This document shows positions 1 through 64,000 of a stretch of 64,000 bases of DNA, one piece after another. The number at the start of each line of letters is the position of its first letter. Position 1 is the first letter of the stretch. Both the position numbers and the translations under genes were made by a program. Under the pieces are notes generated by a model, which saw nothing but the letters and a program-made list of their open reading frames with translations, was not told the origin of the DNA and made no database searches. The stretch is taken from NCBI GenBank assembly GCA_021825585.1, contig JAKAGT010000009.1, positions 90,915 to 154,914 on the forward strand. Direction: 5' to 3'. The stretch is from Bacteroidota bacterium. Lineage in GTDB: Bacteria; Bacteroidota; Ignavibacteria; Kryptoniales; JAKASW01.

Positions 1-1232
1 TAACCCAGGCTCTTCCTGGCCCTCGAAAGTGCATCCCTATGCCGGGCGTTTGTCACGACCACCGAACTCTCGTTCAGATTCTCACCCAGCACCAGATTAA
101 ATAACCCATTCTTCAGTGAATCAATTCCATCTCCATGAAGTGCTGATACATAAAAAATATACCCGTTCTGGGGTACCCTCGGTGCCTCAGTCCTATACAG
201 GTCGACCTTGTTCCAAACCCTGACAAGCTTGACACCTTCTCTGGCGCAGACATCTTCAAGCTCCGAATACAGCGGCTCGGTGCCGTTATAATCATGCTCC
301 GACAGATCCATAACCAAAAGGAGGATATCCGCTTCCTTTGCCTCCTTTTTCGCCCGCTCAACACCCTCTCGCTCTATCTTGTCCACCGTCTCCCTCAAAC
401 CCGCAGTATCGGTCAGTCTGAACAGGACGCCTTTGATGGAAACCCTCTCAGATATAGTATCGCGGGTAGTGCCGGGGATCTCGCTGACTATCGCCCGGTT
501 ATCTCCCAAAATCGCATTCAGCAGGCTGGACTTGCCGGCATTCGGCTTCCCCGCAATCGTGACGCGCACCCCTTCACGATACACCCTGCCCACTGAATAA
601 CTCGCCAGCAGCTCATCCACTGTCATAATTGCATCTTCAAGGCGGGTTTGAAGCGCCTTCCTGTTGGCAAATTCCACATCCTCTTCGGAGAAGTCCAACT
701 CCAACTCGAGGAGCGATGCCAGATTCAGCAGCTCATCCCGTACACCCTTTATCTTGCGTGAAAGCTCGCCTGACAATTGTCTCACGGAGCTTCGGTAAGC
801 CGCATCGCTCTGTGATTGTATCAGATCGGCCACCGCTTCGGCCTGCGACAAATCGAGCCTGCCGTTCAAGAAGGCCCGTTTTGTAAATTCGCCCGGCTCG
901 GCCAGGCGTGCACCGGCGGAAAGCGACCTTTCAAGCACCCTCTGTGTCACAAGATACCCCCCGTGGCAGCTGATCTCGACCACGTCCTCACAGGTATAGC
1001 TACCGGGTGCACGGAACGTAACGACAACAACTTCATCGACAAGGCCGCCTTGCTCATCGACAATCTTCCCAAAATGAGCGGTATGCGAAGGTGCCTCGCA
1101 CAGCTTCGTTCTCCCGAGAAAGACGTGGTCTGCAACTGCGAACGCATTCGCTCCGGAAATTCTAATTACGCTAATCCCCCCTTCACCCGGCGGAGTGGAG
1201 ATAGCGGCTATAGTGTCGTTATTGTCCAACAT
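1..1232 (-). CDS. mnmE: tRNA modification GTPase MnmE (TrmE), C-terminus cut by window edge
   Basis: Absent from the ORF track because it has no stop codon in the window. My reverse-strand translation from ATG at 1232-1230 gives MLDNNDTIAAISTPPGEGG..., VTIAGKPNAGKSSLLNAILGDNRAIVSEIPGTTRDTISERV (checked codon by codon at 441-570) and ...VVTNARHRDAL at the window edge. These are the MnmE N-domain and G1/G2 GTPase motifs. Confidence 0.9.
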   Translation of the reverse strand, partial: MLDNNDTIAAISTPPGEGGISVIRISGANAFAVADHVFLGRTKLCEAPSHTAHFGKIVDEQGGLVDEVVVVTFRAPGSYTCEDVVEISCHGGYLVTQRVLERSLSAGARLAEPGEFTKRAFLNGRLDLSQAEAVADLIQSQSDAAYRSSVRQLSGELSRKIKGVRDELLNLASLLELELDFSEEDVEFANRKALQTRLEDAIMTVDELLASYSVGRVYREGVRVTIAGKPNAGKSSLLNAILGDNRAIVSEIPGTTRDTISERVSIKGVLFRLTDTAGLRETVDKIEREGVERAKKEAKEADILLLVMDLSEHDYNGTEPLYSELEDVCAREGVKLVRVWNKVDLYRTEAPRVPQNGYIFYVSALHGDGIDSLKNGLFNLVLGENLNESSVVVTNARHRDALSRARKSLG

Positions 1233-1584
1233 GTTATAGACGTGCAAAACCAGATTTACTTGGAAGAGTGGGAGTGCCTTAGTTCTTCGAAATCAAATAT
1301 CCTGATCATGTCAATCGGTCCAAACGCATCGTCACTTCTCGTAATAAATATAATTCTTATTCGTCACATGTTCCCACCTCAGCACCACTCCTGACGTGAG
1401 GGAAGCATGTTGTCAATCTTCAGGATTCAAGAGATATCTCGTCCTTTCATCATTAAGCTGTCAGGTACGGAACGATATTCCGAAAAACAGCAGTGCAGCC
1501 AATCGCCAATCTCTTTCGTCGTGACCTGGAATTCCCATTTTTTATCATTTCCTTTATGAAATCACGCCTAAACGTTTTTATCTT

Positions 1585-3021
1585 GTGATAAATGGAGAAC
1601 GCATAGTGGCTGTCCCCTCGCCGTCTATTTGGGCCTTGCTGCCATTCGTTGTGTTGCTGGCGGCCATCGCAATCGGCCCGCTGGCGAATGACCGCTGGTG
1701 GCAGAAATACTACCCGGCAGTCTCTATAGGTATGGCGATCATTACCGCCGCATATTACCTGTTTTTCCTGCACGCATCCGCGCCGCTTCTCGAATCGGGC
1801 CACGATTACATAAGCTTCATTGCTCTGATCGGGTCGCTTTACATAATATCAGGGGGGATACACATACGGCTGCGGGGCGAATCCCGCCCGATAGCAAACG
1901 TAATTCTCCTCGCCATCGGAGCGGTGCTTGCAAACTTTATCGGCACCACCGGCGCATCGATGATACTTATACGCCCCTACATCCGCGTGAATCGTTACCG
2001 GATCAAGCCGTTCCACATAGTATTCTTCATCTTCATCGTAAGCAACGTGGGAGGCGCCCTGACCCCCATAGGCGACCCGCCGTTGTTTCTCGGCTATTTG
2101 AAGGGGATCCCGTTCTTCTGGCCGGTTGAGAACCTCTGGCATATCTGGTTGCCCGCGGTAGCAATAATTCTAATCGTCTTCTACTTCTTTGACCGCAGGG
2201 ACTTCTTGACTCTGCCGCGAACGGAGCAAGCGCTTGCCGAGAAGTTGAGCGAGAGCGGAGAAGTCACGGGACTGCACAACATTATTTTTCTCGCTGTCGT
2301 ACTCGGTGCGATCTTCATCACCCATCCGGCCTTTTTGCGCGAGCTGCTGATGGTCCTCGCCGCGGCAGCATCCTACATCACGACGAAAAGCGAGACTCAC
2401 GAGAAGAACGATTTCGACCTCACCCCTATCAAGGAGGTCACCATCCTGTTCCTCGGCATATTCATAACTATGGTTCCTGCGCTCGAGTATGTCGCGCAGA
2501 ATGCCGCCCACTTCGGTCTTCAGGCGCCCGGTGACTTCTATTGGAGTGTGGGAGCGCTCTCTTCCGTGCTGGACAACACTCCGACCTACATCAACTTCCT
2601 TAGTGCCGCGCTCGGACGATTTGTCGACTACGGCGCAGTACAACAGATTCATAACCTGATCCAGACACATGGTATTGCTCTTCCGTTTGTCCCCGGCAGC
2701 TACTCTCCGGATCTGAGGAGCACAATCGCAATGTTGGTTCATTACCATCCTGCAGAAGTCATGTCGGGAAGCGTGACGGGCGGACAAATTGCAACTGCGT
2801 ACCTCCTTGCTCATAACGGAATCATAGTTCAGGCGATATCGATCGGTGCGGTCTTCTTCGGCGCGATGACTTACATAGGCAACGGGCCGAACTTCATGGT
2901 TAAGAGCATTGCCGAGCAGTCGGGCGTCCGCTGCCCGTCGTTCGTGTCGTACGTCCTTCGTTATGCACTGCCGGTGCTCGTGCCGACGCTCATCATAATC
3001 TGGCTCGCATTTTTCCGGTGA
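1585..3021 (+). CDS. Polytopic membrane permease, ArsB/NhaD (citrate-transporter-like) ion-transporter superfamily
   Basis: 478-aa ORF that is hydrophobic throughout with many TM-like stretches (ALLPFVVLLAAIAIGPL, FHIVFFIFIVSNVGGALTPIGDPPLFLGY). The family assignment rests on general resemblance only. The start is uncertain (GTG 1585 or GTG 1606). Confidence 0.6.
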   Translation: MINGERIVAVPSPSIWALLPFVVLLAAIAIGPLANDRWWQKYYPAVSIGMAIITAAYYLFFLHASAPLLESGHDYISFIALIGSLYIISGGIHIRLRGESRPIANVILLAIGAVLANFIGTTGASMILIRPYIRVNRYRIKPFHIVFFIFIVSNVGGALTPIGDPPLFLGYLKGIPFFWPVENLWHIWLPAVAIILIVFYFFDRRDFLTLPRTEQALAEKLSESGEVTGLHNIIFLAVVLGAIFITHPAFLRELLMVLAAAASYITTKSETHEKNDFDLTPIKEVTILFLGIFITMVPALEYVAQNAAHFGLQAPGDFYWSVGALSSVLDNTPTYINFLSAALGRFVDYGAVQQIHNLIQTHGIALPFVPGSYSPDLRSTIAMLVHYHPAEVMSGSVTGGQIATAYLLAHNGIIVQAISIGAVFFGAMTYIGNGPNFMVKSIAEQSGVRCPSFVSYVLRYALPVLVPTLIIIWLAFFR

Positions 3022-3141
3022 AGATATTTCTCCGGCCATAGGCATGACCTGATTCTATCCTGATTGTCCACGCCATAGAAATTAGTCTTCCGTTCTTGTT
3101 TATTTCTCGGTTTGAATCGATCTTCAAAACAAAAAGAACAA

Positions 3142-4365
3142 ATGAATATCCTGAATAAATCATCGAAGTTAGACAAGGTCTGTTACGATATCCGCGGCCC
3201 GGTGCTCGACGAAGCGAAACGGATGGAAGACAACGGCCGGAAGATACTCAAACTCAATATCGGCAACCCAGCGCCATTCGGATTCGAGGCGCCCGACGAA
3301 GTCGTACAGGAAGTTGCTGCCAACCTGAGGAAATCTGAAGGGTACATTGATTCGAAAGGGCTTGTGCAGGCAAGAGATGCGGTCGTCGATTACTCGACCC
3401 GAAACGGAATACGCGGCGCGAGCACAGACAACGTATTCATCGGAAACGGGGTCAGCGAACTCATCGTCATGGCGATGCAGGGATTACTGAATAGCGGAGA
3501 TGAGATTCTCATACCGGCTCCGGATTATCCGCTCTGGACCGCGGCGGTTGTGTTGAGCGGCGGGACCCCTGTCCACTATGTCTGCGACGAGAGCTCCGAC
3601 TGGTGCCCGGACCTTTCCGATATGGTTGGAAAAATCACTTCCCGAACCAGGGGTATCGTCGTCATAAATCCAAACAACCCGACGGGCGCGGTATATCCGA
3701 AAGAAATACTGACCGGAATAGTGGAGATAGCAGAGAGGCACGGGCTCGTCATATTCAGCGACGAGATATACGACAGGATCCTGTATGACGGCGCACAACA
3801 CATCTCCATCGCTTCATTGACGGACGGCGTGACTTGTGTAACCCTGAACGGACTTTCCAAGTCTCACCTGATCACCGGTTATCGCGTCGGCTGGATGGTT
3901 TTCAGCGGGAACCTAGCGGCCGCGAGAGGCTACATCGAGGGAGTCAACATGCTGGCATCAATGAGACTTTGCAGTAACGTTCCGGCTCAATACGCGGTGC
4001 ACGTCGCGTTAAGACAAGAGAACACCATAAGGGCTCACACAGCTTCCGGCGGGAGGCTGAAGGAACAACGCGATCTCGGTTACGAACGGCTCGTGAACAT
4101 TCCCGGCCTTTCGTGCACAAAGCCGAGAGGAGCCTTCTATTTCTTTCCCAAGATAGACACTAAGAAGTTCAACATTGAGGATGACGAGCGGTTTGTCCTC
4201 GATTTGCTGAAAGAAGAGAATGTGCTGGTGGTCCAGGGGACCGGGTTCAACTGGTTCCATCCCGACCACTTCAGGATAGTATTCCTGCCGGATGTGTCGT
4301 CGCTTAAGAAGGCGTTCGATTCGCTCGACAATTTCCTGGCTCATTACAAGCAGCGGCCAGCGTAG
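3142..4365 (+). CDS. alaA: PLP-dependent class I/II aminotransferase, AlaA (glutamate-pyruvate aminotransferase)-like
   Basis: The N-terminus MNILNKSSKLDKVCYDIRGPVLDEAKRMEDNGRKILKLNIGNPAPFGFEAPDEV closely parallels my recollection of E. coli AlaA (SSKLENVCYDIRGPV...LKLNIGNPAPFGF). A SKS...GYRVGW region (PLP-lysine neighbourhood) is present. I moved the start to ATG 3142 inside the 3112 ORF. Confidence 0.85.
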   Translation: MNILNKSSKLDKVCYDIRGPVLDEAKRMEDNGRKILKLNIGNPAPFGFEAPDEVVQEVAANLRKSEGYIDSKGLVQARDAVVDYSTRNGIRGASTDNVFIGNGVSELIVMAMQGLLNSGDEILIPAPDYPLWTAAVVLSGGTPVHYVCDESSDWCPDLSDMVGKITSRTRGIVVINPNNPTGAVYPKEILTGIVEIAERHGLVIFSDEIYDRILYDGAQHISIASLTDGVTCVTLNGLSKSHLITGYRVGWMVFSGNLAAARGYIEGVNMLASMRLCSNVPAQYAVHVALRQENTIRAHTASGGRLKEQRDLGYERLVNIPGLSCTKPRGAFYFFPKIDTKKFNIEDDERFVLDLLKEENVLVVQGTGFNWFHPDHFRIVFLPDVSSLKKAFDSLDNFLAHYKQRPA

Positions 4366-4519
4366 ATACAGGCCCCAGAAGAAATCTGACCCCATAAGGG
4401 AACCTCAGCGGCGTTTTCATCAAGCCGCTTTGACTGAACAGAGACGTCTTCTGCTGTCTTGCAACCCTTACCTCTTCCGATTAAAATTGCTACGACACAG
4501 AAGCGGAGGTTTAAGGAAC

Positions 4520-5104
4520 ATGTATCCGGCAAAACACGCTATCTTCCTTCTAAACGTATTCCTGATTGTGAATTGCGGCAGTACGCAGAAACAAGATCTC
4601 TCCGCAGGCAAAAACATGGAGGATGAAATGTCGACTGCAACCGCAGCAAAGTTCTCGCTGGCGAGCACGGCCTTTAAAGAAGGCGAAATGATCCCGAAGA
4701 AGTACACTTGCGACGGCCCGGACATTTCCCCGCCTTTGGAATGGCACGGCGTTCCCGCAGAGGCAAAGAGTCTCGCACTCATAGTCGAAGACCCTGACGC
4801 ACCGATGGGCACCTGGATACACTGGGTTATCTTCAACATTCCGCCGGGGACTTCCGGACTTCCCGAGCATGTCTCAGCCGGGAAGACGCTTCCAGACGGC
4901 GCCGTCCAGGGACGGAACGACTTCAGGAAAATCGGGTATGGCGGACCGTGCCCCCCCGGAGGAACGCACCGCTATTTCTTCCTCCTGTATGGTCTCGACA
5001 CGATGCTGAAGCTTCCCGCAGGCAGCACGAAGGCCGACCTGGTTAGAGCGATGGAGGGACATATCGTGGGCAAGGCACAGCTGATGGGAAAGTACTCGCA
5101 CTGA
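4520..5104 (+). CDS. YbhB/YbcL-family PEBP (Raf-kinase-inhibitor-like) lipoprotein
   Basis: Motifs DGPDISPPLEW, IVEDPDAP, WIHWVIFNIP and GYGGPCPPGGTHRYFF are PEBP hallmarks. ATG 4520 is preceded by GGAGGT (4506-4511) and gives a lipoprotein-like leader MYPAKHAIFLLNVFLIVNCGS. The upstream part of ORF 4292 is Arg-rich junk. Confidence 0.85.
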   Translation: MYPAKHAIFLLNVFLIVNCGSTQKQDLSAGKNMEDEMSTATAAKFSLASTAFKEGEMIPKKYTCDGPDISPPLEWHGVPAEAKSLALIVEDPDAPMGTWIHWVIFNIPPGTSGLPEHVSAGKTLPDGAVQGRNDFRKIGYGGPCPPGGTHRYFFLLYGLDTMLKLPAGSTKADLVRAMEGHIVGKAQLMGKYSH

Positions 5105-5540
5105 ATCCGGGACGATAGTCTTGTTTTCCGCTTGCACGATTCAGGGCATGTGAATCCTGCAACGAAAAAGAGTGCCCCTGCCGGTGCTTACCCGCAGTCG
5201 TGCATGTTGTCTCACACGACTCGGCCGGGACGACCGGAATACCTCTGTCGATAACCCACCTCGTACTCAAATCCATATTGCATTTCCGAATCACGCCGGT
5301 TAAACTAATGCATTCTAGGGCGATCATGTGTGCTGGGGTGAGATCATTTAAGCGGCAAATTTCTGAGTTGACTTACCGGTCCCGGAATCGACCTCAAGAA
5401 GGCGGAAGATACTGGTAATCAATGTTCTCACCAGCGCTCAATTCAAAAAGTATGTCAAACGCTAAAACCGGAAAGTAAGCCAATAAATGATCCTTGAATA
5501 CCGCCAAAATCTAACTGCATCCCGATTCATACTCTTTTTA

Positions 5541-7757
5541 ATGCCAAACCCTCTTTATTGCACGCTCCTATTTGTTCTTTCTTTCGCGACCGTGAATCCC
5601 GTTTTCGCGGCCGGGCCGGGCAGCAGCGGCGGGAAAGCGCAGGCGGGCCCAGCAACCATAACTGTCAAAGGATTTCTATTATCGGGAGGGCTGACGAATA
5701 ATTTCTCCGCGGTCCTTTATGATTCCAACGGGGTCGCGATAGATTCGCAAATGGCGGTCGGAAATCAGCTGGCATTCAACAACGTCGCGACCAACTCTGC
5801 TCCCTCCCCACTTCCGACCGGATACGAGCTTTCGCAAAACTACCCTAACCCGTTCAACCCGTCGACCATGATAAGAGTCCAGATCGGACAACCGGGCGAG
5901 GTCAGTTTGCAGATCTTCGACGTTCTCGGAAGATTGGTCTCCAGTTACACTGGAAGCCTTCGGCCGGGCATCTACAATTTTGAATGGGAAGCAGGCGTCG
6001 CAAGCGGCGTATACTTCTACAGGGTGATCGCGGGGAATTTCATCGAGACGAAGAAGATGGTGAAGCTCGACGGCGGCGGATTCGGCAGCACGGCACTGAC
6101 GCTTGTGAGTTCGAGCCCAGGGAGCTACGGTCAATCGCAGGCTCCGGCATTTCAGGAGACCGGGTTCCCGAATTGGCCCAACAGCATCCAGTCCAGCGGC
6201 TATACGATAAAGCTCTACAGCCTGCTCCAGACGTATCCGCAGGTTGTCGACACGGTCATACAGGTTCCGACGCTCGGACAGGACACAACCCTGACCGTAT
6301 ATTTCCGGGGTGCCCCGAGGGATATCGTCATTCCCATGCCCGATAGCATGAAGATGAGTAACGGATCGTTCGTGCTCGGACCGTCCGCAACGATATTCGT
6401 CAAACCAGGATCGGCAGACCTCGTGAACATCGGCCGGTATTTTTCCAACCTGTTGAAGCCCGCCACCGGATACGATATCCCGGTCGCGGCCACGACGGGC
6501 ATCCCCAGTACGGGTAACATTTATCTCTCGACCGATGCATCCGATTCATCACTGGGAGACGAGGGATATATACTCACTATCACGCCAGACTCCGTTGCGC
6601 TTGTCGCCTACCAGCCAGCCGGGATATTCCACGGCATTCAAACCATCAGACAGCTTCTTCCGCCGGGAATTGAGAGCCCGAGCCTCCTGCCCATCCCGTG
6701 GACAATGGAGACCGGACGGATTGCTGACCGCCCTCGATTCGCATGGCGGGGCGCGATGCTGGACGTCGCGAGGCACTTCTTCGGGGTGCAGGATGTGGAG
6801 GAATATATCGATCTCCTTTCATACTACAAGATTAATCAGTTTCATCTCCACCTCTCAGACGATGAGGGATGGCGGATACAAATTAACTCCTGGCCAAACC
6901 TTGCCCTGATCGGAGGGAGGGGATTCTATAAGTACTACAGCTCCGGGTATTATACTCAGGCGCAGTATTCACAGCTCGTTGCGTACGCTCAAAGCCGTTA
7001 CATGACGATAATTCCCGAAATTGACGTTCCGGGCCACTTTGGGGCCGCACGGGCGTCTTATCTGAAGCTTAATTCGACTTCCCAATATTGGACCGACACC
7101 CTTTTCTACGACATTGTCGACAGTGTAATCAAAGAACTCTCGGCGATGACTCCCGGCCCGTACATCCACATCGGCGGCGACGAAGCAACGTACTACGGCG
7201 TTTCGGATCCGGCTTACGTCACCGTCATCGACAGCGTGCAGTCCATCGTCCATGATTACGGAAAGAAGATGATCGGCTGGGCGCAGAATATCGGCGAGGC
7301 AAAACTGTCCCGGAGTACGCTGGCTCAGAATTGGGACTGGCGGGAACCGGGGTTTGTAGACTCGGCGGTTTCTCAGGGTGACAGGATCATCATGTCGCCA
7401 GCCGACAAGGTGTATCTCGATCAGAAGTACAACTCATCGACGCTGCTCGGGCTGAATTGGGCTGGCTATGTCGGCGTAGAGACTTCATACGATTGGGATC
7501 CCGCGACCCAGGTTCCGGGAGTCGGAGAAAGCGATATCATCGGGGTGGAGGCGCCGCTCTGGTCCGAGACGCTCCACACTCTCGCAGATATCGAATACAT
7601 GGCTTTCCCACGCATTATCGGCGTAGCCGAGATCGGCTGGTCGCCAGCCGCAGGAAGAAACTGGAATGAATACAAGGTCCGACTCGGTTACGACGGGATG
7701 AGACTTGATGCGATGGGTGTCAACTTCTATCGGTCTCCTAGTGTGCCCTGGAGATGA
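5541..7757 (+). CDS. GH20 beta-N-acetylhexosaminidase with an N-terminal extension containing an internal T9SS-CTD-like domain
   Basis: GH20 catalytic-region motifs are present: RGAMLDVARHF, NQFHLHLSDDEGWRIQI, IPEIDVPGH, HIGGDE. Signal peptide runs from ATG 5541 (MPNPLYCTLLFVLSFATVNPVFA). The CTD-like segment YELSQNYPNPFNPST...GVYFYRVIAG...KKMVKL lies at nt 5823-6068. Confidence 0.85.
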   Translation: MPNPLYCTLLFVLSFATVNPVFAAGPGSSGGKAQAGPATITVKGFLLSGGLTNNFSAVLYDSNGVAIDSQMAVGNQLAFNNVATNSAPSPLPTGYELSQNYPNPFNPSTMIRVQIGQPGEVSLQIFDVLGRLVSSYTGSLRPGIYNFEWEAGVASGVYFYRVIAGNFIETKKMVKLDGGGFGSTALTLVSSSPGSYGQSQAPAFQETGFPNWPNSIQSSGYTIKLYSLLQTYPQVVDTVIQVPTLGQDTTLTVYFRGAPRDIVIPMPDSMKMSNGSFVLGPSATIFVKPGSADLVNIGRYFSNLLKPATGYDIPVAATTGIPSTGNIYLSTDASDSSLGDEGYILTITPDSVALVAYQPAGIFHGIQTIRQLLPPGIESPSLLPIPWTMETGRIADRPRFAWRGAMLDVARHFFGVQDVEEYIDLLSYYKINQFHLHLSDDEGWRIQINSWPNLALIGGRGFYKYYSSGYYTQAQYSQLVAYAQSRYMTIIPEIDVPGHFGAARASYLKLNSTSQYWTDTLFYDIVDSVIKELSAMTPGPYIHIGGDEATYYGVSDPAYVTVIDSVQSIVHDYGKKMIGWAQNIGEAKLSRSTLAQNWDWREPGFVDSAVSQGDRIIMSPADKVYLDQKYNSSTLLGLNWAGYVGVETSYDWDPATQVPGVGESDIIGVEAPLWSETLHTLADIEYMAFPRIIGVAEIGWSPAAGRNWNEYKVRLGYDGMRLDAMGVNFYRSPSVPWR

Positions 7758-8200
7758 GCCGGCTGCGTGTTTCATTATTCCGGGTTGGATTTTTCTTGAC
7801 ATCTCCGGTTATTGTTCGTAATCGCTCACTGAAAGGGTTGGCTCTCGACCCTCTGCTTCTTCTGCGCTCAGATGAATTGCTCGCAAAAATACCTTTCATT
7901 CATCTTTCAGCCCGGCTGTTCTCACAAAGGAACTCACTGGTTTTCAGGTCCTTTGAAAGCTTGAAAATCCCCCTCTTTCCCCATTTTGTAAAGGGGGAGG
8001 GGTCAGGCTTCGCTTTTGCCAACACCCCCTCTTTGAAAAAGAGGGGAATGGGGAGATTTATTATGCTTAACTGTACCACTATATTTAGAAACCCCTCTTC
8101 ACCCTCCCATAACGGAGGCATTGCTATTGTTCGATGTTTTCACTTGCATCGACGAGAGTAACAGACTAAATTTTATTTGCGTTCTTTCATAACAGTGAAG

Positions 8201-8418
8201 CACTGGTGTCCCGACGGAAACGTCGGGGTGAAAAGGGAATCCCGTTCCCCGAACAAGACGTTCGGGAAGCCGAACTCACAGGATGTGAAAACGTTCGGCT
8301 GAATCCGGGAGCTGCCCCGCAACTGTATTCGGCACCTGCATGGGTTCGCCACTGATCTCAGCAAATGGGATTGGGAAGGCAATACCAACAACTGCCGTGA
8401 GCCAGGAGACCTGCCAGT
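8201..8418 (+). promoter_or_regulatory. Cobalamin (B12) riboswitch aptamer
   Basis: Conserved core strings are read directly: GGTGAAAAGGGAA (8227-8239), GCTGCCCCGCAACTGTA, GCCACTG, GGGAAGGC and the B12 box AGCCAGGAGACCTGCC (8400-8415). P1-like pairing is ACTGG(8202-8206)/CCAGT(8414-8418). It sits upstream of a TonB-dependent receptor. Confidence 0.85.
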
Positions 8419-8495
8419 CTTTTTTTGAATAAAGAACCTTCGAGGGAGAGGTCAAATCAATTCCGCCGCAAGCGCGGAAGAGTTTATCTTGCGTT

Positions 8496-8532
8496 ACCCC
8501 AATCTCAGAAAAGGTTGGGGTTTTTTATTTTT
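8496..8532 (+). terminator. Intrinsic terminator-like hairpin (probable riboswitch expression platform)
   Basis: CCCCAA(8497-8502)...TTGGGG(8515-8520) stem followed by TTTTTTATTTTT. It lies between the aptamer and ATG 8549. A second small hairpin TTCCGC/GCGGAA at 8461-8479 could be the alternative structure. Confidence 0.6.
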
Positions 8533-8548
8533 CACCATCGAGAGTAGG

Positions 8549-10444
8549 ATGCTTGCTTTAGTTCTGACATTGCTGCTGCACCCGGGCGCCGATTCGCTGA
8601 AGATATTCACTGCGCCCGACGTCGTCGTTTCGGCAACCCGCACGCGTATTAATTCACAGGATTCGCCGACGAAGGTTGTCGACATCAATGTGAAAGAAAT
8701 GGCCGATCTGGGATTCTCCAGCATTTCGGGCATTCTCTCTTCAACGTCAGGGCTATTCGTAAAAAACTACGGCCCCTCTCAACTCTCTACCATCAGCACC
8801 CGCGGCACCGGGGCAGAAGAGACACTTTTCATGATTGACGGGGTCAGATTGAACAACGTGCAAAATGGTCTGGTCGACCTCTTCCTTATACCTGTCTCGC
8901 AAATCGGACATATCGAGATTGCGGAAGGAGGTTTTTCCTCGCTCTACGGCGCAGATGCCGTCGGAGGAGTGGTCAACCTCAGGACTATAACCGACAGCCA
9001 CCCCTCAATCGGAGTGACCCTCGGTGCCGGTTCGTACGGCTACCAACAGAGCTCGATTGACGTTAACCGTAAGACCGGCGGCATGTTTGTGAACGCCATC
9101 ATTCAACAGACGCGCTCCGCCGACAACTTTCGTTTCAATTACACCAATGGTCCGATCTCTTTCCCGATGAAACGCAGCGGTGCCGACTATGTCTGCAACA
9201 ACCAGCTCGTCAAGCTCACCATGCCGGGAAAAGAGAGCACAACTTCCGTGATCGTAAGCAACGTAAGCGCGGACCGGGGAACACCAGGCGCGGTGACGGG
9301 TCCCTACTTCATCGGCACGCAGCGCGAGTACGACAACGATTTACTTGCATTGGTCGACCATAAGAGGCGGATCGGGGAAATGACACTCTCCGCTTCAGCC
9401 GGCTTTACGTATGGTTATCTCCGATACGTCGATCCGCCGCTGGTGGCCGGAGGTTACGGGATCGATTCCTATTACAAAATGGTCTCGGTGCAGCCGAGCG
9501 TACAGCTCAATTATGCTTCTACCGCTTTCGAAGCTGCCGTTGGCGCCGACGCGGAAGGCGACCGCGGTGCAAGTTCGGAAATGAACGGGATCAAGGATCG
9601 AACCAGGACGGGAGTCTTCGCAAGCGGAGTAATAAACATACGAGGCCCGTTTGCATCCGAAGTCCACATCTCGCCGAGCGCCAGGGCCGACTGGTATTCC
9701 GACTTCGGCGGGACCTTTAACCCGAAACTCGGGCTGAACATCAGGCCGGTCAAGTCACTCCCGATTAACATCCGCGGTAGCGTCGGGACCAGCTTCAGGG
9801 CGCCGACATTCAACGAGCTCTATTACGCCGGCGCAGGCAACCCCGACATTAAGCCCGAACAATCAATAAGTTACGACGCAGGCCTCGTCTTTCGAATCCC
9901 TTCGCCGCTCGCGGTCGAAGGAGATGTCGACTTCTATTCCACAAACATCACCGACGGAATCGTCTGGCAGCCTTCGAACGACGGCATCTGGCGACCACAA
10001 AATTACCAGAAGATCCTGTCACAGGGAGTCGAACTCAGCCTGCAGGCAAATTACAACAGCCTCGCGGTGCTGAGTGCAAATTACTCATTCGGAAAATCTC
10101 TTGATGTCTCCGATCCGAAGTCGTCGTCATACGATAAGCAGCTCATTTACCTTCCGCAGGAGCAGGCTTCCCTCGTCGCCGCTGCCTCCCCCGGGATAAT
10201 GATATTCTCCATGACGATCCAGTACACCGGATTCAGGTTTGTGACGCCGCAGAACGACGAGTTCCTCCCCCAGTTCACTACCGTGGATGCGGCGGCAGGC
10301 GTAAAGGTTCCGGTCGGCCATCTTGTTATCTCGCCTTTGCTCTCGGTGAAGAACATCTTCAATACAAATTACCAGGTAGTGCCACAATACCCGATGCCGC
10401 TTCGGACGTTTTACCTTAATCTCGGCATCAAATACAACCAATAA
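8549..10444 (+). CDS. btuB: TonB-dependent outer-membrane receptor, BtuB-like (riboswitch-controlled)
   Basis: TonB-box-like DVVVSATR, plug-domain motifs (ISTRGTGAEETLFMIDGVRLN, GADAVGGVVNL) and beta-barrel repeats. About 630 aa, as for BtuB. I placed the start at ATG 8549 because the 8489 ORF start would include the terminator hairpin. Confidence 0.75.
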   Translation: MLALVLTLLLHPGADSLKIFTAPDVVVSATRTRINSQDSPTKVVDINVKEMADLGFSSISGILSSTSGLFVKNYGPSQLSTISTRGTGAEETLFMIDGVRLNNVQNGLVDLFLIPVSQIGHIEIAEGGFSSLYGADAVGGVVNLRTITDSHPSIGVTLGAGSYGYQQSSIDVNRKTGGMFVNAIIQQTRSADNFRFNYTNGPISFPMKRSGADYVCNNQLVKLTMPGKESTTSVIVSNVSADRGTPGAVTGPYFIGTQREYDNDLLALVDHKRRIGEMTLSASAGFTYGYLRYVDPPLVAGGYGIDSYYKMVSVQPSVQLNYASTAFEAAVGADAEGDRGASSEMNGIKDRTRTGVFASGVINIRGPFASEVHISPSARADWYSDFGGTFNPKLGLNIRPVKSLPINIRGSVGTSFRAPTFNELYYAGAGNPDIKPEQSISYDAGLVFRIPSPLAVEGDVDFYSTNITDGIVWQPSNDGIWRPQNYQKILSQGVELSLQANYNSLAVLSANYSFGKSLDVSDPKSSSYDKQLIYLPQEQASLVAAASPGIMIFSMTIQYTGFRFVTPQNDEFLPQFTTVDAAAGVKVPVGHLVISPLLSVKNIFNTNYQVVPQYPMPLRTFYLNLGIKYNQ

Positions 10445-10452
10445 GGAAATCG

Positions 10453-11502
10453 ATGAAAAAATTACTACTCCTAATTTCAGCCTCAGTTATGCTGGCATCT
10501 TGCGCAAAGAGCCCGCTGCAGCCGTCGAGCACCGCATTACAAAACGTCTCAACCGTTTACGTGCTCAACCAGGGAATATACGGTCAGGGAAACTCTTCGC
10601 TCACTGCCTATTACCCGGATTCCAACATAGTTGCTGCCGACGTATTCAAGGCGGTCAACGGCAGGGGCCTTGGAGACACCGGCAACGACATGACGATCTA
10701 TAACGGCAACGCATACATGGTCATCAACAACTCGGACAAAATTGAAGTGATGGATGCTTCCACGGCAAAGTCGGTCGGGACGATCTATTTCAACAGTGGA
10801 ACGAGTCCTTACAGGATTGCGGTTTACCCGGACCAAAGCACCGGTTTTGTAACCGACCTGTACACTAATACCGTATCCGTTGTCGACCTGCTCACGAACT
10901 CGCTTGTCCCGGCCGACACGATACCCGTCGGCGCCAACCCCTATGGGATTGCCTACACTTCCGGAGAAGTCTTCGTCACTAATTCAGGTTACGGTTCCGG
11001 AAATACGGTTACGGTTATCGATGCCGCCACCAGGAAGGTCGTCAAGACTATCACCGTCGGTGCGGGCCCGACCGAAGCAGAGCCGGACGGAAACGGAAAT
11101 GTCTGGGTTTCCTGCCCGGGGAGTTACGGTGACATAGGCAAGATTTTCATAATCAGCGCTTCGACGAACGCGGTGACAGACTCGATAAGCGCCGGCGTCG
11201 CGCTTCCCTCTTTCAACGGAGAAGCACTTGCGATCGATCCGCAAAGAAATGCGGCTTACTTGATTGCAGATAGCTCCGTTATTAAGTTAGACACGAAAAC
11301 CGAGCAGATATCGGACGCAAACTTCATCAGCGGGAGTTTTTACGCAATATCCGTAGATGAGGCGACTGGAGATATATACGCCGCAGACGCCAAGGACTAC
11401 AAGTCAGACGGAGAAGTGTACATTTATTCTCCCGACGGACAATTCACGAACCGCTCATTTACTACAGGCATAAACCCCGGTGCGATTGCGTTTGAACGGT
11501 AA
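10453..11502 (+). CDS. Surface lipoprotein, YVTN/YncE-like beta-propeller (DUF5074-like)
   Basis: Lipobox leader MKKLLLLISASVMLASCAK. Repeated blades read YVLNQG, AYMVINNSDKIEVMD, GFVTDLYTNTVSVVD, VFVTNSGYGSGNTVTVID, GDIYAADAKDY. It begins 9 nt after the receptor stop, so it is in the same operon. Confidence 0.7.
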   Translation: MKKLLLLISASVMLASCAKSPLQPSSTALQNVSTVYVLNQGIYGQGNSSLTAYYPDSNIVAADVFKAVNGRGLGDTGNDMTIYNGNAYMVINNSDKIEVMDASTAKSVGTIYFNSGTSPYRIAVYPDQSTGFVTDLYTNTVSVVDLLTNSLVPADTIPVGANPYGIAYTSGEVFVTNSGYGSGNTVTVIDAATRKVVKTITVGAGPTEAEPDGNGNVWVSCPGSYGDIGKIFIISASTNAVTDSISAGVALPSFNGEALAIDPQRNAAYLIADSSVIKLDTKTEQISDANFISGSFYAISVDEATGDIYAADAKDYKSDGEVYIYSPDGQFTNRSFTTGINPGAIAFER

Positions 11503-11596
11503 GCCTCCTGCTGCCGTCTGGATGGCTGAGACGCAGGATTTTTGATATAGAAGATTACATATTTAACTAAAACTATAGAATACGTTGGAGGTAACA

Positions 11597-12109
11597 ATGA
11601 ACATCCTATTCGTGCTTGTCCTGGTTCTCTTTGCAGCGTTTTCCAGGCTCGTACCGCACGCGCCGAATTTCACGCCTGTGATTTCGATCGCGCTTTTCGC
11701 GGGAGCGTATCTGAAGAAACGCTTTGCTTTCCTGGTTCCGGTTGCCGCTCTGCTGCTTAGCGACGCCATAATCGGTTTCTACGGCTTCGGCTGGATGGTG
11801 TCCGTTTACGGGACGACTCTACTCATCGTCGCGATGGGCCTGATGCTTGAGAAGAAGATTTCAGCGGGAAGAATACTCGGCCTTTCTTTAGCCGGCGCGA
11901 CAGTCTTCTTCATAATTACGAATTTTGCGGTATGGGCCCTGCCCGGCTCGATGTATCCGACCACCCTCGCCGGGCTGGGTGAATGCTACGTCATGGCAAT
12001 ACCCTTCTTCGGCAACACGGTCCTCAGCACTATCATCTACAGCGCGGTGATGTTCGGAGCTTACGAGCTTGGAACACGCCATGTCCTGAAGCCAAAAGAG
12101 GCAAAGTAA
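11597..12109 (+). CDS. Small polytopic inner-membrane protein of unknown function (last gene of the B12-regulated operon)
   Basis: 170 aa with about 5 hydrophobic helices. The N-terminal motif is LVPHAPNFTPVISIALFAGAYL. GGAGG (11587-11591) lies 5 nt before ATG 11597. Confidence 0.65.
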   Translation: MNILFVLVLVLFAAFSRLVPHAPNFTPVISIALFAGAYLKKRFAFLVPVAALLLSDAIIGFYGFGWMVSVYGTTLLIVAMGLMLEKKISAGRILGLSLAGATVFFIITNFAVWALPGSMYPTTLAGLGECYVMAIPFFGNTVLSTIIYSAVMFGAYELGTRHVLKPKEAK

Positions 12110-12123
12110 GACTCTCAACGGGT

Positions 12124-12148
12124 GGCCGTCACTCCGACAGTGACGGTC
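12124..12148. terminator. Stem-loop between convergent genes (possible bidirectional terminator)
   Basis: CCGTCACT(12126-12133)/AGTGACGG(12139-12146) is a perfect 8-bp stem. No clear U-tract on either strand. Confidence 0.35.
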
Positions 12149-12169
12149 ACTCCTGATTACTAACTGCGC

Positions 12170-12751
12170 TCACGCCTCGATTCTCGAGCCAAGGACCTCA
12201 AGGAACTGTCTCATCCACTCCGGATGTGCGGGCCACGCTGGCGCCGTAACCAGGTTTCCGTCGGTAACGGCATTATCCGCGCCCGGACTGACCTCGCCAT
12301 ATTTTGCTCCGGCGATTACGCATTCCGGTCCCACTGCCGGGTAAGAGATCATATGCTTCCCTTTCAGCATGCCTGCGGCGGCGAGTATCTGCGGACCATG
12401 ACAGATGGCCGCAATCGGCTTCCCCTCGAAGGCTTTGGCCATTTCTATAACTTTCATGTCCAGTCTCAAATACTCCGGGGCACGCCCGCCGGGTATGACG
12501 AGCGCGTCGTAATTAGCCGGTTTGACGCTGTCGAAATTTGCGGTGATCTTGAACCGGTGTCCCTGCAGCTCGACATAAGTCTGATCGCCGACGAAGTCGT
12601 GCACTGCCGTCTTCACTGTATCCCCGGCTTTCTTTCCGGGACACACCACGTCGACCTCGTGGCCGACCATTGTCAGGATCTGGTACGGGACCATCGCTTC
12701 GTAATCTTCGACGAAGTCGCCTACAATCATAAGAATTTTCTTAGCAGCCAT
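12170..12751 (-). CDS. DJ-1/PfpI family protein (class I glutamine-amidotransferase-like)
   Basis: KILMIVGDFVEDYEAMVPYQ, PGGRAPEYL and the nucleophile-elbow AAICHGPQILAAAG are typical of DJ-1/PfpI. Confidence 0.9.
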   Translation of the reverse strand: MAAKKILMIVGDFVEDYEAMVPYQILTMVGHEVDVVCPGKKAGDTVKTAVHDFVGDQTYVELQGHRFKITANFDSVKPANYDALVIPGGRAPEYLRLDMKVIEMAKAFEGKPIAAICHGPQILAAAGMLKGKHMISYPAVGPECVIAGAKYGEVSPGADNAVTDGNLVTAPAWPAHPEWMRQFLEVLGSRIEA

Positions 12752-12955
12752 AGCTACCTCCCTGTGTTAGTTTGTTGACGGATGCAGAAGTGACGACACA
12801 TCTGAATGGGCGCTGAGAGCCTGATGCGAGTCTCAGAACTGGAACAGTGCTCAGCGGGAACATACGAAGTATCTGGCAAATGCACGACCATCTTCCTCAG
12901 GCATATTTAGCCAACTCGTCGAATAAAGTCAACTTCAGACACGGCAGCAAGGCTT

Positions 12956-12985
12956 ACAAAAAGCGGGAGGTTCATTGCCTCCCGC
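12956..12985 (-). terminator. Intrinsic terminator downstream of the 13079 gene
   Basis: GCGGGAGG(12963-12970)/CCTCCCGC(12978-12985) is an 8-bp GC stem. On the minus strand it is followed by TTTTT. Confidence 0.6.
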
Positions 12986-13078
12986 AAAATATTTGGGTTC
13001 TCTGACGTTAGTCGGACTATGTTACTTCATCAGAATTCCCGCCAGATGAAGGCGGGATTAATGAACACATATTCTGAA

Positions 13079-14919
13079 TCATTTGATCATTAACATCTTC
13101 TTGACCTGATCTATGCCGGGTGCGGTTAAGCGATAGAGGTATACCCCGCTTGTCAGGTTCTGACCGTTGAACTGTGCGCTGTGTGGGCCCGCAGCCTGTT
13201 GGGCATCAACGAGCGTCATGACTTCCCTTCCAAGGACGTCATAGACTCTCAGCATGACATGGCCGGCCGTTTTAAGACGGTAAGAGATGACAGTCGTCGG
13301 ATTGAACGGGTTAGGATAGTTCTGCAAGAGAGATGACGACTTCGGTATCCCCGAACCTGTGTTTGCATCCCTAACCCCATCCAGGCTCACTCCCCCATGA
13401 AGGGCAACCGCCTCCTCAGCATCCCAGAGCTCCATCGGGGTTGTCAGGCTGGCCTGAGCCTTGATATTGGCAAGGAGCGCTTCTGCGCCCCGGATGTCGT
13501 TCTTATCATAAAGATCGATCAACATGTTGTTTATTTCCGCCTTCACTTCAAGGGGTGTGTTGGGATATGCCGCAATTATGCCATTGTTCACGTTTTCCGC
13601 CACAACCGGCTCGCGGTCGATCTGATAAAGGTTTGCAAGAAGGAGCCTTGCCATCGAAGGGGCCTGCGGAGGAATGGCATTAAAGAATCTAATTAAGTCA
13701 GGAAGAGTCCACTTGTTGGCACAACTATACAACCCCACATATCCGGCAGCGTCGCCGGGGTGGTTTTGTATGAAGGACATGGAAAAGTCCTTCGCCGCGG
13801 ATACGTTGTTCTCCTCCCTCAACCGTATGCCGCTTAGCGGTGAATCGAGCGAAGCCAGCCCGCGAGGGGAAGCCGGTATTCCGGAACTAGGATCGCCCGA
13901 GCGTGAAGCAGCCGAGGTAACATTTACGGGGCTCTTGGCAACGGACCGTGATGCCGATGGTAGTGGAGTGCCGCTCCAAGGGTCGCTCGAAAGAGGACTA
14001 CCGAAATACCCATAGCACACCGAGCTCACGTAGAATAGCGCCGAATCCGGCGGGTAGCTTCCCCACCAGTTGTAATAGGCGTAAAGACCGCTCGCAACTG
14101 ATGGGTAACAGTAGCCCACGGCAGCGTTGTACGATTTGTTTCCGGCTATGCTGTTCAGCTGTAGTTCCCGGAAGCACCGCCAACTCCGAAATCACAGTAA
14201 CTATTGTAGTAAACGTTGAGACCCAGTTGGCAGCTATCGACCCGGTTGTTCTTGGTCGATGGGTACTCGTCCGCATTTGGCGAGGCTCCCCAGATCGCGG
14301 CGATCCCCCAGTTGTAATAGTCTACGTCATTTCCTCCCACCGTCCCGCTGGAACCGGAATAGAGTATTCCCGCCCCTTGCTGGTTTTTGTTCGTCTTGTA
14401 GGTGACATTCCAGTAGCAGTTGTTGCTCGAACCACCGGTTATGATTATGCCGTGGTAGACATTCGAGTTTGCTATCGAGTCGCTTTGTGCCACGAAGTCC
14501 GAGGAGAAGTACACGTAAATGCCGTAGCTCGAGCTGTTCATGATGCTGGAGTTCTCGATCGTGACGTTATTTGCGTAACTGAGTTCGATCTCGGTACCGT
14601 AATAAACGTTGCAGTAATCCATGATGGAGTTGTCTGCGCCGGAATCGCTGAAGACTATCGATCCCCAGCTGCCCGTCGACGTGAAGCTGATCCTCTGGGA
14701 AGCCGTGCCGACGGCCTTCATGACTCCGTCTGCTGTTATCGAAACACCGCTTGCGAGCTGAACCCACGTACCAGGGTCTATTGTAAGCGTGTCGCCAGCG
14801 GGAATCGTGTAACTCGAGTCAAGGGTTACCGTGCCGCTCCAGACGGTGTTTTGTGCAAAACCGAGTGAAGCGGTTAACAGAATGATCGGAACCGCAAGGT
14901 ACCTTAGAATCATTTTCAT
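13079..14919 (-). pseudogene. T9SS-sorted right-handed parallel beta-helix (PbH1-repeat) protein, split by a frameshift near 14150-14160
   Basis: ORF 14155-14919 carries a signal peptide (MKMILRYLAVPIILLTASLGFAQ) plus NxIxxN-type beta-helix repeats and stops at ...GGASGNYS*. The other frame continues directly as LNSIAGNKSYNAAVGYCYPS...YAYYNWWGS. It ends in a canonical CTD (LLQNYPNPFNPTTVISYRL...GVYLYRL...KKMLMIK). The frames differ (14919 mod 3 = 0 versus 14119 mod 3 = 1). Confidence 0.6.
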
Positions 14920-14996
14920 GATCTTTTCCTTTCACTTTTTGATTAAGGATTGGTTGGTTACATACAGCAGGTGAAGGAGACGCACGACGCTTTAGT

Positions 14997-15845
14997 TTAT
15001 CTGGCTACCGTCCAGATTGTATCCTTCTTGTTGTAGCTGTACTTAACTTGTCTATCCGCTATCTTCAAAATTTTCACCCCTTGCAGCGTGTCCCTTTCCG
15101 AGACGAAGAAAGGTGTCCTTTTTTCTGCGAACGAAGATGCTGGCAGTCCCGAAGGGACTCGTTCGAGCAATCCGAGAAAAACCCCTCGTTTGTGCGTAGC
15201 CATGGAACATGGCGCATTGAGACAAAGAGGCGTACAACGAAACTTTCAGCAGATGGACGGGGTGAATCCCAATCTTATCGGGAGAGGGAGATTATTTCTC
15301 GGACCAAAACCATTCCGGCATTGATATCCCCGTTTTGGACGTTTGCCTTGAGATCACCTACAATGCCTGTCGCATTAACCGTACCGTTGACCGTCTAAAC
15401 ATTGGCATCATTCCTGATGTTTGTCACTGTAGCTGCACCGTTCACGATGGCGATCATTACGCTCAGGGAACTCGGATTTCGTAGTCTACCTCGTAGCTTC
15501 TATCCCCCGCGTTGTTCGGTTGCCGCGTGATTATCGAGAAAGTGTTTCCCGTAGAATCAATTTCGATGCTGATGTCGCCTATGTGGTCTTCTGCTTAGGC
15601 GGTGGTTACATCTTTAATTTTCTTTACCGCCGTCAGCTGGATGCTGTTCAAAGAGTCAACGCCGACAATTTCGACCGTCCCATTAAGATTGTTGACGGAT
15701 CCTTGAATGATGAATCGGATTGGGAGTATTGGAAGCTTTCGCTGTATTCTGCTGACGGACTGCTGTTATCAACGGTAATGCTGCAACCTCCAAGAAACAG
15801 GCAAGCTAAGATCAGAACGGTGTGATGTCTAATTCCTTCTTCCAT
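14997..15845 (-). pseudogene. Decayed lipoprotein gene (DUF4097 / putative-adhesin-like repeats)
   Basis: Lipobox start MEEGIRHHTVLILACLFLGGCS. The readable protein then hops frames: ...FIIQGSVNNLNGTVEIVGVD...KDVTTA*AEDHIGDISIEIDSTGNTFSIITRQPNNAGDRSYEVDYEIRVP*, then SLSVMIAIVNGAATVTNIRNDANV*TVNGTVNATGIVGDLKANVQNGDINAG. That is at least 2 frameshifts and at least 2 in-frame stops (TAA, TAG). Confidence 0.55.
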
Positions 15846-15923
15846 GATTTCATCTTCCTATCTTGAGCCGAGTATGGCTCCAACATCTTGATAGATTAAT
15901 CGATTGTGAAGCACACAAACCAT

Positions 15924-17687
15924 TCAAGATAAGCTTCCCTCATAAAGGTCCGTGTATTGTTTGTTGAAGTTATACAATTCATCATGCTTTCCGCTAACTA
16001 TGATCTTTCCGTTGTCCATTAATACCATCTTGTCAACACTCGTTATGGACGATAGTCGGTGACTGATAATTATTGTGGTTTTGTTCTCCATGATTTTTTC
16101 TGTGGCATCCCTGATCAGGCTTTCAGACTGGAGATCAATTGATGATGTAGCTTCATCCAGTACAAGTATCTTCGGATCGAGCAAAAAAACCCTCGCAATC
16201 GAAATCATTTGTTTCTGTCCGCCAGACAGTTGAAAGCCTCTCTCGCCCACTATGGTGTTATAGCCATCGGGCAGGTTGCGGATAAAATTGTCTGCATATG
16301 ACGCTCTGGCAGCTTCGCGCATTTCTTCGTCGCTGGCTTCAAGATTCGCATACCTGATGTTTTCAGCTATAGTTCCACTGAAAACATACGTCTCCTGGGG
16401 CACTATCCCTATTAACCTCCTAAGATCAGTGAGAGAATATTCCCGTATATCTTTACCATCAAGACAGATCCTCCCGCCTTGTGGCTCGTACAACCTCAAT
16501 AGCAGGTAGCCCAAAGTCGTCTTGCCAGACCCGGTTCTGCCAACTATCCCGATTCTGTCGCCGGGCCCAATGTGCAGGCTGAGATGTGCTATTCGAAAGT
16601 TGGCATCTTCTCCTCGATAGCAGAAACTAACATCCTGAAAGAGTACGTCCCCTTTGAACTTATCAGTTGCGCCTACAGTCAGAAGATGGCCTGGGTCGCC
16701 CTCAGCTTGTTGATCCAGTATGTCATATATTCTATCAATCGAGACGATGGCTGACTGAAGATTAGTCAGATATCCAAAGAGCTGAGTCGAAGGGCTGTAC
16801 AGCAGACTTAAGTATCCCACGAATCCGACCAATTGACCGGTTGTCATCCTTCCCGTGATTATGAAATACCCCGCGATTGAAAGAATCGCTATCGGTGCGA
16901 GGCTTTGAACAAATCCGTTGGCTGAACCAGCATAAGTGGATAGGAGCCAATTCTTCTTCGTAAGTTCAATCGCAGCAATTGACTTATCATTGAATCTTGT
17001 GATTTCGTAGTCCTCTTTTCGATAGGCCTTGATGCTCATAACCCCGCTGAGCATTTCTTGTAAGAATCCGCCTACCTTTGACCATTCCTCTTTCCTTGCA
17101 TTATTCACTTTCCTTATTTTGTAGTTAAACAATTTCTGGCTGACCAGGTAGAACGGAATGATTGCAAGAGCGATTGCGGCCAGCGTTCCATTGATCAGGA
17201 AAATCAGAGTTATCCCGAAAATCAAACTCAATAAGCTCTGTACCACGTTCAACGATGAAGTCCCCAATATTGAAACTGCGTCTTCGACGTCTTGAGAAAC
17301 TCGAGAAATGAGGTACCCAGTTTGCTTATCCGAGTAGTAACTAAGTGGAACATGCAACAAATGATTGAACATTCTGGCGCGGAGGGATAGCACTGAATAC
17401 AATTGGAAATTGTTAAGGAAGAAATTCTGGATAAAGCTCGAGAAGGTCTTAAGGAGGATAATTGCTGCCCAAGCAGCGATCAAAACGAAGAACAACTTAG
17501 CATCTCTAGCGGCTAGTGCTTTGTCCACAACCAACATGCTTAGCCATGGCATTGGAAGAGTGAGCAATAGGGAAAAGAGCATAAAGAAACCAGCCAGAAG
17601 AAAGTCTCTTTTCCTGTCCTTAAGAAATTTGACGAAGTTTCTGATTTTTCCCAGCTGTTTACCGTCCAATACATATTCAAAAAACAT
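15924..17687 (-). CDS. ABC exporter, fused permease + ATPase (MsbA/peptide-exporter type, no C39 peptidase domain)
   Basis: Six-TM N-half. Walker A GRTGSGKTT, signature LSGGQKQMISIARV, Walker B ILVLDEATSSID, H-loop IIISHRL. It starts 9 nt after the TonB-receptor stop. Confidence 0.9.
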   Translation of the reverse strand: MFFEYVLDGKQLGKIRNFVKFLKDRKRDFLLAGFFMLFSLLLTLPMPWLSMLVVDKALAARDAKLFFVLIAAWAAIILLKTFSSFIQNFFLNNFQLYSVLSLRARMFNHLLHVPLSYYSDKQTGYLISRVSQDVEDAVSILGTSSLNVVQSLLSLIFGITLIFLINGTLAAIALAIIPFYLVSQKLFNYKIRKVNNARKEEWSKVGGFLQEMLSGVMSIKAYRKEDYEITRFNDKSIAAIELTKKNWLLSTYAGSANGFVQSLAPIAILSIAGYFIITGRMTTGQLVGFVGYLSLLYSPSTQLFGYLTNLQSAIVSIDRIYDILDQQAEGDPGHLLTVGATDKFKGDVLFQDVSFCYRGEDANFRIAHLSLHIGPGDRIGIVGRTGSGKTTLGYLLLRLYEPQGGRICLDGKDIREYSLTDLRRLIGIVPQETYVFSGTIAENIRYANLEASDEEMREAARASYADNFIRNLPDGYNTIVGERGFQLSGGQKQMISIARVFLLDPKILVLDEATSSIDLQSESLIRDATEKIMENKTTIIISHRLSSITSVDKMVLMDNGKIIVSGKHDELYNFNKQYTDLYEGSLS

Positions 17688-17696
17688 TATCCACTC

Positions 17697-20234
17697 CTAG
17701 AAGGAATAACTCACACCTAGCGTAGGAATTAGGCCGTAAAGCAAGTTAGCCCTTCTCATTGGCCTCCCGTTGGCGTCATAGGTGTAAGTGTACGACAGAA
17801 CGTTGCGCCTGTTGAACAGGTTCATCACATCAAGATAGATTTGTAGCGGCTTATGGAACAGAGAATAGCCTTTTGCAATTTTTAAATCAACTCTTTCATA
17901 CGGGGGGTAATGGCTGGCATTTTTATTCCCCGCAACCCACAAGTACATCATTGCAGTTGAATCATAATGGCTCACATAGGGAGTGTATGCATAGCCGCTT
18001 CCATAGAAGAATCTAACGTCCAAAGACCATTTGTTTCCCAAATCAGAAATCACGGCAAGGGAAAGAGTGTGTGTTTGATCTGTGTACCGCGGATAATAAC
18101 CTTCTTTGCTGTCGAGCAATTTTTCTCGCGCAACCAAATAACTGTAGCTCAACAACAAATCTGTGTTGCCCAATGTTTCGTTGTACATTAGATCCATACC
18201 TGTCGCATATCCCTTGGCGTCATTTTGCCTCGTGCCGTATGCCAATTCACCGTCCGAAAGTCTGATCGTTGGAATCATGCTCGAATAATCTTTATAGTAG
18301 AACTCGCATCTGAGATCCATACCTCCTTCAATTTTCTTTTCAAATCCCAGGATGTACTGCACTGCTTTTTCGAAGGCCGTGTTAGTATCAGAGGCGACTG
18401 AGGACCTTAGTTGTTTGTATGTGGGAGGTTCATAATAGATCCCCCACGCAGCACGGATTGTAACTCCGAATGGCCCGGCGTACGACAAACTTGTTCGCGG
18501 CGCAAACCTAGTTTCTTTGTCCATGTCGAAGTAATCTAACCTTATTCCTGCATTAAACATTAGATTGCTTCCTATCTGCGACGTTTGTTGAAAGTACGCT
18601 GCTAAACTGTATGTCGAAGCATTTGTTATCACGGTGTCGTTATATGTCGGATCGGGAGGATAAAGCATGGTTGTTGTATCGGGGAAAAGCGTCACGTTTG
18701 TGGCCAGTATCTGGACTCCGTGCATATTCGGCGCGTCGTCATACAGTATTTTCTTTAGGGTGAATCCCCCGTCGAAATCGAGAAATTGTGACGATTGGAA
18801 ATTCAAGTCCTGGTCAAGACAGATCGTTTTTATCGAGAGGTCATCGATCAAGTTTCTATTATTTGATTGGTATGACCAAAATTGGGGGAATCCGCTGTAT
18901 GTGAGGCTGGTGCTATCCATCAGAATCGCGTGCTCATGTTCGACTTCATTGTAATATGAGGCCGTAGTCAGGGAAAGCAATTTGTCCGACAGCATATTGC
19001 TGGACCTGATCGACACCAAAGAATTCGTATAATTTGCAAGGAAGCTGGAATTGTGTACGGTGGTCTGAGATACGAGCGTCTGCTGTCCATAATAGTTCCA
19101 GTAGTACCCCAACCGGCTATAGCTATTTGAAGGAGATTGGTTAGCGTTGTCTCTTGAGAAAATCACATCTACCTTCAGCTTGTTTAAGTCGCTCAGATTG
19201 TAGTCCATCTGTCCTTGAACATCGTAGTAGTCCAAACTTATAGCAGAAGAGACGCTTAACATTCGCATCAGATAGTCAAGGTAACTTTGCCTAACACCTA
19301 TGATAAACGAACCGTTGCGGCTAACAGGTCCCTCAACCAAAACCGAGAAATCTATTAAGCTCAGATCGACCTTACCTTGGTAATTGTTCCTGTCACCGTC
19401 TTTGTAATCAATCTTCATCATGGAGCTCAGAGCATCTCCGTATTTGACGCTGAACCCTCCCGAACTGAAATCGATACTCTTAACCATGTCAATGTTAAAA
19501 ATCGACATGCTCCCACCTGCCAGTTCTTTTAAATGATCCGGGTTATAAACCTCGACTCCGTTTATCAAAATCAGGTTCTCGTCGGATGTCCCTCCGCGCA
19601 CATTTATCTTATTGCTTACTTCGTTGTCAACGCTTACCCCGGGCAATAACTGCACTGCACGTAGAGGATCTTTCGTCAAACCTGCTAGATCTCTAATCTG
19701 TTGGTTTTTGATTTCAGCCGAGCTTATTCTTCTGGGGTTTGCTTGCTCTGCATAAACGCTTACCTCCTGAAGCAAGAACCCAACAGGGGTCAGTTTAACA
19801 ACTACGGTAGAATCGTTTTTGTGAACGTCGAGCCTTTCTGTCCGGTAGCCGATATACGAGACCAACAGTGTAACTTCTTCATCAGGTAAGGAAATTCTAA
19901 ACTCACCTCTCTCATTTGTTTGAATCACTTTCTTGAAATTCTGAACTGTAACGGTTGCATAGACCAAACTCTGATTTGTCGTGGCATCGATCACTCTACC
20001 ACTGAGAACATGACTTGCTCCTTTACATAACCCTGGATTCAGAAAAAACAAAATGGAAACGACGAACATTCCGCCGCTAAAGAGATATGAAAAGAGCAAT
20101 CCGAGAATTCTGTATTCCTCCGTGGTCTTATAAGATATTGAGGGGTTGATCACGTGTATTACGCGTTTCACAGTAGAACCCGTAAGATCCTGCATACACC
20201 TTTGAAGTTCATTTTTGAATAAGCAGATCCGCAA
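17697..20234 (-). CDS. TonB-dependent receptor with N-terminal carboxypeptidase-regulatory-like domain
   Basis: GRVIDATTNQSLVYATVTVQN...GEFRISLPDEEVTLLVSYIGYRTERLDV (CarbopepD_reg-like). Plug motifs are LLPGVSVDNEVSNKINVRGGTSDENLILINGVEVYNP, followed by a long beta-barrel with a C-terminal ...LGVSYSF. The true start is uncertain; an internal Met giving MFVVSILFFLNPGLCKGAS is possible. Confidence 0.85.
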   Translation of the reverse strand: MRICLFKNELQRCMQDLTGSTVKRVIHVINPSISYKTTEEYRILGLLFSYLFSGGMFVVSILFFLNPGLCKGASHVLSGRVIDATTNQSLVYATVTVQNFKKVIQTNERGEFRISLPDEEVTLLVSYIGYRTERLDVHKNDSTVVVKLTPVGFLLQEVSVYAEQANPRRISSAEIKNQQIRDLAGLTKDPLRAVQLLPGVSVDNEVSNKINVRGGTSDENLILINGVEVYNPDHLKELAGGSMSIFNIDMVKSIDFSSGGFSVKYGDALSSMMKIDYKDGDRNNYQGKVDLSLIDFSVLVEGPVSRNGSFIIGVRQSYLDYLMRMLSVSSAISLDYYDVQGQMDYNLSDLNKLKVDVIFSRDNANQSPSNSYSRLGYYWNYYGQQTLVSQTTVHNSSFLANYTNSLVSIRSSNMLSDKLLSLTTASYYNEVEHEHAILMDSTSLTYSGFPQFWSYQSNNRNLIDDLSIKTICLDQDLNFQSSQFLDFDGGFTLKKILYDDAPNMHGVQILATNVTLFPDTTTMLYPPDPTYNDTVITNASTYSLAAYFQQTSQIGSNLMFNAGIRLDYFDMDKETRFAPRTSLSYAGPFGVTIRAAWGIYYEPPTYKQLRSSVASDTNTAFEKAVQYILGFEKKIEGGMDLRCEFYYKDYSSMIPTIRLSDGELAYGTRQNDAKGYATGMDLMYNETLGNTDLLLSYSYLVAREKLLDSKEGYYPRYTDQTHTLSLAVISDLGNKWSLDVRFFYGSGYAYTPYVSHYDSTAMMYLWVAGNKNASHYPPYERVDLKIAKGYSLFHKPLQIYLDVMNLFNRRNVLSYTYTYDANGRPMRRANLLYGLIPTLGVSYSF

Positions 20235-20257
20235 GGTTGGATTCGAATGTCGTTACT

Positions 20258-20488
20258 TTATCCGAAATTGATATAGCCGCATTCGCATCCCTGGCATATG
20301 TTGCATGTGTCGCATGCTAAGCCAACGTTACCGCAGCTGCAGGAAACGTTAGCAGCTCCACAGACGTACGTTTGGCATGTGCAACCGCCGCCACCACCAG
20401 TATCACTATTACAAGTGTTGCAGCACGGTGTCGTTGTGAATGTCTCAAGATAACTTACGTCATCATTTAACAATTCAATGCGTTTCAT
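20258..20488 (-). CDS. Cys-rich precursor-like peptide (76 aa, 13 Cys)
   Basis: MKRIELLNDDVSYLETFTTTP-CCNTCNSDTGGGGGCTCQTYVCGAANVSCSCGNVGLACDTCNICQGCECGYINFG. A strong RBS AAGGAGGTGA lies upstream of the ATG (read from the rc of 20489-20510). It sits between the rSAM maturase and the TBDR/ABC genes on the same strand. Confidence 0.75.
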   Translation of the reverse strand: MKRIELLNDDVSYLETFTTTPCCNTCNSDTGGGGGCTCQTYVCGAANVSCSCGNVGLACDTCNICQGCECGYINFG

Positions 20489-20765
20489 ACCTTCACCTCC
20501 TTTCGTAACCCAACTTTTTTGTTGGTCATTTTTGGATAGTGGTTCATCCCTGCGGATCTACAACATGATTAATAAACGGAAACCGAAAACGAAACCTGCA
20601 CACTTCATGAATCCCTGACGGTGTCACCACCAACACAAGCGTGGGCCGGATATAAATGGTTACTGCAATTGCACGTGGCCCTCGACACTCAGTGCCACGG
20701 ACCTTTCGAGATATCTTGTCGGTGTGTTTCATTATTCAATCGTCCTCTCACACAATTTTCATTTG

Positions 20766-22208
20766 TCATATTTGGCGCTCAGTTGGTATTTCCTTTCTTC
20801 CCCTTTTGTAAAAATGATAAAGGTTTTCGATTTCCGGTTTACTTGACTTAGCGATACTTGAATACACCATGATTGCTGTTTCAATAACGTGCTTAATCAA
20901 TTCACATCTCATGGGATTAGGAGTAGTCACGTCTTTGTAATAATCTTCGCTCACTGCGATGCAATCCCCGCCACAAAGAAACCTTGCCCAACACGAATTG
21001 CAAGGAACCCGAGAAAACACGTTTGTATTCACGTGTATTTCTTTTTCCCACCGTCGGTCGAAGGTTCCCGCCATAACATTTCCCATCCTGTAAGTACTAT
21101 TGACAAAGCGATGACAGGGGAAAATGTCACCGTTCGCTCCCACCGCTACATAGCCCCTTCCCGCTGCGCAGGAATAGAAATTCTTCCCATTCGCGTTCAG
21201 ATGCTTCAGGAACTTGATGATGTTACTATAACCAAAAAACTCATTTCGGGAAATCTTCCTCATCAGCTCATCTGCGATCAAGTCAATCCTATTTTCGAGG
21301 GCGCGATAATCCTCCGAGGATAGGAACCCTCTACCTGTTGTGCCTTCGGCAGTTTCAGTGTGGACAGAATAAAAACCCATAGCGAGAATATGCAGGATAT
21401 TATCAAAAGCCCTTTCAACTGAATTCGAGGTGATCGTCGTTCTCGCTGATGTTTGATCCTGCTTTGTCTTCCCGAGAAACAGAATGCTTTTCCCCTCAAC
21501 AGTCGGATACGATGGCCTTTTGTTCTTCAAGGGTCTGTTGACATTTTGCGTATCAGCGTCTCCATCTATACTGATTTGTATATTTATTCTCTCACGGTTA
21601 AAGTATTCAATTAGTTCTTCGTTAAGCAGGGTTCCATTTGTGGAAACTGAATAGCGGACCTCCTTATCTGCAGCTTTAGCTTTCTCATTTCCGTACAATA
21701 CCAACGCCTTCAAACCAACCATGTTTAACAATGGCTCTCCGCCGAAGAAGACCACGCCAACCCTTTTCGACTTTCCTGATTTTTCAATCAAGAAATCAAT
21801 GGTTTTCCTCCCCACTTCCGGTCTCATAAACCCTCTTTTCCCTCGGAAAGCACCCTGATCCGCGAAACAGTAGACGCATCGCATATTGCAATCTTGAGAT
21901 AAGATCAGGTCCATATTTCTTATTTCATATTCTGAATACTCAAAGGTGGGATCCTCAAACTCAAAAGGCTTTTCTGCGATAAGCCGTGATTCTTTCAGTT
22001 CAGTATAAGCGACCTCGATATCTTCCGCAGGGTAAGAATTTCTCAGCGCTGACAAGACTTCTTCCCTCTTTTTCAAGTTACTGGCGCCGAGGATTTGGAA
22101 GGCTAGTTCATCGACCCGAAATACTCGACACGTTTGCACGTCCAATAGCAGGTTCTTCCCGTTCTTCTTGAATAGGTGTAACTCCGGCAGGCAAGTTAGC
22201 TCATCCAC
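20766..22208 (-). CDS. Radical SAM / SPASM-domain peptide maturase (anSME-like) with N-terminal RRE-like segment
   Basis: CxxxCxxC at SQDCNMRCVYCF. Also GGEPLL, STNGTLL and ISIDG. The 7-Cys SPASM reads CAAGRGYVAVGANGDIFPCH...CNSCWARFLCGGDC...RCE. GTG start 22208 is preceded by AAGGAGG. It overlaps the upstream gene by 13 nt. Confidence 0.9.
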   Translation of the reverse strand: MDELTCLPELHLFKKNGKNLLLDVQTCRVFRVDELAFQILGASNLKKREEVLSALRNSYPAEDIEVAYTELKESRLIAEKPFEFEDPTFEYSEYEIRNMDLILSQDCNMRCVYCFADQGAFRGKRGFMRPEVGRKTIDFLIEKSGKSKRVGVVFFGGEPLLNMVGLKALVLYGNEKAKAADKEVRYSVSTNGTLLNEELIEYFNRERINIQISIDGDADTQNVNRPLKNKRPSYPTVEGKSILFLGKTKQDQTSARTTITSNSVERAFDNILHILAMGFYSVHTETAEGTTGRGFLSSEDYRALENRIDLIADELMRKISRNEFFGYSNIIKFLKHLNANGKNFYSCAAGRGYVAVGANGDIFPCHRFVNSTYRMGNVMAGTFDRRWEKEIHVNTNVFSRVPCNSCWARFLCGGDCIAVSEDYYKDVTTPNPMRCELIKHVIETAIMVYSSIAKSSKPEIENLYHFYKRGRKEIPTERQI

Positions 22209-24028
22209 AATACCTCCTTTAATTTTAAGGTCAGTAAGAGCAAATAATTGATTACCCTGACTGGAAAATTGAGAACAATTAAGAAGTGTTGCGAATTTAG
22301 TTCAAACTTTTGTGCCATAGCGAAATTCTTAACCGCATCCGAGAAGCTAAAATGATGCCTGGCCAGTTGCCGAACAAAGCTGAATCCATATTTTATGAGA
22401 AAGCTCAAACCCCAGGCCAAAATTGTATAGAGTGCGATAATCTTGGCGGCCGATTTTACCGGAAGACTTTTGGTCGGGATGAAATTCACCATGCTGTGAT
22501 TCTTAAAATGTGTTATCCTGCCAATTATTTCACTTGGCATAACCTCTTGGAAAAAGCCGTTGTCACCCTTTTCGTATATGAAACTGTTTCCCAGAAGCTT
22601 GATTCTTATGATCAGCCGGTGAGTTATGATCCTGTTGTTTCGTATGTAGGAAAAAATGTCGCCAGTTTTTAACTGGTTAGGATGCAAAAACTCGATTTTC
22701 AACTCTGTGCTCGATATAAACAAAGGAAACATGCTCTTGCCAACAGTAGACAAGACAACCGCATCTTTCGAGAGAGTATCCCCTTCATACTGAAACTGTG
22801 GGCTATGTCTTTTCAGAAAATCTATGTTCTTTTGCATAAGCGACCTAATTGCAGCATCCCTATCCGCGGATAGCAGCGCTGCTGCTTTAATGTTCCCTCT
22901 TATGTTGTCGCATCTTGTCTCAGGAATGCTTGCCGGACGGTGAAGATCATCCTCCCACTGAAGAATGCACCCACCACCACATATGGATATAGCCCAACAA
23001 GTCGTGCATTCTTTTCTGTCGTAAACCGCTGCTTTTGCAAATTGGTTCTGAATCGGCTTGTCATGGTCTGATTTTTCAATTGTCCCAGCCAGGTGCCTGG
23101 ACGACCTGATCAATCGGTGACACGGGAATATTTCCCCCTCTTTAGAAACAGCCCAGTACCATCTCCCTGCCCCGCAAGTAAAAGTCTTAGGAATGGAGGA
23201 GTTCAATGTTTCCGCATGACTTAGTATCTCAGTAATACTAAGTCCTAAACCGATACAATGGCCGTCATTCAAAATCTCGTTAAATAAATTACATTCCCCA
23301 TAACCAAACTGGATGAGCCTTATCCCTACCCGTCTTAATATATTGATGGTCTCCATTACCAAATTCTTTTGCATCCCCACATCTTCAATTCTGACACTAA
23401 CTACACGGTTAGAGGTTAATCGTCGCACAGCATCCGGTATTCTTCCCAATGCACCACGCAGATCGTCTCCGTACCTGAACAAGAGTTTCACTTCGTAGTT
23501 GTTCGACACAATAAAATCGGCCAATTGCCGGTCAACAAGTTCGATCGGGACTTGAAACAAAAACCGGTAGGAATGTTTTCTACTTCCTATCAATTCTTCA
23601 CAGAGGCGGTTCATTGAAGAAAGGATTGCCGGGTTCCTTAGGTTAAGAGTCAGATGAACCGCACGGCCAAATTGCGGCTCAAAGAAACCAACTGCTTTTT
23701 TGACAAGAGCAGTTGCACTTAAATCATTCTCAGGCAAATCCACATAAAGCGCGCTGACGAATAGAGGCTTCCATCTTATTTCGTCTTTCTTATTGATCCC
23801 GCCGAGGAACTCTTTGAGTTCATCTATGGCATCGTGCAACTCGCCAATATTGAATCTGCCTTCGAGGGTTGAGATTGCTCTATCTATATCCAAGGCCCCG
23901 CCTTCACTTAGATCCAGTAGTTCTTTAATTGCAGGGCTGAAACGAATCGTTGCAGGAAAGTCCGTCAGTATACCAACATTAACTTCTCTTGAGCCCGCGA
24001 TCTCGATATTGGGAATCTTAATCTTCAT
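22196..24028 (-). CDS. Pseudo-radical-SAM/SPASM protein fused to S26 (SipW/archaeal-type) signal-peptidase-like domain and C-terminal TM helices
   Basis: No CxxxCxxC anywhere in the 610 aa. The SPASM is intact: CGAGRWYWAVSKEGEIFPCH...CTTCWAISICGGGC...RCD (nt 22910-23176). The S26B-like block is VGKSMFPLF...LKTGDIFSY...RIITHRLI...IYEKGDNG (nt 22505-22759), followed by hydrophobic AAKIIALYTILAWGLSFLIKYGF and HFLIVLNFPVRVINYLLLLTL. Confidence 0.75.
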   Translation of the reverse strand: MKIKIPNIEIAGSREVNVGILTDFPATIRFSPAIKELLDLSEGGALDIDRAISTLEGRFNIGELHDAIDELKEFLGGINKKDEIRWKPLFVSALYVDLPENDLSATALVKKAVGFFEPQFGRAVHLTLNLRNPAILSSMNRLCEELIGSRKHSYRFLFQVPIELVDRQLADFIVSNNYEVKLLFRYGDDLRGALGRIPDAVRRLTSNRVVSVRIEDVGMQKNLVMETINILRRVGIRLIQFGYGECNLFNEILNDGHCIGLGLSITEILSHAETLNSSIPKTFTCGAGRWYWAVSKEGEIFPCHRLIRSSRHLAGTIEKSDHDKPIQNQFAKAAVYDRKECTTCWAISICGGGCILQWEDDLHRPASIPETRCDNIRGNIKAAALLSADRDAAIRSLMQKNIDFLKRHSPQFQYEGDTLSKDAVVLSTVGKSMFPLFISSTELKIEFLHPNQLKTGDIFSYIRNNRIITHRLIIRIKLLGNSFIYEKGDNGFFQEVMPSEIIGRITHFKNHSMVNFIPTKSLPVKSAAKIIALYTILAWGLSFLIKYGFSFVRQLARHHFSFSDAVKNFAMAQKFELNSQHFLIVLNFPVRVINYLLLLTLKLKEVLWMS

Positions 24029-24034
24029 TGTCTC

Positions 24035-26233
24035 TCAGAAATTGTCACACGGCTGGATGTAAGGGGTCTGCCTTACGTCCTGGTTTACGACACCAATTTT
24101 CCCAAACCGGCCTGCCACTGCCTCCTCAGCAAGCGTGCGGTAACGATCACAAAAGGATCTTTCGAATGTGCTTCTGCCGCTATCCAGGACCCTTTCCATG
24201 AAAAGACACCCGCCTGCACAGAGATTTATTAGCCAGCAATTACCGCACCGTGGTTTGCTCTTTACATCGTTCTCAACATATTCAATTTGCGATTTCAGCA
24301 ACCCGTCATCATTGCTTCCCATTGGGCTGATTCCCGCCTTTGCAAATAAGTGACAAGGATAGTATTTGCCGTCGGGAGAAATAACGACGTAGGATTTACC
24401 CGCATTGCAAAAATAATTGTACGGTTTATGGTCCATCAGCCTCCATTCAATTCCTCGAACAATGCCAATGTCCTTTCTGGGTGATTCGGCCGGAAGCAAC
24501 TCTTTGCCGAAGGGCTCTTCTGAACAAAACGGTTGAGTACATATTTGGAAATGATTAGATTGGGCCTCTCCAAAAGCTGGTGCCAAGTCTTTCAATAGTG
24601 CCTGATTTTCTGTCTGTGGAACAAGAAGGTTGATGACAAAACGTTTTTCATCTTCGCCCTCGAAATGGCTTCTAATTGATCTGAGGAGTTTTCCATAATC
24701 TCCATCTTTTGAAGTAAGCCCCGCACACAACGAGGCTGCATCAATATTTATACTGATACTTACGGTCTTAAATAACTTCCCTGAGAGTTTTTTTATGTAA
24801 TCACGGATCTTCACCAACAACTCTATTATCGATTCGTCTATAACATCTCCCAAATACAAATGGATAAACAAATCAGTTATGTAACCGGACCTTATAAACA
24901 AAAGATCAATCGCTTGCTTTGCTATCTCGAGCTGAATGACATCTGCATTACCGTTTCTATTATTCGATATTAGAATCCCTAGGCTTACCAGTACTTCTCC
25001 CCGGTTCTTGTCTTTTTCCCTTACAGATATCTCGTTCATCGATTTACCCGCTGATGACTGAACTTCTTTCAAAACCCCGATTCTTGTCAATTCGTTAAAC
25101 ATTTCAGTGATTTCATCAACACTCAATCCTAACTCTCTCTCCATGATATGAGAATCTTCCAAGGCTCTATGTCTTTCAAGAAATCGGACAAAATCGTACA
25201 TCCTCTGGTCTATCCTAGTCGCCAATTTGTGGTCGATTTGATAAAGAAAGAATTCAGCCCCCCTCTGAAACATGTGTATTTGCGAAAGGACTAAGCCCGG
25301 GTCAAATGTCTTTTCGATTGGAGAGAGTTGTGCTGACACGGAGCTTGTCAAAGGTTGCCTGCGATCTGTTTCAAGGAAATTTTCATTCTCTTTGATTTTC
25401 TTTTGAATGAAATTCTTTAATGCAAAACACTTAAGCTCCTCTGCCATGAGCACTGCCTTACTGTAATATTCGATGCTCTCGGAAAGGTGCTGTTCGATCA
25501 GGTCGCTTGCCTTCAGGTAGTTTTCAATCTGCTCCTGATCATCAGCTAAACCTAACCGGTCGTAAATCTTAAAAAGGAAATATGTATAGTTTTTGTTCGA
25601 AAAGTCTTCTCTCCAGTCCACCACATCGTCATACAGCTGGTATCCAATATGGTAATTACCCACCAACTCAGAGAAGGCCTCAATTTTTCCTTCTTCTTCT
25701 CCCGCGAGACATGCGCCTGCAGCAGAGATTTTCAATAAAGAAAACTTATGCCCGCAATTAATTAGATCCCTGTTTTCAAACCTTGCTACTTTCCCAAAGT
25801 GTAGTCGTTTTTCCCACAACGTCGCGACAACAAACTCGTTCAAGTATTTTTCGAAAAGAGCCCAGAAATAATCATTAGAGCGGAAAGCTCTCTGGTACTC
25901 TTTCATCCATTTATAATAGATGATGTTTGACACGAGGAGAGTTTCTGAAATTCTGGTCGGATCGCTTTCTTGCTGGTCTATGATCTTATCCTGCGCTAAT
26001 ATGTAGAGGGCTCCAAATAAATTGCCGAGAGAAAGTGCCCTTAGGATATTTAGGTCTATTTGTTTGGCAAACGACTCTGCGACCCAATAGGGGAAATCGA
26101 TTATTATATCCGGTTTAAGGGATATGAGTTTTCCTGAAGCGGTTGCGAAAACTCCGTCAAAGGCTAGCCTGTTCATTTCAATTCTGTACCGATCGCCAAC
26201 CAGTTTATTTTCATCACGAAGATTTATCATCAT
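24035..26233 (-). CDS. Three-part fusion: polyprenyl-synthase-like domain + RRE-like winged-helix segment + pseudo-radical-SAM/SPASM domain
   Basis: The N-domain pattern HKFSLLKISAAGACLAGEEEGKIEAFSELVGNYHIGYQLYDDVVDWRED matches the trans-IPPS KT...G.aFQ..DDxxD region, and the first motif is degenerate (ILAQDKIID). The middle segment RIDQRMYDFVRFLERHRALEDSHIMERELGLSVDEITEMFNELTRIGVLKE is PqqD/RRE-like. The C-terminal SPASM is CNAGKSYVVISPDGKYYPCH...CGNCWLINLCAGGC...FCD. There is no CxxxCxxC. I prefer start ATG 26233 (an ATGA overlap with the upstream stop) over the track start 26284. Confidence 0.7.
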   Translation of the reverse strand: MMINLRDENKLVGDRYRIEMNRLAFDGVFATASGKLISLKPDIIIDFPYWVAESFAKQIDLNILRALSLGNLFGALYILAQDKIIDQQESDPTRISETLLVSNIIYYKWMKEYQRAFRSNDYFWALFEKYLNEFVVATLWEKRLHFGKVARFENRDLINCGHKFSLLKISAAGACLAGEEEGKIEAFSELVGNYHIGYQLYDDVVDWREDFSNKNYTYFLFKIYDRLGLADDQEQIENYLKASDLIEQHLSESIEYYSKAVLMAEELKCFALKNFIQKKIKENENFLETDRRQPLTSSVSAQLSPIEKTFDPGLVLSQIHMFQRGAEFFLYQIDHKLATRIDQRMYDFVRFLERHRALEDSHIMERELGLSVDEITEMFNELTRIGVLKEVQSSAGKSMNEISVREKDKNRGEVLVSLGILISNNRNGNADVIQLEIAKQAIDLLFIRSGYITDLFIHLYLGDVIDESIIELLVKIRDYIKKLSGKLFKTVSISINIDAASLCAGLTSKDGDYGKLLRSIRSHFEGEDEKRFVINLLVPQTENQALLKDLAPAFGEAQSNHFQICTQPFCSEEPFGKELLPAESPRKDIGIVRGIEWRLMDHKPYNYFCNAGKSYVVISPDGKYYPCHLFAKAGISPMGSNDDGLLKSQIEYVENDVKSKPRCGNCWLINLCAGGCLFMERVLDSGRSTFERSFCDRYRTLAEEAVAGRFGKIGVVNQDVRQTPYIQPCDNF

Positions 26234-27195
26234 ATCAGATCCGTGGCAATATGCTTCTTGTACTTCTGCAGAGCTTCCAGACAAACTGCGGTGGTTATTT
26301 CCTCGGAACCGTCACCTCCAAAGGGATACAGTATTTCCATGGGCCAACATCCTCTGTCTCTGTCGCAACGGTCCATCAAATATTCTATCCCTCTTTCGAC
26401 ACATGTGCCGAATGCGGCACAGTCCATTAATGCTACAAGTGCAAATGCTGTCTCCAGGGTATTCCCCCACCCTCCGTTTTCATCCTGGACAAATCTTAAG
26501 TAGCGAACAATTGAGCCTCGTGCCTCTTGAAGCTCATCCGCTCTATCGACGGCGAATGCCCTGGAAACAAAACACGAAAATATTTGAGGTGAAAAGTACC
26601 ATCTTTGCGAGTTCTGCGTTTGAAGATCGTGAGACTCTCTGTTCAACCAATCGATCACTTCTTTTGTCAGAAAAGATTTATGCATCAAACTAAACAGCCA
26701 AAGGATATTGGCATTGACGGCCGCGTCGAAATCATTCTCCGAGATTGGTGAACCACCAACCCAGGTGCGGAATAGTTTTGTCACTTCATCCCTCTGGCCA
26801 AGTAGCTTTTCAGGGACCGCGAGATCGTTCATGACCCCTAGCTCATAAAGCACGGAAAGACAACACGACGTTGTATCCAGATCCAATGGCAGCTCTGAAC
26901 CGATTCCAAAGTACCTCCAATAGCTCTCTTCTTTGTTCTGAATAATAAACTCGATCGCTTTCTGCTTTATGCCGTTCAACCTGTTGGAATCGTCCAAGAA
27001 GGAAATTGAGTGGAGGACAAGAGCAGTTGGAAAAACTGTGCTACGGTAAGTTTTCATTAATTGGGAATTACTGACGAAAGAATAGTTTGCAATTTCCCCC
27101 CATGGCAGTTGATTGTCATAGATGAAATCTATCCCCTGATCAATCAATGCTTGGACGGTCTCAATCGATGCGCAACGATCACTGTTCCCAAACAC
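26230..27195 (-). CDS. Prenyltransferase / squalene-hopene-cyclase-repeat (alpha/alpha-toroid) protein
   Basis: QW-like repeat FVQDENGGWGNTLETAFALVALMD. LPLDLDTTSCCLSVL resembles the class II cyclase DxDDTA region, here as DxDT. GTG start 27195 is preceded by AGGAGA. Confidence 0.7.
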   Translation of the reverse strand: MFGNSDRCASIETVQALIDQGIDFIYDNQLPWGEIANYSFVSNSQLMKTYRSTVFPTALVLHSISFLDDSNRLNGIKQKAIEFIIQNKEESYWRYFGIGSELPLDLDTTSCCLSVLYELGVMNDLAVPEKLLGQRDEVTKLFRTWVGGSPISENDFDAAVNANILWLFSLMHKSFLTKEVIDWLNRESHDLQTQNSQRWYFSPQIFSCFVSRAFAVDRADELQEARGSIVRYLRFVQDENGGWGNTLETAFALVALMDCAAFGTCVERGIEYLMDRCDRDRGCWPMEILYPFGGDGSEEITTAVCLEALQKYKKHIATDLI

Positions 27196-27337
27196 CTATG
27201 ATCTCCTGTCTCTCGCTTGTTCAACCCGTTCAGAGGAAAACGGGATAATCCCTTTTGATCACCGCCAATGACACGAGATTATAGCGCGGAAAGGAGCGAA
27301 TCAACAGGTATTTGTACGTAACCTTTGCGTGGCTACT

Positions 27338-27973
27338 TCAAGCCGTGAAAGTGTCACGAAAATAAATCGCAAATCTTATCAGTTCAGACAGCCCGCTCAA
27401 GTGCGTTTTTTCTATTATGTTTGTTCGATGACAGTCAACCGTTCTCTTGCTGATATAAAGTCGCAAACCTATTTCTTTACTTGAGTATCCTAAGCCAATA
27501 AGTCCAAGGATTTCCTTTTCTCTAGCTGACAAAGTCTGAATTTTATCATTCCATGGCCTATTCTTACCCGTTTCATCAGTCTTAGATTCATCGCATCGTT
27601 GGTTGCAGAGTGCCCATATCGGTCTCGGTATTGATTCTGGTCGCCCGCTAATCCGAAGTCCTCTTCTACAGAGAACAGTTACCCGTTTGTCGTCAACTTC
27701 AGGACAGCCTCCATAAAGACACAATTCAGATAAGACTAAGAGCTGAGCGAAATCGTATGGGAGGATCCTATTGATGGTGTTCACGATACTCTGATAATTC
27801 CGGTCGTATGATAAATTCAGGAAAACAACTTCATTCCGGTCTTTGTTAAGGTCGCTGACAGAGCGTAGAACTTTTATTACACGATATCCGTTTGCCACCA
27901 AGTATCCCCTTATTGCCTCCGCAACTATTTCATTCTCATCGATAAGAATTATGCTTATGTTTTTCCTCGACAC
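27338..27973 (-). CDS. LuxR/FixJ-type transcription regulator with atypical receiver-like N-domain
   Basis: C-terminal HTH LSAREKEILGLIGLGYSSKEIGLRLYISKRTVDCHRTNIIEKTHL. The N-terminal ISIILIDENEIVAEAIRGYL is receiver-like. The expected phospho-Asp position after beta-3 reads VVFLNLS. Confidence 0.8.
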   Translation of the reverse strand: MSRKNISIILIDENEIVAEAIRGYLVANGYRVIKVLRSVSDLNKDRNEVVFLNLSYDRNYQSIVNTINRILPYDFAQLLVLSELCLYGGCPEVDDKRVTVLCRRGLRISGRPESIPRPIWALCNQRCDESKTDETGKNRPWNDKIQTLSAREKEILGLIGLGYSSKEIGLRLYISKRTVDCHRTNIIEKTHLSGLSELIRFAIYFRDTFTA

Positions 27974-28055
27974 TATCCCGCCTCACACCATTCCAAACGA
28001 AGGTGATGGCTCTTTCGTCGCATACGTAATTGTGGCATCCTTTTGATCATCACCT

Positions 28056-28691
28056 TTACCCAGTGCAAAAGGTCTTGAGTTCACAACTCGCAAACCGGTA
28101 AATGTATATCTTTGCAATTGTGGGAGCACTATGCAGCCCGGTCACAAGGAAAAGAGTCGGTCCCATGGCACCACGAGAAAATGTGGAGGGGTTCGGAAAC
28201 ATGGTTCGCCCGCAGCAATTCTTGTTTCTGGATTTTTGGCCCACCATGTTGCACAAGGAGGGAACAAAGAGAGAGATAACAGAGCACGACGCCGCGACCT
28301 GCAGTGGAGGGCCTCTCCTCATCACTGTGTCATTCGTGCTGACGTTTGTTGCCAGGAACCCATACCCCGTCACTTCGTCAACATTGTGAAGGCCAATGAG
28401 ACCATTCCCATCTACGACACCCCCTGAAGGATCCGGGTTCAACTTAGGAGGATGACGGAGTGCAGGAAGCAAGATATCTCTCCATACTTCTCCGTTAGGG
28501 GGTAAAGGATTAGGAGTCCATGTTGGGGATAGGATAATAATCACCTTGGCTAGGCTCCGGCACGGAAGTGCCTCAGCTTGAGAAAATTCCCCACAAACGG
28601 TTAAGCCCAATATTAGAAACAACAGAACATGAGAGAAGACGCCTCGTTTTCCCAGTCCAATTTCCCTTTCGATCAGCATCTCTTTGTGCAC
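28056..28691 (-). CDS. Hypothetical protein with N-terminal hydrophobic segment (weak call)
   Basis: 211-aa ORF with the signal-like stretch VFSHVLLFLILGLTVCGEFSQAEA. No recognisable motif, and it may be non-coding. Confidence 0.3.
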   Translation of the reverse strand: MHKEMLIEREIGLGKRGVFSHVLLFLILGLTVCGEFSQAEALPCRSLAKVIIILSPTWTPNPLPPNGEVWRDILLPALRHPPKLNPDPSGGVVDGNGLIGLHNVDEVTGYGFLATNVSTNDTVMRRGPPLQVAASCSVISLFVPSLCNMVGQKSRNKNCCGRTMFPNPSTFSRGAMGPTLFLVTGLHSAPTIAKIYIYRFASCELKTFCTG

Positions 28692-28941
28692 CGCTCTTCG
28701 TGTTTGACAAGGTCGACCACATAATCAGGGAACATGCACCCCTGTGCCCCGACTTTCCGCACCATGATACGGCTACGTTTGTTTTGTTGTTTGCATCCGG
28801 ATCGTACTGTGCCACAGTATACAATCGGACTTTTAAAATGTCAACGTTTTTTACGGTTTCCGGTTTCTTACTGTCTGAATGGCACTGTCACTAATGGTGA
28901 GCAAGTTTTGCGCCCAAACACAATCCTTCGAATTGAGATAG

Positions 28942-29013
28942 AAAGCGAGCTTTAGAAACCAATTTTCCAGAAAGTTGGAAAATGCTCGCTTTTACTTTCC
29001 AGTTTTCTGGAAA
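28942..29013. repeat. Compound palindrome / nested inverted repeats upstream of integrase remnant
   Basis: Outer arms AAAGCGAGC(28942-28950)/GCTCGCTTT(28984-28992) enclose ATTTTCCA(28962-28969)/TGGAAAAT(28976-28983). Next comes a second IR, TTTCCAG(28996-29002)/CTGGAAA(29007-29013). All share a TTCCA/TGGAA core. Confidence 0.5.
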
Positions 29014-29364
29014 ATCCGGCGATCAGGCTGTGGAAGTGAGTTACGCACCAAGCGAAGGGATATGCCCGCAAGACCATCTACTGCAACAGCTGATTAATCC
29101 CAAAAATTGAGCGAGAAACTCCGATGATGCCGGTTATCGCTCCCTTCTTACCGGCAGGAATCACAAGGGATCCAGCATTTCCTTTAAGACATGAGAAGAC
29201 CGCCGGATCCCTTTTGACCATTTCACGAAGGGGCAAATCCTTCTAATAGATAATCGTCAAATTGGTCAAATAAAACTGTTGATTCCCGGTTTTCAATTTA
29301 TGCTTTTATGGAAGTAACTTGATTTTCCCTAACTGAATTTAAATTCCAACTAATTGGGAGAAAA

Positions 29365-29955
29365 ATGGTTACCAGCGATTGGAAGCTTCTCGACTCGTAT
29401 CTGCAGCATTGCGGTTACGAGAGACACCTTGGTGCCTTAAGCCTTAAAGCCTACGGGATTGATCTCAGGCAATTCCTCCTCTTCATAAGCGGAAGATCGG
29501 ATTTCCATCAGGTTGACAAAGAGACACTCAAGGCTTACTTGAAACACCTGTTCGGCGTTCCACTCAGAGAGTCAAGCGTAAAAAGGAAGATTACCTGCCT
29601 CAAGGGTTTCTTCGCATTCCTCGAAGCTGAGCAAGTCATTGAGGAAAGTCCCTTCCACAAAATGAAATTCTCGATCAAGATCCCGAGGAGATTGCCTGAA
29701 GTCATGAACATAAGGGATGTGACAGAGCTTATCACCCTTGCGAAGCAGAACCTTGAAAAGAGGAAATCTACGACTCGCGAAAAGATTGATCTATCATCCT
29801 GCGTTGAACACGGAGATCTTGTGGCTTTTCAGGATCTCATCATTATTGAGCTTCTTTTTGCAACCGGCATGAGGGTGAAAGAACTATCAAGCCTCAATGT
29901 GGGCGACATAGACCTCGTCAGAAGATTAAACGATATAGGCTCCTGCACGGGATGA
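29365..29955 (+). pseudogene. Tyrosine recombinase (XerC/D-like integrase), 3'-truncated
   Basis: N-terminal SAM-like core-binding domain (LSLKAYGIDLRQFLLFI..., VKRKITCLKGFFAFLEAEQVI). The catalytic domain begins (ELLFATGMRVKELSSLNVGDIDL, containing the first catalytic Arg) and then ends after about 20 more codons. The H-R-Y part is missing. Confidence 0.7.
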
Positions 29956-30083
29956 CGCGAAAGCATCTGGCGATCCAACTAGGAGTAGACGAAACAACAC
30001 TTCATCGATTGGAGGCTGGAACAGGGAAACATTCTGCAGGGACCTTGAAAAAGATATCTGACCTTATCGAGTCATCCACATGA
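29952..30083 (+). pseudogene. XRE-family HTH fragment abutting the integrase remnant
   Basis: (KIKRYRLLHG)MTRKHLAIQLGVDETTLHRLEAGTGKHSAGTLKKISDLIESST is a Cro/C1-type HTH. The reading frame is open back into the integrase ORF in a different frame, so this is a fusion junction. Confidence 0.5.
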
Positions 30084-30179
30084 TTTGTGAACGGCCAATT
30101 GGGACGCTGTCTTCGTCTTCATCACGTTTTGGGGTGATCCTGTGTGCCCGGAAAGACACAAAGGGAAATAGGTTAATGA

Positions 30180-30208
30180 GAGGCCCGATTTCTCAGAAAT
30201 CGGGCCTC
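30180..30208. terminator. Perfect 13-bp stem-loop
   Basis: GAGGCCCGATTTC-tca-GAAATCGGGCCTC. No U-tract on either strand. It may be the original terminator of the 32459 gene, displaced by the intron, and/or the terminator of the plus-strand remnants. Confidence 0.4.
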
Positions 30209-30390
30209 AAATATTTCCTTCTCGATGAAAGTTGCGTTGTGGGATCACTGTAGAGTAGGACAATAGTGCAGTGATGTACAGACTCTGTGAGCCCTTGCTG
30301 TTTCTCTCCTTTCGGGTAAGTGTCCCGCTCAAGTGAGCGCCCTGCGCCATGCCGCATACCATTATCAATAATTGAGCGGCACAAGTCATC

Positions 30391-32458
30391 ATCCTGTTAG
30401 CCTATTGAACCCTCGTCAATCCCGACTCCTGCCGGCAGGAGTCGGGAGAGGTTTTCCCTCATACGGCTTTCCTGATACACATCATATGCTGGCGAAAGCC
30501 GACATGTCCGATAGTCAGAGTATAAACCGAGAGTGCCATAGATATAATCCGAGGAGATTCTTCCTCCCCAGCCATATCCACGTCTCCCACGATGCCTTTG
30601 GATCACCCGTCTCACACGCTTGTTCACAAAGTTCCGGACATCTTTCAGTGTGTCACTACTGTGCCCAAGTCGGAAGTATCCAACCCAACCACGGAGAAAC
30701 CGATTGACATCCTGCACTTGGTCTTTCACTCGCTTTGCTCTCGCGTGGTGTACCAATTGACGGATTCTCTCCCGGCACCGTTGCTGACTTTTCGGACTCG
30801 GCGACACAAGTATCAACCGCGTCCCTGTTTTCCTGCTCCTCACATTCGAGAACCGGAAGCCAAGAAACTCCACGTTTGCTCCCTCTTCCAAACGAAGCCT
30901 CCGTGTCTTCTCTTTGTTCAGCGTCAGCCCTAAGCGTTCGAGGTAGTGTTCAAGTAGGGCTATCCCTGTATCCAGTTCTCTTTGTGCAAGTAGTATCATA
31001 TCGTCCGCGTAGCGTACCAAGTGGATTGACCCTTTGCTTATCGCTCCGAGTCCGCTCCGCTTGAATATCTGGTCGATAGGATTCAGGTATATGTTTGCCA
31101 ATAATGGACTTATTACTCCTCCCTGTGGTGTCCCTCGCTTGCTCTGCTTGTGCTGTCCATCTTCGATATATCCAGAGCTCAGCCAGAGCTTGATTACGTG
31201 GAGTATCTGCTTATCCACTATTCTCCGCGCTATCAGCTTCATCAGCTTATGGTGTTCGACCGTGTCAAAGTACTTCTCAAGGTCTACATCATAAACTTCA
31301 GCACATCCCCAGTTCAGGTACTTGCCCGTCTCTGACGAGGTCTCGCCTAAAGGCGGATATATTTCCCGTACCGCATCGTGCGCACCCTCGTTCGGTCTGA
31401 ACCCGTGACTACTTTCGGCAAAGTCTGCCTCAAATATAGGTTCGAGTATTAACAAGAATGTAGTCTGCACTATGCGATCCCGAACAATAGGAATCCCCAA
31501 TGGTCGTTTCTTGCCATTGGCTTTCGGGATATATACTCGCCTTACTGGCTGCGGTTTGTACCGCCGTTGCTTCATCTCAAGCTGGAGTCCGGCAAGATAT
31601 TCCTCAAGACCTCGTTCCTCTATCATCGCGCAGGTCTCTCCGTCTATCCCGCTCGTTCCACCGTTGGCTTTCACCTTGTCGTAGACTCCGTCTGAGTCTA
31701 CGGACTCTGACGAGCGGTAGGCTTCTGCCAGCACATCCGTGCGATATGTTTTGTCGTACAGACTGTAGAATCTGAACTTCGGCTCTGCTTTCGCCTTCTC
31801 ATACAGCTTCCTCTGTAACTCCTGGAGATTTCCGGTACTTGTTAGCTCTCGCAATGTACTCTCCTTCTGCGCCATAGGCGCATCAGCTTCTGGCTGAGTT
31901 CCTTTGGTTGCTGTGTATCAGTAGAGACCCTTCCCTCCGCTCTGCTTTCACAGAACATCCTAAGTACTACGGTCTCATCCGCCATTGCCGCTCCAACATT
32001 ATATCTGTTATATGATGCGGCATGCCGTGAACGGCACCTGCCGGCTTCCTCCGCTTTCGTTTCCTTATACGGAAGCTCTTCTCTCACCTTCTCGGTGGGG
32101 CCGGCGAGGACTTCCCGAGTTCCCTTCCTCACTTTCTGACCATGTCGCCGCTCACACCCCGGAGACGCCGTGTACCGCTCATCCTCTGTACTTGGAACAC
32201 AGTTCTGACTTCGCCTATAAAATAGAGGCTCGTCCATCTCTGTCATCTTTACGAGGCTACCTTCGCGTTCACTCACGTTGCAACCTGGTCATTCGCGTTG
32301 CGTCCTTTCAGACTACGTTGTCGAGTCGCTTAGTATGAGTCCGTTTCCAAACTCATACCGACCCCTCGCTATGGCGCCAAAGGCGCCATCCGGAACCTTG
32401 CAGGGAGATCGCCTCTCCCTCCTCATCCAGATAGTTAAGGAACAGTTTAGCTCGGCAC
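30391..32458 (-). mobile_element. Group II intron (ribozyme + IEP); boundaries approximate
   Basis: On the minus strand, GTGCCGAGC begins at 32458, immediately after the TGA (32461-32459) of the upstream gene. About 583 nt of structured, ORF-poor sequence precedes the RT ORF. The candidate 3' end ...GGCTAACAGGAT (AY terminus) is at about 30391, with a 10-11-bp hairpin CCCGACTCCTG/CAGGAGTCGGG just upstream. Total length is about 2.07 kb. Confidence 0.7.
30397..31875 (-). CDS. Group II intron reverse transcriptase/maturase (no endonuclease domain)
   Basis: RT motifs RVYIPKANGKKRPLGIPIVRDRIVQ, DLEKYFDTVEH, GTPQGGVISPLLANIYL, VRYADDMILL, LTLNKEKT and FLGFRF. Domain X is RFLRGWVGYFRLGHS. There is no HNH/En region. 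Confidence 0.9.
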   Translation of the reverse strand: MAQKESTLRELTSTGNLQELQRKLYEKAKAEPKFRFYSLYDKTYRTDVLAEAYRSSESVDSDGVYDKVKANGGTSGIDGETCAMIEERGLEEYLAGLQLEMKQRRYKPQPVRRVYIPKANGKKRPLGIPIVRDRIVQTTFLLILEPIFEADFAESSHGFRPNEGAHDAVREIYPPLGETSSETGKYLNWGCAEVYDVDLEKYFDTVEHHKLMKLIARRIVDKQILHVIKLWLSSGYIEDGQHKQSKRGTPQGGVISPLLANIYLNPIDQIFKRSGLGAISKGSIHLVRYADDMILLAQRELDTGIALLEHYLERLGLTLNKEKTRRLRLEEGANVEFLGFRFSNVRSRKTGTRLILVSPSPKSQQRCRERIRQLVHHARAKRVKDQVQDVNRFLRGWVGYFRLGHSSDTLKDVRNFVNKRVRRVIQRHRGRRGYGWGGRISSDYIYGTLGLYSDYRTCRLSPAYDVYQESRMRENLSRLLPAGVGIDEGSIG

Positions 32459-35400
32459 TCATTTCGTCAGGATCATCTTCTTCACCTGAACCACGCCAGG
32501 TGCTGTCAAACGGTAGAAGTACACACCGCTCGCAAACCGGCTGCCATTGAACTGCACCCAGTGAGCACCTGCAGACTCGTACCCGTCGACCAGTGTGGCC
32601 ACTTCTCTGCCGAGCACATCATACACTCTCAAACTGACGAACCCCGAACTTCGAACATTGAACCCGATAGAAGTTGTCGGGTTGAACGGATTAGGATAAT
32701 TCTGATCGAGTCCCAATGTCACCGGAATCCCATTGCCGGCTCTCTCGATCCCGAGTATGATATCTTCACTGCCTCCCGCCTCGACATACCGTGCCTTGAA
32801 TTCCTGCATGTAGAGGTTCGCTATCCTGTTGCTATGAATTATGAGTGTGTTCTCGTTGTTGGAAGTCTCCGCCGCGCTCGTCCAGTTGTGCGATCCGGTT
32901 ATTACGGCCTGATCTGCCGACGGCATCTCGCCGTCGATGATCGCGTACTTGTGATGCAGGTACCCTGTAATGGCGGCTCCCTTCAAGTGCACATCCACCC
33001 CGGCGTCCACGAGGCTCTTGAACTCATTCCCGATATCAGTATTGTTGTCCAAAATGACCCGCACTTTCTTGCCAGACGATTTCTTATTTATTAGAATTTG
33101 TGCGAGATCGTCGCGAGTAAAAGTAAGCATTGAAATGGAAATGGACCGCACGGCCGAGCTGAGCTCCGCGCCGATGTGCGTAGTTGTACGGTCAGACGGG
33201 CTGAAGTAAAGTTCTACCGGAGAGCCGTCAATCATAAAACGATGGGGTGTATTGTCGGTCTTCCGTGCGCCGAAATGGGACGCCGAAGCATCGGGAGTGT
33301 CCGAACCGCTTCCCCACATCTCGTTGAACTCCATTGTGTATGCGTTTGCAAGAGCCTTGTCCTGAATCTCAATGGCGTTCTGCGCATCGCTGTTTGTACC
33401 GGGGTCGGTCGCGTTCCACGAACCTGTCCAGACCCAGTCGTCGGCGGCCGAAGTAGTGTCACGGAAATCAAATACCGCAAACTTGTTGTGCATCAGTCCG
33501 GCTCCGGCGTTGATCTGGTCGAACGCGTCGGTGATAAAGGAGACATTGCTTCTCAACATATTCATCGCGCTTGTTCCGGAGTTGTCGTTCTCGACGATGA
33601 CCCGCACTTTTACTCCGTGGCTCTTCGCGTTGATGAGCGCGTCGGCGATGCTTGACCCGACAGTGCCGCTGAGGCTGTAAAGCGCGACGTCTATGGAGTA
33701 CTTCGCGGAATTTATCCTGTCGATAAATTTCTGAGAGATGTCGGTGGATGTCGCCCTTTCACCGACCGCGACGCTGCTGTCGGTGGGATAGTTGAAATAG
33801 GCATTCATGCTGTCGGTCGAGCCCTCAGGAGAGGCCGTTGAGAAGATTCCGTCGCCGGAATAGTTGGTCCCCGTTCCGTCGGTCACGCCGACGCGGTAGT
33901 GATAGACTGTAGCCGGCCATAGGCCCGGGAGCACAACGATGTGGCTCGTGTCTTCAACGGATACGATTACCGAGTCGCTGTAATCGGAGGTGCGACCGTA
34001 CCTTACGACCGCCTTCGACGGAGTAGCGGTGGTGAAATAGATCGTAACGGAATTCCGGAGGATATCTTCCTCAAACGGCTGAACGACGAATGCCGGACCG
34101 GAGCTGACAATGATGTCAGCCTGGCTACGGGGATCGATCTCGTAGCCGCTCGTGTAAGGAGCGCTAGTCCTGTGCTGCTTCACTATACCGACAATGTCGA
34201 ACGATCCCGTTGGGTAAGAATAAGCACTCTTCGAGTAGACTATGGCGGTACCTGTTGCGTCTGTAATCGTGCCGCCGTTCACGCTGGACGACACGAAGCT
34301 GACATGGTTGACCCTGACCAGCCGCCCTTCGTTGGGTTCGCTGAAGTTATCCGTCTCGAAAGACGCGTTCACTTCCGCCGCGGTCAGAGTCAACGGTTCG
34401 GGCGCGAAATTGCCGTTTGATAATATCCTCACAGAATCCGGATCGATCTCCGTGAGTCCCGCGTATTGAGATATTTTTCCCGATACAGCGACGCTGTCCC
34501 CAACTTCGTAGTCGGCGAAGCGTATGGATTTGTAGACTTCAATTCCTGCAGTCCCATCCTGAATGCATATATCGGTACGAGAGGGGTCGAAGTCCGCCGT
34601 AATTATCCCGCTTACTTTAACCGGCGCACCAACCTGGTACGGTTCAGCAGGCACACCTTTGGAATCGTTGACGTGGACGGTGATTATCGGCGCGTACTTC
34701 GTGACAGAGACGGTGAGGTTATCCTGGATTGCCGAAGGCTCCGCTCCCGCCACGGCAGTCTTGAGTATGAAGCTGGCGTGCGTGACTGAATCAGGCGCAG
34801 TCAGTGAGCTTAACCCGATAACGGCGGTATCCGCGGAGGCAACCGCGGCACCCGTGATAATCACGCTATCCTGCGAGACCGTGCATGTCGCAGCCGACAG
34901 GCTCCTGCCGCCGAGCGATACGGACGAGCTGTTCGTTTGCCATGTGAAACACGACGGCACGATTACCACGATGACGGCTATGGTGTCCGTACCCTTACTC
35001 TCGATCTTTATGGTATACGGCAGAGTGCTGCCGGCGGATACTATAGTTGGAGAAATTTGAGCCGAGCCGATTCCGCTTCCCGGAGTCGAGAACGGGTTTA
35101 CTTCAACCGGGCTTGCCGAGTTGTGAGCGATCTTCCGGGGGGCCGTCTGTTCGAAGAAATCTTTCGAATTATCGCCCGTATCCCACGCGTTCCCGAGGTT
35201 GTCGTCGAAGGCGGCATCCTCGCCGCTCTTCCGCTGGAAGGATTTGCCGTCAGCCGTTACAGTCAATGGCAGATATGCAATGCCCTCCGGTGAAAGGATG
35301 GTACCGGATGGATCCCAACCGAACGCGTCGATAACGGTCGAACCGTCCCTGAGCTGCACGCACGACCTGACGTTGGAGTTCGACAAGTTCCTGGAAGCGG

Positions 35401-35734
35401 GGAACGATGCGTCGCATGCCACCGCGACCCCGCCATCCCCGATGAGGAAGAAACCGAATTCCTTGATCGTCTTTCCACCCAACGGGAGCTGCCATTCGGC
35501 GGCATTCGTACCGGAAGTATTCCCCGAAACAATCTGGACGTTTTGCCCGAACGTGACATCCGCCGGGAGTGGATTGTAAAGTTCGATGAACTCGCCCGTA
35601 TTGAACTGTGTGGAATTTCCGCCCATCGGGGCGACCTGAGAAATCACCACATGCCTGGCCCCCTGCGCGAGGAGCAAACCGCTCAGGAAACACTCGACTA
35701 ATAATGCAACGTATAGTTTCTTTGCCAATCCCAT
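32459..35734 (-). CDS. Large T9SS-sorted extracellular protein: lamin-tail domain + Ig/FN3-like modules + two PLD-type HKD domains
   Basis: Signal peptide MGLAKKLYVALLVECFLSGLLLAQG. LTD signature is VISQVAPMGG...GEFIELYNP. An FN3/PAP-N-like segment reads AVVRYGRTSDYSDS...TVYHYRV. HKD motifs are LMHNKFAVFD and YLHHKYAIIDGE...GSHNWT. The CTD is LDQNYPNPFNPTTSIGF...GVYFYRL...KKMILTK. Confidence 0.8.
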   Translation of the reverse strand: MGLAKKLYVALLVECFLSGLLLAQGARHVVISQVAPMGGNSTQFNTGEFIELYNPLPADVTFGQNVQIVSGNTSGTNAAEWQLPLGGKTIKEFGFFLIGDGGVAVACDASFPASRNLSNSNVRSCVQLRDGSTVIDAFGWDPSGTILSPEGIAYLPLTVTADGKSFQRKSGEDAAFDDNLGNAWDTGDNSKDFFEQTAPRKIAHNSASPVEVNPFSTPGSGIGSAQISPTIVSAGSTLPYTIKIESKGTDTIAVIVVIVPSCFTWQTNSSSVSLGGRSLSAATCTVSQDSVIITGAAVASADTAVIGLSSLTAPDSVTHASFILKTAVAGAEPSAIQDNLTVSVTKYAPIITVHVNDSKGVPAEPYQVGAPVKVSGIITADFDPSRTDICIQDGTAGIEVYKSIRFADYEVGDSVAVSGKISQYAGLTEIDPDSVRILSNGNFAPEPLTLTAAEVNASFETDNFSEPNEGRLVRVNHVSFVSSSVNGGTITDATGTAIVYSKSAYSYPTGSFDIVGIVKQHRTSAPYTSGYEIDPRSQADIIVSSGPAFVVQPFEEDILRNSVTIYFTTATPSKAVVRYGRTSDYSDSVIVSVEDTSHIVVLPGLWPATVYHYRVGVTDGTGTNYSGDGIFSTASPEGSTDSMNAYFNYPTDSSVAVGERATSTDISQKFIDRINSAKYSIDVALYSLSGTVGSSIADALINAKSHGVKVRVIVENDNSGTSAMNMLRSNVSFITDAFDQINAGAGLMHNKFAVFDFRDTTSAADDWVWTGSWNATDPGTNSDAQNAIEIQDKALANAYTMEFNEMWGSGSDTPDASASHFGARKTDNTPHRFMIDGSPVELYFSPSDRTTTHIGAELSSAVRSISISMLTFTRDDLAQILINKKSSGKKVRVILDNNTDIGNEFKSLVDAGVDVHLKGAAITGYLHHKYAIIDGEMPSADQAVITGSHNWTSAAETSNNENTLIIHSNRIANLYMQEFKARYVEAGGSEDIILGIERAGNGIPVTLGLDQNYPNPFNPTTSIGFNVRSSGFVSLRVYDVLGREVATLVDGYESAGAHWVQFNGSRFASGVYFYRLTAPGVVQVKKMILTK

Positions 35735-35871
35735 TATGCTGCTCCAATACCGCGGTCGACGCAGACCCGCAATTGTGTTTTAATGTACATTTCGATTGTG
35801 TTCAGCCGTCCCAGCGGCGCCACAAAATCTTTTTCACGACTCTGCTTCAAATATAACCGGCGAGAAGAAAC

Positions 35872-35907
35872 CGGAAAACTGCGGCTCGATGCGAAGACGA
35901 GCCGCAG
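35872..35907 (-). terminator. Intrinsic terminator downstream of the 35916 gene
   Basis: CTGCGGCTCG(35879-35888)/CGAGCCGCAG(35898-35907) is a 10-bp stem. On the minus strand it is followed by TTTT. Confidence 0.6.
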
Positions 35908-35915
35908 ACTAAGAA

Positions 35916-37148
35916 CTATTTCATCAAGACCATCTTCTTCGTGTCGACGTAACTGCTCCCGGATCTCCCGACGGCGGACATCATGTAATAATAAACGCCG
36001 CTCGGCATGCCGGTCATGTCGATGTCGGTTTCGAAGGAGCCCGCATCGCGCTCCAGGATAACATCTCTGACAACCCTTCCGAGTGGGTCAAATACACGTA
36101 TTATCACACGGGACGGTTCCTGTAGATCATACCTTACTGTGGTGGCCGGATTGAACGGATTGGGGTAGTTCTGATATAGAACAAATTCCTTCGGAACCGT
36201 GACAGTCACGGCGAGTATCTCGCCCATCTGCTCAATCCTCCCGGACCCATCGACGGCATCCACCTTATAGTAGTAAGTCTTCCCGCTTGAAACCCTGTGG
36301 TCGACATACGAATACGATCCGCCGTTCTGCGCTCCGCCCGCAGCTCTCAGGGATACGTTGGACGTGTAGCTTGAAATAATCTCGAACGGTCCATCCTTCA
36401 CGCATGCACGGGAGACGTTGAAGCCAGCGAGATCGAGTTCAGTTGCAGTCGAGAAGTCGACATAAACTCTCCCTCCCTCGCTCGTGGCCCTCATTTTCCT
36501 CATCGCAACTGCAAGAGAAACGTCGACCAGCGTCCCGCTGACGGTCAAGTCATATCCAGTTATAGGACCATAAACATACCATTTTCCAGTGGAGGGGTCG
36601 CTCGCACCATACGGAATTATCCGGAAGTTGACAATGGTGCCGGCCGGAAGATCCTGCAAATCCATCAGGCCAGACAGATCGATAGGAGTAATACTGCTTC
36701 CGTCGGTAGAGACCGACGAGAACTGGCTCGCAAAGTCGCCGATGCTTGTCCAGGTACCACCGTTGAGTTGGTAATCCCAAGCTCCATTCGGTGGACCCGT
36801 TGCGGACCGTCTATAGTTCAGATTGATCCTGCTCAGCGAAGTGGAATACGATGTGTTGACGGTCAGTCCAAATGTGACATATACGTTAGCAGCCACTGCC
36901 TCTGCCGCCGTCGCATAATTCCATCGGGTTCCGCCCCAGGCGTTCGCGGCTGCTGTGCCGCTCGTAGTGACACCGCTGCCTCGTGTTAGCCCCGTGCTGT
37001 TAGTTATCCCCGTCGCCACAACCGAAGCGGTCAAGCCGTCAATGCCATAGTTAGTCTGTCCTGTAACCTCCCATGCGACGAGTGTCGTCTGTCCCCTTGC
37101 ACCCGCTGTGACAAGCGTTGCCAGAATCATTGCAATTAAATACCTCAC
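35916..37148 (-). CDS. T9SS-sorted secreted protein of unknown function
   Basis: Signal peptide MRYLIAMILATLVTAGARGQ. The CTD is LYQNYPNPFNPATTVRYDL...GVYYYMM...KKMVLMK. The body has beta-rich Ig-like character and no catalytic motif was recognised. Confidence 0.75.
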   Translation of the reverse strand: MRYLIAMILATLVTAGARGQTTLVAWEVTGQTNYGIDGLTASVVATGITNSTGLTRGSGVTTSGTAAANAWGGTRWNYATAAEAVAANVYVTFGLTVNTSYSTSLSRINLNYRRSATGPPNGAWDYQLNGGTWTSIGDFASQFSSVSTDGSSITPIDLSGLMDLQDLPAGTIVNFRIIPYGASDPSTGKWYVYGPITGYDLTVSGTLVDVSLAVAMRKMRATSEGGRVYVDFSTATELDLAGFNVSRACVKDGPFEIISSYTSNVSLRAAGGAQNGGSYSYVDHRVSSGKTYYYKVDAVDGSGRIEQMGEILAVTVTVPKEFVLYQNYPNPFNPATTVRYDLQEPSRVIIRVFDPLGRVVRDVILERDAGSFETDIDMTGMPSGVYYYMMSAVGRSGSSYVDTKKMVLMK

Positions 37149-37907
37149 GGCCTTCTCCTTCTTCCGATGTTTTAACAGAAGTTCGGAGGTACGTTTGCGT
37201 TTGCCGGGAGGAGCTACTCAAGATAAAGACGATTCATCGGGCATCGTACCGCGACTTGAGTCCGCAAACATGCCGCCATCTTTAACCTTGATATTTATTA
37301 TCTATAGAACGTCTATCGCGCGATGTTAGCCGGAGTCCGCAGCGAAGAAGGAACGGCAGCCGCGGAAACGAGTCTGAAATATCCGGTCTCAGGCACATCC
37401 CGGATACATACCGCGCATCTCTTCGGCTTGCCGAAATTCGGGTCGTGGATCACCCCTGTTTGCCCCCAGGCGGTCAATGAAAAGAATAGAAAGTAAAACG
37501 AAGCCGTAAACACCCGCATTTTTCCCTCCGATTTATGCCAAAACGCCAGGAAGGCGGAGGGGTCTGTTACGAATTGACGGACTCAGGATGAGAGGATTTG
37601 CCCGGTGTGGTGCTGCTGCAGCGGTCGTAAACACGCCCGCCATCATGGCACGCTCGCCCAACGCAACAAATTTGCTGAATGCCGGGAATATTGTCAAGTG
37701 CCCGGGGGGAAAAACTTACGACGCCTGTTTATGGACCATCGCCAGTGGTTATATTACGTGGCGAGAGGCTGGACTCAGTGTTAGAATTGCTGGCGGCTCC
37801 CTGCGTCGGGACGGGATTAAGTGGCCCCACACCTCCGCGGCTTTTGTCTACTATACGGCACTGAGCTTGTGCCTCCCTATTCAGTCATACATTTTGCGAG
37901 CATAACT

Positions 37908-38360
37908 ATGGCACTCGATCAGATTCTTCACGACCGGATGAACGAAATCCTTGCCGATGCCGAGAAATCATTGTGCGGCGCCCGGCTGACTCACTATGAA
38001 AAAGCAGGTGAAGAACATAACCGTCAGAAGCTGAAAGCCCTCTGCACATTGACGGTGCGGGCCATTTCCGAAAAGAACCTCGGCCCTATGCTGGCACACG
38101 CGGAGGAAATCGCACGGGAAAGATTCGAAGCTGGTTTCGACCTGTCGGAGGTTCAAACTGCATTCAACGTCCTCGAAGAGGCGCTGTGGAAATTCATCAT
38201 CAAAAACCTTCCCCCTGTCGAGTTCGGAGACGCGATCGGGCTCGTGAGTACGGTTCTCGGTGCGGGCAAAGACATCCTCGCCACAACATACGTTGCGCTT
38301 GCCAGCAAGGCGAAAGTCCCCTCTCTGGACCTGCGGTCGTTATTTGTGGGCACCTATTGA
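37908..38360 (+). CDS. RsbRD-N-terminal-like (non-haem globin-type sensor) domain protein
   Basis: About 150 aa, all-helical: ...HAEEIARERFEAGFDLSEVQTAFNVLEEALWKFI... resembles the RsbR N-domain pattern. I chose ATG 37908 inside the 37821 ORF. It lies upstream of a hybrid kinase. Confidence 0.55.
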   Translation: MALDQILHDRMNEILADAEKSLCGARLTHYEKAGEEHNRQKLKALCTLTVRAISEKNLGPMLAHAEEIARERFEAGFDLSEVQTAFNVLEEALWKFIIKNLPPVEFGDAIGLVSTVLGAGKDILATTYVALASKAKVPSLDLRSLFVGTY

Positions 38361-38589
38361 CAGGCTTCGAATCACCTGATCCCTGGAGATGTCATAAGCA
38401 CACAACCGACAATTTTGAGAAGGCTTCAAAAGGGAAGTAGCTTTTTGCGACCGGTCGGTTCACTGGCGTCGCTCGTGCATTCAACTTAGATTGACTGCCG
38501 GCAGATTCCGGGAGGCCGCCTCAATCTGCTCCTCATAATTTGATATTGAACCGTTAACATGGCATTTTCTATGGAATTGAATATAAACA

Positions 38590-41500
38590 ATGAGTGATCC
38601 AGCTGCCGCTTACCAACCAAGTTCGAATTCAAACTCTCAGCGGAAACACAAGGCCGCGAGCACGCGGCTACTAAGTCGTGCACTGAACCTGATCGCGGCT
38701 CACCCCAACCGCGCAATCATCGGGATAACAATTCTGGTCATCGCGGTGATGGTAGGAGGTTCCTTCCTGGAAACAAGAGAGCTCGAACAGAGGTTGACAA
38801 CGACCGTCTTCAGGACCAATGCGGTCACAGCCTACTCCACCGCGTCTCATATCAAAGACTATCTTGAAAGCAGAGCCGAAGACCTCCGGCAACTCTCGGG
38901 AGAATTGAACGGGAATAAGTCTCTCGTTAACAGGATTCAGGATATCGATTCCTTCTCGCGGTTCATGAACAAGCAGCATGTGGCAGCGGTGCTCCTCTTC
39001 TCGCCCTCAGGCATTGTGAAGTACTCGACGGCAAAGAAGTTCGCGGGTATGAATTATTCCAAGACGCACTTTTGGAACTACATTGAGAATGAAACTGTCG
39101 GCGAAGTCACGCAATTGAAACCGGCAACCTCCCGAGAGAATATCCTCCCGACCTTTAAACCGTACTCCGGCGGGGCCGATACCACGAATCTAATCATAGT
39201 CGGACTGCCCATCGTGTCGGAAACTCCGGCAGGTGAAATGAAGCTGGAGGGAGCAGTAGCTCTTCTCATAGATCAGTTCGGCGTAATTCCTCCGCCAATT
39301 GGAACACTACCGGGAGTTCACGATACGACATCGAAGATCGGAATCGGATTCTTCACGCGATCAGGGTATCCATTCATACATTTGTGGTCTAATGTTCCGA
39401 GTTGGAACACTGTAAGTGTATCCAATTTGCAGGCAGGCGGAAGAGAGTCGTGTCAATCATGCCATCGAGAAGGAGAAATATCCACTATATTAGGCGGGTC
39501 GTATCAACTCGGGACAGGGTTCGTCAAGCCGAATTCGCCCGGACCTACAAATGGAGAATTCCTGTGGACATCCGCGAAGGTGACTTCTTCCAGCTTAGTC
39601 TTGCAGGACAGCATCTGGTACGTCGTCGTGAGCGTGGACAAGGCTCCGGTAGCGGCGTCGATCGACTCATTCATCAGGGAGTCAGCTGCCCTGACGATTG
39701 CGATCATCATACTCCTCGTCCTAATTCTAAGCCTCGGATTCTACGCGCACCGACAACGGGTGTTAGACCAGCAAAAGACGGAGCATCTCGAGCAGGTCGC
39801 TAAAGTGCGTGAGCAGTATGAGGTCCTGTTGGAAAAGTCAAATGATGGCATATACATCTTATTCAAAGACCATTTCGTTTTTGCAAACAAGAAGTTCGAG
39901 GAGTTGGTAGGGTACAGGCTGGAAGAACTGGCCAATATTGACTTTATGCAGCTTGTCGCACCTGAGAGCAAGCCTTTATTGCAGGATCGAGTTGAAAGGA
40001 TGAACCGCGGCAAAATCCTCGAACCCAGGTACTCATTCACGGCGCTGACCAAAGACGGCAGGGCGGTTCCTGTTGAGATCAGCGTCACACACGTCAGACA
40101 TGAAGGGGAAATAAGAACCATCGGTATCGTCCGCGACCTTAGCGAGTTGACTGCGCAGAAGCAGCTTTACGAGGATCTGTTCAATCATGCCCCGATCGGA
40201 CTGGCGATTTATAAAAACTTCAAGGCCGTGAAGGTGAATAACGAAGCCGCCGAACTGCTCAATTACGACAGGCCTGACGACCTGATCGGCGCACATGTAT
40301 TACAGTTCGTACACCCCGACGATTTGTCCATGGTCAGGGAAATGGTCAAGAAGGCAATGGAAGATCGCGTTCCGGCGGCCCCCTATGAAGAGAGGTTCAT
40401 CAGAAGAGACGGCTCCTCCTTCCACGCCCTCGTTCTTTCCCAACCGGTAGTCTATGAAAGTGAGGACGCGGTGCAGGTCGCGTTCGTTTCTATCGAAGAC
40501 AGGAAAACACTCGAAGAAAACCTGGAGCGCGAGGCGGCGCTGCAGGAACTTGAAAAGCTGAGACTCAACACGCTTCTACAGAACCTTAACGAAGGCATAC
40601 TCTTCCAGGGAGGGAATGGGACGATTGAATTTGCCAATGCGGAATTCTGTCGGATAGTGGGCATTGCAGAGAGTGCATCGATTATCGGGAAAAAGTCCGA
40701 CGAGGTTCTCGCCGACGCCGCCCGGATGACGGACTATCCTGAGGAATTCGTCAGCCGCGTTTCCAGGGACGTCGAACAGCGGCGAGTCGTGGAGGATGAA
40801 AGACACGAGTTCAAAAACGGCGTGATAGTGGAGAGAAGCGCACTGCCGCTCTACGACTCTGCCGACAACTACATCGGAAGGCTCACAATCTTCAGAGACG
40901 TGACTACGAGGGAGAGGAATGCGGAGACGATCAAAAGGCTTCAACGGACGGAATTGCTGGGCAGACTCGCCGGCGGCATAGCTCACGACTTCAACAATGT
41001 CCTTGCTATCATCATCGGGAGCCTCCAGATGATATTGAGAAAGATCGACAACCAGGCCAGCGTGCGTGACAATACCCAGCGAGCCCTTTCGAGTGCATTC
41101 CGCGGTTCCGAGATTTCGAAACGTCTCCTTCAGTTCGTTCGCTATTCGCCTCGCGGGTTCGAAGTATTCTCATTAAAACAGATCGTGGAAGAAACGGCTT
41201 CAATTCTCAGACACACGTTCGAGGAAAACATCGCAATCCATATTGAATTTCCGATCGGGGACGCCAACGTTTACGGATCCCCAGGAGACATGCAGCAGGT
41301 ACTGATCAATCTCGCAAATAACGCGCGCGACGCTATGCCGGGCGGCGGCACGCTAACGATATCCCTGACCGCGGCCAGCCGGAAGCAAATCGAGAAGAGA
41401 CTTGGAAACTCTGCGGCAAATAGGTATGTCCTGTTGAAGGTCCAGGATACCGGCGAGGGAATCGATGCAGACAAGATCGACAAAATATATGACCCGTTCT

Positions 41501-42090
41501 TCACGACGAGAGATATCGGCAAAGGCACCGGTCTCGGACTTTCCATCGTTCAGACAATTATTTCCGCGCATGCCGGCTTCGTAGAAGTGGAAAGCAAGCC
41601 GGGAGCCGGAACGACTTTCTACCTGTTCCTTCCAACGACAGACGACAGACCCGCATTGGAAGAAACGGCCCCGCGAAATGAAGGAACTAGAACTGGTGAG
41701 GTCACCGGCAAGCCGACCATACTTGTTGTAGAAGATGAGACCGGCCTTCGTGAACTTCTCTATGAGTTTCTTTCAGACAAGAATTTCAATGTTATCACGG
41801 CCAAAGACGGGGAAGAAGGATTGCGTTTCTTCGAGACCAATCCGGAAATCTCGCTAGTACTCTCCGACCTCGGGCTGCCTAAACTCGCAGGAGACGAGAT
41901 GCTCGCAAGAATGAAGACAAAGAGACCCGAGGTTAAATGCATACTGGCAACCGGCTACCTGACTCCCAACGCCGGTGGAGTACTGGATCATCTTAACGTC
42001 AAGATGATAATGAAACCTTATAATCTATCGGCAGTTTACACCTGCCTCGTGGAGACCCTGGCCAGCCGACCTTCGCGTGAGATGCCGTAA
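38590..42090 (+). CDS. Hybrid sensor histidine kinase: periplasmic sensor with CxxCH, multiple PAS domains, HisKA, HATPase_c, receiver
   Basis: TM1 is [19 protein letters not shown] periplasmic region of about 300 aa contains CQSCH (nt 39451-39465). TM2 is [21 protein letters not shown]-like repeats follow, then the H-box [13 protein letters not shown] boxes [10 protein letters not shown] and DTGEGI...GTGLGLS, and the receiver ILVVEDE...[15 protein letters not shown]. Confidence 0.85.
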
Positions 42091-42293
42091 CCGGGCTGAC
42101 CGGCGTATCGGACAAGGCTTCGACTGTCGGCAGCGGATCAGATCTCTTTCATACCTCGAATCGTTGAGTGTTTCAACCCTCCTGTAATTTATTTCATCGC
42201 TCCACACAATCGTCACCCCGAAATTTCCCTCCATTCTCCAATCTTTGCGGGGGAACAATAGTTGCAATTCTTTGGGTATTCAGGAGGCTAACA

Positions 42294-42725
42294 ATGATGA
42301 ATCCGGATTTCGAGGCTGGCCAGGGAATGCTCCGGCTGGCATTGTCGTGCAGACGTTTCCAGAGGAACCTCGCGAGGGGAACCGGCATGACTACCAATGA
42401 GATTCTCTGCCTCCTTGTACTGTACTCCGAAGAACCAAGATCTATCGGTGAACTCAGCCGCATCCTCGACCTATCTCTTGCATCGACTTCCAAACTCCTC
42501 TCTTCGTTACAGGGAAAGATGTACATAAGTAGGAATCTTGATGAGGTCGACCGACGAAAAGAGATAGTCGTCCTGACTCAGCTCGGCAAAGGGATGGCAG
42601 AAAGGCTCCTAGCTCTATCGAGAGAACTCGCACTCGACGTCCTGAAGAACTTGCCCGACAGCATGAGGATGGATTTCGCAAGATGGATCCAATGGTACTC
42701 TGTTGAAAATACCGTCGGCGTTTGA
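42294..42725 (+). CDS. MarR-family transcriptional regulator
   Basis: Winged-helix pattern MTTNEILCLLVLYSEEPRSIGELSRILDLSLASTSKLLSSLQGKMYISRNLDEVDRRKEIVVLTQLG. AGGAGG lies 6 nt before ATG 42294. Confidence 0.85.
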   Translation: MMNPDFEAGQGMLRLALSCRRFQRNLARGTGMTTNEILCLLVLYSEEPRSIGELSRILDLSLASTSKLLSSLQGKMYISRNLDEVDRRKEIVVLTQLGKGMAERLLALSRELALDVLKNLPDSMRMDFARWIQWYSVENTVGV

Positions 42726-42765
42726 TCAAGGAATGCCGGCAAAAAAAAGGTTCAGGAGGTAAGTT

Positions 42766-43887
42766 ATGAGCAACCGGCTAACACGTAAACAGTTTCTGAC
42801 CAGGTCCGCTCAATACGCCGCCGGTGTCGCGGTTGGAGGAGCGGGACTGGATTTGCTCTTCCGGGAGAACGGCGCCGCGAAGAGCGCTGTCACTACATGG
42901 CCATGGCCTTACCAGGAGATTGATCCCGAAAAAGTGCGGATACTCGGTCACGACTCTTATTATGGTACACCCGGAGGATGCTGTTACGGCGCGTTTAATT
43001 CAATCATGCAAGCACTTCGAGACACCGTAGGAGATCCGTTTACAACCCTTCCGTCAGAATTGATGTACTTCGGGGCCGGCGGTGCAGCCGGTTGGGGAAC
43101 GCTCTGCGGGGCGATAAACGGCTCAGGCGCGGCAATCTCGCTGGTCTCCACGAAGGCCAACACCAGTACGCTCGTTGGTGAGCTGCTTGGGTGGTACACT
43201 CAAACAGAATTTCCAACGGATACCAGCAACCAATACGCACAGGAGTCGAAATATACGGTGAACAAGGTCACCTCGGCACTCCCGCAGAATATGAGCGGCT
43301 CGCCCCTCTGTCACATCTCGGTTTCGGAATGGTGCAAAACCTCGGATATGACGAGCGGATCTGCGGAGCGTCTCGACCGGTGCGCCCGGCTGACGGGTGA
43401 TGTCGCAGCGTATGCGGTGAAGATTCTGAACGACATGGCTAAGGGGTCATTTTCGCCCCTCTACGTCGCGCCGAGCAGCATAGCAGACTGCAAAGCCTGT
43501 CATGCCACCGGAGCGATGGCAACGGTTGTCTCCAACATGGAATGCACGCAGTGCCATGGTGACCCTCATGTTCAGCAAAGTGTGTCCGCGACAGAAGGGG
43601 TCGCCGCCGGTTATACTTTGACCCAGAATTATCCGAATCCGTTCAACCCCACAACACAGATCCGGTTTTCTGTCCCCTCCCGAGAGATTGTGACTCTTTC
43701 GATCTATGACGTGCATGGAAGGCTCGTGAAGAGGATTGTCGACCACGCCGCGTATTCTCCCGGGAATTACCTTGCCAATTGGGATGGCACAAACGGTGCC
43801 GGACAAAGAGTTGCCAGTGGAACCTACTTTGCAAGAATTACGGCTGGTGCGTATCAAAAGGCAGTCAGGATGAGCCTGGTAAAATAG
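42766..43887 (+). CDS. C_GCAxxG_C_C-family redox protein with Tat-like signal, two CxxCH motifs and a T9SS CTD
   Basis: N-terminus TRKQFLTRSAQYAAGVAVGGAG (twin-Arg-like RK). Family motifs are GGCCYGAFNSIMQAL, WGTLCGAINGSGAAISL, LCHISVSEWC and RCARLTGD. CKACH is at 43489-43503 and CTQCH at 43543-43557. The CTD is LTQNYPNPFNPTTQIRF...GTYFARI...RMSLVK. Confidence 0.75.
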   Translation: MSNRLTRKQFLTRSAQYAAGVAVGGAGLDLLFRENGAAKSAVTTWPWPYQEIDPEKVRILGHDSYYGTPGGCCYGAFNSIMQALRDTVGDPFTTLPSELMYFGAGGAAGWGTLCGAINGSGAAISLVSTKANTSTLVGELLGWYTQTEFPTDTSNQYAQESKYTVNKVTSALPQNMSGSPLCHISVSEWCKTSDMTSGSAERLDRCARLTGDVAAYAVKILNDMAKGSFSPLYVAPSSIADCKACHATGAMATVVSNMECTQCHGDPHVQQSVSATEGVAAGYTLTQNYPNPFNPTTQIRFSVPSREIVTLSIYDVHGRLVKRIVDHAAYSPGNYLANWDGTNGAGQRVASGTYFARITAGAYQKAVRMSLVK

Positions 43888-44180
43888 CTCCTTCGTGCTT
43901 CTCCAATTTCCGACGCGGTCCGGTCTTGTTCCGGGCCGCGTTCCGTCTTGAGCAACCGACCGTCGTTCGGCCTTCGACCAGAAACCTACATCGGCGAAAT
44001 TTGGGTGTAACCCGGTTTGCGCGATTCATTCTGCCGAACTTGATTCAGCATCCGGTTTTCGGACCCGGAACAAGTTCGGGGTGACAACAGAAATTGAAAA
44101 CGAGTCGCTACCGAAGTTCGACTTTCTTATGAATTGTCCATAATTTATGGCGTCAGGACAGGAAACCGTCGGAGGGTAAG

Positions 44181-47100
44181 ATGGTGTTCACGGATATCGC
44201 CAAAAGTGCGCTCGTTTTCGCAGTTGCCGCATCAGCCGAATCTGCATATCCACAGGTCAAGATCAACGAGATATTGTATGCTCCTTCGGGAGGTGCACCG
44301 GAGTGGGTCGAACTGTTCAACCCTTCATCCGACAGCATGAACGTCAGGAACTGGAGTATCAAAAACAAGAACGATAAACCATATACGCTCACGGAATCAG
44401 ATTTCTACATTCTGCCCAAAGATTTTCTTGTGATAACAAAGTCCGACACGATTTTCAGGTTTCATCCTGCGATTCCATCACGCGTTCTCATTTGCCCCTC
44501 GCTTCCGGTTGCCTTCATGGCAAATAGCGGAGACACAATTTCCGTTTCCGATTCCTCAGGAATTATGGTCGACTCGGTTTTTTACAAACCAGCGTGGGGT
44601 GGCTCAGGCGGAAAGTCGCTTGAGAGAATCTCTGTGGGTGATTCTCCTTTCACGAGCACAAACTGGGGCACGTGCAGGGACTCGTCGGGCAGCACTCCGG
44701 GAGAAAAGAACAGCATCGCTGCGAAGCAGCACGACCTGGGGATAAAACTTTTTTCCGCCGCCATCAGCGCGGAGGAGTCGGAATGCAGATTCAAACTGAC
44801 GGTCGGGAATTCCGGGAAGAACAACGCGGTCGATTATGCTGTCCGCGTTTTTGTCGACTACAACGCGGACCATGTCCCGCAGGCAGGCGAACTCGCGGCT
44901 TCATTGATTAATCCTCCGGAACTCTCACCAGGAGACTCGGCAGAACTGGTGCTGGTGTCGGTTCTCACAGCGCACCGCAGAGTGGATGCCTGTGCCGAAG
45001 CGAAATACGATTCCGACGAAGACATGACGAACAATATCATGTGGACAAAGCTGGACATCTCGTATCCGCATCATTCTCTCGTCGTAAATGAGATTATGTA
45101 TGCCCCGGTCTATCCTATGCCTGAGTGGGTAGAACTTCTTAACCAGTCGCGTGATTCTGTCGACCTGTGCGGCTTTACTATTGGCGACAATTCAAACGCG
45201 AAAGCCGCAATATCCGGGAACGGCTATATGCTGGCCCCGGGTGAGTTCGTCGTGGTCGCCGACGATTCTGCCTTCATCGGTCTGTATCCTCAGCTCAGCG
45301 GAAAGGTTCTGGTTGCGAAGATTCCATCACTCAACAATTCCGGGGACGCAGCTGTCATCCGTGATTGCTCCGGCGGAGTCATCGACAGCGTCTACTACTA
45401 CTCATCATGGGGCGGCAACATCGGCGGAAAATCGCTCGAGAGAATCCTTCCCGGCGGCAGGTCCGACGATCCGCAAAACTTCGAAACATGTACCGATCCT
45501 TCCGGATCAACTCCGTGCTTCATAAACAGTGTCACGCCGCGCGACAACGATATTGCTATTGGAAATATCGCGGTCTCCCCTCTTTCGATTCAATCCGGCA
45601 ACAGCGCCAAAGTGCAGGTCAACGTTCTAAATGTGGGACTGAATGCAGCGGAGGATTTCTCGGTCCTATTGTTCAATGATCTAAACATCAACGGTTCATG
45701 CGAGCCGAATGAATTGTTGGATTCGGTGCGGGTGGACGTACTAGGCACCGGTGATTCCACCGGTGTAACCTTACACACGGGGGCTTTGAATTACGGGACT
45801 TACCACCTCTGTACGCTTGCAAAATACCCGGGGGACCAACGGCCAAATAATAACGTCCGCACACTTCTCCTCAACGTCGGCCTCCCTCCGGAGTCGGTCG
45901 TCATAAATGAAATTATGTATGCGCCGAAGCCGCCGGAGTATGAATGGATAGAGTTATACAACACCGGGAGTTCCACCGTGGATCTCTCGGATTTCAGAAT
46001 CGTCACCCGTGGCGGATCTTCCGCAATCTCGGACGGGTCACTCCTGGGTCCGCACGATTTCGCCGTCCTCTGCAGAGATTCATCGGTCTCTCTGGCCCAC
46101 AAGCCTGTCAGGAATCTCATTATCCAGCCGATTCCGTCACTGAGCAACAACGGCGACGGCGCGGGATTGCGCGATAACCTCGGCAACCTGCTGGACACGA
46201 TGAGTTACCGGCCCTCTTTCGGCGGCTCGGGTGGAAAGTCTCTGGAACGGGTGGATTACCTCGCTGTCGGCGATTCAACAAATTGGCACGAAACCTACGA
46301 CTCGACTGGAGCTACGCCCGGCGCCGAGAACAGCGTGGCGATCCTTTCGTACGACGTTGCAGTGAAAAGAATAGAATCGCCGTTGACCGATCCCGGCGTT
46401 TCTGAGGCCCGAACCGTCGCGGTGACCGTACACAATGCGGGCAGGAATCAGATTGATGGGGTGGCAGCGTCCGTGCAAATTTCAAGTACGCTCGACGAGT
46501 CCGTCGCCTTCTCGGAAACCCGCGGCATCAGTCAGCCGTTGTCACCTGAAGACACCGCTCGAGTCGAGTTTGTTTTCGTACCGGCTCGTCCAGGTACATA
46601 TCTGGTTCTTGCAAGGGCATCGCAGCGGCTCGACAGCCGCTCAAGGAACGATACGCTCTCGGCACTCATTAACGTGAGATATCAGCCGACGGCACTCGTG
46701 ATCAACGAAATCATGTACAGTAGCGGGTCGATGGGTGAGTACTTTGAGATTTTCAACGCGTCGGAAAGCACCGTCGATCTTCGTGAGTGGACCTGGCATA
46801 CGAACCAATCAAAACGTTTCCTGGTTTCTGCGGGTGCCAGGCCTATCACCCCGGGCGGATTTTACACAATCGGCAGCGACTCGTCAATTCTGGAATTCAT
46901 AAGTGATACCGGATGCGTGACTATGTCAGGATCGCTTAAACTGCGTGACGAAGGCGACTGCGTCGTTATTTCGGATCCGTCGGGAAATCAGGTCGACAGC
47001 GTCTACTATTTGCCATCATGGCACAACGCGGACATAGCAAAGACGTCAGGCAGATCACTGGAGAGAATCAATCCGCGACTTCCCTCCAACGACAGGACGA

Positions 47101-47501
47101 GCTGGTCGACTTCCGTTTCACAGACAGGCGGCACTCCCGGAAGCAGGAACAGCCTGTTTGTTTCCGGTGAAACTGCCGCCGGAGGAATTACCGTCGAGCC
47201 AAACCCGTTTTCACCTGACGGAGATGGACATGACGATTTCACATTCATTAATTATTCCTTTCAGACTTCATCAGTCAGGACGCGTGTACGAATATTCGAC
47301 TCGGTCGGGAGGCTCATCGCGACGCCTTTCGACAACCTGGTTCTCCCTTCTAAGGGAAGGCTGGTTTGGGACGGAAGAGACGCTTCCGGGAAGATTGTCA
47401 GGTTTGGTTTGTATATTATGTTTGTGGAAGTAACAGGACCGGATGGAAATAATCTGATGACATACAAGAGGCCGATCGTGATCGCGAAGCGGATGAGGTG
47501 A
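44181..47501 (+). CDS. Giant secreted protein with four lamin-tail domains and a FlgD-Ig / type-B-like C-terminal domain
   Basis: Four repeats of (I/V)NEI(L/M)Y(A/S)...(E/Y)(W/F)(V/I/E)E(L/I)(F/L/Y)N...GGSGGKSLER, spaced by CARDB-like modules. The C-terminus is VEPNPFSPDGDGHDDFTFINY...FGLYIMFVEV. GGAGGG precedes ATG 44181. Confidence 0.8.
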   Translation: MVFTDIAKSALVFAVAASAESAYPQVKINEILYAPSGGAPEWVELFNPSSDSMNVRNWSIKNKNDKPYTLTESDFYILPKDFLVITKSDTIFRFHPAIPSRVLICPSLPVAFMANSGDTISVSDSSGIMVDSVFYKPAWGGSGGKSLERISVGDSPFTSTNWGTCRDSSGSTPGEKNSIAAKQHDLGIKLFSAAISAEESECRFKLTVGNSGKNNAVDYAVRVFVDYNADHVPQAGELAASLINPPELSPGDSAELVLVSVLTAHRRVDACAEAKYDSDEDMTNNIMWTKLDISYPHHSLVVNEIMYAPVYPMPEWVELLNQSRDSVDLCGFTIGDNSNAKAAISGNGYMLAPGEFVVVADDSAFIGLYPQLSGKVLVAKIPSLNNSGDAAVIRDCSGGVIDSVYYYSSWGGNIGGKSLERILPGGRSDDPQNFETCTDPSGSTPCFINSVTPRDNDIAIGNIAVSPLSIQSGNSAKVQVNVLNVGLNAAEDFSVLLFNDLNINGSCEPNELLDSVRVDVLGTGDSTGVTLHTGALNYGTYHLCTLAKYPGDQRPNNNVRTLLLNVGLPPESVVINEIMYAPKPPEYEWIELYNTGSSTVDLSDFRIVTRGGSSAISDGSLLGPHDFAVLCRDSSVSLAHKPVRNLIIQPIPSLSNNGDGAGLRDNLGNLLDTMSYRPSFGGSGGKSLERVDYLAVGDSTNWHETYDSTGATPGAENSVAILSYDVAVKRIESPLTDPGVSEARTVAVTVHNAGRNQIDGVAASVQISSTLDESVAFSETRGISQPLSPEDTARVEFVFVPARPGTYLVLARASQRLDSRSRNDTLSALINVRYQPTALVINEIMYSSGSMGEYFEIFNASESTVDLREWTWHTNQSKRFLVSAGARPITPGGFYTIGSDSSILEFISDTGCVTMSGSLKLRDEGDCVVISDPSGNQVDSVYYLPSWHNADIAKTSGRSLERINPRLPSNDRTSWSTSVSQTGGTPGSRNSLFVSGETAAGGITVEPNPFSPDGDGHDDFTFINYSFQTSSVRTRVRIFDSVGRLIATPFDNLVLPSKGRLVWDGRDASGKIVRFGLYIMFVEVTGPDGNNLMTYKRPIVIAKRMR

Positions 47502-47574
47502 AGATGGCGAAAGCGAAGTCTCGACACTCTGTGGCTCATTCCGGAAGTCTCTCACCCGAACCGGAGGATCTGTT

Positions 47575-48120
47575 ATGAAGGCTAGTGAGAGCATGATTTC
47601 TCGTGAGGTCATTGAGGACAGAATATTCGTGATCCGAGGACGGCGCGTTATGTTGGATTTTCATCTTGCAGAATTGTACGGTGTACCCACAAAGTCTCTG
47701 AACCTGGCCGTGAAACGGAATCGGAGCCGTTTCCCCGAAGACTTCATGTTCCGGCTGGATTCGTCAGAAAGCGGAGAAGTCGAGAAGGTTTTGAGGTTTC
47801 AAATTGAAACCTCAAACAACAGAAGCCGCGGCGGCAGGCGCTACCTCCCGTACGCATTCACCGAGCAGGGGGTCGCAATGCTGTCCGGCGTACTGCGAAG
47901 TGAAAGAGCTATTCAGGCAAATATCGCCATAATGCGGGCATTTGTAAGACTGAGGGAGATGATTTCGACCCACAAAGAACTCGCTGCCGAATTGAAGCAG
48001 CTTGAAATGAAGCTTGAAAAACACGACGAAGAGATACAGGCAATCTTCCAGGCGATCGCGGAACTGATGGCTCCCCCGCCGGAAAAGCCGAAACATCCAA
48101 TCGGATTCTTCAGGGAGTAA
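47575..48120 (+). CDS. ORF6N (KilA-N-related) DNA-binding domain protein
   Basis: IRGRRVMLDFHLAELYGVPTKSLNLAVKRNRSRFPEDFMFRL...RGGRRYLPYAFTEQGVAMLSGVLRSERAIQANIAIMRAFVRLR is the ORF6N signature. Confidence 0.8.
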   Translation: MKASESMISREVIEDRIFVIRGRRVMLDFHLAELYGVPTKSLNLAVKRNRSRFPEDFMFRLDSSESGEVEKVLRFQIETSNNRSRGGRRYLPYAFTEQGVAMLSGVLRSERAIQANIAIMRAFVRLREMISTHKELAAELKQLEMKLEKHDEEIQAIFQAIAELMAPPPEKPKHPIGFFRE

Positions 48121-48129
48121 AAGCCGACG

Positions 48130-50700
48130 ATGAATCTAACAGAAGAGCATTCCGCACTACAGGAAAGAATTTCTTTATACATTACCGCACTTCAGAATGA
48201 GATCGAGGCATTGCGGAACTACTCCTCGCGCAATTATTCCCTGTCGACGGGAAAATTCTTGGGCAATGCAGAGACGGAGTTTCTCTATGAGTTCCGACTT
48301 GAAGATGAAACCAGAATCATCGAGGACACGCCTGTCGAGATTGAAGTCTCTGACGACACGACGCGCGGCACCGTCATTGCCATCGAGGGGGATCGGATCG
48401 TGTTCCTGCTGCAGAATCATATCGGCGACTCTGTCGAACAGGCAATACTCCGGACGGCGCCTTTCTTCCTCCTCGAACAGCTGATCGAACGGCTCGAAGG
48501 ACTTGAGGACAAAGATGTCGGAATCGTAGAAACGCTTTTCGGCGATGACGGCGACCAGGAGGGCGAGGCGGATCTGTCGCTCGACCCGAAGCAGCTGAAC
48601 GAGTTCCAGGTCAATGCGGCACGCTCCGTCTTAAGACGCCCCGTTTCTTTCGTATGGGGACCTCCCGGCACCGGCAAGACTCAGACTCTCGCGTTCGCGG
48701 CGGCGAACCTCGTCGCGAGCGGCGAGAAAGTGCTCATCATATCCAACACCAACATTGCGGTCGATATCGCGCTCGAAAAAACGCTCGAGTATCTGCAGGA
48801 ACAGAACGAGTACTTCGAGGGAAAATTTGTCAGGTTCGGAATCCCCAGACTCCCCGAGCTTGCGGACTTCCCGTGGTCTCTGCCACAATATGTCGCACGT
48901 GACAAAAACCCGGGGCTGTACGCCACGATCGGAAAAATCGAAACCGACATCCAGGCAGTAATGACCAGGATGAGAAACCCGCGTTCCCGGCGCGGAACAA
49001 ACCAGGAGAAGCTCGGAAACCTTCGCGAGCAGCTATACTCGTTGCGTGAGGAGGCCTACGGCAAGGAGAGTAAGATAGTCCAGCAGGCAAACCTGGTCGG
49101 CTGCACAGCTGCCAAGGCGGCAATCTCATCACAAGTGTTCTCTCGCAGATTCGACGCAGTTCTAATCGACGAGGCGAGTATGTTATACCTGCCGTACGTC
49201 GTCTATGCCGCCGCCCTTGCAAAAAACCGCGTGGCCATCTTCGGCGATTTCATGCAAATTCCGCCAATTACACAGTCTTCGACGCGGGTGCTGAACGTGC
49301 TCGCGAAAGATATCTTCCGTGAGACAAAGATGCACAAGTACATGTCGAAACCGCATCCGCGCATGAGCGTCCTTGAAATCCAGTACCGCATGCAGCTTCC
49401 GATTATGGAGCTGGTCAACGACAGAATTTATGCGGGAAGGCTGAAGGCAAGTCAGCAGATAAAAGCGTCAGAGCAAAAGCAAGAACCTGTCGTCTTTTAT
49501 GATACGTCGGCCCTTCGGTCGCACACATTTCGTGAGGCAACTTCGAACAGCAGAGTCAACATACTTTCCGGGATCGCAGCAATCGATCTCGGAGTCGAGT
49601 CGCTCAAGCGCGGAGCGAAAACGGTGGGCTTAATCACTCCCTACAGAGCGCAGGCACGATTCCTCCGCAGCGTCCTGAACAGTATGAACCTCGACAGCGC
49701 CGTCATCTCCGCCGCAACTGTGCACACATTTCAGGGAAACGAGCGCGACGTAATCGTTTTCGATTTCGTGGACGACAACCCCCTCCCGCTTGGGGTGCTC
49801 CTGTCGACTTACGACAGAGAACACGATGATATCTCGGAAGGAGAGCGTCTCCTGAACGTTGCAATGACACGGGCAAAGAAACGTCTTCTCTTCGTCGGCA
49901 ATCACGAGTACCTCCTGTCGAAATCGAGCGAGGATTCCCTGCTCAGGTTCGTTCTGAGGTCGCTGCAGCGCGATAAATCGATATCGACACTTCAGATGGA
50001 TGACAAAAGCGGAAAGTACTATATCGGCAAGAACCTGACCGCGCTTTCAGTACATCACGGGTTCGTGGACAGCACGATACCTCTTCTGAGGGACATACAG
50101 GGATCGTCCGAAGAGCTGAAACTCGTTCAGCCTGTGAAGGCAAAACTGCAATTTTTCAAATATGTCCTCAACAAGGAAGTGGAGACGTCAAAAGAATTCG
50201 CCTCGCTCGAAATGAGCGTCCTGCAGCAGAAGCTTAAGAACACGAATCTCATCACCTCAGACAAGTCGGATCTTTTCTTCTGGCTGATCGACGGGAAGAT
50301 ACTCCACGTATTCGATATCCTCGGGCGCGACAAGCTTTTCAGCCTGCGGTTAGCCGTACCTGAGATTGCGAAGGTGTTCAACTACGTACTCCCGAGAAGG
50401 AGTTCCAAGCTGACGGGCACCGGCAACAAGGCAGTCGACGCCCACTGCGCCGTCTGCGGCGGCAAGATGGAGCTGAAGGAAATGCGGGGGATGATCGTGG
50501 CGCAGTGCGCAGACAGCCAGTGCGTCACAGTGCCTGCGGACGGTAAGATTATCGAAGCGGTGCTCGAGGTGAACGGCGAGAGTTGCCCGGTCTGCGCGGG
50601 CAAGATTCGCGTAAAGAAAGGACGGCGGGGATTTTTCGCCGGTTGCGCGAACTACCCCGGCTGCGCATGGACGGCCGAGCTGGGAGAAATATTGAAATGA
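48130..50700 (+). CDS. Superfamily-1 (Upf1/DNA2-like, AAA_11/AAA_12) helicase with C-terminal topoisomerase-type zinc ribbons
   Basis: Walker A VWGPPGTGKTQTL, motif II VLIDEASM, QYRM, TVHTFQGNERDVIVFDF and NVAMTRAKKRL. The C-terminus is CAVCGGKMELK...AQCADSQC and CPVCAGKIRVKKGRRGFFAGCANYPGC (zf-C4_Topoisom-like). It starts 10 nt after the ORF6N stop. Confidence 0.85.
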   Translation: MNLTEEHSALQERISLYITALQNEIEALRNYSSRNYSLSTGKFLGNAETEFLYEFRLEDETRIIEDTPVEIEVSDDTTRGTVIAIEGDRIVFLLQNHIGDSVEQAILRTAPFFLLEQLIERLEGLEDKDVGIVETLFGDDGDQEGEADLSLDPKQLNEFQVNAARSVLRRPVSFVWGPPGTGKTQTLAFAAANLVASGEKVLIISNTNIAVDIALEKTLEYLQEQNEYFEGKFVRFGIPRLPELADFPWSLPQYVARDKNPGLYATIGKIETDIQAVMTRMRNPRSRRGTNQEKLGNLREQLYSLREEAYGKESKIVQQANLVGCTAAKAAISSQVFSRRFDAVLIDEASMLYLPYVVYAAALAKNRVAIFGDFMQIPPITQSSTRVLNVLAKDIFRETKMHKYMSKPHPRMSVLEIQYRMQLPIMELVNDRIYAGRLKASQQIKASEQKQEPVVFYDTSALRSHTFREATSNSRVNILSGIAAIDLGVESLKRGAKTVGLITPYRAQARFLRSVLNSMNLDSAVISAATVHTFQGNERDVIVFDFVDDNPLPLGVLLSTYDREHDDISEGERLLNVAMTRAKKRLLFVGNHEYLLSKSSEDSLLRFVLRSLQRDKSISTLQMDDKSGKYYIGKNLTALSVHHGFVDSTIPLLRDIQGSSEELKLVQPVKAKLQFFKYVLNKEVETSKEFASLEMSVLQQKLKNTNLITSDKSDLFFWLIDGKILHVFDILGRDKLFSLRLAVPEIAKVFNYVLPRRSSKLTGTGNKAVDAHCAVCGGKMELKEMRGMIVAQCADSQCVTVPADGKIIEAVLEVNGESCPVCAGKIRVKKGRRGFFAGCANYPGCAWTAELGEILK

Positions 50701-50733
50701 CGCAGTCATGAAACAAATTCCGGAGGATTCGAT

Positions 50734-51505
50734 GTGAAGGCTCAAATGTCGTTGATCCCCTTTGGAATATCAAGATGGGGCGGCACAAGGAAACTGCCTT
50801 ACGCGTTTCGAGTAACCGACATCTACGGTCACGTTCTTGTCGAGAGCACCGGCGCGCGTTTCCGTCGGCAATCGATACGACGCTACAGCCGTATACGGTC
50901 AGAGTTCCGGATAACTACATCTCCACCAGGAAATATCCGCTGCTCGTAATGCTCCACGGCAGCGGGTCCGACGATCGGGCATGCTCGGCGGAACGGAGCT
51001 GACGGAAGGCGACTTCGTCGAAATTGCTCCCTACGACCGGGGCACTTCAAACTGCTTCACAACCGATGGCGCCGAAATCGATGTCAGGGAAGCCATCGAT
51101 GATGCGATTCGGAATTATGCCGTCGATACGGCCAGAATTGTCATCGCCGGATTTTCTATGGGCGGGTACGGTGCATACAGAATTTTCTACGAGTATCCCC
51201 GGTTATTCAAAGGAGTCGCCGTCTTTTCGGGGAATCCAAGCCTCGCAACAAGGTGGATCGGGGAAGGATTTCCCGACTTTCTCTACGAGAAATACTTGAA
51301 GCCATTCAACGGCGTCCCGGCATTCATTTGCCACAGCAAAAACGACCTGAATTGTCCGTACGAGCTTGCCAAGCGACTCGTCGGAAAGCTGGAGGCAGCC
51401 GGGGCAAAAGCCGAATTCGTCACAAGCAAAGAAGGCGGTCACGGAATCATCGATGCGGCAAACATATCTAAGTACTGCGAGTGGCTCAGGGGTGTAATCA
51501 AATAG
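50734..51505 (+). pseudogene. Alpha/beta-hydrolase (esterase / prolyl-oligopeptidase-type), at least two frameshifts
   Basis: The readable protein hops across three frames. 50734 frame: KLPYAFRVTDIYGHVLVESTGA. 50775 frame: FPSAIDTTLQPYTVRVPDNYISTRKYPLLVMLHGSGSDDR. 50981 frame: LGGTELTEGDFVEIAPYDRG...IAGFSMGGYGAY (nucleophile elbow)...GGHG. Confidence 0.6.
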
Positions 51506-51630
51506 AAGGCGGCGAGCCGGCAGGCTCGAAGGAAATCCTGAGAACGGGGGATCTGCAAGGAACATTTTGCGCGTGATAATCCGTTAACGAATTATCAGGA
51601 TGATCAACATCGAGTACGACAATTCGGCTC

Positions 51631-52875
51631 TTGCGGGCACCACATGTGAGTAACAAACCACACTCATGGCCCGCACCATGGGCGTTCGGCATTCTTATTC
51701 TTCCGGTCGCTGTTTATGTCGGCTTCACCGCGACGCCACTTCCGTTTCTCCTGAGCAAAGCCGGCGTTTCGGTCTATGAGATAGGAACTATCGGTTCACT
51801 TCTCCAGCTCCCGAACATTCTCGTTTTCCTCTGGGCACCTCTTGTCGACGTCAGGCTCCGCCGCAGGACGTGGCTGGTGATCTCCGCCGTTACAACCGCG
51901 GTACTCTTGTGGATAGCTCTGCCGTTGGTGGGTTCGGCAAGTCTGCATGTGCTAACGGCACTTCTGTTGATCGGCGGTATGACCATTTCGCTTGTACTGG
52001 CTTCATCCGGCGGACTCATGGTGACAACGCTATCTCCGGTTGAGCAATCAAAAGCCGCGGCCTGGAACCAGGCCGGTTACCTGGCCGGAGGTGCACTTGG
52101 TGGCGCACTTGTTTTATGGTTTGTGACCCGCCTCCCGGTCTTCTTCACAGGCATGATACTGGCGTTAGTACTTTGTCTTCCCGGACTGATCGCACTCACT
52201 CTTCCGGAGAAGGTACCGGCTGCATCGCACTGGTTTAAGGGACGGCTCTCTGCAATCAGCCGTGAGATCGGGGGGGTCTTCAAGGTCCCGGTGCGAAGAT
52301 GGAGCACTCTTCTCCTCATGGCACCCGCAGGCACGGGCGCAGCTCAACTTCTGCTGCCTGCGATCGCATCACATTATGGAGTCGGTGCATCGGGAGTCAT
52401 CTGGATAAACGGACTCGGTGGTGGGATCGCGCTCGCGGTCGGCTCGCTCATCGGTGCGCTGGTCCCCGGTGACTGGGACAGGCGGATTGTTTATGCGGCA
52501 GCCGGGCTCGCAAACGGCATTGCGGGAATCGTACTCATGGCGGTGAGCGGATCGACGGGTTACCTCATCGGCACGATTTTCTATCTCATCACTCAAGGAC
52601 TTTGCTGGGCGAGATTCACGGCACTCATTGTTGAGATCGTCGGACCTGACGCGCAGGATGTAAGCACGCTTTACAGCGCGTTGTCAGCAGCCGGAAGCAT
52701 TCCACTCGCATACATGACATGGCTCGACGGATTCGGATATTCACAGTTCGGTACTTCCGGACTTCTGCTCGCCGACGCAGCAGGAAACTTCCTCGTGTTC
52801 GCTGTAGTCATGGCGATATTCATTGCTCAAGGGCTGAAGTTCCGGCACGCTCCTGAAGCGGCGGCGGATAAATAG
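51631..52875 (+). CDS. MFS-type transporter (AmpG/PAT-like)
   Basis: About 12 hydrophobic helices and a loop motif PLVDVRLRRRTW after TM2 (the MFS D-R/K-x-G-R-R/K position). The start codon is uncertain. Confidence 0.7.
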   Translation: MRAPHVSNKPHSWPAPWAFGILILPVAVYVGFTATPLPFLLSKAGVSVYEIGTIGSLLQLPNILVFLWAPLVDVRLRRRTWLVISAVTTAVLLWIALPLVGSASLHVLTALLLIGGMTISLVLASSGGLMVTTLSPVEQSKAAAWNQAGYLAGGALGGALVLWFVTRLPVFFTGMILALVLCLPGLIALTLPEKVPAASHWFKGRLSAISREIGGVFKVPVRRWSTLLLMAPAGTGAAQLLLPAIASHYGVGASGVIWINGLGGGIALAVGSLIGALVPGDWDRRIVYAAAGLANGIAGIVLMAVSGSTGYLIGTIFYLITQGLCWARFTALIVEIVGPDAQDVSTLYSALSAAGSIPLAYMTWLDGFGYSQFGTSGLLLADAAGNFLVFAVVMAIFIAQGLKFRHAPEAAADK

Positions 52876-52974
52876 CGCCACGATCATTCACAGCGGAGGA
52901 AATCCGATGAATCAGCTGGCCGAGGTGAGGAGCTACTTCAGAAACCAGAATGAGCACCACCGAAGGAGATCGTT

Positions 52975-53155
52975 CTACCAAGAATGCACCGCTATTTGTG
53001 CCGGCATACCAGCCGTAGTTCCAAATCACGTTGTAGCTCATCTTCCTGTAAAGTGCGATTGCTTTGGGTTGTCTTTTCCCGATTTCCAATATGCACCCGT
53101 CGTATGACAATTCAGCGGCCCATTTCCCCCATTCCGTCCCGGCGGTGATGGGCAC
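52975..53155 (-). pseudogene. GNAT acetyltransferase C-terminal remnant
   Basis: ...CILEIGKRQPKAIALYRKMSYNVIWNYGWYAGTNSGAFLVERS mirrors the usual GNAT C-terminal pattern LETG..Q..A..LY...GY..I..YG.Y. There is no N-terminal half. The ORF reads on antisense into the MFS gene. Confidence 0.35.
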
Positions 53156-53158
53156 GTG

Positions 53159-53410
53159 TCAAAAGATGCGGATGAATCCCTGGTGCGCGCCATTCCCAAA
53201 AATGATCCCGGCGCCGATGCAGAAACCAAAGTCGTACCAACGTCCATTGTTTGTGGCTTCGTAAATACGAACGTCCTGTGTGAATAAACTGATGATGAAA
53301 GTTATTGGTGAGATCATGCCGTGCCATAATCCTCCCAGGAAACCAGCCGGCTTGGCACCTTCGAGCTTGTACTTCGATTTTGCTCCTGCTACCGACAGTA
53401 TGTTCGCCAC
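53159..53410 (-). CDS. Small membrane protein, unknown function
   Basis: 83 aa with two hydrophobic segments (GMISPITFIISLF, FGFCIGAGIIFG). No motif recognised. Confidence 0.4.
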   Translation of the reverse strand: MANILSVAGAKSKYKLEGAKPAGFLGGLWHGMISPITFIISLFTQDVRIYEATNNGRWYDFGFCIGAGIIFGNGAHQGFIRIF

Positions 53411-53648
53411 AGTTCCACCTCCTTATGATGGTTGATAATCTAAAGCCGTCTATGCCCGATCAGATCCAAGCACATAACCATAACCCTCGCGGCGGAAAGA
53501 TCGAAATGGTCCAGCCGGATGAGCATCGGATTTCGGCTCAATTTATGCGGATGTCCACGAAGAAACAATCTTCGACCTGGCTCGTCTGTCAGATATCCCT
53601 GTCAATTTTTCGGTTGCGCGCGAATGTGAAACTCGACTAGATTAGGAC

Positions 53649-54716
53649 ATGAAAGCAGACAACGAAACGACGCTCTGGTCGGAAGACACGATGTACGACG
53701 CCTTCATGAGACGCGACAGCTCGTATGAAGGCATTTTCTTCGTGGCGGTAAAAACGACCGGGATATTCTGCCGGCCGACCTGCACGGCGAGGCGAGCGAA
53801 AAGAGAAAACATAGAGTTTTTTCATTCTGCGAAAGACGCGCTCCTCAACGGCTACCGGCCATGTAGGGTCTGTAAACCGCTCGAACCGCTCGGCGCTACT
53901 CCCGACTACATCCAAAAGCTGATCGACACAATTACGGCCAATCCGTCGAAGAAGATAACCGACTACGATCTTGTCGGGATGAACATCGAGCCGAACAAGG
54001 TGCGCCGCTGGTTCAAGACAAATCATGGATTGAGCTTTCAGGGATATCAGAGAATGCTCAGGATCAACGGTGCCTTGCACCAGATCAAGAATGGCGGGGA
54101 GGTCACGCAAGCAGCCTTCGAAAACGGCTACGACTCGCTCAGCGGTTTCTCGGACGCCTTCAAGAAGATAATGGGCACAACTCCGGCGAACGGGAAGTTC
54201 GCCAACGTGATATACATGCATCGCATCGCGACTCCGCTCGGCCCGATGATCGCCTGCGCCACAGATGACGGGTTATGCCTGCTGGAGTTCACAGACAGAC
54301 GGATGTTTCCGCTCGAGCTGAAAGACCTGAGGCGGCTCCTGAAAGCCAACTTCTTGTACGGCACAAACGAGCACATCCTGAATCTCGAGAAGCAACTGGA
54401 CGAATACTTCGATGGTAAAAGAAAGGCATTCGAGGTTCCGCTTGTGACTCCGGGCTCCGAATTTCAAAAATCCGTATGGCGGCAGCTCACCACCATACCC
54501 TACGGGAAGACCAGGTCTTATGAAGAACAGGCGATCGCGATCAACAACCTCAAGGCAATCAGGGCCGTCGCGAGTGCAAACGGTGCCAACCGAATCGCCC
54601 TTGTAATTCCGTGTCACCGCGTAATCGGCAAAGATGGAAGTCTGACAGGCTACGGCGGCGGACTCTGGCGCAAGAAATGGCTCCTGGACTTCGAAAAGAA
54701 GAATACGGAGCCGTAA
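53649..54716 (+). CDS. ada: Bifunctional Ada: Zn-finger methylphosphotriester acceptor + AraC HTH + O6-methylguanine-DNA methyltransferase
   Basis: Ada_Zn_binding FFVAVKTTGIFCRPTCTARRAK...GYRPCRVCKP. AraC-type HTH ...FENGYDSLSGFSDAFKKIMGTTP. MGMT active site IPCHRVIGKDGSLTGYGGG. Confidence 0.85.
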   Translation: MKADNETTLWSEDTMYDAFMRRDSSYEGIFFVAVKTTGIFCRPTCTARRAKRENIEFFHSAKDALLNGYRPCRVCKPLEPLGATPDYIQKLIDTITANPSKKITDYDLVGMNIEPNKVRRWFKTNHGLSFQGYQRMLRINGALHQIKNGGEVTQAAFENGYDSLSGFSDAFKKIMGTTPANGKFANVIYMHRIATPLGPMIACATDDGLCLLEFTDRRMFPLELKDLRRLLKANFLYGTNEHILNLEKQLDEYFDGKRKAFEVPLVTPGSEFQKSVWRQLTTIPYGKTRSYEEQAIAINNLKAIRAVASANGANRIALVIPCHRVIGKDGSLTGYGGGLWRKKWLLDFEKKNTEP

Positions 54717-54852
54717 CCTTCATCTGGCGGGAATTATCGAGACCGCATCGGTAAATCAGAAAACCGGGTAATTCTTATTATGCGCCCTGTGTGTTTCAGT
54801 CCTTCCCTTCAGTCGTGCGAGCCAAGAGATTTGAATTTTCGGTCACCCTCGT

Positions 54853-55677
54853 TTAGTTTCTTACAGATGAACACCCGTCGGTTCTGGCCGGTTCTTGGCA
54901 TCCTCCTTTTCGTCCCAATCGTTTCATTATCACAAACGTTTTCCACACCCGGAGAAGCCCACGCAAGCTATTTCGAAGAAATAAAAGCCGCGGAAGCGCA
55001 GCATGCCGATCTCTGGGACATGAACATGTACGGCCCGATCCTCCTCGTGAACCCATCGACCAGACAAATCTTCTCGAATTTTCCCGACGCGGGCGGGACC
55101 CTAAGATGGATACAAAGTCGTGAAAGACCCTTACGATCAAAACTACTCGATCGAGAAACTGACTTCGGGAAATTGAGACGCCCCCACGTGGAACAGTTTG
55201 GGCGTTCTTCTCGTAACAACCGCGTTTGCTCCCGCTCAGCCACCAGTAGTACCAGTTCATGCCGATATCGAAACTTGTACCCGCCGGAAACCCTGTCGTG
55301 TCCCAGGTGAAACCGTGATGGGCGTTGGCGTTCCTGACAAGGACTTTGTAGAACGGAGAGCGAATGACGAGGTCCAAGCTGGCCCCTGCGTTTCCGTCTA
55401 CCACGGTGACAGTTATTCCACCGCCTTCCGGCAAACTAATTGAAGCATCGATGCTCTTACCCGGCCTGACTGAACTTATCTCACGCACAGCCTCTCCGGG
55501 CGGCCCCTTCACGCCGGTTGATTTCAGCGGGGACCTTGCGCCAATCCCGCTTGTCGTGTCCATCATGGTTGAAATCGATACGCTGTCTCTGATGTCGACC
55601 TGTCCCTGCGCGGTGTAGACCGATGTCAGAATCATCAGACAAATTGCCGGAAACAAAAATGTGATTCTTGTGTTCAT
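54853..55677 (-). CDS. Hypothetical secreted protein; 3' end uncertain
   Basis: Signal peptide MNTRITFLFPAICLMILTSVYTAQG. The first approximately 170 aa look protein-like. The remaining approximately 100 codons are Arg/Ser-rich and antisense to the 54867 gene, so the real stop was probably lost or lies near 55.2 kb. Confidence 0.4.
   Translation of the reverse strand: MNTRITFLFPAICLMILTSVYTAQGQVDIRDSVSISTMMDTTSGIGARSPLKSTGVKGPPGEAVREISSVRPGKSIDASISLPEGGGITVTVVDGNAGASLDLVIRSPFYKVLVRNANAHHGFTWDTTGFPAGTSFDIGMNWYYWWLSGSKRGCYEKNAQTVPRGGVSISRSQFLDRVVLIVRVFHDFVSILGSRPRRENSRRFVWSMGSRGGSGRTCSCPRDRHAALPRLLFLRNSLRGLLRVWKTFVIMKRLGRKGGCQEPARTDGCSSVRN
54867..55176 (+). pseudogene. Hypothetical secreted protein, probably frameshifted (weak call)
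   Basis: Signal peptide MNTRRFWPVLGILLFVPIVSLSQ. A plausible sequence runs to ...FPDAGGTL. A second frame then continues DGYKVVKDPYDQNYSIEKLTSGN* (stop at 55174-55176), followed by the hairpin ACGCCC...GGGCGT. Confidence 0.3.
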
Positions 55678-55685
55678 GGCTCACC

Positions 55686-56303
55686 TCACTTCAGCATTAG
55701 AATTTTGGAGGTGAACAGTTTCACTCCGGCTTTGTCCTCGACAACCATGCGTACGAAGTAGACGCCGCTCGCCGCCGATATCCCGCGGTCGTCCATTCCG
55801 TTCCACACGACACTGTGCCGGCCCGGACCCGCCGCTCCGTTCACGAGGGTGCGCACCCGCCGCCCGAGAACATCATAGATGGCCAAGCTTACACGAGCGC
55901 CGCTCTGCAGGGAATATCGTATCGTGGTCGAGGGGTTGGACGGATTTGGATATGCCGCGTCCAGCCCTGTCGCAACTCAGGAAAACGCCGTGCCGAATCG
56001 AAGCGTGCGAAAATCGAAGCCGTATCCAAACTTGTCTGTAATGAGCAGTTTCAGTGAGTCCGTGAGCCCCGGCTGGACGTCCATTATGCTGAAGTTGAAC
56101 ACCGCCTCCTGACAATTCCGTTTGCGAGCCCTACCCCGACGAAGGATTGTAACACACCCCACAGTGAATGTCAAGTGGTTTCGGCAAGAAGGTAAATATG
56201 AGCCCGGAATGATCCATGACGTGCGGGAAAGCAAGATATTCACGCGGATCGCCGCGGGAGGAAAGACAATGCATAAGAGCAGTTTTTTGTCTAATTTGTT
56301 CAA
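55686..56303 (-). pseudogene. Remnant of a T9SS substrate: orphan CTD preceded by an in-frame TGA
   Basis: Reading one frame: ...FRTLRFGTAFS-TGA(55979-55977)-VATGLDAAYPNPSNPSTTIRYSLQSGARVSLAIYDVLGRRVRTLVNG...GVYFVRMVV...KILMLK. The part 5' of the stop (ORF 55977-56303) does not look like a folded protein. Confidence 0.5.
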
Positions 56304-56332
56304 ATTGAATTCTCAGATATCATGGTGAAAAT

Positions 56333-57487
56333 GTGATCCGCACGATCGTTTTCGCTGCCGTCGTCTTCTTAATCTTTTCAATCTACGGTTTAGTGAACTA
56401 CTACATCTTTATCCGCGGACTTCATGCCCTGCGCCCGGTCGGCGCTTTGCGAACCGCCTATATTATCGCGTTTATATTCCTCGCCGTTTCGTTCATCGCG
56501 GCGATGCTCCTTGAACGCGCGGACATAATCTCGATAGGCAAACCGCTGACATGGATAGGATCTTTCTGGCTCGGAGCATTCGTGTACTTCCTCCTGACCG
56601 CCGCGGCAATCGATCTGCTCAGGCTGGTCAACCATTCTGTGCACTTCTTCCCTTCGTTCATTACCGGTGACCCGGTTCATTCTGCAAGAGTTGCCGCCTA
56701 CTGCGTCATCTCGCTCGTCGCGGCCGCTGTGATTTACGGCTTCATTAACGCCCACATCATACGCGTGCGGACGTTCGACATAAATGTGGACAAGGCTGCA
56801 GGCGGCCGGAAGAGCCTCAACATCGTGATGGCATCAGACATACACCTCAGCTCGATCATAAACAACGGCCGCATCGGCGCAATCGTGAGAAAGATCAACT
56901 CCCTCTCTCCCGACATCGTACTTCTCCCGGGCGACATCCTGGACGGCGACCTCAACCCGGTCATACACCAGAACCTCGGTGAGGCGCTCCGGCAAATCAA
57001 GGCTCCGCTCGGCGTCTACGCCATCACGGGAAATCACGAATACATCGGAGGTGTCGAGAAAGCATGCAAGTATATAACCGAACACGGCGTTAAGATGCTC
57101 AGGGACTCGACCGTGTTTGTGGGCAACAGTTTCTATGTCATCGGCCGGGAGGACAGGTCCGCCCGAAAGAGGAAATCGCTTAGTGAACTGATGGCAAACG
57201 TGGATAAGAAATATCCGGTCATATTCATGGACCACCAGCCATTCCGTCTCGAGGAGGCGGCGGAGAACGGGGTCGACCTGCAGCTTTCCGGTCACACACA
57301 CTACGGGCAGATGTGGCCGTTCAACTACATAACAGACTTGGTTTACGAGCTGGCCTACGGTTACCTCGTAAAACGCAAGACGCATATATATGTCTCCTCG
57401 GGCGTTGGAACGTGGGGGCCGCCACTCAGGATCGTGGCCGACCCCGAAATCGCGGATTTCCGGCTGAATTTCAAGACGCACGAATAG
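56333..57487 (+). CDS. Membrane-anchored metallophosphoesterase (calcineurin-like, YkuE/YaeI type)
   Basis: Four N-terminal TM helices, followed by MASDIHL, LLPGDILDG, ITGNHEY and LSGHTHYGQ. Confidence 0.85.
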   Translation: MIRTIVFAAVVFLIFSIYGLVNYYIFIRGLHALRPVGALRTAYIIAFIFLAVSFIAAMLLERADIISIGKPLTWIGSFWLGAFVYFLLTAAAIDLLRLVNHSVHFFPSFITGDPVHSARVAAYCVISLVAAAVIYGFINAHIIRVRTFDINVDKAAGGRKSLNIVMASDIHLSSIINNGRIGAIVRKINSLSPDIVLLPGDILDGDLNPVIHQNLGEALRQIKAPLGVYAITGNHEYIGGVEKACKYITEHGVKMLRDSTVFVGNSFYVIGREDRSARKRKSLSELMANVDKKYPVIFMDHQPFRLEEAAENGVDLQLSGHTHYGQMWPFNYITDLVYELAYGYLVKRKTHIYVSSGVGTWGPPLRIVADPEIADFRLNFKTHE

Positions 57488-57536
57488 TTTTTCTTTTAAC
57501 GGCTCCTCTTAAATTAGCGGCAAGGAGGCTGTAGCT

Positions 57537-57749
57537 ATGAATGCTGCTGATATAATCAAAGAAATTGAGAAACTCCCTCTCTCAGAGCGAATTTCCGTCA
57601 TTGAAAAAGCGGTTCGGGCGCTGAGACAGGAAGAGGACTCCCGCCAGATGAGCCGGGCAGCACGCGAACTGCAAGAGGATTACAATAGCGACAAAGAGCT
57701 CACCGCTTTCACAGACCTCGACATGGAAGACTTCTATGAACCAAGGTGA
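57537..57749 (+). CDS. Type II antitoxin-like small protein (addiction-module component)
   Basis: 70 aa, starting IIKEIEKLPLSERISVIEKAVRAL, with an acidic C-terminus. It overlaps the downstream MazF/PemK-like gene by 14 nt. Confidence 0.6.
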   Translation: MNAADIIKEIEKLPLSERISVIEKAVRALRQEEDSRQMSRAARELQEDYNSDKELTAFTDLDMEDFYEPR

Positions 57750-58080
57750 GATCTGGCTTATCGACCTCGATCCGACTGTCGGGACTGAAATGAAGAAGAC
57801 GAGGCCGGGTGTCATCGTGAACGACGACGCTCTTGGAAAGCTCCCGCTCAAAGTGGTGGTCCCTCTAACCGATTGGAAGGACAAGTACAAGGCCGCATCA
57901 TGGATCGTCAAGGTTGAAGTATCGGAAGATAACAATCTGTTGAAACCGTCGGCCGCGGATTGCTTCCAGGTCCGCTCCATCTCTGAACGTAGGTTCGAGA
58001 AACGGATCGGGAAAATATCGGAGTCATCCCTCGGTCAAATCCTGGCTGCTCTGTCGAGAGTACTGACGATAGGAGTTTAA
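57736..58080 (+). CDS. mazF: PemK/MazF-family type II toxin (endoribonuclease)
   Basis: GEIWLIDLDPTVGTEMKKTRPGVIVNDD...VVVPLT is the MazF/PemK signature. Confidence 0.85.
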   Translation: MNQGEIWLIDLDPTVGTEMKKTRPGVIVNDDALGKLPLKVVVPLTDWKDKYKAASWIVKVEVSEDNNLLKPSAADCFQVRSISERRFEKRIGKISESSLGQILAALSRVLTIGV

Positions 58081-58230
58081 AGGAGACTCCGGACTCTCAT
58101 GTGCAATCAGAAGCGCATGAAGTGTGAAAACGGTGACGGAGACGCTTACAGAGACTGCGTCGTTTCAACTGTCCCCCACTCACAGATGATGTCCCTTGGA
58201 ACGCAAAAGACGCAGCGCTGGTTGAGTTAA

Positions 58231-59409
58231 TCAAATGTATGCCTCACAACTGATCCTGGAAGAGAGCTGCCTGTATGCTACATACATCCGAAAGGCATTT
58301 ACCCTTGGAAATTTCCGGTCGCCCGCACCTGTGGAAATCACAATCCTCCAGTTGTGCATTACCGTTGATGTCAGTGAGAACTTGTATGCTTCGGTGCCGC
58401 GTCCCATGTCAACCATCGAGTAGCCCCGGTCGATCGCATCGCTTATCTGCAGAAACGTAAGCGCCTTCCCGGCCCCGCTGAGGCCCGCGGCAGAAAGCCC
58501 CTCCCGGTCGAACCCGCTGACGTATGTATGCAGTCGGCCGTTGAATCTGAGGCAGAGATTGCTCGCCGCGATTCTTCCATTCCAGCGGAGGGTCTTGAAC
58601 CACAGCCTCTCTTTCTGCATAAGTTCCTTTGAGACCGCGAATATGAAGGAGCCGAACCGGCGGTCGGAAAACATGCCGGGATATCCGATTTCATTCCATC
58701 GCTTCTGATGGATATCCTCCAGGGTCCGCAATGCACCGTCTATGTCTCTCGGGCCGGTATTGTCCTCGATCTCGCACCCCGGATTCTGCAGAAAGCCCTT
58801 TAGGGCGTGCCTCAGATTACGCCTCTCGTTTCCGCTGACCGATGCAAGGAAATCGTCCAATGTCTGAGGGAGCATTAATACCGGGCAGGTATCCTCGATT
58901 GCCTTCGTGACAAGAACGCGGCTCTTTTCAAAGAGAGGGACGAGATGGGAGTACAGGAAACCGTTCTCCGGAACGTTTTGTAGCTCGATCTCGTCCCAGA
59001 GATCGGAATCCTGAACGAGCACCGAATGCAGAGAAATGGTGACCTTTTCTTCGAACCCGGGTTCGACAATCGCATCCGGATAGTCGGAAGGTCCCTGCCT
59101 CTCCAAGGGCAGAAGAGGAGAGTAAGCGTTATTCAGTCCGGACCCCAATAGCATGAGCCGCCTGAAGACTCTAAGATGAAGTATCTCGTAAGCTTGAACA
59201 AGGAAGGGTGCAATCCCGACTAATCTGTCCTCCGTCCTGAAAACCGCGACGTACAATTCCCGCCCCTCTTTCATGCCGAAATGTCTCCACCACAAATACT
59301 GCCACTCAAAAGTCTGGAAGACTGTGGCAGATGATTTCAAAGCGAGTTCGTCCCGCTCCGCAGACAAATACCTCATCTGCCGTTGTCGGCATAGTCTCAG
59401 CTTCTTCAT
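58231..59409 (-). CDS. GNAT-fold acetyltransferase, CelD/BcsL (FemAB-like) family
   Basis: TVFQTFEWQYLWWRHFG near the N-terminus, and in the C-terminal half GRIAASNLCLRFNGRLHTYVSGFD...GAGKALTFLQISDAIDRGYSMVDMGRG. These are typical of CelD-like proteins. Confidence 0.7.
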   Translation of the reverse strand: MKKLRLCRQRQMRYLSAERDELALKSSATVFQTFEWQYLWWRHFGMKEGRELYVAVFRTEDRLVGIAPFLVQAYEILHLRVFRRLMLLGSGLNNAYSPLLPLERQGPSDYPDAIVEPGFEEKVTISLHSVLVQDSDLWDEIELQNVPENGFLYSHLVPLFEKSRVLVTKAIEDTCPVLMLPQTLDDFLASVSGNERRNLRHALKGFLQNPGCEIEDNTGPRDIDGALRTLEDIHQKRWNEIGYPGMFSDRRFGSFIFAVSKELMQKERLWFKTLRWNGRIAASNLCLRFNGRLHTYVSGFDREGLSAAGLSGAGKALTFLQISDAIDRGYSMVDMGRGTEAYKFSLTSTVMHNWRIVISTGAGDRKFPRVNAFRMYVAYRQLSSRISCEAYI

Positions 59410-59909
59410 AGTAAGAGCCGGGCATGGTCCAGATTTCCCTGGTTCTCTCGTTCATTGCATTCTCCTCCTCGATGGGGATGGAGAGGCTATCGTTTCCGTA
59501 CTGTGTTTGATTTTGTGCGCGTTCATTCCAACCTCATCGTTTTCTTAGAGTGGTTGTTACACTGCAGCAGTCGTCCTTTCGGTCCGGGCACCCGAGTGGC
59601 GGAAGACATTTTCTTTCCTTACGCCTAACCATTGACCCGCTTCCCTCACCAGCGGTTTCAAGACTGCATCCATTTGGGACCTATCCTTTTTGTTGCTCAA
59701 GCCTTTCGCAGCTCGTTGGCTCCAGCTCAACTCTGCAATCCGTTTTCCTTCCCCGAGAGAAGGCTGCTGCGTCACACGAGGTTGCGGTCACTGTATTACG
59801 TCGGCTTTACATTGAGGTGTTTGGACCGTTCGATTATCGGACTCATCGGCGATCCATCTCAGTACTTGTCGCGCATCGGACTCAATCGCTCTTTTACATC
59901 TTGTTCAAA

Positions 59910-60694
59910 GTGCATGCCGCGGGAGCTCGTCGTGAAAGGTGCCCGAATATCGCTTCGCGAATCAAAATTGCACCGTGTGTAGTCAGGACGCTGCATCACT
60001 ATGATCACATCGGACTCCTGAAGCCTGCTTCGCGCAATGCCGCGAGATACAGATTTTACGGCGAAGCCGAGCTGCTCAGACTGCAACAAATCCTTTTTTC
60101 AAGGAGCTTGATTGCAGTCTCGAGGACATCGCGCGGATACTCGACAGTCCGGGCTTCGATCCGGTCGACGCGCTCGAAGCCCACAGGGAAGAATTGAAAC
60201 GCCGCGCCGAGCGCCTCGATTCGCTCCTTGCCACGATCGACAAAACGATAAAGAAATTGAAAGGAGAGAAAATAGAAATGTCTGATGAAGAATTGTACGG
60301 CGGCCTATCGAAGGAGCAGGTAGATGCCTACGCCGAAGAAGCGAGACAACGCTGGGACCCGAAGCTTGTAAACGAGACGAACGCTCGCGTGAAGAAATGG
60401 TCAAGGCAAAAGTGGGCCGAAGTGAACAAGGAGCTCGACGACATCCTGCGACAACTTGCGGCACTGATGGGAACTCCGGTCGAAGACCGAAAGGTGCAGG
60501 CGCTCGTCGCGCACCACCACGCTTACCTGAACAACTTCTACGAGGTAAAGCCGAACATGTACCGCGGGCTTGGGAAATTGTACGTCGAGGACGCGCGGTT
60601 CCGCGCTTACTTCGAGAAGTATCGTGCCGGACTGGCGGAGTATCTCAATGAAGCTATCGATTTTTACGGCGATAATACCTCGAACAGGAAATAG
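59910..60694 (+). pseudogene. MerR-family / TipAL-like regulator split by a -1 frameshift in a T6 run
   Basis: Frame 0 reads ...VVRTLHHYDHIGLLKPASRNAARYRFYGEAELLRLQQILF. After TTTTTT (60094-60099), frame 2 continues FKELDCSLEDIARILDSPGFDPVDALEAHREELKRRAERLDSLL... and the TipAS-like domain (to 60694). A T7 run would restore the frame. The start (GTG 59910?) is uncertain. Confidence 0.65.
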
Positions 60695-61172
60695 CACGCT
60701 GATGAAACGGATGCGACGGATTCTCACGGATGGAGAACAATCAGCTAATCAATCGCGAGACTCTATTCTGTCGAGATTGCATAAAAGATCTTCTTGTCCG
60801 TGGAATCCGCCTTCTAATCCTTTTCCAACACCATCTTCGGTCCTGGCAGCACGCGGTCCCAGAAGCCTTCGGAGTCCTTGCACCTCGCCTCGTCGCCGTT
60901 GAGATGGTCCGTAAACAAGTTCCAAACACCGCAAAATCCTCGACGTGTCCCGCGGACAAGCTCCAAATGCTGCTTTCCGGCATCCCGGTGAGCGCCTTCG
61001 GCGCCATCCCGACATATAAATAATTTTGACGGGACGAATTCCAAAAGGGCAAACAGGGAAACAATAGTGCTCGTTTTGTCTTTATCAATTGAGGTTTTGT
61101 TTTTGTTTGGAGCTTGTGAGCTGGGATTTGGATCTTCGCTACGACAAAACGTCCGCTTCCGTTGTGCTAAGG

Positions 61173-61655
61173 TTAGAGGTTTGTTGAAGGATCGTCCGCG
61201 CTCGGTCCGTATATCGACGGCACCTTCCCTCCGGCCATGCGAACATAGACCGAAAGCTGTCCGCGATGATGGATCATATCAAAGACCATCATAAGCATGA
61301 ATTCACCCGCGGTCGACTTCGCTCCGGCAAACTCGACAGGCTTTATCAGGTCAGTCTCTGAGAGCTTCTCTATTTTTGGAGCCACATTCGAGGTTTCTTT
61401 CTCGAAGTCTGAAATGATTGTTGATAGCTTGTCCGGAGCATAGGTCTGAAAGACGGATCTATCGAAGTCTTCTTTAAACACATAAGACCTTATCAGATAC
61501 ATTTCGAACACAAAGGTCGACATGACCTTCCTGGCATTCGATGAACGCTCGTGCGGCTTAAAGGCGAGCTTATCTTCGGGAAATGCTTGCATCACCTTCA
61601 GGGTGGTCGCAGTTTCTTTCTTAAACATCTGCAACAAATACTGCTTATCGATCAC
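61173..61655 (-). CDS. DinB-family (DinB_2) four-helix-bundle protein
   Basis: FKKETATTLKVMQAFPEDKLAFKPHERS...MMVFDMIHHRGQLSVYVRMAGGKVPSIYGPS shows the DinB His-triad context. Confidence 0.85.
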   Translation of the reverse strand: MIDKQYLLQMFKKETATTLKVMQAFPEDKLAFKPHERSSNARKVMSTFVFEMYLIRSYVFKEDFDRSVFQTYAPDKLSTIISDFEKETSNVAPKIEKLSETDLIKPVEFAGAKSTAGEFMLMMVFDMIHHRGQLSVYVRMAGGKVPSIYGPSADDPSTNL

Positions 61656-61695
61656 AGTTCCTCCTCGATTAGATCAACTCTTACTGAACAATCCA

Positions 61696-62002
61696 CTACG
61701 TGTCTGTGTTCCAGAATTGTAAGAACACGGCACGAGTCATGTTGGGATCATTTCGTACCTCTGCTCCTTCAGCAGTTTGCCAAACCCAGTCGAATCCTTC
61801 TCTTCCGTCAATTTGAATCGGGCACACCCGTATAAATGCCGCCGTAAGTTCATGAGTGGTCCACAGGTACGATTCCTTGTATCCGCATTCTTTAAGAATA
61901 TCCATGTAGAGTTTCATTAACTTCGTGCCAAGGCCGATGCCTCTGCCGGGTTTCTTCCGGATCATCAAAACGTGATCTAATACTCGATGAGCCGCCAGCG
62001 AA
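61696..62002 (-). pseudogene. GNAT acetyltransferase remnant (5'-deleted and frameshifted)
   Basis: The frame is open right from the qor-like stop: ...VLMIRKKPGRGIGLGTKLMKLYMDILKECGYKESYLWTTHELTAA. It then shifts to (R)HLYGCARFKLTEEKDSTGFGKLLKEQRYEMIPT*. The N-terminal half of the fold is absent. Confidence 0.55.
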
Positions 62003-62980
62003 TTACTGCTCGGGTCTGAAAACTATTTTACCGTGCCTGCCGTCTTTATCGTACGCTTCAAGCGCTTCCCGATATTCCCCCAACGAATACCACGCGGATA
62101 CATCGAGCCTGAATTCCCTCCTGCTGATTACCTCTGCCAGAGAAGCTAACATCCTATCCTTCTGTTCACTCGTCCTGCTTTCCAAGCATCCTCTTACCCC
62201 GAATCCTTTCATGGTAACATTTTTATAAAGGAAGACCGAGTTGTGAAATTCCGCCGTCTCCCGGCTGAGAATTCCGTATACGACTATTCTTGCGTCCACG
62301 GCGACCGACCTAAACAGCTCAGTCCCGGTTTTGCCGCCGACGCTGTCAAGTATTCCGTTAACGCCTTTCCCTCCGGTAATCTCCAGAACCCGCTTCGAAA
62401 TCTCTTCGGTAGAACTGTCTATTACTTCCCTGGCGCCGAGCGATTTCAGCTCACCGGAGTTTTCGGAATTCCTTACCACGAGGATGACTTTGACGCCACG
62501 CTTTGCCGAGATCTGCGCCACGATCCTCGATACACTCGAATTCCCGGCGGTCAGCAACAGCCAGTCGTTCTCTTTCACTCCGACTTCCTCGAGTAATCCC
62601 CACGATGTTACCGGGTTCAGGAAGGACTGGACCGCCTTTTCATCCGGGAGATTTTGAGGCAGAAGGAACAAGTCGGAAGCCGGAACCACCACATATTCCG
62701 CCCACACTCTCTTCGCGAAGAAAGACGCCCTGACGCCGACATGCAAGTCTACGTTCTCACCGACAGCATCTATTATTCCGGCTCCTTCTAGCCCGGCAAC
62801 CTCAGGAAATACCGGCTTGAGTCTGTACTGACCTTTTATAAACATCTCGTCTGCCGGGTTGATGGGACTTCCTATAATTTTCAGCCTGACTTCACCGGCG
62901 CCCGGTTCCGGTTTCTCTATCTCCTTCAATAGCAGAACCCGAGACGGTTCTCCTGCCTGTTCAAAACAAATCGCTTTCAA
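62003..62980 (-). CDS. Medium-chain dehydrogenase/reductase, NADPH:quinone-oxidoreductase-like
   Basis: GEVRLKIIGSPINPADEMFIKGQY...EVAGLEGAGIIDAVGENV, and the Rossmann motif LLTAGNSSVSRIVAQISAKRGVKVILVVR. Confidence 0.85.
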   Translation of the reverse strand: MKAICFEQAGEPSRVLLLKEIEKPEPGAGEVRLKIIGSPINPADEMFIKGQYRLKPVFPEVAGLEGAGIIDAVGENVDLHVGVRASFFAKRVWAEYVVVPASDLFLLPQNLPDEKAVQSFLNPVTSWGLLEEVGVKENDWLLLTAGNSSVSRIVAQISAKRGVKVILVVRNSENSGELKSLGAREVIDSSTEEISKRVLEITGGKGVNGILDSVGGKTGTELFRSVAVDARIVVYGILSRETAEFHNSVFLYKNVTMKGFGVRGCLESRTSEQKDRMLASLAEVISRREFRLDVSAWYSLGEYREALEAYDKDGRHGKIVFRPEQ

Positions 62981-63043
62981 TTTGAAATCATCCTTTCTAT
63001 GACCTGATGAATCGAGCTTTCCTATTTTAATCTCTAGTTGAGA

Positions 63044-63292
63044 CTAGACCGCTCTTTTTCTCAATCGTACTAAGTTGAATTGCAGAGCGATCAAGGGCTG
63101 CAGGAATTTTTGGATTGAGACTATGTTCTTGTCGATCTGTGAACTTTTCTGTGCTCCATAATACAATTCCGTCATGCTCACGGCGGATATTGCTATGTCG
63201 CCTAGCCGTTCTCTTCCAAAGCGCTCTTGCGCAACTGGAGGCTTATTCTTGATGATGTAAATGCAGATGTTTGTGTCAAGCAAGTATTTCAT
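63044..63292 (-). pseudogene. vapC: VapC (PIN-domain) toxin, 3'-truncated
   Basis: MKYLLDTNICIYIIKN...ISAVSMTELYYGAQKS is the PIN N-half. The ORF is only 82 aa and the distal acidic residues are missing. It shares a 4-nt overlap with vapB. Confidence 0.6.
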
Positions 63293-63528
63293 TTGAACAG
63301 GTCGCTTCTCTTTTCCAAGGGAGGCTGAGCGCGGTCAGACATGAAGTCGTCAGAGAATTCCCTCAAGCTTTCGAACAGAGAATCCCATTTTCTCCTTCGG
63401 GGAAGAAGAATGACGGCGTCTCCGACCTTTGTTATACTTACTTCTTTGCCTTTCATTCTGTAAGCTTTAGGCAGCCGAACAGCCCGGCTTCTTCCATTTT
63501 CGAATAATTTTGCGGTGTCCATAACCAA
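63289..63528 (-). CDS. vapB: VapB-type antitoxin (AbrB/SpoVT fold)
   Basis: TAKLFENGRSRAVRLPKAYRMKGKEVSITKVGDAVILLP is the SpoVT/AbrB swapped-hairpin motif. Confidence 0.75.
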   Translation of the reverse strand: MVMDTAKLFENGRSRAVRLPKAYRMKGKEVSITKVGDAVILLPRRRKWDSLFESLREFSDDFMSDRAQPPLEKRSDLFK

Positions 63529-63682
63529 CTCCTTGATATATACCCATCAATATATATATCATTTGCATTCCAGGCGCAAAAAATAAATACGACTTGCCCA
63601 TCTCAACTCCCGAAACGATTCATTTTCCCTGATTGCTTAAATTTAAGTGACACATCAACATTCCAAAACATGAGGCGCAGAC

Positions 63683-64000
63683 ATGAAACCAGATTCTTCC
63701 ATTCCCGACTTCACTGAAATCAAACGATCTTACGTGAAATCAGAACCAGTTCTACGACAGGCACAGCGACTTGTAGAAAATGAAATGTGTACCATGGTCA
63801 GCGAATCAAACGACAAGTTCAATTTCGTTGTCGAGGACAGGTTCGATGATTTCAACGTGACCGTCACGGTGACAGGGAAGAGATTGTCGTCCCATTGCAG
63901 CTGCGGTTCGCGTCTCGATTGCTGTCCCCACTCTGCGGCTGCACTCATTCTCCTCAGACTCAAATATGACGAGGAAAAGAACCGGGTGTCTCCTCAATCC
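63683..64000 (+). CDS. SWIM zinc-finger protein, N-terminal part (runs off window)
   Basis: My translation from ATG 63683: MKPDSSIPDFTEIKRSYV...VTVTGKRLSSHCSCGSRLDCCPHSAAALILL. This gives the CxC..CxH SWIM motif. It is not in the ORF track because there is no stop in the window. Confidence 0.6.
   Translation, partial: MKPDSSIPDFTEIKRSYVKSEPVLRQAQRLVENEMCTMVSESNDKFNFVVEDRFDDFNVTVTVTGKRLSSHCSCGSRLDCCPHSAAALILLRLKYDEEKNRVSPQS

Follow-up and report, generated by a model that had tools for sequence, protein, structure and literature searches.

Eight co-directional genes on the minus strand of a Bacteroidota contig are, on balance, best read as a RiPP operon that combines two maturation chemistries and would yield a Cys-rich, cross-linked product bearing a cyclised terpene group. 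Two 'dead' radical SAM (rSAM) proteins appear to carry a terpene-transfer enzyme and a leader-cutting enzyme to the peptide. We infer every catalytic step of this pathway from homology. All positions refer to the window, i.e. the whole stretch of 64,000 nucleotides that was analysed.

Gene arrangement and conservation

The initial annotation had described the eight genes as a RiPP-type cluster packed like an operon. Reading of the sequence bore out the common direction, the coordinates and the overlaps. A stop/start overlap ATGA (26233-26230) joins the genes of a 321-aa and a 732-aa protein, the gap between the 732-aa and the 610-aa gene consists of the 6 nt GAGACA, and the 610-aa gene shares 13 nt (22196-22208) with the rSAM gene. 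An open reading frame previously given as 749 aa is real, its size is not. As the ATGA overlap sits at 26233-26230, we place the start at ATG 26233, resulting in 732 aa, the same as in the database protein P0001. The mechanically called reading frame of this gene runs to 26284.

Synteny of the gene set, small Cys-rich reading frame included, extends to four other complete and three partial loci, all from uncultured Bacteroidota or metagenomes. Gene order and precursors are the same in L001/L006, L002, L003 and L008, with partial copies in L007, L009 and L011. Since independent loci with proteins of 26-77% identity show the same order, the arrangement, as judged from sequence, is not due to chance, and the proposed cluster proved to be genuine and conserved. 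It is also very rare. The two fusion proteins (732 aa and 610 aa) have only 4-5 relatives each among 5.8 billion proteins, five in the case of the 732-aa protein.

The operon is headed by a LuxR/GerE-family regulator of 211 aa (27338-27973, minus strand) with an HTH at aa 146-202 (Pfam GerE, E=7.7e-14) and an N-terminal half that is receiver-like in appearance. An orthologue with 44% identity occupies the same position in L001, as does a GerE protein in L003. At the other end lies a fused TMD-NBD ABC exporter of 587 aa (15924-17687, minus strand), which is MsbA/HlyB-like, matches Pfam ABC_membrane and ABC_tran as well as NCBIfam models, and is 46-76% identical in all complete loci. A C39 peptidase domain was not found in it. 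The TonB-dependent receptor-type outer-membrane protein (17697-20234, minus strand; Pfam CarboxypepD_reg, Plug and barrel) is present in L001, L003 and L008 and deleted from L002. Read from TTG 20234 it comprises 845 aa; its orthologues measure 789-804 aa and are ~55 codons shorter in an N-terminal alignment. The true start is likely the ATG near 20069 (MFVVSILFF...), and with this start the gap to the precursor gene would be ~188 nt instead of the 23 nt initially noted.

rSAM-type proteins, terpene enzymes and precursor peptide

The assignment of one true rSAM/SPASM protein and two pseudo-rSAM/SPASM fusions is real according to hhalign and motif reading. An RRE-like N-terminus and SPASM cysteines have been retained in all three proteins; the radical SAM site is present in only one of them, the 480-aa maturase (20766-22208, minus strand), where CX3CX2C reads C107NMRCVYC. 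It matches Pfam Radical_SAM, Fer4_12 and SPASM and is 43-77% identical across the syntenic loci. Its best HMM matches in NCBIfam are the SCIFF maturases (TIGR03974, 311.4 bits with a cut-off of 425) and the PapB maturases (NF047865, 251.9 bits with a cut-off of 340). The protein seemingly belongs to the thioether-type (SCIFF/PapB/QhpD-like) rSAM/SPASM clade, the type of cross-link being uncertain because no curated thioether-maturase family is matched above its cut-off.

Both fusion proteins (732 aa and 610 aa) are paralogous to this rSAM over its full length and have lost the CX3CX2C loop. Aligned with the family of the true rSAM by hhalign, residues 311-707 of the 732-aa protein fall on 2-447 (Prob 98.8, E=4.6e-17) with a gap in place of the SAM-cluster loop, and residues 3-388 of the 610-aa protein fall on 5-450 (Prob 99.8, E=9.8e-28). 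The SPASM model TIGR04085 gives 42.8 bits (cut-off 27) and 49.1 bits, respectively. In NCBIfam neither protein matches TIGR04150 at E≤0.1, a family which we take to represent the pseudo-rSAM proteins of Bacteroidales GG-leader systems. No curated Pfam or NCBIfam family covers the fusion domains of the two proteins or the precursor (see below), in line with the initial annotation.

The whole 732-aa gene (24035-26233, minus strand) encodes a prenyltransferase-RRE-pseudo-rSAM/SPASM fusion. Its pseudo-rSAM module (aa 311-707, 24113-25303) consists of the RRE-like N-terminus, a degenerate barrel without CX3CX2C and SPASM (about 24188-24409) with the full cysteine set; the protein ends with an invariant PCDNF. 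[quoted passage not shown] Profile and structure tests uphold the polyprenyl-synthase-like character ascribed to this protein earlier. Compared with the PDB, the profile of the domain finds polyprenyl-, hexaprenyl- and farnesyl-PP synthases (best E=1.6e-6), and their FARM and SARM line up with those of the domain. Matches are significant to E ~4e-4 and all of the trans-IPPS family down to E ~0.3. The top Foldseek matches of the AF2 model (pLDDT 92.6) all have the trans-IPPS fold, with TM up to 0.78 (GGPPS/HexPPS), and the matches include the non-elongating prenyltransferases MoeN5 and Ord1.

D82 and D86 (QDKIID), K168 and DDxxDWxxD (202-210) are invariant in the family of this domain. An alignment of 22 diverse members has W207, K168 and the Asp motifs invariant and K163 and Q199 nearly so. 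The SARM is an intact DDxxD (202-206) with Q199 upstream, and the FARM-like motif is degenerate, QDKIID being reduced to D82xxxD86 (DxxxD, not DDxxD). At least 1,513 representative proteins make up the family, in which the domain often shares a chain with SHC-like or rSAM modules. Of 63 long members that were inspected, 42 are prenyltransferase-cyclase fusions, and in four members of the family the domain is fused to true rSAMs. In the relative P0005 prenyltransferase and cyclase share one chain, which adjoins an rSAM and a Cys/Trp-rich peptide. No Pfam model was found for the family, and the window protein has no NCBIfam match to the ComQ family.

The 321-aa protein (26230-27195, minus strand) had been called an SHC/prenyltransferase-repeat protein. 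The cyclase-like part of this description stands, the prenyltransferase beta-subunit part does not. It is a homologue of the class II terpene cyclase beta-domain, presumably a single-domain enzyme, with an invariant D105-x-D107-T-T (LPLDLDTTSCC) and a QW-like QDENGGWG. A phmmer search of the PDB aligns aa 39-310 with drimenol synthase (9mhs, E=2.2e-6), DLDTTS falling on DLDTTS. The family profile finds SHC (3e-33), the ~360-aa chains 8pak/8paj (5e-29/2.5e-24) and MstE (2.5e-12), and weakly RabGGTase-beta (1.7e-4) and NisC (0.039). The AF2 model shows a pLDDT of 79, two low-confidence stretches and a pTM of 0.86, and its top 36 Foldseek matches are all class II cyclases, AsDMS first (2e-9). Identity as prenyltransferase beta-subunit or LanC is ruled out by profile scores and Foldseek. 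Across the clade the DxD persists in the form DxDTT or DxDDT(A): the window has DLDTT, L007 has DLDDT and P0005 has DADD. In AsDMS the DxDTT is functional, as the D333N mutant is dead (PMC9128629).

The 610-aa protein consists of three parts. Its pseudo-rSAM module (aa 3-388, 22865-24022, minus strand) has the RRE-like N-terminus, a barrel without CX3CX2C and SPASM with eight invariant Cys, and the SPASM part matches the SCIFF maturase CteB (5wgg, E=3e-18). A Sec11/SipW-type (S26B-like) domain follows (aa 421-519, 22472-22768), a putative leader peptidase, and then a C-terminal membrane anchor (22226-22450; hydrophobic aa 527-545 and 581-601 by Kyte-Doolittle) which is conserved among orthologues. 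The peptidase motifs GxS432MxPL, TH470R and EKGDN (486-490) are invariant in six diverse members down to 26% identity. TIGR02228 (sigpep_I_arch) matches at E=1.6e-6 with 28.1 bits, under its cut-off of 51.85, Pfam S24/S26 does not match, and SEC11A/C are the only non-rSAM matches in the PDB (E about 0.1-0.2). The relative P0156 is called 'signal peptidase I' by its JGI source. Invariant motifs and profile tests uphold the S26-like assignment of the initial annotation, which stays putative with motifs and a sub-threshold HMM match behind it.

The putative precursor peptide (76 aa, 20258-20488, minus strand) contains the 13 Cys counted before and no Trp. The ribosome binding site noted in front of it was found again as a Shine-Dalgarno-like AAGGAGGTGA (20493-20502, minus strand), 4 nt upstream of the ATG. 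The leader is MKRIELLNDDVSYLETFTTTP and the core CCNTCNSDTGGGGGCTCQTYVC...CGYINFG, Cys-rich with Gly runs. Conservation of the small Cys-rich reading frame beside the enzymes had been suggested as a check, and homologues are indeed present in every complete locus, eight peptides altogether. IELLN.D, T..PCCN..N and GC.C..Y are invariant among them. The conserved leader of ~21 residues, IELLNxD...T-x-T-x-x-P, is followed by the Cys-rich core. Trp occurs in one of the eight peptides and its position is not conserved. The 76-aa precursor has no Pfam or NCBIfam match at E≤0.1.

Proposed pathway and alternative explanations

In the proposed pathway the true rSAM/SPASM protein would install Cys-derived thioether cross-links as in ranthipeptides. 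The pseudo-rSAM/RRE part of the 732-aa protein would serve as a leader-binding scaffold presenting the core to the fused trans-IDS-fold domain, whose Asp-rich motifs may ionise a prenyl diphosphate (C10-C20), whereby the prenyl is transferred to a core residue. The acceptor is most likely the invariant Tyr of GC.C.[TS]Y or a Cys, as the precursors of the clade have no conserved Trp. The gene overlap (ATGA) suggests translational coupling of prenyltransferase and cyclase. In the latter, D107 of DxDTT would protonate the distal double bond, and the peptide-bound prenyl chain would be cyclised as by the ChrPC C domain and MstE. MstE reportedly cyclises a prenyl chain that is already attached to a non-terpenoid acceptor.

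The 610-aa protein, presumably tethered to the inner membrane next to the ABC exporter, may bring its Ser-His peptidase to the leader by means of its own pseudo-rSAM/RRE scaffold, with cleavage possibly after the conserved T-x-T. The ABC exporter would carry the product over the inner membrane and the Oar-like TonB-dependent barrel would account for outer-membrane passage or re-uptake. The receptor seems dispensable, since L002 has lost it. The LuxR-type protein probably regulates the operon. Against the pathway stand the degenerate FARM, the rSAM scores under the curated cut-offs, the sub-threshold match and atypical cytoplasmic site of action of the peptidase, the two low-confidence stretches in the cyclase model, and a Trp-free precursor compared with known enzymes that act on Trp only.

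It is rather unlikely that we are dealing with an ordinary ranthipeptide/SCIFF-like cluster, in which thioethers are formed by the rSAM, terpene-fold proteins and pseudo-rSAMs act as non-catalytic scaffolds or chaperones or in something unrelated, and the product carries no isoprenoid. The best matches of the rSAM, the reduced FARM, a precursor without the sole known acceptor of this prenyltransferase type and the pseudo-enzymes already in the cluster would fit. However, DxxxD, both Lys, the Gln, DDxxDWxxD and the DxD of DxDTT/DxDD are invariant in deep alignments, which is unexpected for pure scaffolds, and fusions of the two domains to one another and to rSAMs are seen repeatedly near Cys-rich peptides. 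Two adjacent but independent pathways, one for a small-molecule terpenoid (IPPS-like protein and cyclase) and one for a RiPP, are highly improbable. IPPS fold and class II cyclase are standard parts of terpenoid pathways, but here every clade member has the IPPS-like domain on one chain with an RRE/pseudo-rSAM paralogue of a peptide maturase, and in other proteins the domain is fused to true rSAMs. Moreover, the genes overlap in a way that implies coupled translation, their order is strictly kept at protein identities of 26-77%, and no other terpenoid genes are found among the eight proteins of the cluster and ten flanking ORFs.

Siderophore and methanobactin systems typically combine an exporter with a TonB-dependent receptor. 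Both are in the operon and the core is Cys-rich with Gly runs, so that a metallophore- or chalkophore-like peptide may be considered whose 13 Cys bind metal. The exporter would secrete the peptide and the receptor would re-import its metal complex, the terpene, if there is one, being an accessory. This explanation concerns the role of the product and is compatible with the pathway. Nevertheless we regard it as unlikely: L002 lacks the receptor yet keeps all biosynthetic genes and the exporter, thioethers made by the rSAM would leave fewer thiols for metal, and the cluster showed neither a metal-responsive regulator nor further components for uptake. Moreover, the receptor has the CarboxypepD_reg-Plug-barrel architecture of Myxococcus Oar, which is implicated in export, not uptake.

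The preferred reading, a RiPP operon with two maturation chemistries, allows for a more tentative proposal. Possibly, the product would be the first RiPP uniting rSAM thioether cross-links with a cyclised isoprenoid on a non-Trp residue (the invariant Tyr, or Cys), made via a split ChrPC-like pair with pseudo-rSAMs as reused leader-recognition carriers. If true, an rSAM maturase was duplicated, lost its SAM cluster and was reused to deliver unrelated catalytic domains, namely a prenyltransferase and a Sec11-type leader peptidase, to the same precursor, a principle that would be undescribed so far and could serve in the design of engineered RiPP pathways. The cluster is a testable case of a non-Trp acceptor for a trans-IDS-like peptide prenyltransferase, of a hybrid between ranthipeptide-type cross-linking and cyclic-terpene lipidation, and of dead rSAM paralogues reused to bind the leader and deliver two unrelated enzymes. 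The trans-IDS-like domains of the family, the majority of which have a class II cyclase or an rSAM as fusion partner, provide a list for genome mining.

Comparison with known systems

The SCIFF/ranthipeptide maturases (CteB, PapB) and QhpD are likewise rSAMs with an RRE-like N-terminus and SPASM and a Cys-rich substrate, and the window rSAM has CX3CX2C and SPASM as the ranthipeptide maturases do. However, it stays under the curated cut-offs (311 vs 425 and 252 vs 340 bits), and none of the curated precursor families of SCIFF or ranthipeptide systems matches the 76-aa peptide. Pseudo-rSAM paralogues or terpene enzymes are not described for known ranthipeptide clusters in the literature searched. 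With the Bacteroidales GG-leader pseudo-rSAMs (TIGR04150) the window proteins have in common the concept of an rSAM paralogue without SAM cluster in a RiPP system of Bacteroidota, but they differ by being fused to catalytic domains. The peptidase domain shows the catalytic Ser (SM), the His (HR) and the GDN box of signal peptidase I of the S26B (Sec11/SipW) type, yet with a sub-threshold score, and it would have to work on the cytoplasmic side, unlike typical signal peptidases.

In sequence and structure the window cyclase comes closest to AsDMS (21-24% identity) and to 8pak/8paj and MstE (15-18%). Like the AsDMS beta-domain and the other two, it is a single alpha/alpha-toroid of ~320-365 aa with a DxDTT/DxDD general-acid motif. 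In contrast, it has no HAD domain and presumably acts on a prenylated peptide.

That an isoprenoid-synthase-like protein and a cyclase occur together in no characterised RiPP class is not supported, since ChrPC unites the two (Hubrich et al. 2024, as summarised in PMC13290415). ChrPC is described there as a bifunctional trans-IDS-like prenyltransferase and cyclase which attaches a prenyl group to a Trp of the peptide and subsequently cyclises that group. The first report of terpene-decorated ribosomal peptides dates from 2024. According to PMC13290415, the characterised trans-IDS-like peptide prenyltransferases all act on Trp, and ComQ/ComX and PalQ are such enzymes for Bacillus and Paenibacillus peptides. 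The name 'steromaze' appears in PMC13647313 in connection with ChrPC. ComQ/ComX and PalQ resemble the window system in that an IPPS-fold enzyme is repurposed for prenyl transfer to a ribosomal peptide. They differ by their Trp acceptor, by the lack of cyclase, rSAM and RRE fusion, and by their role in quorum sensing of Firmicutes.

Owing to the ChrPC precedent, and because the family of the N-terminal domain consists mostly of prenyltransferase-cyclase (P-C) fusions, we regard the window system as a variant rather than a new class. The likeness was judged from domain architecture and published description. ChrPC modifies a ribosomal peptide by means of a trans-IDS-like prenyltransferase domain and a class II-type cyclase domain, and the window encodes both types, the former with the same trans-IDS fold and the latter with a class II domain and DxDD-type acid. 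Ord1 is among the structural neighbours of the N-terminal domain, and the nearly invariant Q199 ahead of its SARM may correspond to the conserved Gln described for the ChrPC type (PMC13290415). However, P and C are fused in the ChrPC type and reside in separate, ATGA-overlapping genes in the window, fusion being seen only in distant relatives such as P0005. The P domain of the window is instead fused to an RRE/pseudo-rSAM/SPASM module, the Trp acceptor contrasts with a precursor of zero Trp, and the window adds a thioether-type rSAM, a pseudo-rSAM-peptidase fusion, an ABC exporter and a TonB-dependent receptor. Taken together, what seems new here is the split prenyltransferase/cyclase pair, the pseudo-rSAM delivery modules, the combination with ranthipeptide-type maturation and the Trp-free precursor.

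Gene layout, conservation and precursor

ORF listing and translation bear out the eight co-directional minus-strand genes (15924-27973) described in the initial annotation, and the junctions were read directly from the sequence. On the minus strand, the genes of the 321-aa and 732-aa proteins share an ATGA overlap (26233-26230), the 732-aa and 610-aa genes are separated by 6 nt, and the 610-aa gene overlaps the rSAM gene by 13 nt. One gene that had been recognised correctly was assigned a wrong length: the true start of the "749-aa" ORF is the ATG at 26233, resulting in a protein of 732 aa identical to the database entry P0001. The ORF of the TonB-dependent receptor (TBDR) is likewise over-extended. 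Since its orthologues start ~55 codons further in, translation probably begins at the ATG near 20069, which would leave a gap of ~188 nt between precursor and TBDR.

A strong Shine-Dalgarno sequence, AAGGAGGTGA (20493-20502, minus strand), is located 4 nt 5' of the precursor ATG. Such sequences are generally considered to be little used by Bacteroidota; here it may lead to over-translation of the precursor relative to the enzymes. Two further ORFs of 62 aa (20544-20732) and 211 aa (28056-28691) show neither family matches nor conservation and were treated as non-coding. Sigma-70 promoters and terminators predicted across the cluster do not exceed shuffle expectation, the scan being one that does not cover Bacteroidota promoters.

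This is a genuine system, conserved and extremely rare. Only five relatives of the 732-aa protein were found among ~5.8 billion proteins, and four of the 610-aa protein. Their contigs, also compared by tblastn, have a common order of GerE regulator, ~320-aa toroid protein, ~730-780-aa fusion, ~610-aa fusion, rSAM, small ORF(s), TBDR and ABC exporter. It is fully kept in the related loci L001/L006, L003 and L008, while L007, L009 and L011 are partial copies; the two related loci with an organism name are labelled as "uncultured Bacteroidetes" MAGs. A genome scan seeded with the alignment of the 732-aa family (A1) found only L006 and L007. Alignment A2 gave no matches in a genome scan, nor did the precursor family or A1 when used as seeds for metagenome scans.

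L002 follows the common order minus the TBDR. The gene is deleted (L002 6750-7225), and a 40-aa remnant ORF ends in GVSYSFY like the receptor C-terminus. Hence the receptor is dispensable for the system. In L001 (9756-11962; OY969888.1, a 4.5-Mb MAG chromosome) the 732-aa orthologue is broken into ORFs of 81 and 653 aa, owing either to a frameshift (pseudogene) or to an assembly error.

Conservation of the small ORF beside the enzymes, on which the initial annotation had made its proposal depend, was checked: none of the complete loci lacks the ORF (8 peptides in all), L008 included, where it had been missed as a gene. All 8 peptides share the leader M-K-H-I-E-L-L-N-x-D...T-x-T-x-x-P and a core opening with CCN..N. 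A mostly conserved Gly run is followed by an invariant GC.C.[TS]Y motif, and an aromatic residue lies at most 2 residues from the C-terminus in all peptides but the short second one of L003. The precursor in the window contains no Trp.

Paralogous rSAM modules and terpene-type domains

Three proteins are of rSAM type, but CX3CX2C occurs in just one of them, the 480-aa protein. It matches best to the families of SCIFF maturase, PapB, Nif11-type maturase and QhpD, all of them thioether or related cross-linkers, and it scores below the cut-off of each. In profile-profile comparisons residues 3-388 of the 610-aa protein align with rSAM residues 5-450 (Prob. 99.8, E=1e-27) and residues 311-707 of the 732-aa protein with rSAM residues 2-447 (Prob. 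98.8, E=5e-17), so that each large fusion holds a full-length rSAM copy. Both show an alignment gap in place of the SAM-cluster loop but retain an RRE-like N-terminus and the cysteines of SPASM. Judged by this pattern, the modules are true pseudo-rSAM paralogues of the cluster's rSAM, and the pseudo-rSAM proposal of the initial annotation holds for both.

A region of the 610-aa protein (residues 421-519) matches archaeal/Sec11-type signal peptidase I with a score below the family threshold. Its motifs GxSMxPL, THR and EKGDN are invariant across six members with identities as low as 26%. Apart from rSAM proteins, the PDB yields matches to SEC11A/C only, and two hydrophobic segments follow C-terminal to the domain.

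The N-domain of the 732-aa protein (aa 1-290) has no match in Pfam. A 22-sequence profile compared to the PDB retrieves exclusively trans-prenyl diphosphate synthases (E=1.6e-6) with both Asp-rich motifs, FARM and SARM, in register. The AF2 model (pLDDT 92.6) structurally matches GGPPS, HexPPS, MoeN5 and Ord1, the latter two being enzymes of prenyl transfer rather than elongation. Invariant positions of the family are D82, D86, K168 and DDxxDWxxD; K163 and Q199 are nearly invariant. An exhaustive profile search collected 1,513 representatives (E<=1e-3), of which 753 reach E<=1e-10. Some are stand-alone proteins of about 310-340 aa; of the 63 long members examined, 42 are fused to an SHC-like toroid, and fusions to pseudo-rSAM/SPASM (6) and to a true rSAM (4) also occur. 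A 1,117-aa triple fusion in another locus (L012 173-10433) consists of a class II cyclase, a trans-IDS-like domain and a C-terminal Cys-rich part; next to it lie genes for an Rce1-like CAAX-type protease (PF02517) and, further on, a large PKS. As Rce1 is the eukaryotic protease that trims prenylated CaaX proteins, this pairing is suggestive.

As a single query, the 321-aa protein matches bacterial drimenol synthase in its cyclase domain (E=2.2e-6), with LDLDTTS over DLDTTS. DxDTT is the proven general acid in that enzyme, D333N being inactive (PMC9128629). A protein-prenyltransferase beta-subunit and a LanC-like protein were considered as alternatives, but with the family profile RabGGTase-beta scores only 1.7e-4 and NisC 0.039, against 3e-33 for SHC, and the profile also matches the ~360-aa chains 8pak/8paj and MstE. 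Foldseek places 1-36 for the model (pLDDT 79) are all class II cyclases, both alternatives lying outside the top 50, and both were rejected in favour of a class II cyclase-like protein. The acid motif reads canonical DLDDTA in L007 and DADD in P0005, a database protein in which N-domain and toroid are fused.

Genomic setting

The cluster lies in a compositional island: GC content is 42-47% in the ~16-30 kb block (~16000-30000) and 52-55% in the flanks. The orthologous cluster of L001 is also GC-poor (0.44-0.46 vs 0.50 in its flanks). The right edge of the block is marked by a truncated tyrosine integrase (29365-29955, plus strand; SAM-like N-domain and start of the catalytic domain) and an adjoining group II intron (30397-32398, minus strand) with its RT/maturase ORF (30397-31875, minus strand) and RNA domains D1-D4 (32147-32398, minus strand). 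Convincing att-like direct repeats were not found around the block. Apparently non-coding DNA that separates the regulator gene from the truncated integrase contains a 20-nt inverted repeat (28962-29015; ATTTTCCAGAAAGTTGGAAA / TTTCCAGTTTTCTGGAAAAT), which is near-perfect and has a spacer of 14 nt.

Genes flanking the cluster contain T9SS sorting domains. Further away, a cobalamin riboswitch (8187-8432, plus strand; Rfam RF00174, 96.8 bits) directly precedes genes for a second TonB-dependent receptor (8489-10444) and a DUF5074/YncE-like beta-propeller protein (10453-11502), probably together forming a B12 uptake operon.

Proposed pathway and comparison with terpene-RiPP systems

From the observed domain identities, paralogy, fusions and synteny of the cluster we infer each chemical step of the best-supported scheme, which as a whole has in our estimation a slightly better than even chance of being right. 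The rSAM would introduce thioether cross-links, whereupon the 732-aa protein would perform a leader-guided prenyl transfer onto the invariant Tyr or a Cys. The DxDTT cyclase would then cyclise the peptide-bound prenyl chain, the membrane-tethered 610-aa protein would remove the leader, and the ABC exporter would export the product. The Oar-like TBDR, lost in L002 and hence dispensable, would have an accessory role.

Known trans-IDS-like peptide prenyltransferases are ComQ, PalQ and the P (prenyltransferase) domain of ChrPC, and all characterised ones target Trp (PMC13290415). As summarised there from Hubrich et al. 2024, ChrPC uses C10-C20 donors to prenylate an internal Trp through its P domain, after which its C (cyclase) domain cyclises the prenyl group. 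Since P0005-type fusions have the same architecture as ChrPC, the terpene/RiPP idea itself is not new, and ChrPC is the published precedent for its terpene part; "steromaze" is among the known terpene-RiPP hybrids as well (PMC13647313).

P0005 is encoded in L004 (1403-8131), where its neighbours are an rSAM, a Cys/Trp-rich peptide of 58 aa (…QCWTCGCNCDDCDTETTISFWN), an unknown protein of 310 aa and a flavoprotein similar to geranylgeranyl reductase; the flavoprotein hints at reduction of the prenyl chain. In L010 (10001-13340) the database protein P0012 fuses a trans-IDS-like domain to a true rSAM (CX3CX2C at 416); 3' of it two tandem Cys-rich peptides have a conserved Trp and a leader, MKKHIRLINEA.DDVP..., that is related to the one above. 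In evolution, this arrangement may stand midway from ChrPC-like systems to the type found in the window.

In the literature we found no described equivalent of the combination of ranthipeptide, signal peptidase and terpene elements. The cluster differs from ChrPC in having separate P and C proteins, with P joined to one pseudo-rSAM and a peptidase to the other, in possessing a thioether-type rSAM and in a precursor that lacks Trp.

Follow-up and report, generated by a model that had tools for sequence, protein, structure and literature searches.

A degenerate radical-SAM/SPASM maturase fused to an S26B-type peptidase domain, a putative RiPP leader peptidase of Bacteroidota

LppS is a SipW-like peptidase that acts as an RRE-dependent RiPP leader peptidase, and mutation of its residues S29, H68 and D93 abolishes activity (Popov et al., Nat Commun 2026, PMC13381572). 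Sec11, archaeal signal peptidase I and Bacillus SipW (MEROPS S26B) carry the box B serine in SM(x)P, the box D His-Arg pair, the box E Asp in GDN, an acidic residue six positions past that Asp, a clan SF fold and a hydrophobic helix after the catalytic domain, all of which are found again in the protein described here. Among the SPASM proteins of RiPP clusters, the grasp-with-SPASM maturase (TIGR04193), the CXXX-repeat maturase (TIGR04119) and the pseudo-rSAM protein of the GG-Bacteroidales system (TIGR04150) are families that we take to lack a radical-SAM domain; we know of no peptidase domain in them. The window (the whole stretch of 64,000 nucleotides that was analysed) encodes a 610-aa protein in which an RRE-like domain, a pseudo-radical-SAM barrel, a SPASM domain, an S26B peptidase domain and a hydrophobic helical hairpin follow one another.

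Architecture and origin of the N-terminal scaffold

The features of the 610-aa protein are as follows.

22196..24028, minus strand: whole ORF, 610 aa, ATG to TAA
23795..24028, minus strand: RRE-like domain (winged-helix, PqqD/CteB-type, leader-binding), residues 1-78; hhalign to the N-terminus of the neighbouring maturase, and a Foldseek CteB alignment covering the domain
23243..23767, minus strand: degenerate radical-SAM partial TIM barrel, residues 88-262; hhalign against the rSAM gene product, Foldseek to CteB, TigE, anSME and SuiB
22799..23233, minus strand: SPASM domain, residues 266-410; TIGR04085 and CteB (5wgg)
22469..22771, minus strand: S26B (Sec11/SipW/LppS-type) serine peptidase domain, residues about 420-520; profile, alignment and model matches
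22733-22735, 22619-22621, 22616-22618, 22562-22564 and 22544-22546, minus strand: codons of the peptidase residues S432, H470, R471, D489 and E495, respectively
22202..22465, minus strand: two long hydrophobic helices, residues 522-609, a putative C-terminal membrane hairpin; Kyte-Doolittle and AlphaFold

The initial annotation had given the ORF as 22196-24028, which was borne out, without stating its strand. It had also read the product as a SPASM protein without a radical-SAM motif that is fused to a Ser/His peptidase of the S26B/SipW-like kind and ends in a hydrophobic anchor, and profiles and alignments uphold this domain reading. A Pfam scan of the 610-aa protein alone returned zero matches. 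Its AlphaFold model (pLDDT 82.5, pTM 0.80) superimposes on CteB over approximately 455 columns (Foldseek, E 6e-15). A near-identical protein (P0001, differing at residue 187) is present on 7 contigs, and the fusion was found again in independent assemblies, at identities as low as 17%; therefore, the fusion is not an assembly artefact. It is nevertheless rare, being found in about 17 clusters in a set of 1.84 billion representative proteins and in 3 of 185,579 species genomes, all of them Bacteroidota.

Residues 1-407 align end to end with residues 1-469 of the active maturase encoded next door (hhalign, probability 100%, E 3.4e-42), of which the scaffold is a paralogue. In the profile alignment of the two, a 16-residue deletion near residues 97-103 stands where the CxxxCxxC loop belongs. 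It had been claimed that the protein contains no CxxxCxxC anywhere; a motif search of the whole sequence confirmed this and found no looser C-x(2-7)-C-x2-C either, the cysteines lying at positions 143, 246, 258, 285, 303, 341, 344, 350, 354 and 373. The motif is likewise absent from all 24 family members searched, and none of the fusion proteins found has it. Since the loop is deleted, canonical cleavage of SAM is precluded.

The SPASM domain is preserved. It scores 49.1 bits against TIGR04085 (cutoff 27) and matches CteB (5wgg) at E 6e-16, and the seven cysteines listed in the initial annotation (C285...C303, C341-x2-C344-x5-C350-x3-C354, C373) are all present exactly as described. Across 19 sequences C303, C341, C344, C350 and C373 are invariant and C285 is nearly so. 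The Bacteroidota clade retains C354, as does P0012, but the nine other clade-2 sequences checked have a different residue there. Short relatives have the same N-terminal RRE-like domain fused straight to the peptidase and nothing more (hhalign probability 91%, E 1.2e-6; homology of the short-form N-termini tested on P0024 and P0130). The N-terminal 410 residues are thus a former CteB/SCIFF-type rSAM/SPASM maturase that has lost the loop of the SAM-cleaving cluster. The scaffold keeps the RRE and, in the Bacteroidota clade, all Cys ligands of two auxiliary [4Fe-4S] clusters, which it may still bind. The earlier idea of a leader-recognition scaffold is strengthened by the alignment of residues 1-407 with an active maturase and by a CteB-like fold that includes the N-terminal RRE.

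The S26B domain and its membrane segment

The peptidase part shows the motifs G430-K-S432-M-F-P, T-H470-R and E-K-G-D489-N. Taken singly, the 610-aa sequence matches TIGR02228 (archaeal-type signal peptidase I) at E 1.6e-6 and 28 bits, under the curated cutoff of 51.85, and all 19 of 19 family members match this model (best E 3.2e-15). A profile of the domain matches SEC11A/SEC11C at E 1e-8, with S432 on S56 and H470 on H96; in the SEC11A alignment SM(x)P falls on S56, HR on H96-R97 and KGDN on D116 (residue roles from bioRxiv 10.1101/2020.11.11.378711). The match to LppS has a probability of 98.6% and E 7.6e-16 at only about 20% identity (hhalign), with S432, H470 and E495 on S29, H68 and D93. 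It can be seen that the Ser/His pattern proposed in the initial annotation is beyond chance, and that S432 and H470 fall on the catalytic Ser and His of both SEC11A and LppS.

Conservation follows the same residues. S432, M433, P435, H470, R471, E486, K487, G488 and D489 are invariant in 19-20 sequences of 16-62% identity, and the Ser, the His, the Arg and the Asp of GD remain invariant in 24 sequences, down to 16-17% identity and including short forms without the scaffold. The residue six positions past the Asp of GD is acidic in 9/9 members of the clade of the window protein. Position 495 is Glu, not Asp, and neither the second clade nor the short forms have an acidic residue there, which indicates that the triad is not family-wide. 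The isolated domain model has the clan SF fold and matches LexA-C, SipA, SpsB and UmuD' at probability 1.0 and TM 0.55-0.66, with weak E-values of 2e-3 to 3e-2 (Foldseek). Because the best structural matches are LexA (S24), S24 and S26 are not separable by fold alone. Pfam Peptidase_S24 is matched by 14/16 family members.

Two hydrophobic helices had been noted after the peptidase block, and both methods agree with this: residues 526-548 and 581-601 have Kyte-Doolittle means of 1.85-1.89, and AlphaFold places long helices at 522-557 and 574-609. The 610-aa protein begins with neither a TM segment nor a signal peptide, and about 420 residues precede the peptidase. With an Fe-S domain upstream and no N-terminal TM segment, the peptidase would have to face the cytoplasm, unlike that of SipW and Sec11. 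The loop between the helices and both flanks of the hydrophobic segments are basic, and clade 2 has one helix followed by a polybasic tail, which makes the membrane topology ambiguous. The consequence of a cytoplasm-facing topology had been overlooked in the initial annotation.

Gene cluster, precursors and possible function

The gene lies in a cluster transcribed from the minus strand.

27338..27973, minus strand: LuxR/GerE-type regulator, head of the cluster
26230..27195, minus strand: 321-aa protein with weak squalene-cyclase/prenyltransferase-type repeat matches, conserved in the cluster
24035..26233, minus strand: second pseudo-maturase, 732 aa from ATG (749 aa from an upstream TTG)
20766..22208, minus strand: active rSAM/SPASM maturase, 480 aa, CNMRCVYC at residue 107
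20258..20488, minus strand: precursor peptide, 76 aa, 13 Cys, reading MKRIELLNDDVSYLET up to the predicted cleavage site and FTTTPCCNTCNSDTGGGGGC... after it
17697..20234, minus strand: TonB-dependent receptor (CarboxypepD_reg, Plug, barrel), conserved in the cluster
15924..17687, minus strand: MsbA-like ABC exporter, 587 aa, without a C39 peptidase domain

In the second pseudo-maturase, a DDxxD domain of about 320 aa stands at the N-terminus, ahead of an RRE, a radical-SAM barrel whose loop is likewise deleted, and a SPASM domain. The active maturase, whose start is overlapped by the final 13 nt of the 610-aa ORF, is SCIFF/PapB/QhpD-like, yet it stays under every equivalog cutoff. A canonical rSAM/SPASM maturase gene lies directly downstream in 6/6 loci (the window, L001, L005, L006, L007 and L010), the count comprising loci in which the downstream gene is fully readable; the L004 contig stops before the motif. 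Cys-rich precursors with a common leader (M-K-H/R-I-E-L-L-N...) adjoin the gene in four Bacteroidota-type clusters (the window, L001, L005 and L007), and their position is the same in all four, with two copies in L001. In L007 the same slot of the same kind of cluster is taken by a 231-aa protein made up of a short N-terminal extension, an S26 domain and a hydrophobic tail, which suggests that the peptidase is the conserved function of the slot. The scan of the conserved cluster genes and flanking ORFs turned up no second protease. The initial annotation had placed the gene next to the exporter; however, the rSAM, precursor and TonB-dependent receptor genes stand between, and the ABC gene is three genes away.

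We consider it probable, at roughly 60%, that the 610-aa protein serves a Bacteroidota RiPP pathway for a Cys-rich, probably thioether-crosslinked peptide as its dedicated leader peptidase, acting in cis, guided by its RRE, tethered to the membrane and facing the cytoplasm. The dead maturase module would serve as a substrate-docking scaffold, in which the RRE grips the conserved leader while the Cys-rich core sits in the barrel/SPASM cavity. Ser432 would be the nucleophile and His470 the base, Arg471 and Asp489 would pair in a structural salt bridge, and Glu495 takes the place of the triad Asp. By analogy with the cut of LppS after F-E-T, the S26B domain may cleave the leader most likely after the Thr that follows the leader motif, which is invariant in the precursors (Y-L-E-T16/F in that of the window, the slash marking the cut); five precursors, of which three are closely related, underlie this predicted site. 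The active site would lie on the cytoplasmic side, with the C-terminal helical hairpin in the inner membrane, and the product might be passed to the MsbA-like exporter. One could speculate that leader removal is thereby coupled to export.

The domain may be an active peptidase that cuts elsewhere than at the leader: in the Gly run (..S-D-T-G-G-G-G-G/C..), at a C-terminal follower, or in trimming of the core after export-competent folding, the leader being removed elsewhere. S26 enzymes classically favour small residues at -1 and -3, a GGGGG(G) run follows CCNxCNS in the three closest precursors, and the Thr site proposed above stands on analogy only. This seems unlikely, as the L005 and L007 precursors have no Gly run while keeping the Thr, the cluster encodes no second protease among the genes scanned, and the protein bears its own RRE; the homologous LppS, which needs an RRE, cleaves at the leader/core border (PMC13381572). 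Alternatively, the S26-like domain could be a non-catalytic peptide-binding or docking module, as in SipA, a homologue of signal peptidases in Streptococcus pyogenes, and the whole protein a membrane-bound chaperone holding the precursor for the maturase or exporter. SipA (4n31) is indeed among the best structural matches, the N-terminal part is certainly dead as a radical-SAM enzyme, and a pseudo-enzyme theme runs through the cluster. Invariance of the Ser, His, Arg and Asp even in the short forms would be unexpected for a pure binding module, and these residues align on ones essential in LppS and SEC11A, so that we regard this option as quite improbable.

The structural matches to LexA C-terminal domains and UmuD', together with the Peptidase_S24 matches, raise the further idea of a self-cleaving module, whose autoproteolysis would free the pseudo-maturase from its membrane anchor or otherwise be regulatory. 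It is very doubtful: the base is a His in T/C-H-R with GDN downstream, the S26B signature, not the Lys of S24/S26A; sequence profiles group the domain with SEC11, archaeal SPase, SipW and LppS; no conserved internal self-cleavage site of the Ala-Gly or Cys-Gly type was noticed; and the genomic setting is a RiPP cluster. Least credible of all is the reading as a standard type I signal peptidase that works on Sec substrates at the outer face of the inner membrane and is fused by chance to a decaying gene. One homologue is annotated 'signal peptidase I' by JGI, and C-terminal hydrophobic segments occur in SipW as well; against this, some 420 residues of folded Fe-S protein come first, where no TM segment or signal peptide is found, the fusion and its synteny with the rSAM maturase are kept from 62% to 16-17% identity, and the SPASM Cys and RRE of the scaffold are conserved. 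Preferably, then, the protein may be viewed as a RiPP leader peptidase. The initial annotation had called this a novel way of coupling RiPP leader removal to export, but the principle of a SipW-like, RRE-dependent leader peptidase was already published with LppS (May 2026, Popov et al., PMC13381572). Most likely, the 610-aa protein is a rare fused variant of the peptidase type first described in 2026; the novelty lies in the RiPP class, in the phylum of the host and in the dead maturase to which the peptidase is fused.

Comparison with known systems

With LppS, from clusters of Bacillota for linear polyphosphorylated peptides (PMC13381572), the protein shares a homologous catalytic domain including the three aligned residues, the lack of an N-terminal TM segment (LppS acts on a cytoplasmic precursor), a C-terminal hydrophobic helix after the catalytic domain, assistance by an RRE and a RiPP cluster with an MsbA-like exporter. 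Window-type precursors read x-E/D/T-T at the putative site, similar to F-E-T. In contrast, LppS is a 151-aa protein with a discrete RRE partner, LppB, whereas here the RRE is fused and a dead rSAM barrel plus SPASM is inserted before the peptidase. The host is Bacteroidota, and the cluster has neither an HprK kinase nor an NTP transferase but an rSAM maturase, a second pseudo-maturase and a TonB-dependent receptor; the precursor is Cys-rich instead of a phosphorylated Gly/Asn-rich peptide, and two clear hydrophobic segments replace one weak one.

From Sec11, archaeal signal peptidase I and SipW the protein differs in the absence of an N-terminal anchor, in a catalytic domain that is probably cytoplasmic, in a presumed substrate other than a Sec signal peptide, in its score under the TIGR02228 cutoff and in Glu at the triad position. 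The CteB/SCIFF-type thioether (sacti/ranthipeptide) maturases (5wgg, TIGR03974) have the same RRE, partial TIM barrel and SPASM with the seven-Cys motif; here the CxxxCxxC loop is deleted, a C-terminal peptidase and membrane anchor are added, and the score is 63 bits against a cutoff of 425. TIGR04193, TIGR04119 and TIGR04150 resemble it in having the SPASM Cys motif without CxxxCxxC, in RiPP clusters beside true rSAM enzymes. The 610-aa protein matched none of the three at E <= 0.01, and TIGR04119 was matched by only 9/19 relatives, weakly and over the SPASM part.

Two further systems are comparable in function. In fused lasso-peptide B proteins (RRE B1 plus the cysteine leader peptidase B2; PMC13381572 and general knowledge) an RRE also brings the leader/core junction to a peptidase and can be fused with it in one polypeptide, but the peptidase is a transglutaminase-like Cys protease of a fold unrelated to the Ser/His S26B domain, and there is neither an inserted pseudo-maturase nor a membrane anchor. 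PCATs, with a C39 domain fused to the exporter, would be functional analogues, removing leaders at the cytoplasmic side of the inner membrane within an export operon. They carry a Cys protease on the transporter and cut after Gly-Gly, whereas here the peptidase sits on the recognition scaffold and the transporter has no C39 domain.

The fusion gene and its cluster

The 610-aa fusion protein is encoded on the minus strand, from an ATG at 24028 to a stop codon at 22196-22198. Its start lies 7 nt past the stop of the preceding gene, and its 3' end overlaps the GTG start of the next gene by 13 nt, an operon-like arrangement of the gene with both neighbours. Cysteines are found at residues 143, 246, 258, 285, 303, 341, 344, 350, 354 and 373. 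The seven-Cys SPASM motif of radical-SAM (rSAM)/SPASM maturases of the CteB/SCIFF, PapB and QhpD type is present, and a motif search of the whole protein detected neither CxxxCxxC nor the looser C-x(2-7)-C-x2-C. The peptidase motifs are S432 within GKSMFP, H470 within THR and D489 within EKGDN. The Kyte-Doolittle mean exceeds 1.5 solely at residues 526-548 and 581-601; the hydropathy scan showed no hydrophobic segment N-terminal of residue 526, and there is no signal peptide. Every element of the initial annotation (ORF, cysteines, missing motif, peptidase motifs, two hydrophobic segments) was thus found in the sequence, and its domain reading, SPASM without the rSAM motif joined to an S26B-type peptidase, proved right in the profile and model analyses.

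All genes of the cluster lie on the minus strand, in the order LuxR-type regulator, 321-aa protein, 732/749-aa protein, fusion protein, 480-aa rSAM/SPASM maturase, 76-aa peptide, TonB-dependent receptor and ABC exporter.

Genes of the cluster (window positions)
17697-20234, minus strand, TonB-dependent receptor with an N-terminal CarboxypepD_reg domain; conserved in the window and in the related loci L001, L005 and L007
20258-20488, minus strand, 76-aa precursor peptide
20766-22208, minus strand, 480-aa active rSAM/SPASM maturase, CNMRCVYC at residue 107
22196-24028, minus strand, fusion protein
24035-26233, minus strand, second pseudo-maturase, 732 aa from ATG, 749 aa from an upstream TTG (26284)
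26230-27195, minus strand, 321-aa protein, conserved at the cluster head in L001, L005 and L007

This order is repeated in L001 (61% identity) and L005 (25-27% identity), and also in L007, where a 231-aa short form occupies the slot of the fusion protein. In all six loci in which the gene downstream of the fusion is readable in full, it is a canonical rSAM maturase; L004, whose contig stops before the motif, is outside this count. The exporter is MsbA-like (587 aa) and leaves no room for a C39 domain, and the scan of conserved cluster genes and flanking ORFs turned up no further protease. The TonB-dependent receptor sits between precursor and exporter in the window, L001 and L005, and the L007 contig ends inside it. 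Metal-binding peptides can be taken up again by their producers, as in methanobactin systems. Placed beside a peptide with 10-13 cysteines, the receptor could serve the re-uptake of a metal-binding peptide or passage through the outer membrane.

The 732-aa neighbour is itself a pseudo-maturase. Its residues 333-726 align with the entire active maturase (E 1.5e-16); the cluster loop is again missing and the SPASM cysteines are still there. N-terminal of them lies a conserved domain (about 320 aa) in which YQLxDDxxDW(K/R)ED holds a conserved DDxxD; comparison of this domain with polyprenyl diphosphate synthases gave insignificant matches only (E 0.27-1.4). In L001 the counterpart of this gene is split into ORFs of 81 and 653 aa. 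The 321-aa protein gave sub-threshold matches to the alpha-alpha toroid repeats of squalene-hopene cyclases and prenyltransferases, which, together with the adjoining DDxxD domain, may be a sign that the peptide receives a lipid or prenyl group.

Several other features of the region were recorded. A 211-aa ORF at 28056-28691 has no family match whatsoever. The biosynthetic cluster is flanked, just outside it, by mobile-element debris: an ORF for a truncated tyrosine integrase (29365-29955, plus strand; 196 aa, comprising the N-terminal SAM-like domain and the beginning of the catalytic one) and a group II intron reverse transcriptase/maturase (30397-31875, minus strand; 492 aa). Proteins with a T9SS C-terminal sorting domain (Por_Secre_tail) are encoded at 13079-14119 and 32459-35734, both on the minus strand; one of them is a 1091-aa PLD-domain protein. 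These sorting domains confirm that the window comes from Bacteroidota.

A maturase paralogue without the SAM cluster loop

The SPASM model TIGR04085 (NCBIfam) scores 49.1 bits on the fusion protein, against a cutoff of 27, and the sole phmmer match in the PDB is CteB (5wgg; residues 282-364, E 6e-16). Equivalogs TIGR03974, NF047865 and TIGR03906 reach 52-64 bits against cutoffs of 340-453, on the SPASM part only. The rSAM-less SPASM families TIGR04193, TIGR04119 and TIGR04150 did not match the protein at E <= 0.01; weak, SPASM-only matches to TIGR04119 were seen in nine of 19 relatives. With a family profile, residues 1-407 align with residues 1-469 of the active maturase (probability 100%, E 3.4e-42), and the CNMRCVYC segment of the latter falls opposite a 16-residue gap. 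CxxxCxxC was absent from all 24 relatives, as was C-x2-7-C-x2-C. An alternative three-Cys site is excluded, because C246 alone is conserved in the barrel region of the family alignment. It had been asked whether a CxxxCxxC-equivalent might emerge once a sequencing error was corrected; such an error was rejected, since the deletion of the loop is conserved and independent assemblies contain the fusion as well. The protein is thus a paralogue of a CteB/SCIFF-like maturase; it has lost the SAM cluster loop and kept the RRE (an N-terminal leader-binding-type domain), the barrel and the SPASM cysteines.

An AlphaFold2 model built on 19 sequences (mean pLDDT 82.5, pTM 0.80) is consistent with this origin. 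In a Foldseek search of the PDB, the full model matched CteB (5wgg/5why) with E 6e-15 over about 455 columns, at a TM score (target) of 0.64-0.69, followed by TigE, SuiB, anSME and ChlB, all maturases with RRE, rSAM and SPASM parts. The protein is thus predicted to have the RRE, partial TIM barrel and SPASM fold of CteB-type maturases. The signal-peptidase homologue SipA appears lower among the matches of the full model, in which the maturase part dominates.

The S26B-type peptidase domain and the fusion family

A Pfam scan of the single sequence gave no peptidase match; for the single protein, the domain is detectable via NCBIfam and family profiles only. The archaeal-type signal peptidase I model TIGR02228 matches residues 421-519 with E 1.6e-6 and 28.1 bits, under its curated cutoff of 51.85, and it is matched by 19 of 19 full-length or partial relatives (best E 3.2e-15), seven of which also match the SipW model. 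Pfam Peptidase_S24 (clan SF) is matched by 14 of 16 relatives. A domain profile built from 16 relatives matches human SEC11A and SEC11C (E 1e-8) and places SM(x)P on S56, HR on H96-R97 and KGDN on D116 of SEC11A. In the human protein the catalytic triad is S56/H96/D122, with a structural salt bridge D116-R97 (bioRxiv 10.1101/2020.11.11.378711).

The alignment to SipW/Sec11 proposed in the initial annotation therefore put the catalytic residues where they were expected. S432, the nucleophile position of box B (S-M-x-P), falls on SEC11A S56 and on S29 of LppS, a SipW-like RiPP leader peptidase of Bacillota, and is invariant in 19-20 sequences. H470-R471 (box D), also an invariant pair, falls on H96-R97, with H470 on LppS H68; the general base is thus His, as in S26B, rather than the Lys of S26A and S24. 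D489 of box E (G-D-N) is invariant across aligned relatives. E495, at GD+6, occupies the position of SEC11A D122 and LppS D93, and this residue is Glu or Asp in nine of nine members of the Bacteroidota-type clade to which the protein belongs, whereas it is not acidic in clade 2 or in short forms. Unlike the S26B enzymes Sec11, archaeal SPase I and SipW, the fusion protein lacks an N-terminal transmembrane anchor: what precedes its peptidase domain is a CteB-like Fe-S protein that has no signal peptide.

Modelled in isolation (pLDDT 80.4), the domain matched LexA C-domains (top), SipA, SpsB and UmuD' in Foldseek with probability 1.0 and TM scores of 0.55-0.66, at E-values of only 2e-3 to 3e-2. 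The proposed structural check thus returned a CteB-like fold for the N-terminal part and, with weak E-values, a clan SF fold as the predicted fold of the peptidase domain. Because Foldseek of the isolated domain cannot tell S24 from S26, its assignment to S26B rests on the sequence profiles and the His base.

The family is very rare. A word-indexed search of 5.8 billion proteins returned only four clusters, and an exhaustive profile search of 1.84 billion representatives gave nine matches below 1e-30; of the best 150 representatives in the latter search, about 17 cover SPASM as well as peptidase. The fusion occurs in three of 185,579 species genomes, all three of them Bacteroidota MAGs. The Ser of SM-x-P, the His-Arg pair and E-K-G-D are kept in 24 of 24 relatives.

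A second group, clade 2 (514-656 aa), has the same architecture, with one C-terminal helix and a polybasic tail. It includes P0018, P0029, P0050, P0053, P0076, P0124, P0033, P0028, P0051 and P0015.

Clade-2 fusion genes (positions in the locus)
L006, 8001-9761
L010, 546-2285

The fourth Cys of CxxCx5Cx3C is replaced in nine of ten clade-2 members checked, P0012 being the exception; T, S or P stands in its place, and GD+6 is not acidic. These two changes suggest that clade 2 is losing its auxiliary cluster II site and uses the Ser/His dyad alone. In the intergenic region upstream of P0018 (L006, 7650-7800) a unit of ~20 nt (TTTCCACCGCCCGGGGACCC-like) is repeated about seven times in tandem-like fashion; the opposite strand of this region would encode a Gly-rich repeat peptide.

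Four short relatives (172-280 aa) have neither barrel nor SPASM domain. In two of them, P0024 and P0130, an N-terminal domain homologous to residues 4-73 of the fusion protein is joined straight to the peptidase (hhalign probability 91%, E 1.2e-6). These short forms mark RRE, S26B peptidase and hydrophobic tail as the constant core of the family, with the dead maturase an insertion between RRE and peptidase.

Proposed leader processing and comparison with LppS

The precursor in the window has 76 aa and 13 cysteines (sequence MKRIELLNDDVSYLETFTTTPCCNTCNSDTGGGGGCTCQTYVCG...). It and its counterparts have in common the leader M-K-H/R-I-E/K-L-L-N and, some 16 residues in, an invariant Thr, which stands within Y-L-E-T|F, Y-L-E-T|L, F-P-T-T|Y and V-L-D-T|Y. 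The Gly run was also considered as the place of cleavage but, lacking conservation, was put behind the Thr site. L001 carries two precursors in this stretch, and the spacer between rSAM gene and precursor in the window (20489-20765, minus strand) is a decayed copy of the first precursor gene, from which ~90 nt covering the leader were lost and in which the remainder has diverged. The 62-aa ORF at 20544-20732, considered as a second precursor, falls in this remnant and was rejected; it is unlikely to be a gene. Conservation is high over the 60 nt preceding the surviving precursor, which include AAAGGAGGTGA ahead of the ATG.

With the five modules identified, their residues placed on known enzymes, the SAM loop deleted, and the gene syntenic with an active maturase and Cys-rich precursors, we propose, with a probability of roughly 0.6, that the fusion protein is a membrane-tethered leader peptidase facing the cytoplasm. 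Its RRE would bind the precursor leader, the dead barrel and SPASM cavity would hold the core peptide, and the fused Ser/His(/Glu) peptidase would cut after T16 (T16/F17). A cytoplasmic location seems probable, since an Fe-S protein of 520 residues that lacks a signal has no means of crossing the membrane, and the C-terminal helices may anchor it in the inner membrane close to the exporter. The membrane topology itself is ambiguous, as basic residues flank these helices on both sides and clade 2 has a polybasic tail.

Other roles were weighed against leader cleavage at T16. The peptidase might cut the precursor at some other site, or the domain might have a non-catalytic docking role like that of SipA; it might cleave itself in the manner of LexA, or act as an ordinary signal peptidase. 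All four fit less well than leader cleavage to the invariant catalytic residues, to the fusion with an RRE and to the genomic context.

It is also conceivable, though we hold it unlikely, that the dead maturase is an Fe-S-dependent checkpoint rather than a passive tether, and that the same adaptor was reused in the 732-aa protein. The auxiliary-cluster cysteines are kept in the Bacteroidota-type clade despite the loss of SAM chemistry. In the manner of the open Aux I site of CteB, the auxiliary clusters might then bind thiolates of free cysteines in the core, and only a peptide in the right crosslinking state would have its leader cut; in the 732-aa neighbour the pseudo-maturase adaptor would deliver another catalytic domain (DDxxD, isoprenoid-synthase-like). 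If so, duplicated and inactivated rSAM/SPASM enzymes would be substrate-specific adaptors for tailoring and processing enzymes, a general modular principle.

Attempts to reconstitute RiPP clusters often lack one step, the removal of the leader. A natural in-cis fusion of RRE and peptidase would be useful for engineering and for cleavage-site prediction. The protein also clearly exemplifies how a radical-SAM maturase can become a pseudo-enzyme while its SPASM cysteines are kept, so that the role of SPASM clusters without SAM chemistry becomes testable, and the cluster flags an uncharacterised, very rare family of Cys-rich peptides with its own TonB-dependent receptor. No description of a SPASM-peptidase fusion was found in the literature searched, nor were relevant reports on radical SAM with S26, on SPASM and TonB in Bacteroidetes, or on pseudo-rSAM or stand-alone SPASM proteins.

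The closest known system is LppS, which removes the leader of linear polyphosphorylated peptides (LPP) in Bacillota (Popov et al., Nat Commun 2026, PMC13381572). LppS cleaves after F(-3)-E(-2)-T(-1), only when the precursor is presented by the discrete RRE LppB, and S29A, H68A and D93A are inactive; its authors consider peptidases of this kind previously undescribed in RiPP pathways, and mention neither radical-SAM clusters nor fusions nor Bacteroidota (PMC13381572). Using the LppS sequence from Supplementary Data 1 of that paper, hhalign against our domain profile gave a probability of 98.6% (E 7.6e-16), pairing S432 with S29, H470 with H68, D489 with D87 and E495 with D93 (Glu for Asp). LppS, like the domain described here, has no N-terminal transmembrane segment, in contrast to a housekeeping SipW-like protein of the same table. 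Association with an RRE appears common to both, in cis in the fusion protein and discrete, as LppB, for LppS, and the Thr sites of our precursors resemble the F-E-T| of the LppS substrate. The window cluster is not an LPP cluster, because no HprK-like kinase or NTP transferase is found among its genes and its leader, MKxIELLN...[LP][EDT]T, lacks the YxxP of the LPP leader (YxxP...FET). The initial annotation had suggested that such a fusion beside the exporter would couple leader removal to export in a novel way. Since LppS was published, the concept is no longer categorically new; the fused architecture, the host phylum and the associated peptide class are. S26B-type leader peptidases entered the literature only in 2026, and for just one peptide class of Bacillota, and the same type of peptidase has been recruited independently into Bacteroidota radical-SAM peptide pathways.

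Follow-up and report, generated by a model that had tools for sequence, protein, structure and literature searches.

What does a protein do when a prenyl-diphosphate-synthase-like domain is fused in front of a peptide maturase that has lost its radical S-adenosylmethionine site? Such a protein is encoded on the minus strand at 24035..26284 of the window analyzed here, a 64,000-nucleotide stretch from a Bacteroidota bacterium. Counted from a TTG codon, the open reading frame has 749 aa and comprises a prenyltransferase-like (P-like) domain, an RRE, a pseudo-radical-SAM (pseudo-rSAM) barrel, and a SPASM domain; a conserved C746-D-N-F motif at the C terminus (24038..24049, minus) is recognized in the alignment with relatives. 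The first ATG corresponds to M18 at 26233 and gives a product of 732 aa, in agreement with database protein P0001, and it overlaps the stop codon of the upstream gene as ATGA, so that the true start is probably ATG 26233. The motif residues named in an earlier note on this DNA (D99-K-I-I-D103, H179-K180, D220, and D223) were all located; because M18 is the first ATG, these numbers are real but exceed the likely mature numbering by 17.

The N-terminal domain, residues 18 to ~310 (25355..26233, minus), adopts a trans-prenyl-diphosphate-synthase (trans-IPPS) fold and is a putative peptide prenyltransferase. Its AF2 model has a pLDDT of 91.5, and all 50 top PDB matches in Foldseek are trans-IPPS-fold proteins, with TM scores of 0.6 to 0.73; they include Ord1 and MoeN5, two prenyltransferases that do not use IPP, and the domain is nearer in fold to IPPS than to terpene cyclases. 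A family profile built from 75 sequences (A3) was compared with the PDB and matched hepta/hexaprenyl synthases over their full length (E values of 5.6e-9, 7.5e-9, and 5.4e-8), with a weak match to Ord1 (E = 0.015). In the profile-PDB alignment, DKxxD falls on the first Asp motif (FARM) and QxxDDxxD on the second (SARM), with the KT region also in register. The earlier note had proposed a trans-IPPS pattern with a degenerate first Asp motif and had suggested a fold search and an alignment of the Asp-motif residues with solved synthases; both bear out that proposal, down to the absence of RRG after the first motif.

In a family of 1504 representatives, no columns are better conserved than those of the two Asp motifs and the KT lysines, and every family-invariant residue of the domain is present in the window protein. 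Motif positions were assigned by profile alignment and family conservation, all on the minus strand, and residues were counted over the best 152 family representatives. The FARM equivalent, D99-K-I-I-D103 (25976..25990), retains its outer aspartates (D99 in 149/152 and D103 in 152/152), while its second position is variable (K, R, or other) and is Lys in the target. In the KT-region equivalent, H179-K180-FSLLK185 (25730..25750), K180 is kept in 137/152 and K185 in 145/152. The SARM equivalent, G214-Y-Q216-L-Y-D219-D220-V-V-D223-W224-R-E-D227 (25604..25645), carries the family signature QxxDDxxDWxxD, with Q216 in 141, D219 in 148, D220 in 146, and D223 in 150 representatives, followed downstream by W224 (148/152) and D227 (151/152).

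Is this domain, then, a synthase? Genuine chain elongation, in which the domain would feed a prenyl donor to another enzyme of the cluster, finds support in the intact SARM and KT region and in the top matches by sequence and by fold, which are medium- and long-chain synthases. However, neither the region I motif GGKRxR, which binds IPP, nor RRG after FARM occurs in any of the 152 representatives, and the stretch aligned to region I is unconserved except for P65. The Pfam polyprenyl_synt model (PF00348) does not match the window protein and matches only 1 of 68 relatives (E = 8.5e-4). Lacking the IPP-binding motifs, the domain is therefore not expected to be a chain-elongating synthase. Moreover, no other candidate prenyltransferase that such a donor might serve was found in the cluster, and the RRE fusion indicates a peptide substrate, making chain elongation very improbable. 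A search of the cluster for a gene for prenyl-diphosphate supply was likewise negative. Judging from the motif alignment, the Lys in place of the second FARM Asp and the missing RRG arginines could weaken diphosphate binding.

The C-terminal half has a different origin. Residues 331 to 407 (25064..25294, minus) have the predicted beta-beta-beta(-beta)-alpha-alpha-alpha topology of an RRE, lie within the fold match that spans CteB, and align weakly to the N terminus of the true rSAM enzyme of the cluster; the earlier note had placed an RRE-like segment at about 335 to 408. A degenerate rSAM barrel follows at residues 434 to 583 (24536..24985, minus), recognized from the alignment of relatives, its beta/alpha repeats, and the CteB match. 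The intact relatives P0013, P0015, and P0023 show what has been replaced: ILISNNRN and a 14-residue deletion stand at their CNxxCxYC site, and YLGDVID occupies their FGGEPL site. A scan of the whole protein found no CxxxCxxC, as had been claimed, and with CX3CX2C and GGE gone, no radical chemistry is therefore expected. The SPASM domain (24149..24409, minus) is complete, with the seven cysteines reported earlier for residues 626 to 712 (C626, C644, C680, C683, C689, C693, and C712) in the spacing Cx17C ... Cx2Cx5Cx3C ... C; it scores 42.8 bits against TIGR04085 (cutoff, 27), it aligns with CteB, and its cysteines are kept across the target's subfamily. In Foldseek, the C-terminal half resembles the whole of CteB (5why/5wgg; E = 2e-11, ~460 columns), on a model of moderate confidence (pLDDT, 74.9); the full-length model has low interdomain confidence (pTM, 0.49). 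By its sequence features, the C-terminal half is a once-complete CteB/SCIFF-type maturase whose rSAM part is dead. The SPASM score, the RRE topology, and the conservation and register of the N-terminal motifs show that the noted features do not arise by chance.

Immediately upstream, in ATGA overlap with the target, lies a gene for a single-domain (beta-only) class II terpene cyclase of the MstE/AsDMS type (26230..27195, minus). This gene was absent from the earlier account. The toroid profile yields full-length matches to 8pak (1e-54), SHC (5e-43), and MstE (5e-34), and the window cyclase alone matches AsDMS (E = 2.2e-6) with PLDLDTTS opposite PDDLDTTS. Its general-acid motif, D105-L-D107-T-T (26869..26883, minus), was assigned from the AsDMS alignment and from family conservation (D105 in 34/34 and D107 in 32/34), with D107 opposite D323, the general acid of AsDMS. 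The general acid of AsDMS is the middle Asp of DXDT (PMC12232559), and MstE operates with a DxD motif (PMC12324236). The window cyclase also has a QW motif (QDENGGWG) and no gamma domain, and it is presumably a beta-domain alpha/alpha barrel.

With its rSAM part demonstrably dead, could the whole target be a noncatalytic scaffold or chaperone, holding the peptide, or tethering the complex to a polyprenyl lipid, on behalf of the true rSAM enzyme and the cyclase? The degenerate FARM (DKxxD without RRG) and the missing Pfam match would fit such a role, as would the precedent of heteromeric hexa/heptaprenyl synthases, in which inactive small subunits are known and whose catalytic subunits are the best matches here. 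Against it, 152 divergent representatives hardly vary at the KT lysines or at the three aspartates that ligate Mg2+ in IPPS, namely the two outer ones of FARM and the initial one of SARM, which argues for retained catalysis in the N-terminal domain. The neighboring cyclase is intact and needs a prenylated substrate from some source. We therefore regard a purely noncatalytic target as unlikely and prefer a catalytic N-terminal domain.

The remainder of the cluster is also on the minus strand. Directly downstream is a second SPASM-only protein of 610 aa (22196..24028), a syntenic member that resembles signal peptidase I in one segment, ends in hydrophobic helices, and is a candidate leader peptidase. 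It is followed by a bona fide rSAM/SPASM maturase with CNMRCVYC, of the SCIFF/PapB/CteB-like thioether type (20766..22208), and by two further syntenic members, a TonB-dependent receptor (17697..20234) and an ABC exporter with transmembrane domain and ATPase (15924..17687). A LuxR/GerE-type regulator lies upstream of the operon (27338..27973). This locus order is kept in four other contigs. Among the best 152 family representatives, the N-terminal domain is fused to a toroid in 42, or in 42 plus 7, to a (pseudo)rSAM/SPASM module in 14, and to both in 4.

The combination of an alpha domain with a beta domain resembles bifunctional terpene synthases, and two family members show weak Terpene_syn_C_2 matches, raising the question of whether the N-terminal domain and the toroid form a class I/class II terpene synthase for a small molecule, with RiPP genes nearby by coincidence. 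The fold of the N-terminal domain, given above, speaks against this reading, and so does its linkage: an rSAM/SPASM gene is found in ~17 of 26 distinct loci of the domain, mostly as the neighboring gene, many phyla repeatedly place such genes and precursors with leaders next to the domain, and RRE/SPASM modules are covalently joined to it in 18 of the best 152 representatives. We give incidental colocation hardly any credence.

Which residue would receive the prenyl group? The Cys-rich precursor of the window has 76 aa (20258..20488, minus), with the leader MKRIELLNDDVSYLETFT and a core with 13 Cys, no Trp, and the conserved motif QTYVCG. A leader motif, LxLNxxDLDxEELExRLEL, is common to the precursors. 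Most precursor cores in related loci have 1 to 2 Trp; within the target's subfamily, 7 of 8 precursors lack Trp, as does that of the window. One related precursor (L012) has Trp and no Cys, and Cys is therefore not the general acceptor of the family. The TYVC motif with its conserved Tyr is kept in the Trp-free window precursor, and the acceptor there is most likely this Tyr, in place of the Trp of relatives.

The earlier note had named peptide S-prenylation among its suggestions. In that version, the IPPS-like domain would S-prenylate at least one core Cys, as a bacterial analogue of CaaX prenylation. The core has cysteines in plenty, thiols are good nucleophiles toward allylic cations, and the SPASM domain in the same chain could position a Cys for the reaction; in CteB-type enzymes, an auxiliary cluster reportedly touches a substrate Cys, as in the CteB structure (PDB 5wgg). 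Genes of the Rce1-like CAAX protease family also occur near two related loci, but Rce1-like proteins are frequent bacteriocin-immunity genes as well, and the true rSAM enzyme, of the thioether type, would be expected to use the core cysteines. Trp is the target of every IPPS-fold peptide prenyltransferase characterized so far (PMC13290415); most related cores carry this residue, and L012 offers no Cys at all. S-prenylation thus appears to be a minor prospect. Of the broader proposal of a link between isoprenoid and peptide, the link itself is favored by the cyclase neighbor, the domain fusions, and the ChrPC precedent discussed below, whereas the specific choice of Cys is not; a further suggestion, an isoprenoid-derived cofactor, found no support.

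What was observed are folds and motifs, domain fusions, conserved gene order, and patterns in the precursors; from these we infer a pathway that extends to prenyl transfer itself, the role of a scaffold, the succession of steps, and the acceptor residue. The RRE of the former maturase would still bind the precursor leader, and the SPASM domain would still hold its auxiliary Fe-S cysteines; having lost the SAM cluster and the motifs that bind SAM, the C-terminal half may now be a substrate-holding scaffold. The outer FARM aspartates, the KT lysines, and SARM are kept while the IPP motifs are lost, making peptide prenyl transfer the most likely activity: the N-terminal domain would ionize an allylic prenyl diphosphate and prenylate the precursor peptide instead of IPP. 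The cyclase, with its intact DxDT, would then cyclize the attached chain by protonating its terminal double bond. Thioether cross-links among the many cysteines would come from the rSAM/SPASM enzyme that is separate and intact, and processing and transport of the product would fall to the SPASM-peptidase protein, the ABC exporter, and the TonB receptor. The evidence tips modestly toward the target being a composite RiPP maturase of this kind, combining prenyl transfer, a dead-rSAM scaffold, cyclization by a partner, and a Tyr acceptor. Counting against this reading are the Trp-free precursors, Trp being the only acceptor known for this enzyme class, the Lys and the missing arginines at FARM, the absence of a prenyl-diphosphate supply gene from the cluster, and the low interdomain confidence of the full-length model. 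A more specific outcome, in which a repurposed rSAM scaffold (RRE on the leader, SPASM Fe-S clusters on the Cys-rich core), prenylation of a non-Trp residue (Tyr of TYVC or Cys), and a separate cyclase together give a thioether-cross-linked cyclic-terpenoid peptide, is put forward tentatively, as a possibility. If true, IPPS-fold peptide prenyltransferases would gain their first acceptor other than Trp, and ranthipeptide-type and terpenoid chemistry would be joined in a RiPP for the first time.

How does this system compare with those already known? With hexa-, hepta-, and octaprenyl synthases and GGPPS, the target shares the fold, KT, FQxxDDxxD, and the outer FARM aspartates; unlike medium- and long-chain trans-prenyl diphosphate synthases, to which its identity is ~12 to 16%, it has no GGKRxR, RRG, or PF00348 match, and Lys takes the place of the second FARM Asp. 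ComQ, PalQ, and StheQ are likewise all-helical members of the IPPS superfamily, and they move C10 to C20 prenyl groups to a ribosomal peptide rather than to IPP. However, in ComQ-type enzymes it is FARM that is kept, beside a pseudo-SARM without a metal site, whereas the target family shows the reverse, an intact SARM and a FARM reduced to DxxxD; ComQ, PalQ, and StheQ also lack the fused RRE/SPASM and the cyclase partner. The C-terminal 430 residues of the target have the RRE-barrel-SPASM order of CteB, SCIFF, and PapB with the 7-Cys SPASM intact, but CX3CX2C and GGE are lost and an IPPS-like domain is fused in front. The TIGR04119 CXXX-repeat maturase and SPASM-only proteins also combine SPASM without an rSAM cluster with a Cys-rich RiPP cluster; the target scores 22 bits against that family's cutoff of 150 and differs in overall architecture. 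The window cyclase resembles MstE and the AsDMS beta domain in size (~320 to 360 aa), QW repeats, and a DxD(T/D) in register, with low identity, and its substrate is presumably a prenylated peptide instead of a meroterpenoid or FPP.

The closest parallel is ChrPC, with which the target is placed by architecture and description. As described in PMC13290415 (citing Hubrich et al., Chem 2024), a trans-IDS-like P domain of ChrPC prenylates a Trp of a RiPP, and an MstE-like C domain cyclizes the prenyl group. The target system likewise combines a trans-IDS-like prenyltransferase domain, an MstE-like single-domain class II cyclase, and a ribosomal precursor, and it shares the conserved Gln just before the second Asp motif (Q216 in the target) that the same source gives as a feature of IPPS-fold peptide prenyltransferases, including ChrPC. 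Unlike ChrPC as described there, the system in the window encodes its cyclase in a gene of its own that is translationally coupled to the target, its prenyltransferase carries an RRE, a dead rSAM barrel, and SPASM in the same chain, its precursor lacks Trp, and a true rSAM enzyme of the thioether type accompanies them in the cluster. The pathway is probably an unreported variant of the kind first described in 2024, and what is new is a prenyltransferase fused to a dead rSAM/SPASM scaffold together with Trp-free precursors carrying TYVC.

The fused gene lies at 24035..26284 on the minus strand, with 749 codons counted from TTG, and its first ATG is codon 18 at 26233, in an ATGA overlap with the stop codon of the upstream gene. 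From that ATG the product is exactly a 732-aa database protein (P0001); the residue numbers of the earlier note, right for the TTG frame, are thus likely 17 above the true ones. All motifs quoted in that note are present: DKIID at 99-103, HKFSLLK at 179-185, GYQLYDDVVDWRED at 214-227, and seven Cys in SPASM spacing (626/644/680/683/689/693/712), with CxxxCxxC absent from the whole protein. In NCBIfam, TIGR04085 is hit at 42.8 bits (cutoff, 27), and the PapB, SCIFF, and QhpD maturase models are matched only in part, over their C-terminal ends. Pfam and NCBIfam see the SPASM-type part only, and the Pfam polyprenyl_synt model is not matched, so the assignment of the N-terminal domain (N-domain) to the trans-prenyl-diphosphate-synthase (IPPS) fold was tested by profile and fold. 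The extreme C terminus, P...C746-D-N-F (24038-24049, minus strand), is kept as C-D-x-aromatic throughout the SPASM-fused subfamily; it might provide an eighth ligand for Fe-S or serve as a docking tail.

Close homologues are scarce, with five among 5.8 billion proteins; an N-domain profile finds 1504 representatives in a 50%-identity library (74 below 1e-30), spanning bacteria and methanogenic archaea. The AlphaFold2 model of residues 18-315, made from an alignment of 75 stand-alone family members, is all-helical (mean pLDDT, 91.5), and its best 50 Foldseek matches in the PDB all have the IPPS fold (TM 0.6-0.73). Prenyl diphosphate synthases (hexa-, octa-, and solanesyl-, GGPPS, FPPS) make up the majority of the 50; the others are the non-IPP-acceptor prenyltransferases Ord1 and MoeN5, along with prenyltransferase domains from bifunctional terpene synthases. 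Sequence searches of the PDB with one or 5 sequences returned sub-threshold GGPPS matches only (E 0.13-1.5), and significance came only with a profile of the same 75 sequences, which covered the whole domain in 5h9d (E 5.6e-9), heptaprenyl synthase component 2 (E 7.5e-9), and hexaprenyl synthase component B (E 5.4e-8). These alignments place 'liqDkviD' of the family on 'LVHDDVID', 'GKaallK' on 'NRKTALL', 'alQllDDlkDW' on 'SFQIIDDVLDF', and 'DlengnyTy' on 'DLLNGHITLP', all in register, so that the earlier assignment of a first Asp-rich motif (FARM)-like DKxxD, a KT region, and a second Asp-rich motif (SARM) was right. The pocket check of the earlier note, run by register, places each Asp motif at the C-terminal end of a long helix, the arrangement of IPPS enzymes.

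In FPPS-type enzymes, the first and last Asp of the FARM and the first Asp of the SARM coordinate the Mg2+ ions holding the allylic diphosphate in place, and IPP is bound by the basic motifs GGKRxR and RRG. Among 152 representatives (ORF numbering from TTG), the conserved residues are D99 (149), D103 (152), D219 (148), D220 (146), D223 (150), W224 (148), D227 (151), K180 (137), K185 (145), and Q216 (141). Position 100, the second FARM site, varies (K in 44, R in 19, D in 18), and neither GGKRxR nor the post-FARM RRG has a counterpart in the family. The apparatus for ionizing a donor is therefore kept and the IPP site is absent, and the N-domain falls outside the chain-elongating synthases; from its residues, it looks like a prenyl-transferring enzyme with an acceptor other than IPP. 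That it is a true chain-elongating synthase, third by weight of the four alternatives to the favored mechanism, fits the nature of most Foldseek matches but is opposed by the missing IPP-binding motifs.

The partner gene upstream (26230..27195, minus strand) encodes 321 aa with weak Pfam/NCBIfam matches of its own to squalene cyclase. Its family profile matches the single-domain cyclases 8pak (361 aa; E 1e-54) and 8paj (E 9e-51), squalene-hopene cyclase (E 5e-43), MstE over its full length (E 5e-34), and RabGGTase beta (E 1e-7); a literature search by the codes 8PAK/8PAJ gave nothing relevant. LanC and protein-prenyltransferase-beta, which are Zn-dependent thiol alkylators, were rejected as identities for this toroid, since it has no conserved Cys/His ligands and class II cyclases match at 1e-54 versus 1e-7 for RabGGTase beta. 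The family motif is GGWxY...PxDxD(D/S/T), with D105 in 34/34 and D107 in 32/34 members, and the window's partner alone aligns to the beta domain of the drimenol synthase AsDMS (E 2.2e-6), with ELPLDLDTTS on NFPDDLDTTS. In AsDMS, 'DXDT' is the general-acid motif, and protonation of the terminal C=C falls to its middle Asp, D323 (PMC12232559); MstE is active with DxD instead of DxDD (PMC12324236). Given these precedents, the partner looks like a catalytically competent class II terpene cyclase. Such a cyclase requires an isoprenoid chain, and the link between isoprenoid and peptide proposed in the earlier note is strengthened by this adjoining gene, which that note had left unused.

How did the C-terminal half lose its own chemistry? 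Three relatives sharing the N-domain (P0013, P0015, and P0023) carry CNFNCIYC, CNLKCVYC, and CNLRCVYC, each with FGGEPL, and they are the 3 of 18 representatives with an N-domain plus a radical SAM (rSAM)/SPASM-like half that keep CX3CX2C. At the aligned sites, the target reads ILISNNRN, then has 14 residues deleted, and carries YLGDVID for FGGEPL; the SPASM Cys are invariant or almost so among relatives. In the full-length model (pLDDT, 74.9; pTM, 0.49), residues 331-407 (ORF numbering) have the RiPP recognition element (RRE) topology of three to four strands and then three helices, and residues 434-583 form a degenerate barrel of alternating strand-helix units, with the SPASM region next. 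The top PDB matches of this model are CteB structures (5why and 5wgg; E 2e-11; ~460 aligned columns, nearly the whole of CteB), followed by the rSAM enzymes anSME, SuiB, and ChlB, interleaved with prenyl diphosphate synthases that match the N-domain. Motif losses, SPASM Cys, topology, and the CteB match together bear out the RRE-like segment and pseudo-rSAM/SPASM domain first read from the sequence, and the C-terminal half is best described as a whole retired CteB-type maturase, complete but dead. A pseudo-enzyme serving as a scaffold only is the second alternative by weight; the loss of the rSAM motifs speaks for it, and the retained Asp that would ligate Mg2+ in the N-domain speak against it.

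The 152 best N-domain representatives comprise the N-domain alone (90), N-domain plus toroid (42), N-domain plus (pseudo)rSAM/SPASM (14), toroid plus N-domain plus (pseudo)rSAM/SPASM (4, with the gene order of the window within one chain), and toroid plus N-domain (3). Among 68 long family members, Pfam and NCBIfam place a squalene-cyclase domain in 44-45 and SPASM in 16. An rSAM/SPASM gene shares the locus in ~17 of 26 distinct genome/metagenome loci, mostly as the next gene on the same strand; the loci are from Acidobacteriota, Armatimonadota, Bacteroidota, Chloroflexota, Ktedonobacteria, Clostridium, Symbiobacteriaceae, Eisenbacteria, and Methanotrichaceae. Such recurrence suggests that the N-domain and toroid act as a single functional unit linked with rSAM RiPP clusters. 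A terpene synthase independent of the peptide, the fourth alternative by weight, would agree with the presence of a cyclase and has this association to account for. One locus (L012, 375-4324) has two tandem N-domain genes, one with a cyclase, beside a precursor that has a single Trp and lacks Cys. An rSAM gene is missing from its vicinity, so the prenyltransferase-cyclase pair can exist without an rSAM.

The gene order of the window (regulator, cyclase, target, SPASM-peptidase, true rSAM, precursor or precursors, TonB receptor, and ABC exporter) recurs in four other contigs, and the true rSAM gene overlaps the end of the preceding gene in 3 of these 4. In the window this rSAM (20766-22208) is an intact SCIFF/PapB-like enzyme separate from the target. 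The gene between them (22196-24028, minus strand; 610 aa), syntenic in four other loci, encodes a second SPASM-only module (TIGR04085, 49 bits, residues 285-361; no CX3CX2C) with a signal-peptidase-I-like segment (TIGR02228, E 1.6e-6, residues 421-519) and C-terminal hydrophobic helices, and its product is possibly a membrane-bound leader peptidase. The TonB-dependent receptor and ABC exporter (15924-20234, minus strand) are both conserved in L001, L034, and L035; in L033 the exporter is alone, on a contig that ends just past it. To our knowledge, it is unusual for a RiPP operon to include an outer-membrane receptor. A group II intron (30397-32398, minus strand; ORF 30397-31875 with RVT_1 and GIIM; Rfam RF02005 at 32147-32398) lies immediately upstream of the cluster beside a short integrase-like ORF (29365-29955, plus strand). 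Flanking ORFs at 13079-14119, 32459-35734, 35916-37148, and 42766-43887 have a terminal type IX secretion sorting domain (Por_Secre_tail), which, along with an uncultured Bacteroidetes MAG as best genome match, assigns the window to the FCB group. The target's nearest orthologue (58% identity; L001, 9756-11962 [= L005], MAG OY969888) is split into 81 aa and 653 aa by a one-base frameshift in the N-domain, which marks it as a pseudogene or reflects an error of long-read assembly.

Small intergenic ORFs of related loci share the leader LxLNxxDLDxEELExRLEL followed by a Cys-rich core; this leader occurs across phyla, with tandem arrays of 3-6 paralogues (L016, L017, L018, L023, L024, and L025), and the cores from Ktedonosporobacter have Trp at the end. 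Precursors beside N-domain plus toroid proteins mostly have a short core with one or two Trp. Trp is absent from 7 of 8 precursors of the target's subfamily, including that of the window (20258-20488), and shared by the subfamily precursors are IELLNxDVxYLETFT, PCCN, a Gly run, C-x-C-(D/Q)-T-Y-V-C-G, and a C-terminal aromatic residue. Eight precursors compared with NCBIfam match no curated precursor family and show weak CefA-like core similarity only. In a separate lineage (L024), five paralogous precursors also lack Trp and have (S/T)-Y-V-C where others have D-C-W. On the strength of the mostly Trp-free subfamily and this conserved (S/T)YVC, the Tyr of TYVC would be the likeliest acceptor. 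S-prenylation of Cys, suggested in the earlier note, carries the most weight of the four alternatives; the cores are rich in Cys, but it has no specific support.

No donor-supply gene lies near the target, and Pfam finds no prenyl-diphosphate synthase as a recurrent neighbor among 59 neighboring genes of related loci, where it matches ABC transporters, M50 and Rce1-like peptidases, and kinases. In a different cluster (L002, 6114-8131, and L003), an M50-type membrane metalloprotease and a geranylgeranyl-reductase-like flavoprotein are directly downstream of an N-domain-cyclase fusion, an additional isoprenoid link.

The architecture (IPPS-fold domain, RRE, dead rSAM, intact SPASM, and adjacent competent class II cyclase) is well supported. 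In the proposed mechanism, the RRE, perhaps with the SPASM clusters, would hold the peptide; the N-domain would ionize a prenyl diphosphate and alkylate an aromatic, possibly a thiol, side chain; the partner cyclase would protonate and cyclize the attached chain; and the true rSAM would cross-link Cys. By analogy with the published prenyltransferase-cyclase ChrPC and from residue conservation, we lean slightly toward this four-step chain, whose weak points are the absent Trp acceptor, the altered FARM, and the lack of a nearby donor supply. With an intact SCIFF/PapB-like rSAM in the cluster, the product would combine thioether cross-links with a terpenoid group. SPASM-only and pseudo-rSAM proteins are, as far as we know, frequent in RiPP clusters with a role still unexplained; if the mechanism is true, they gain a concrete role, the acceptor range of peptide prenyltransferases is broader than known, and a route opens to genetically encoded peptides with cyclic terpene groups.

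The first reports of terpenoid-modified ribosomal peptides date from 2024, and few of the enzymes are characterized. Fused prenyltransferase-cyclase maturases equip such peptides with polycyclic isoprenoid groups (Hubrich et al., Chem 2024; review PMC13290415): in ChrPC, a 'trans-IDS-like' P domain prenylates an internal Trp with C10-C20 donors, and a C domain resembling MstE then cyclizes the prenyl group (PMC13290415). All characterized trans-IDS-like peptide prenyltransferases (ComQ, PalQ, and ChrPC) act on Trp and have in common a Gln that shortly precedes the second Asp motif (PMC13290415), which Q216 of the target fits. ComQ-type enzymes keep the FARM and have a metal-free pseudo-SARM, whereas the N-domain family is the reverse. 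Relatives with N-domain plus toroid have the ChrPC architecture, and the Trp in most adjacent precursors fits; by architecture and description rather than by alignment, we infer that the N-domain belongs to the ChrPC family. Full-text literature searching turned up no paper that describes the fusion of an IPPS-like domain with rSAM/SPASM, and a RefSeq member of the N-domain family is a 'hypothetical protein' at NCBI and a 'squalene cyclase C-terminal domain-containing protein' in UniRef, neither source giving the family a functional name. Interest lies mainly in how a dead rSAM/SPASM enzyme would have been turned into a fused scaffold, in substrates that lack Trp, and in the size of a family left without a functional name by both sources. 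Unlike in ChrPC, the cyclase here is a separate, coupled gene, and the dead rSAM/SPASM scaffold is the fusion partner of the prenyltransferase-like domain, which, with a Trp-free Cys-rich precursor and a working thioether-forming rSAM in the same operon, marks a distinct sub-type. The system is thus a variation on a recently described kind, the ChrPC-like prenyltransferase-cyclase, and what is new is the dead-rSAM fusion and the Trp-free substrates.
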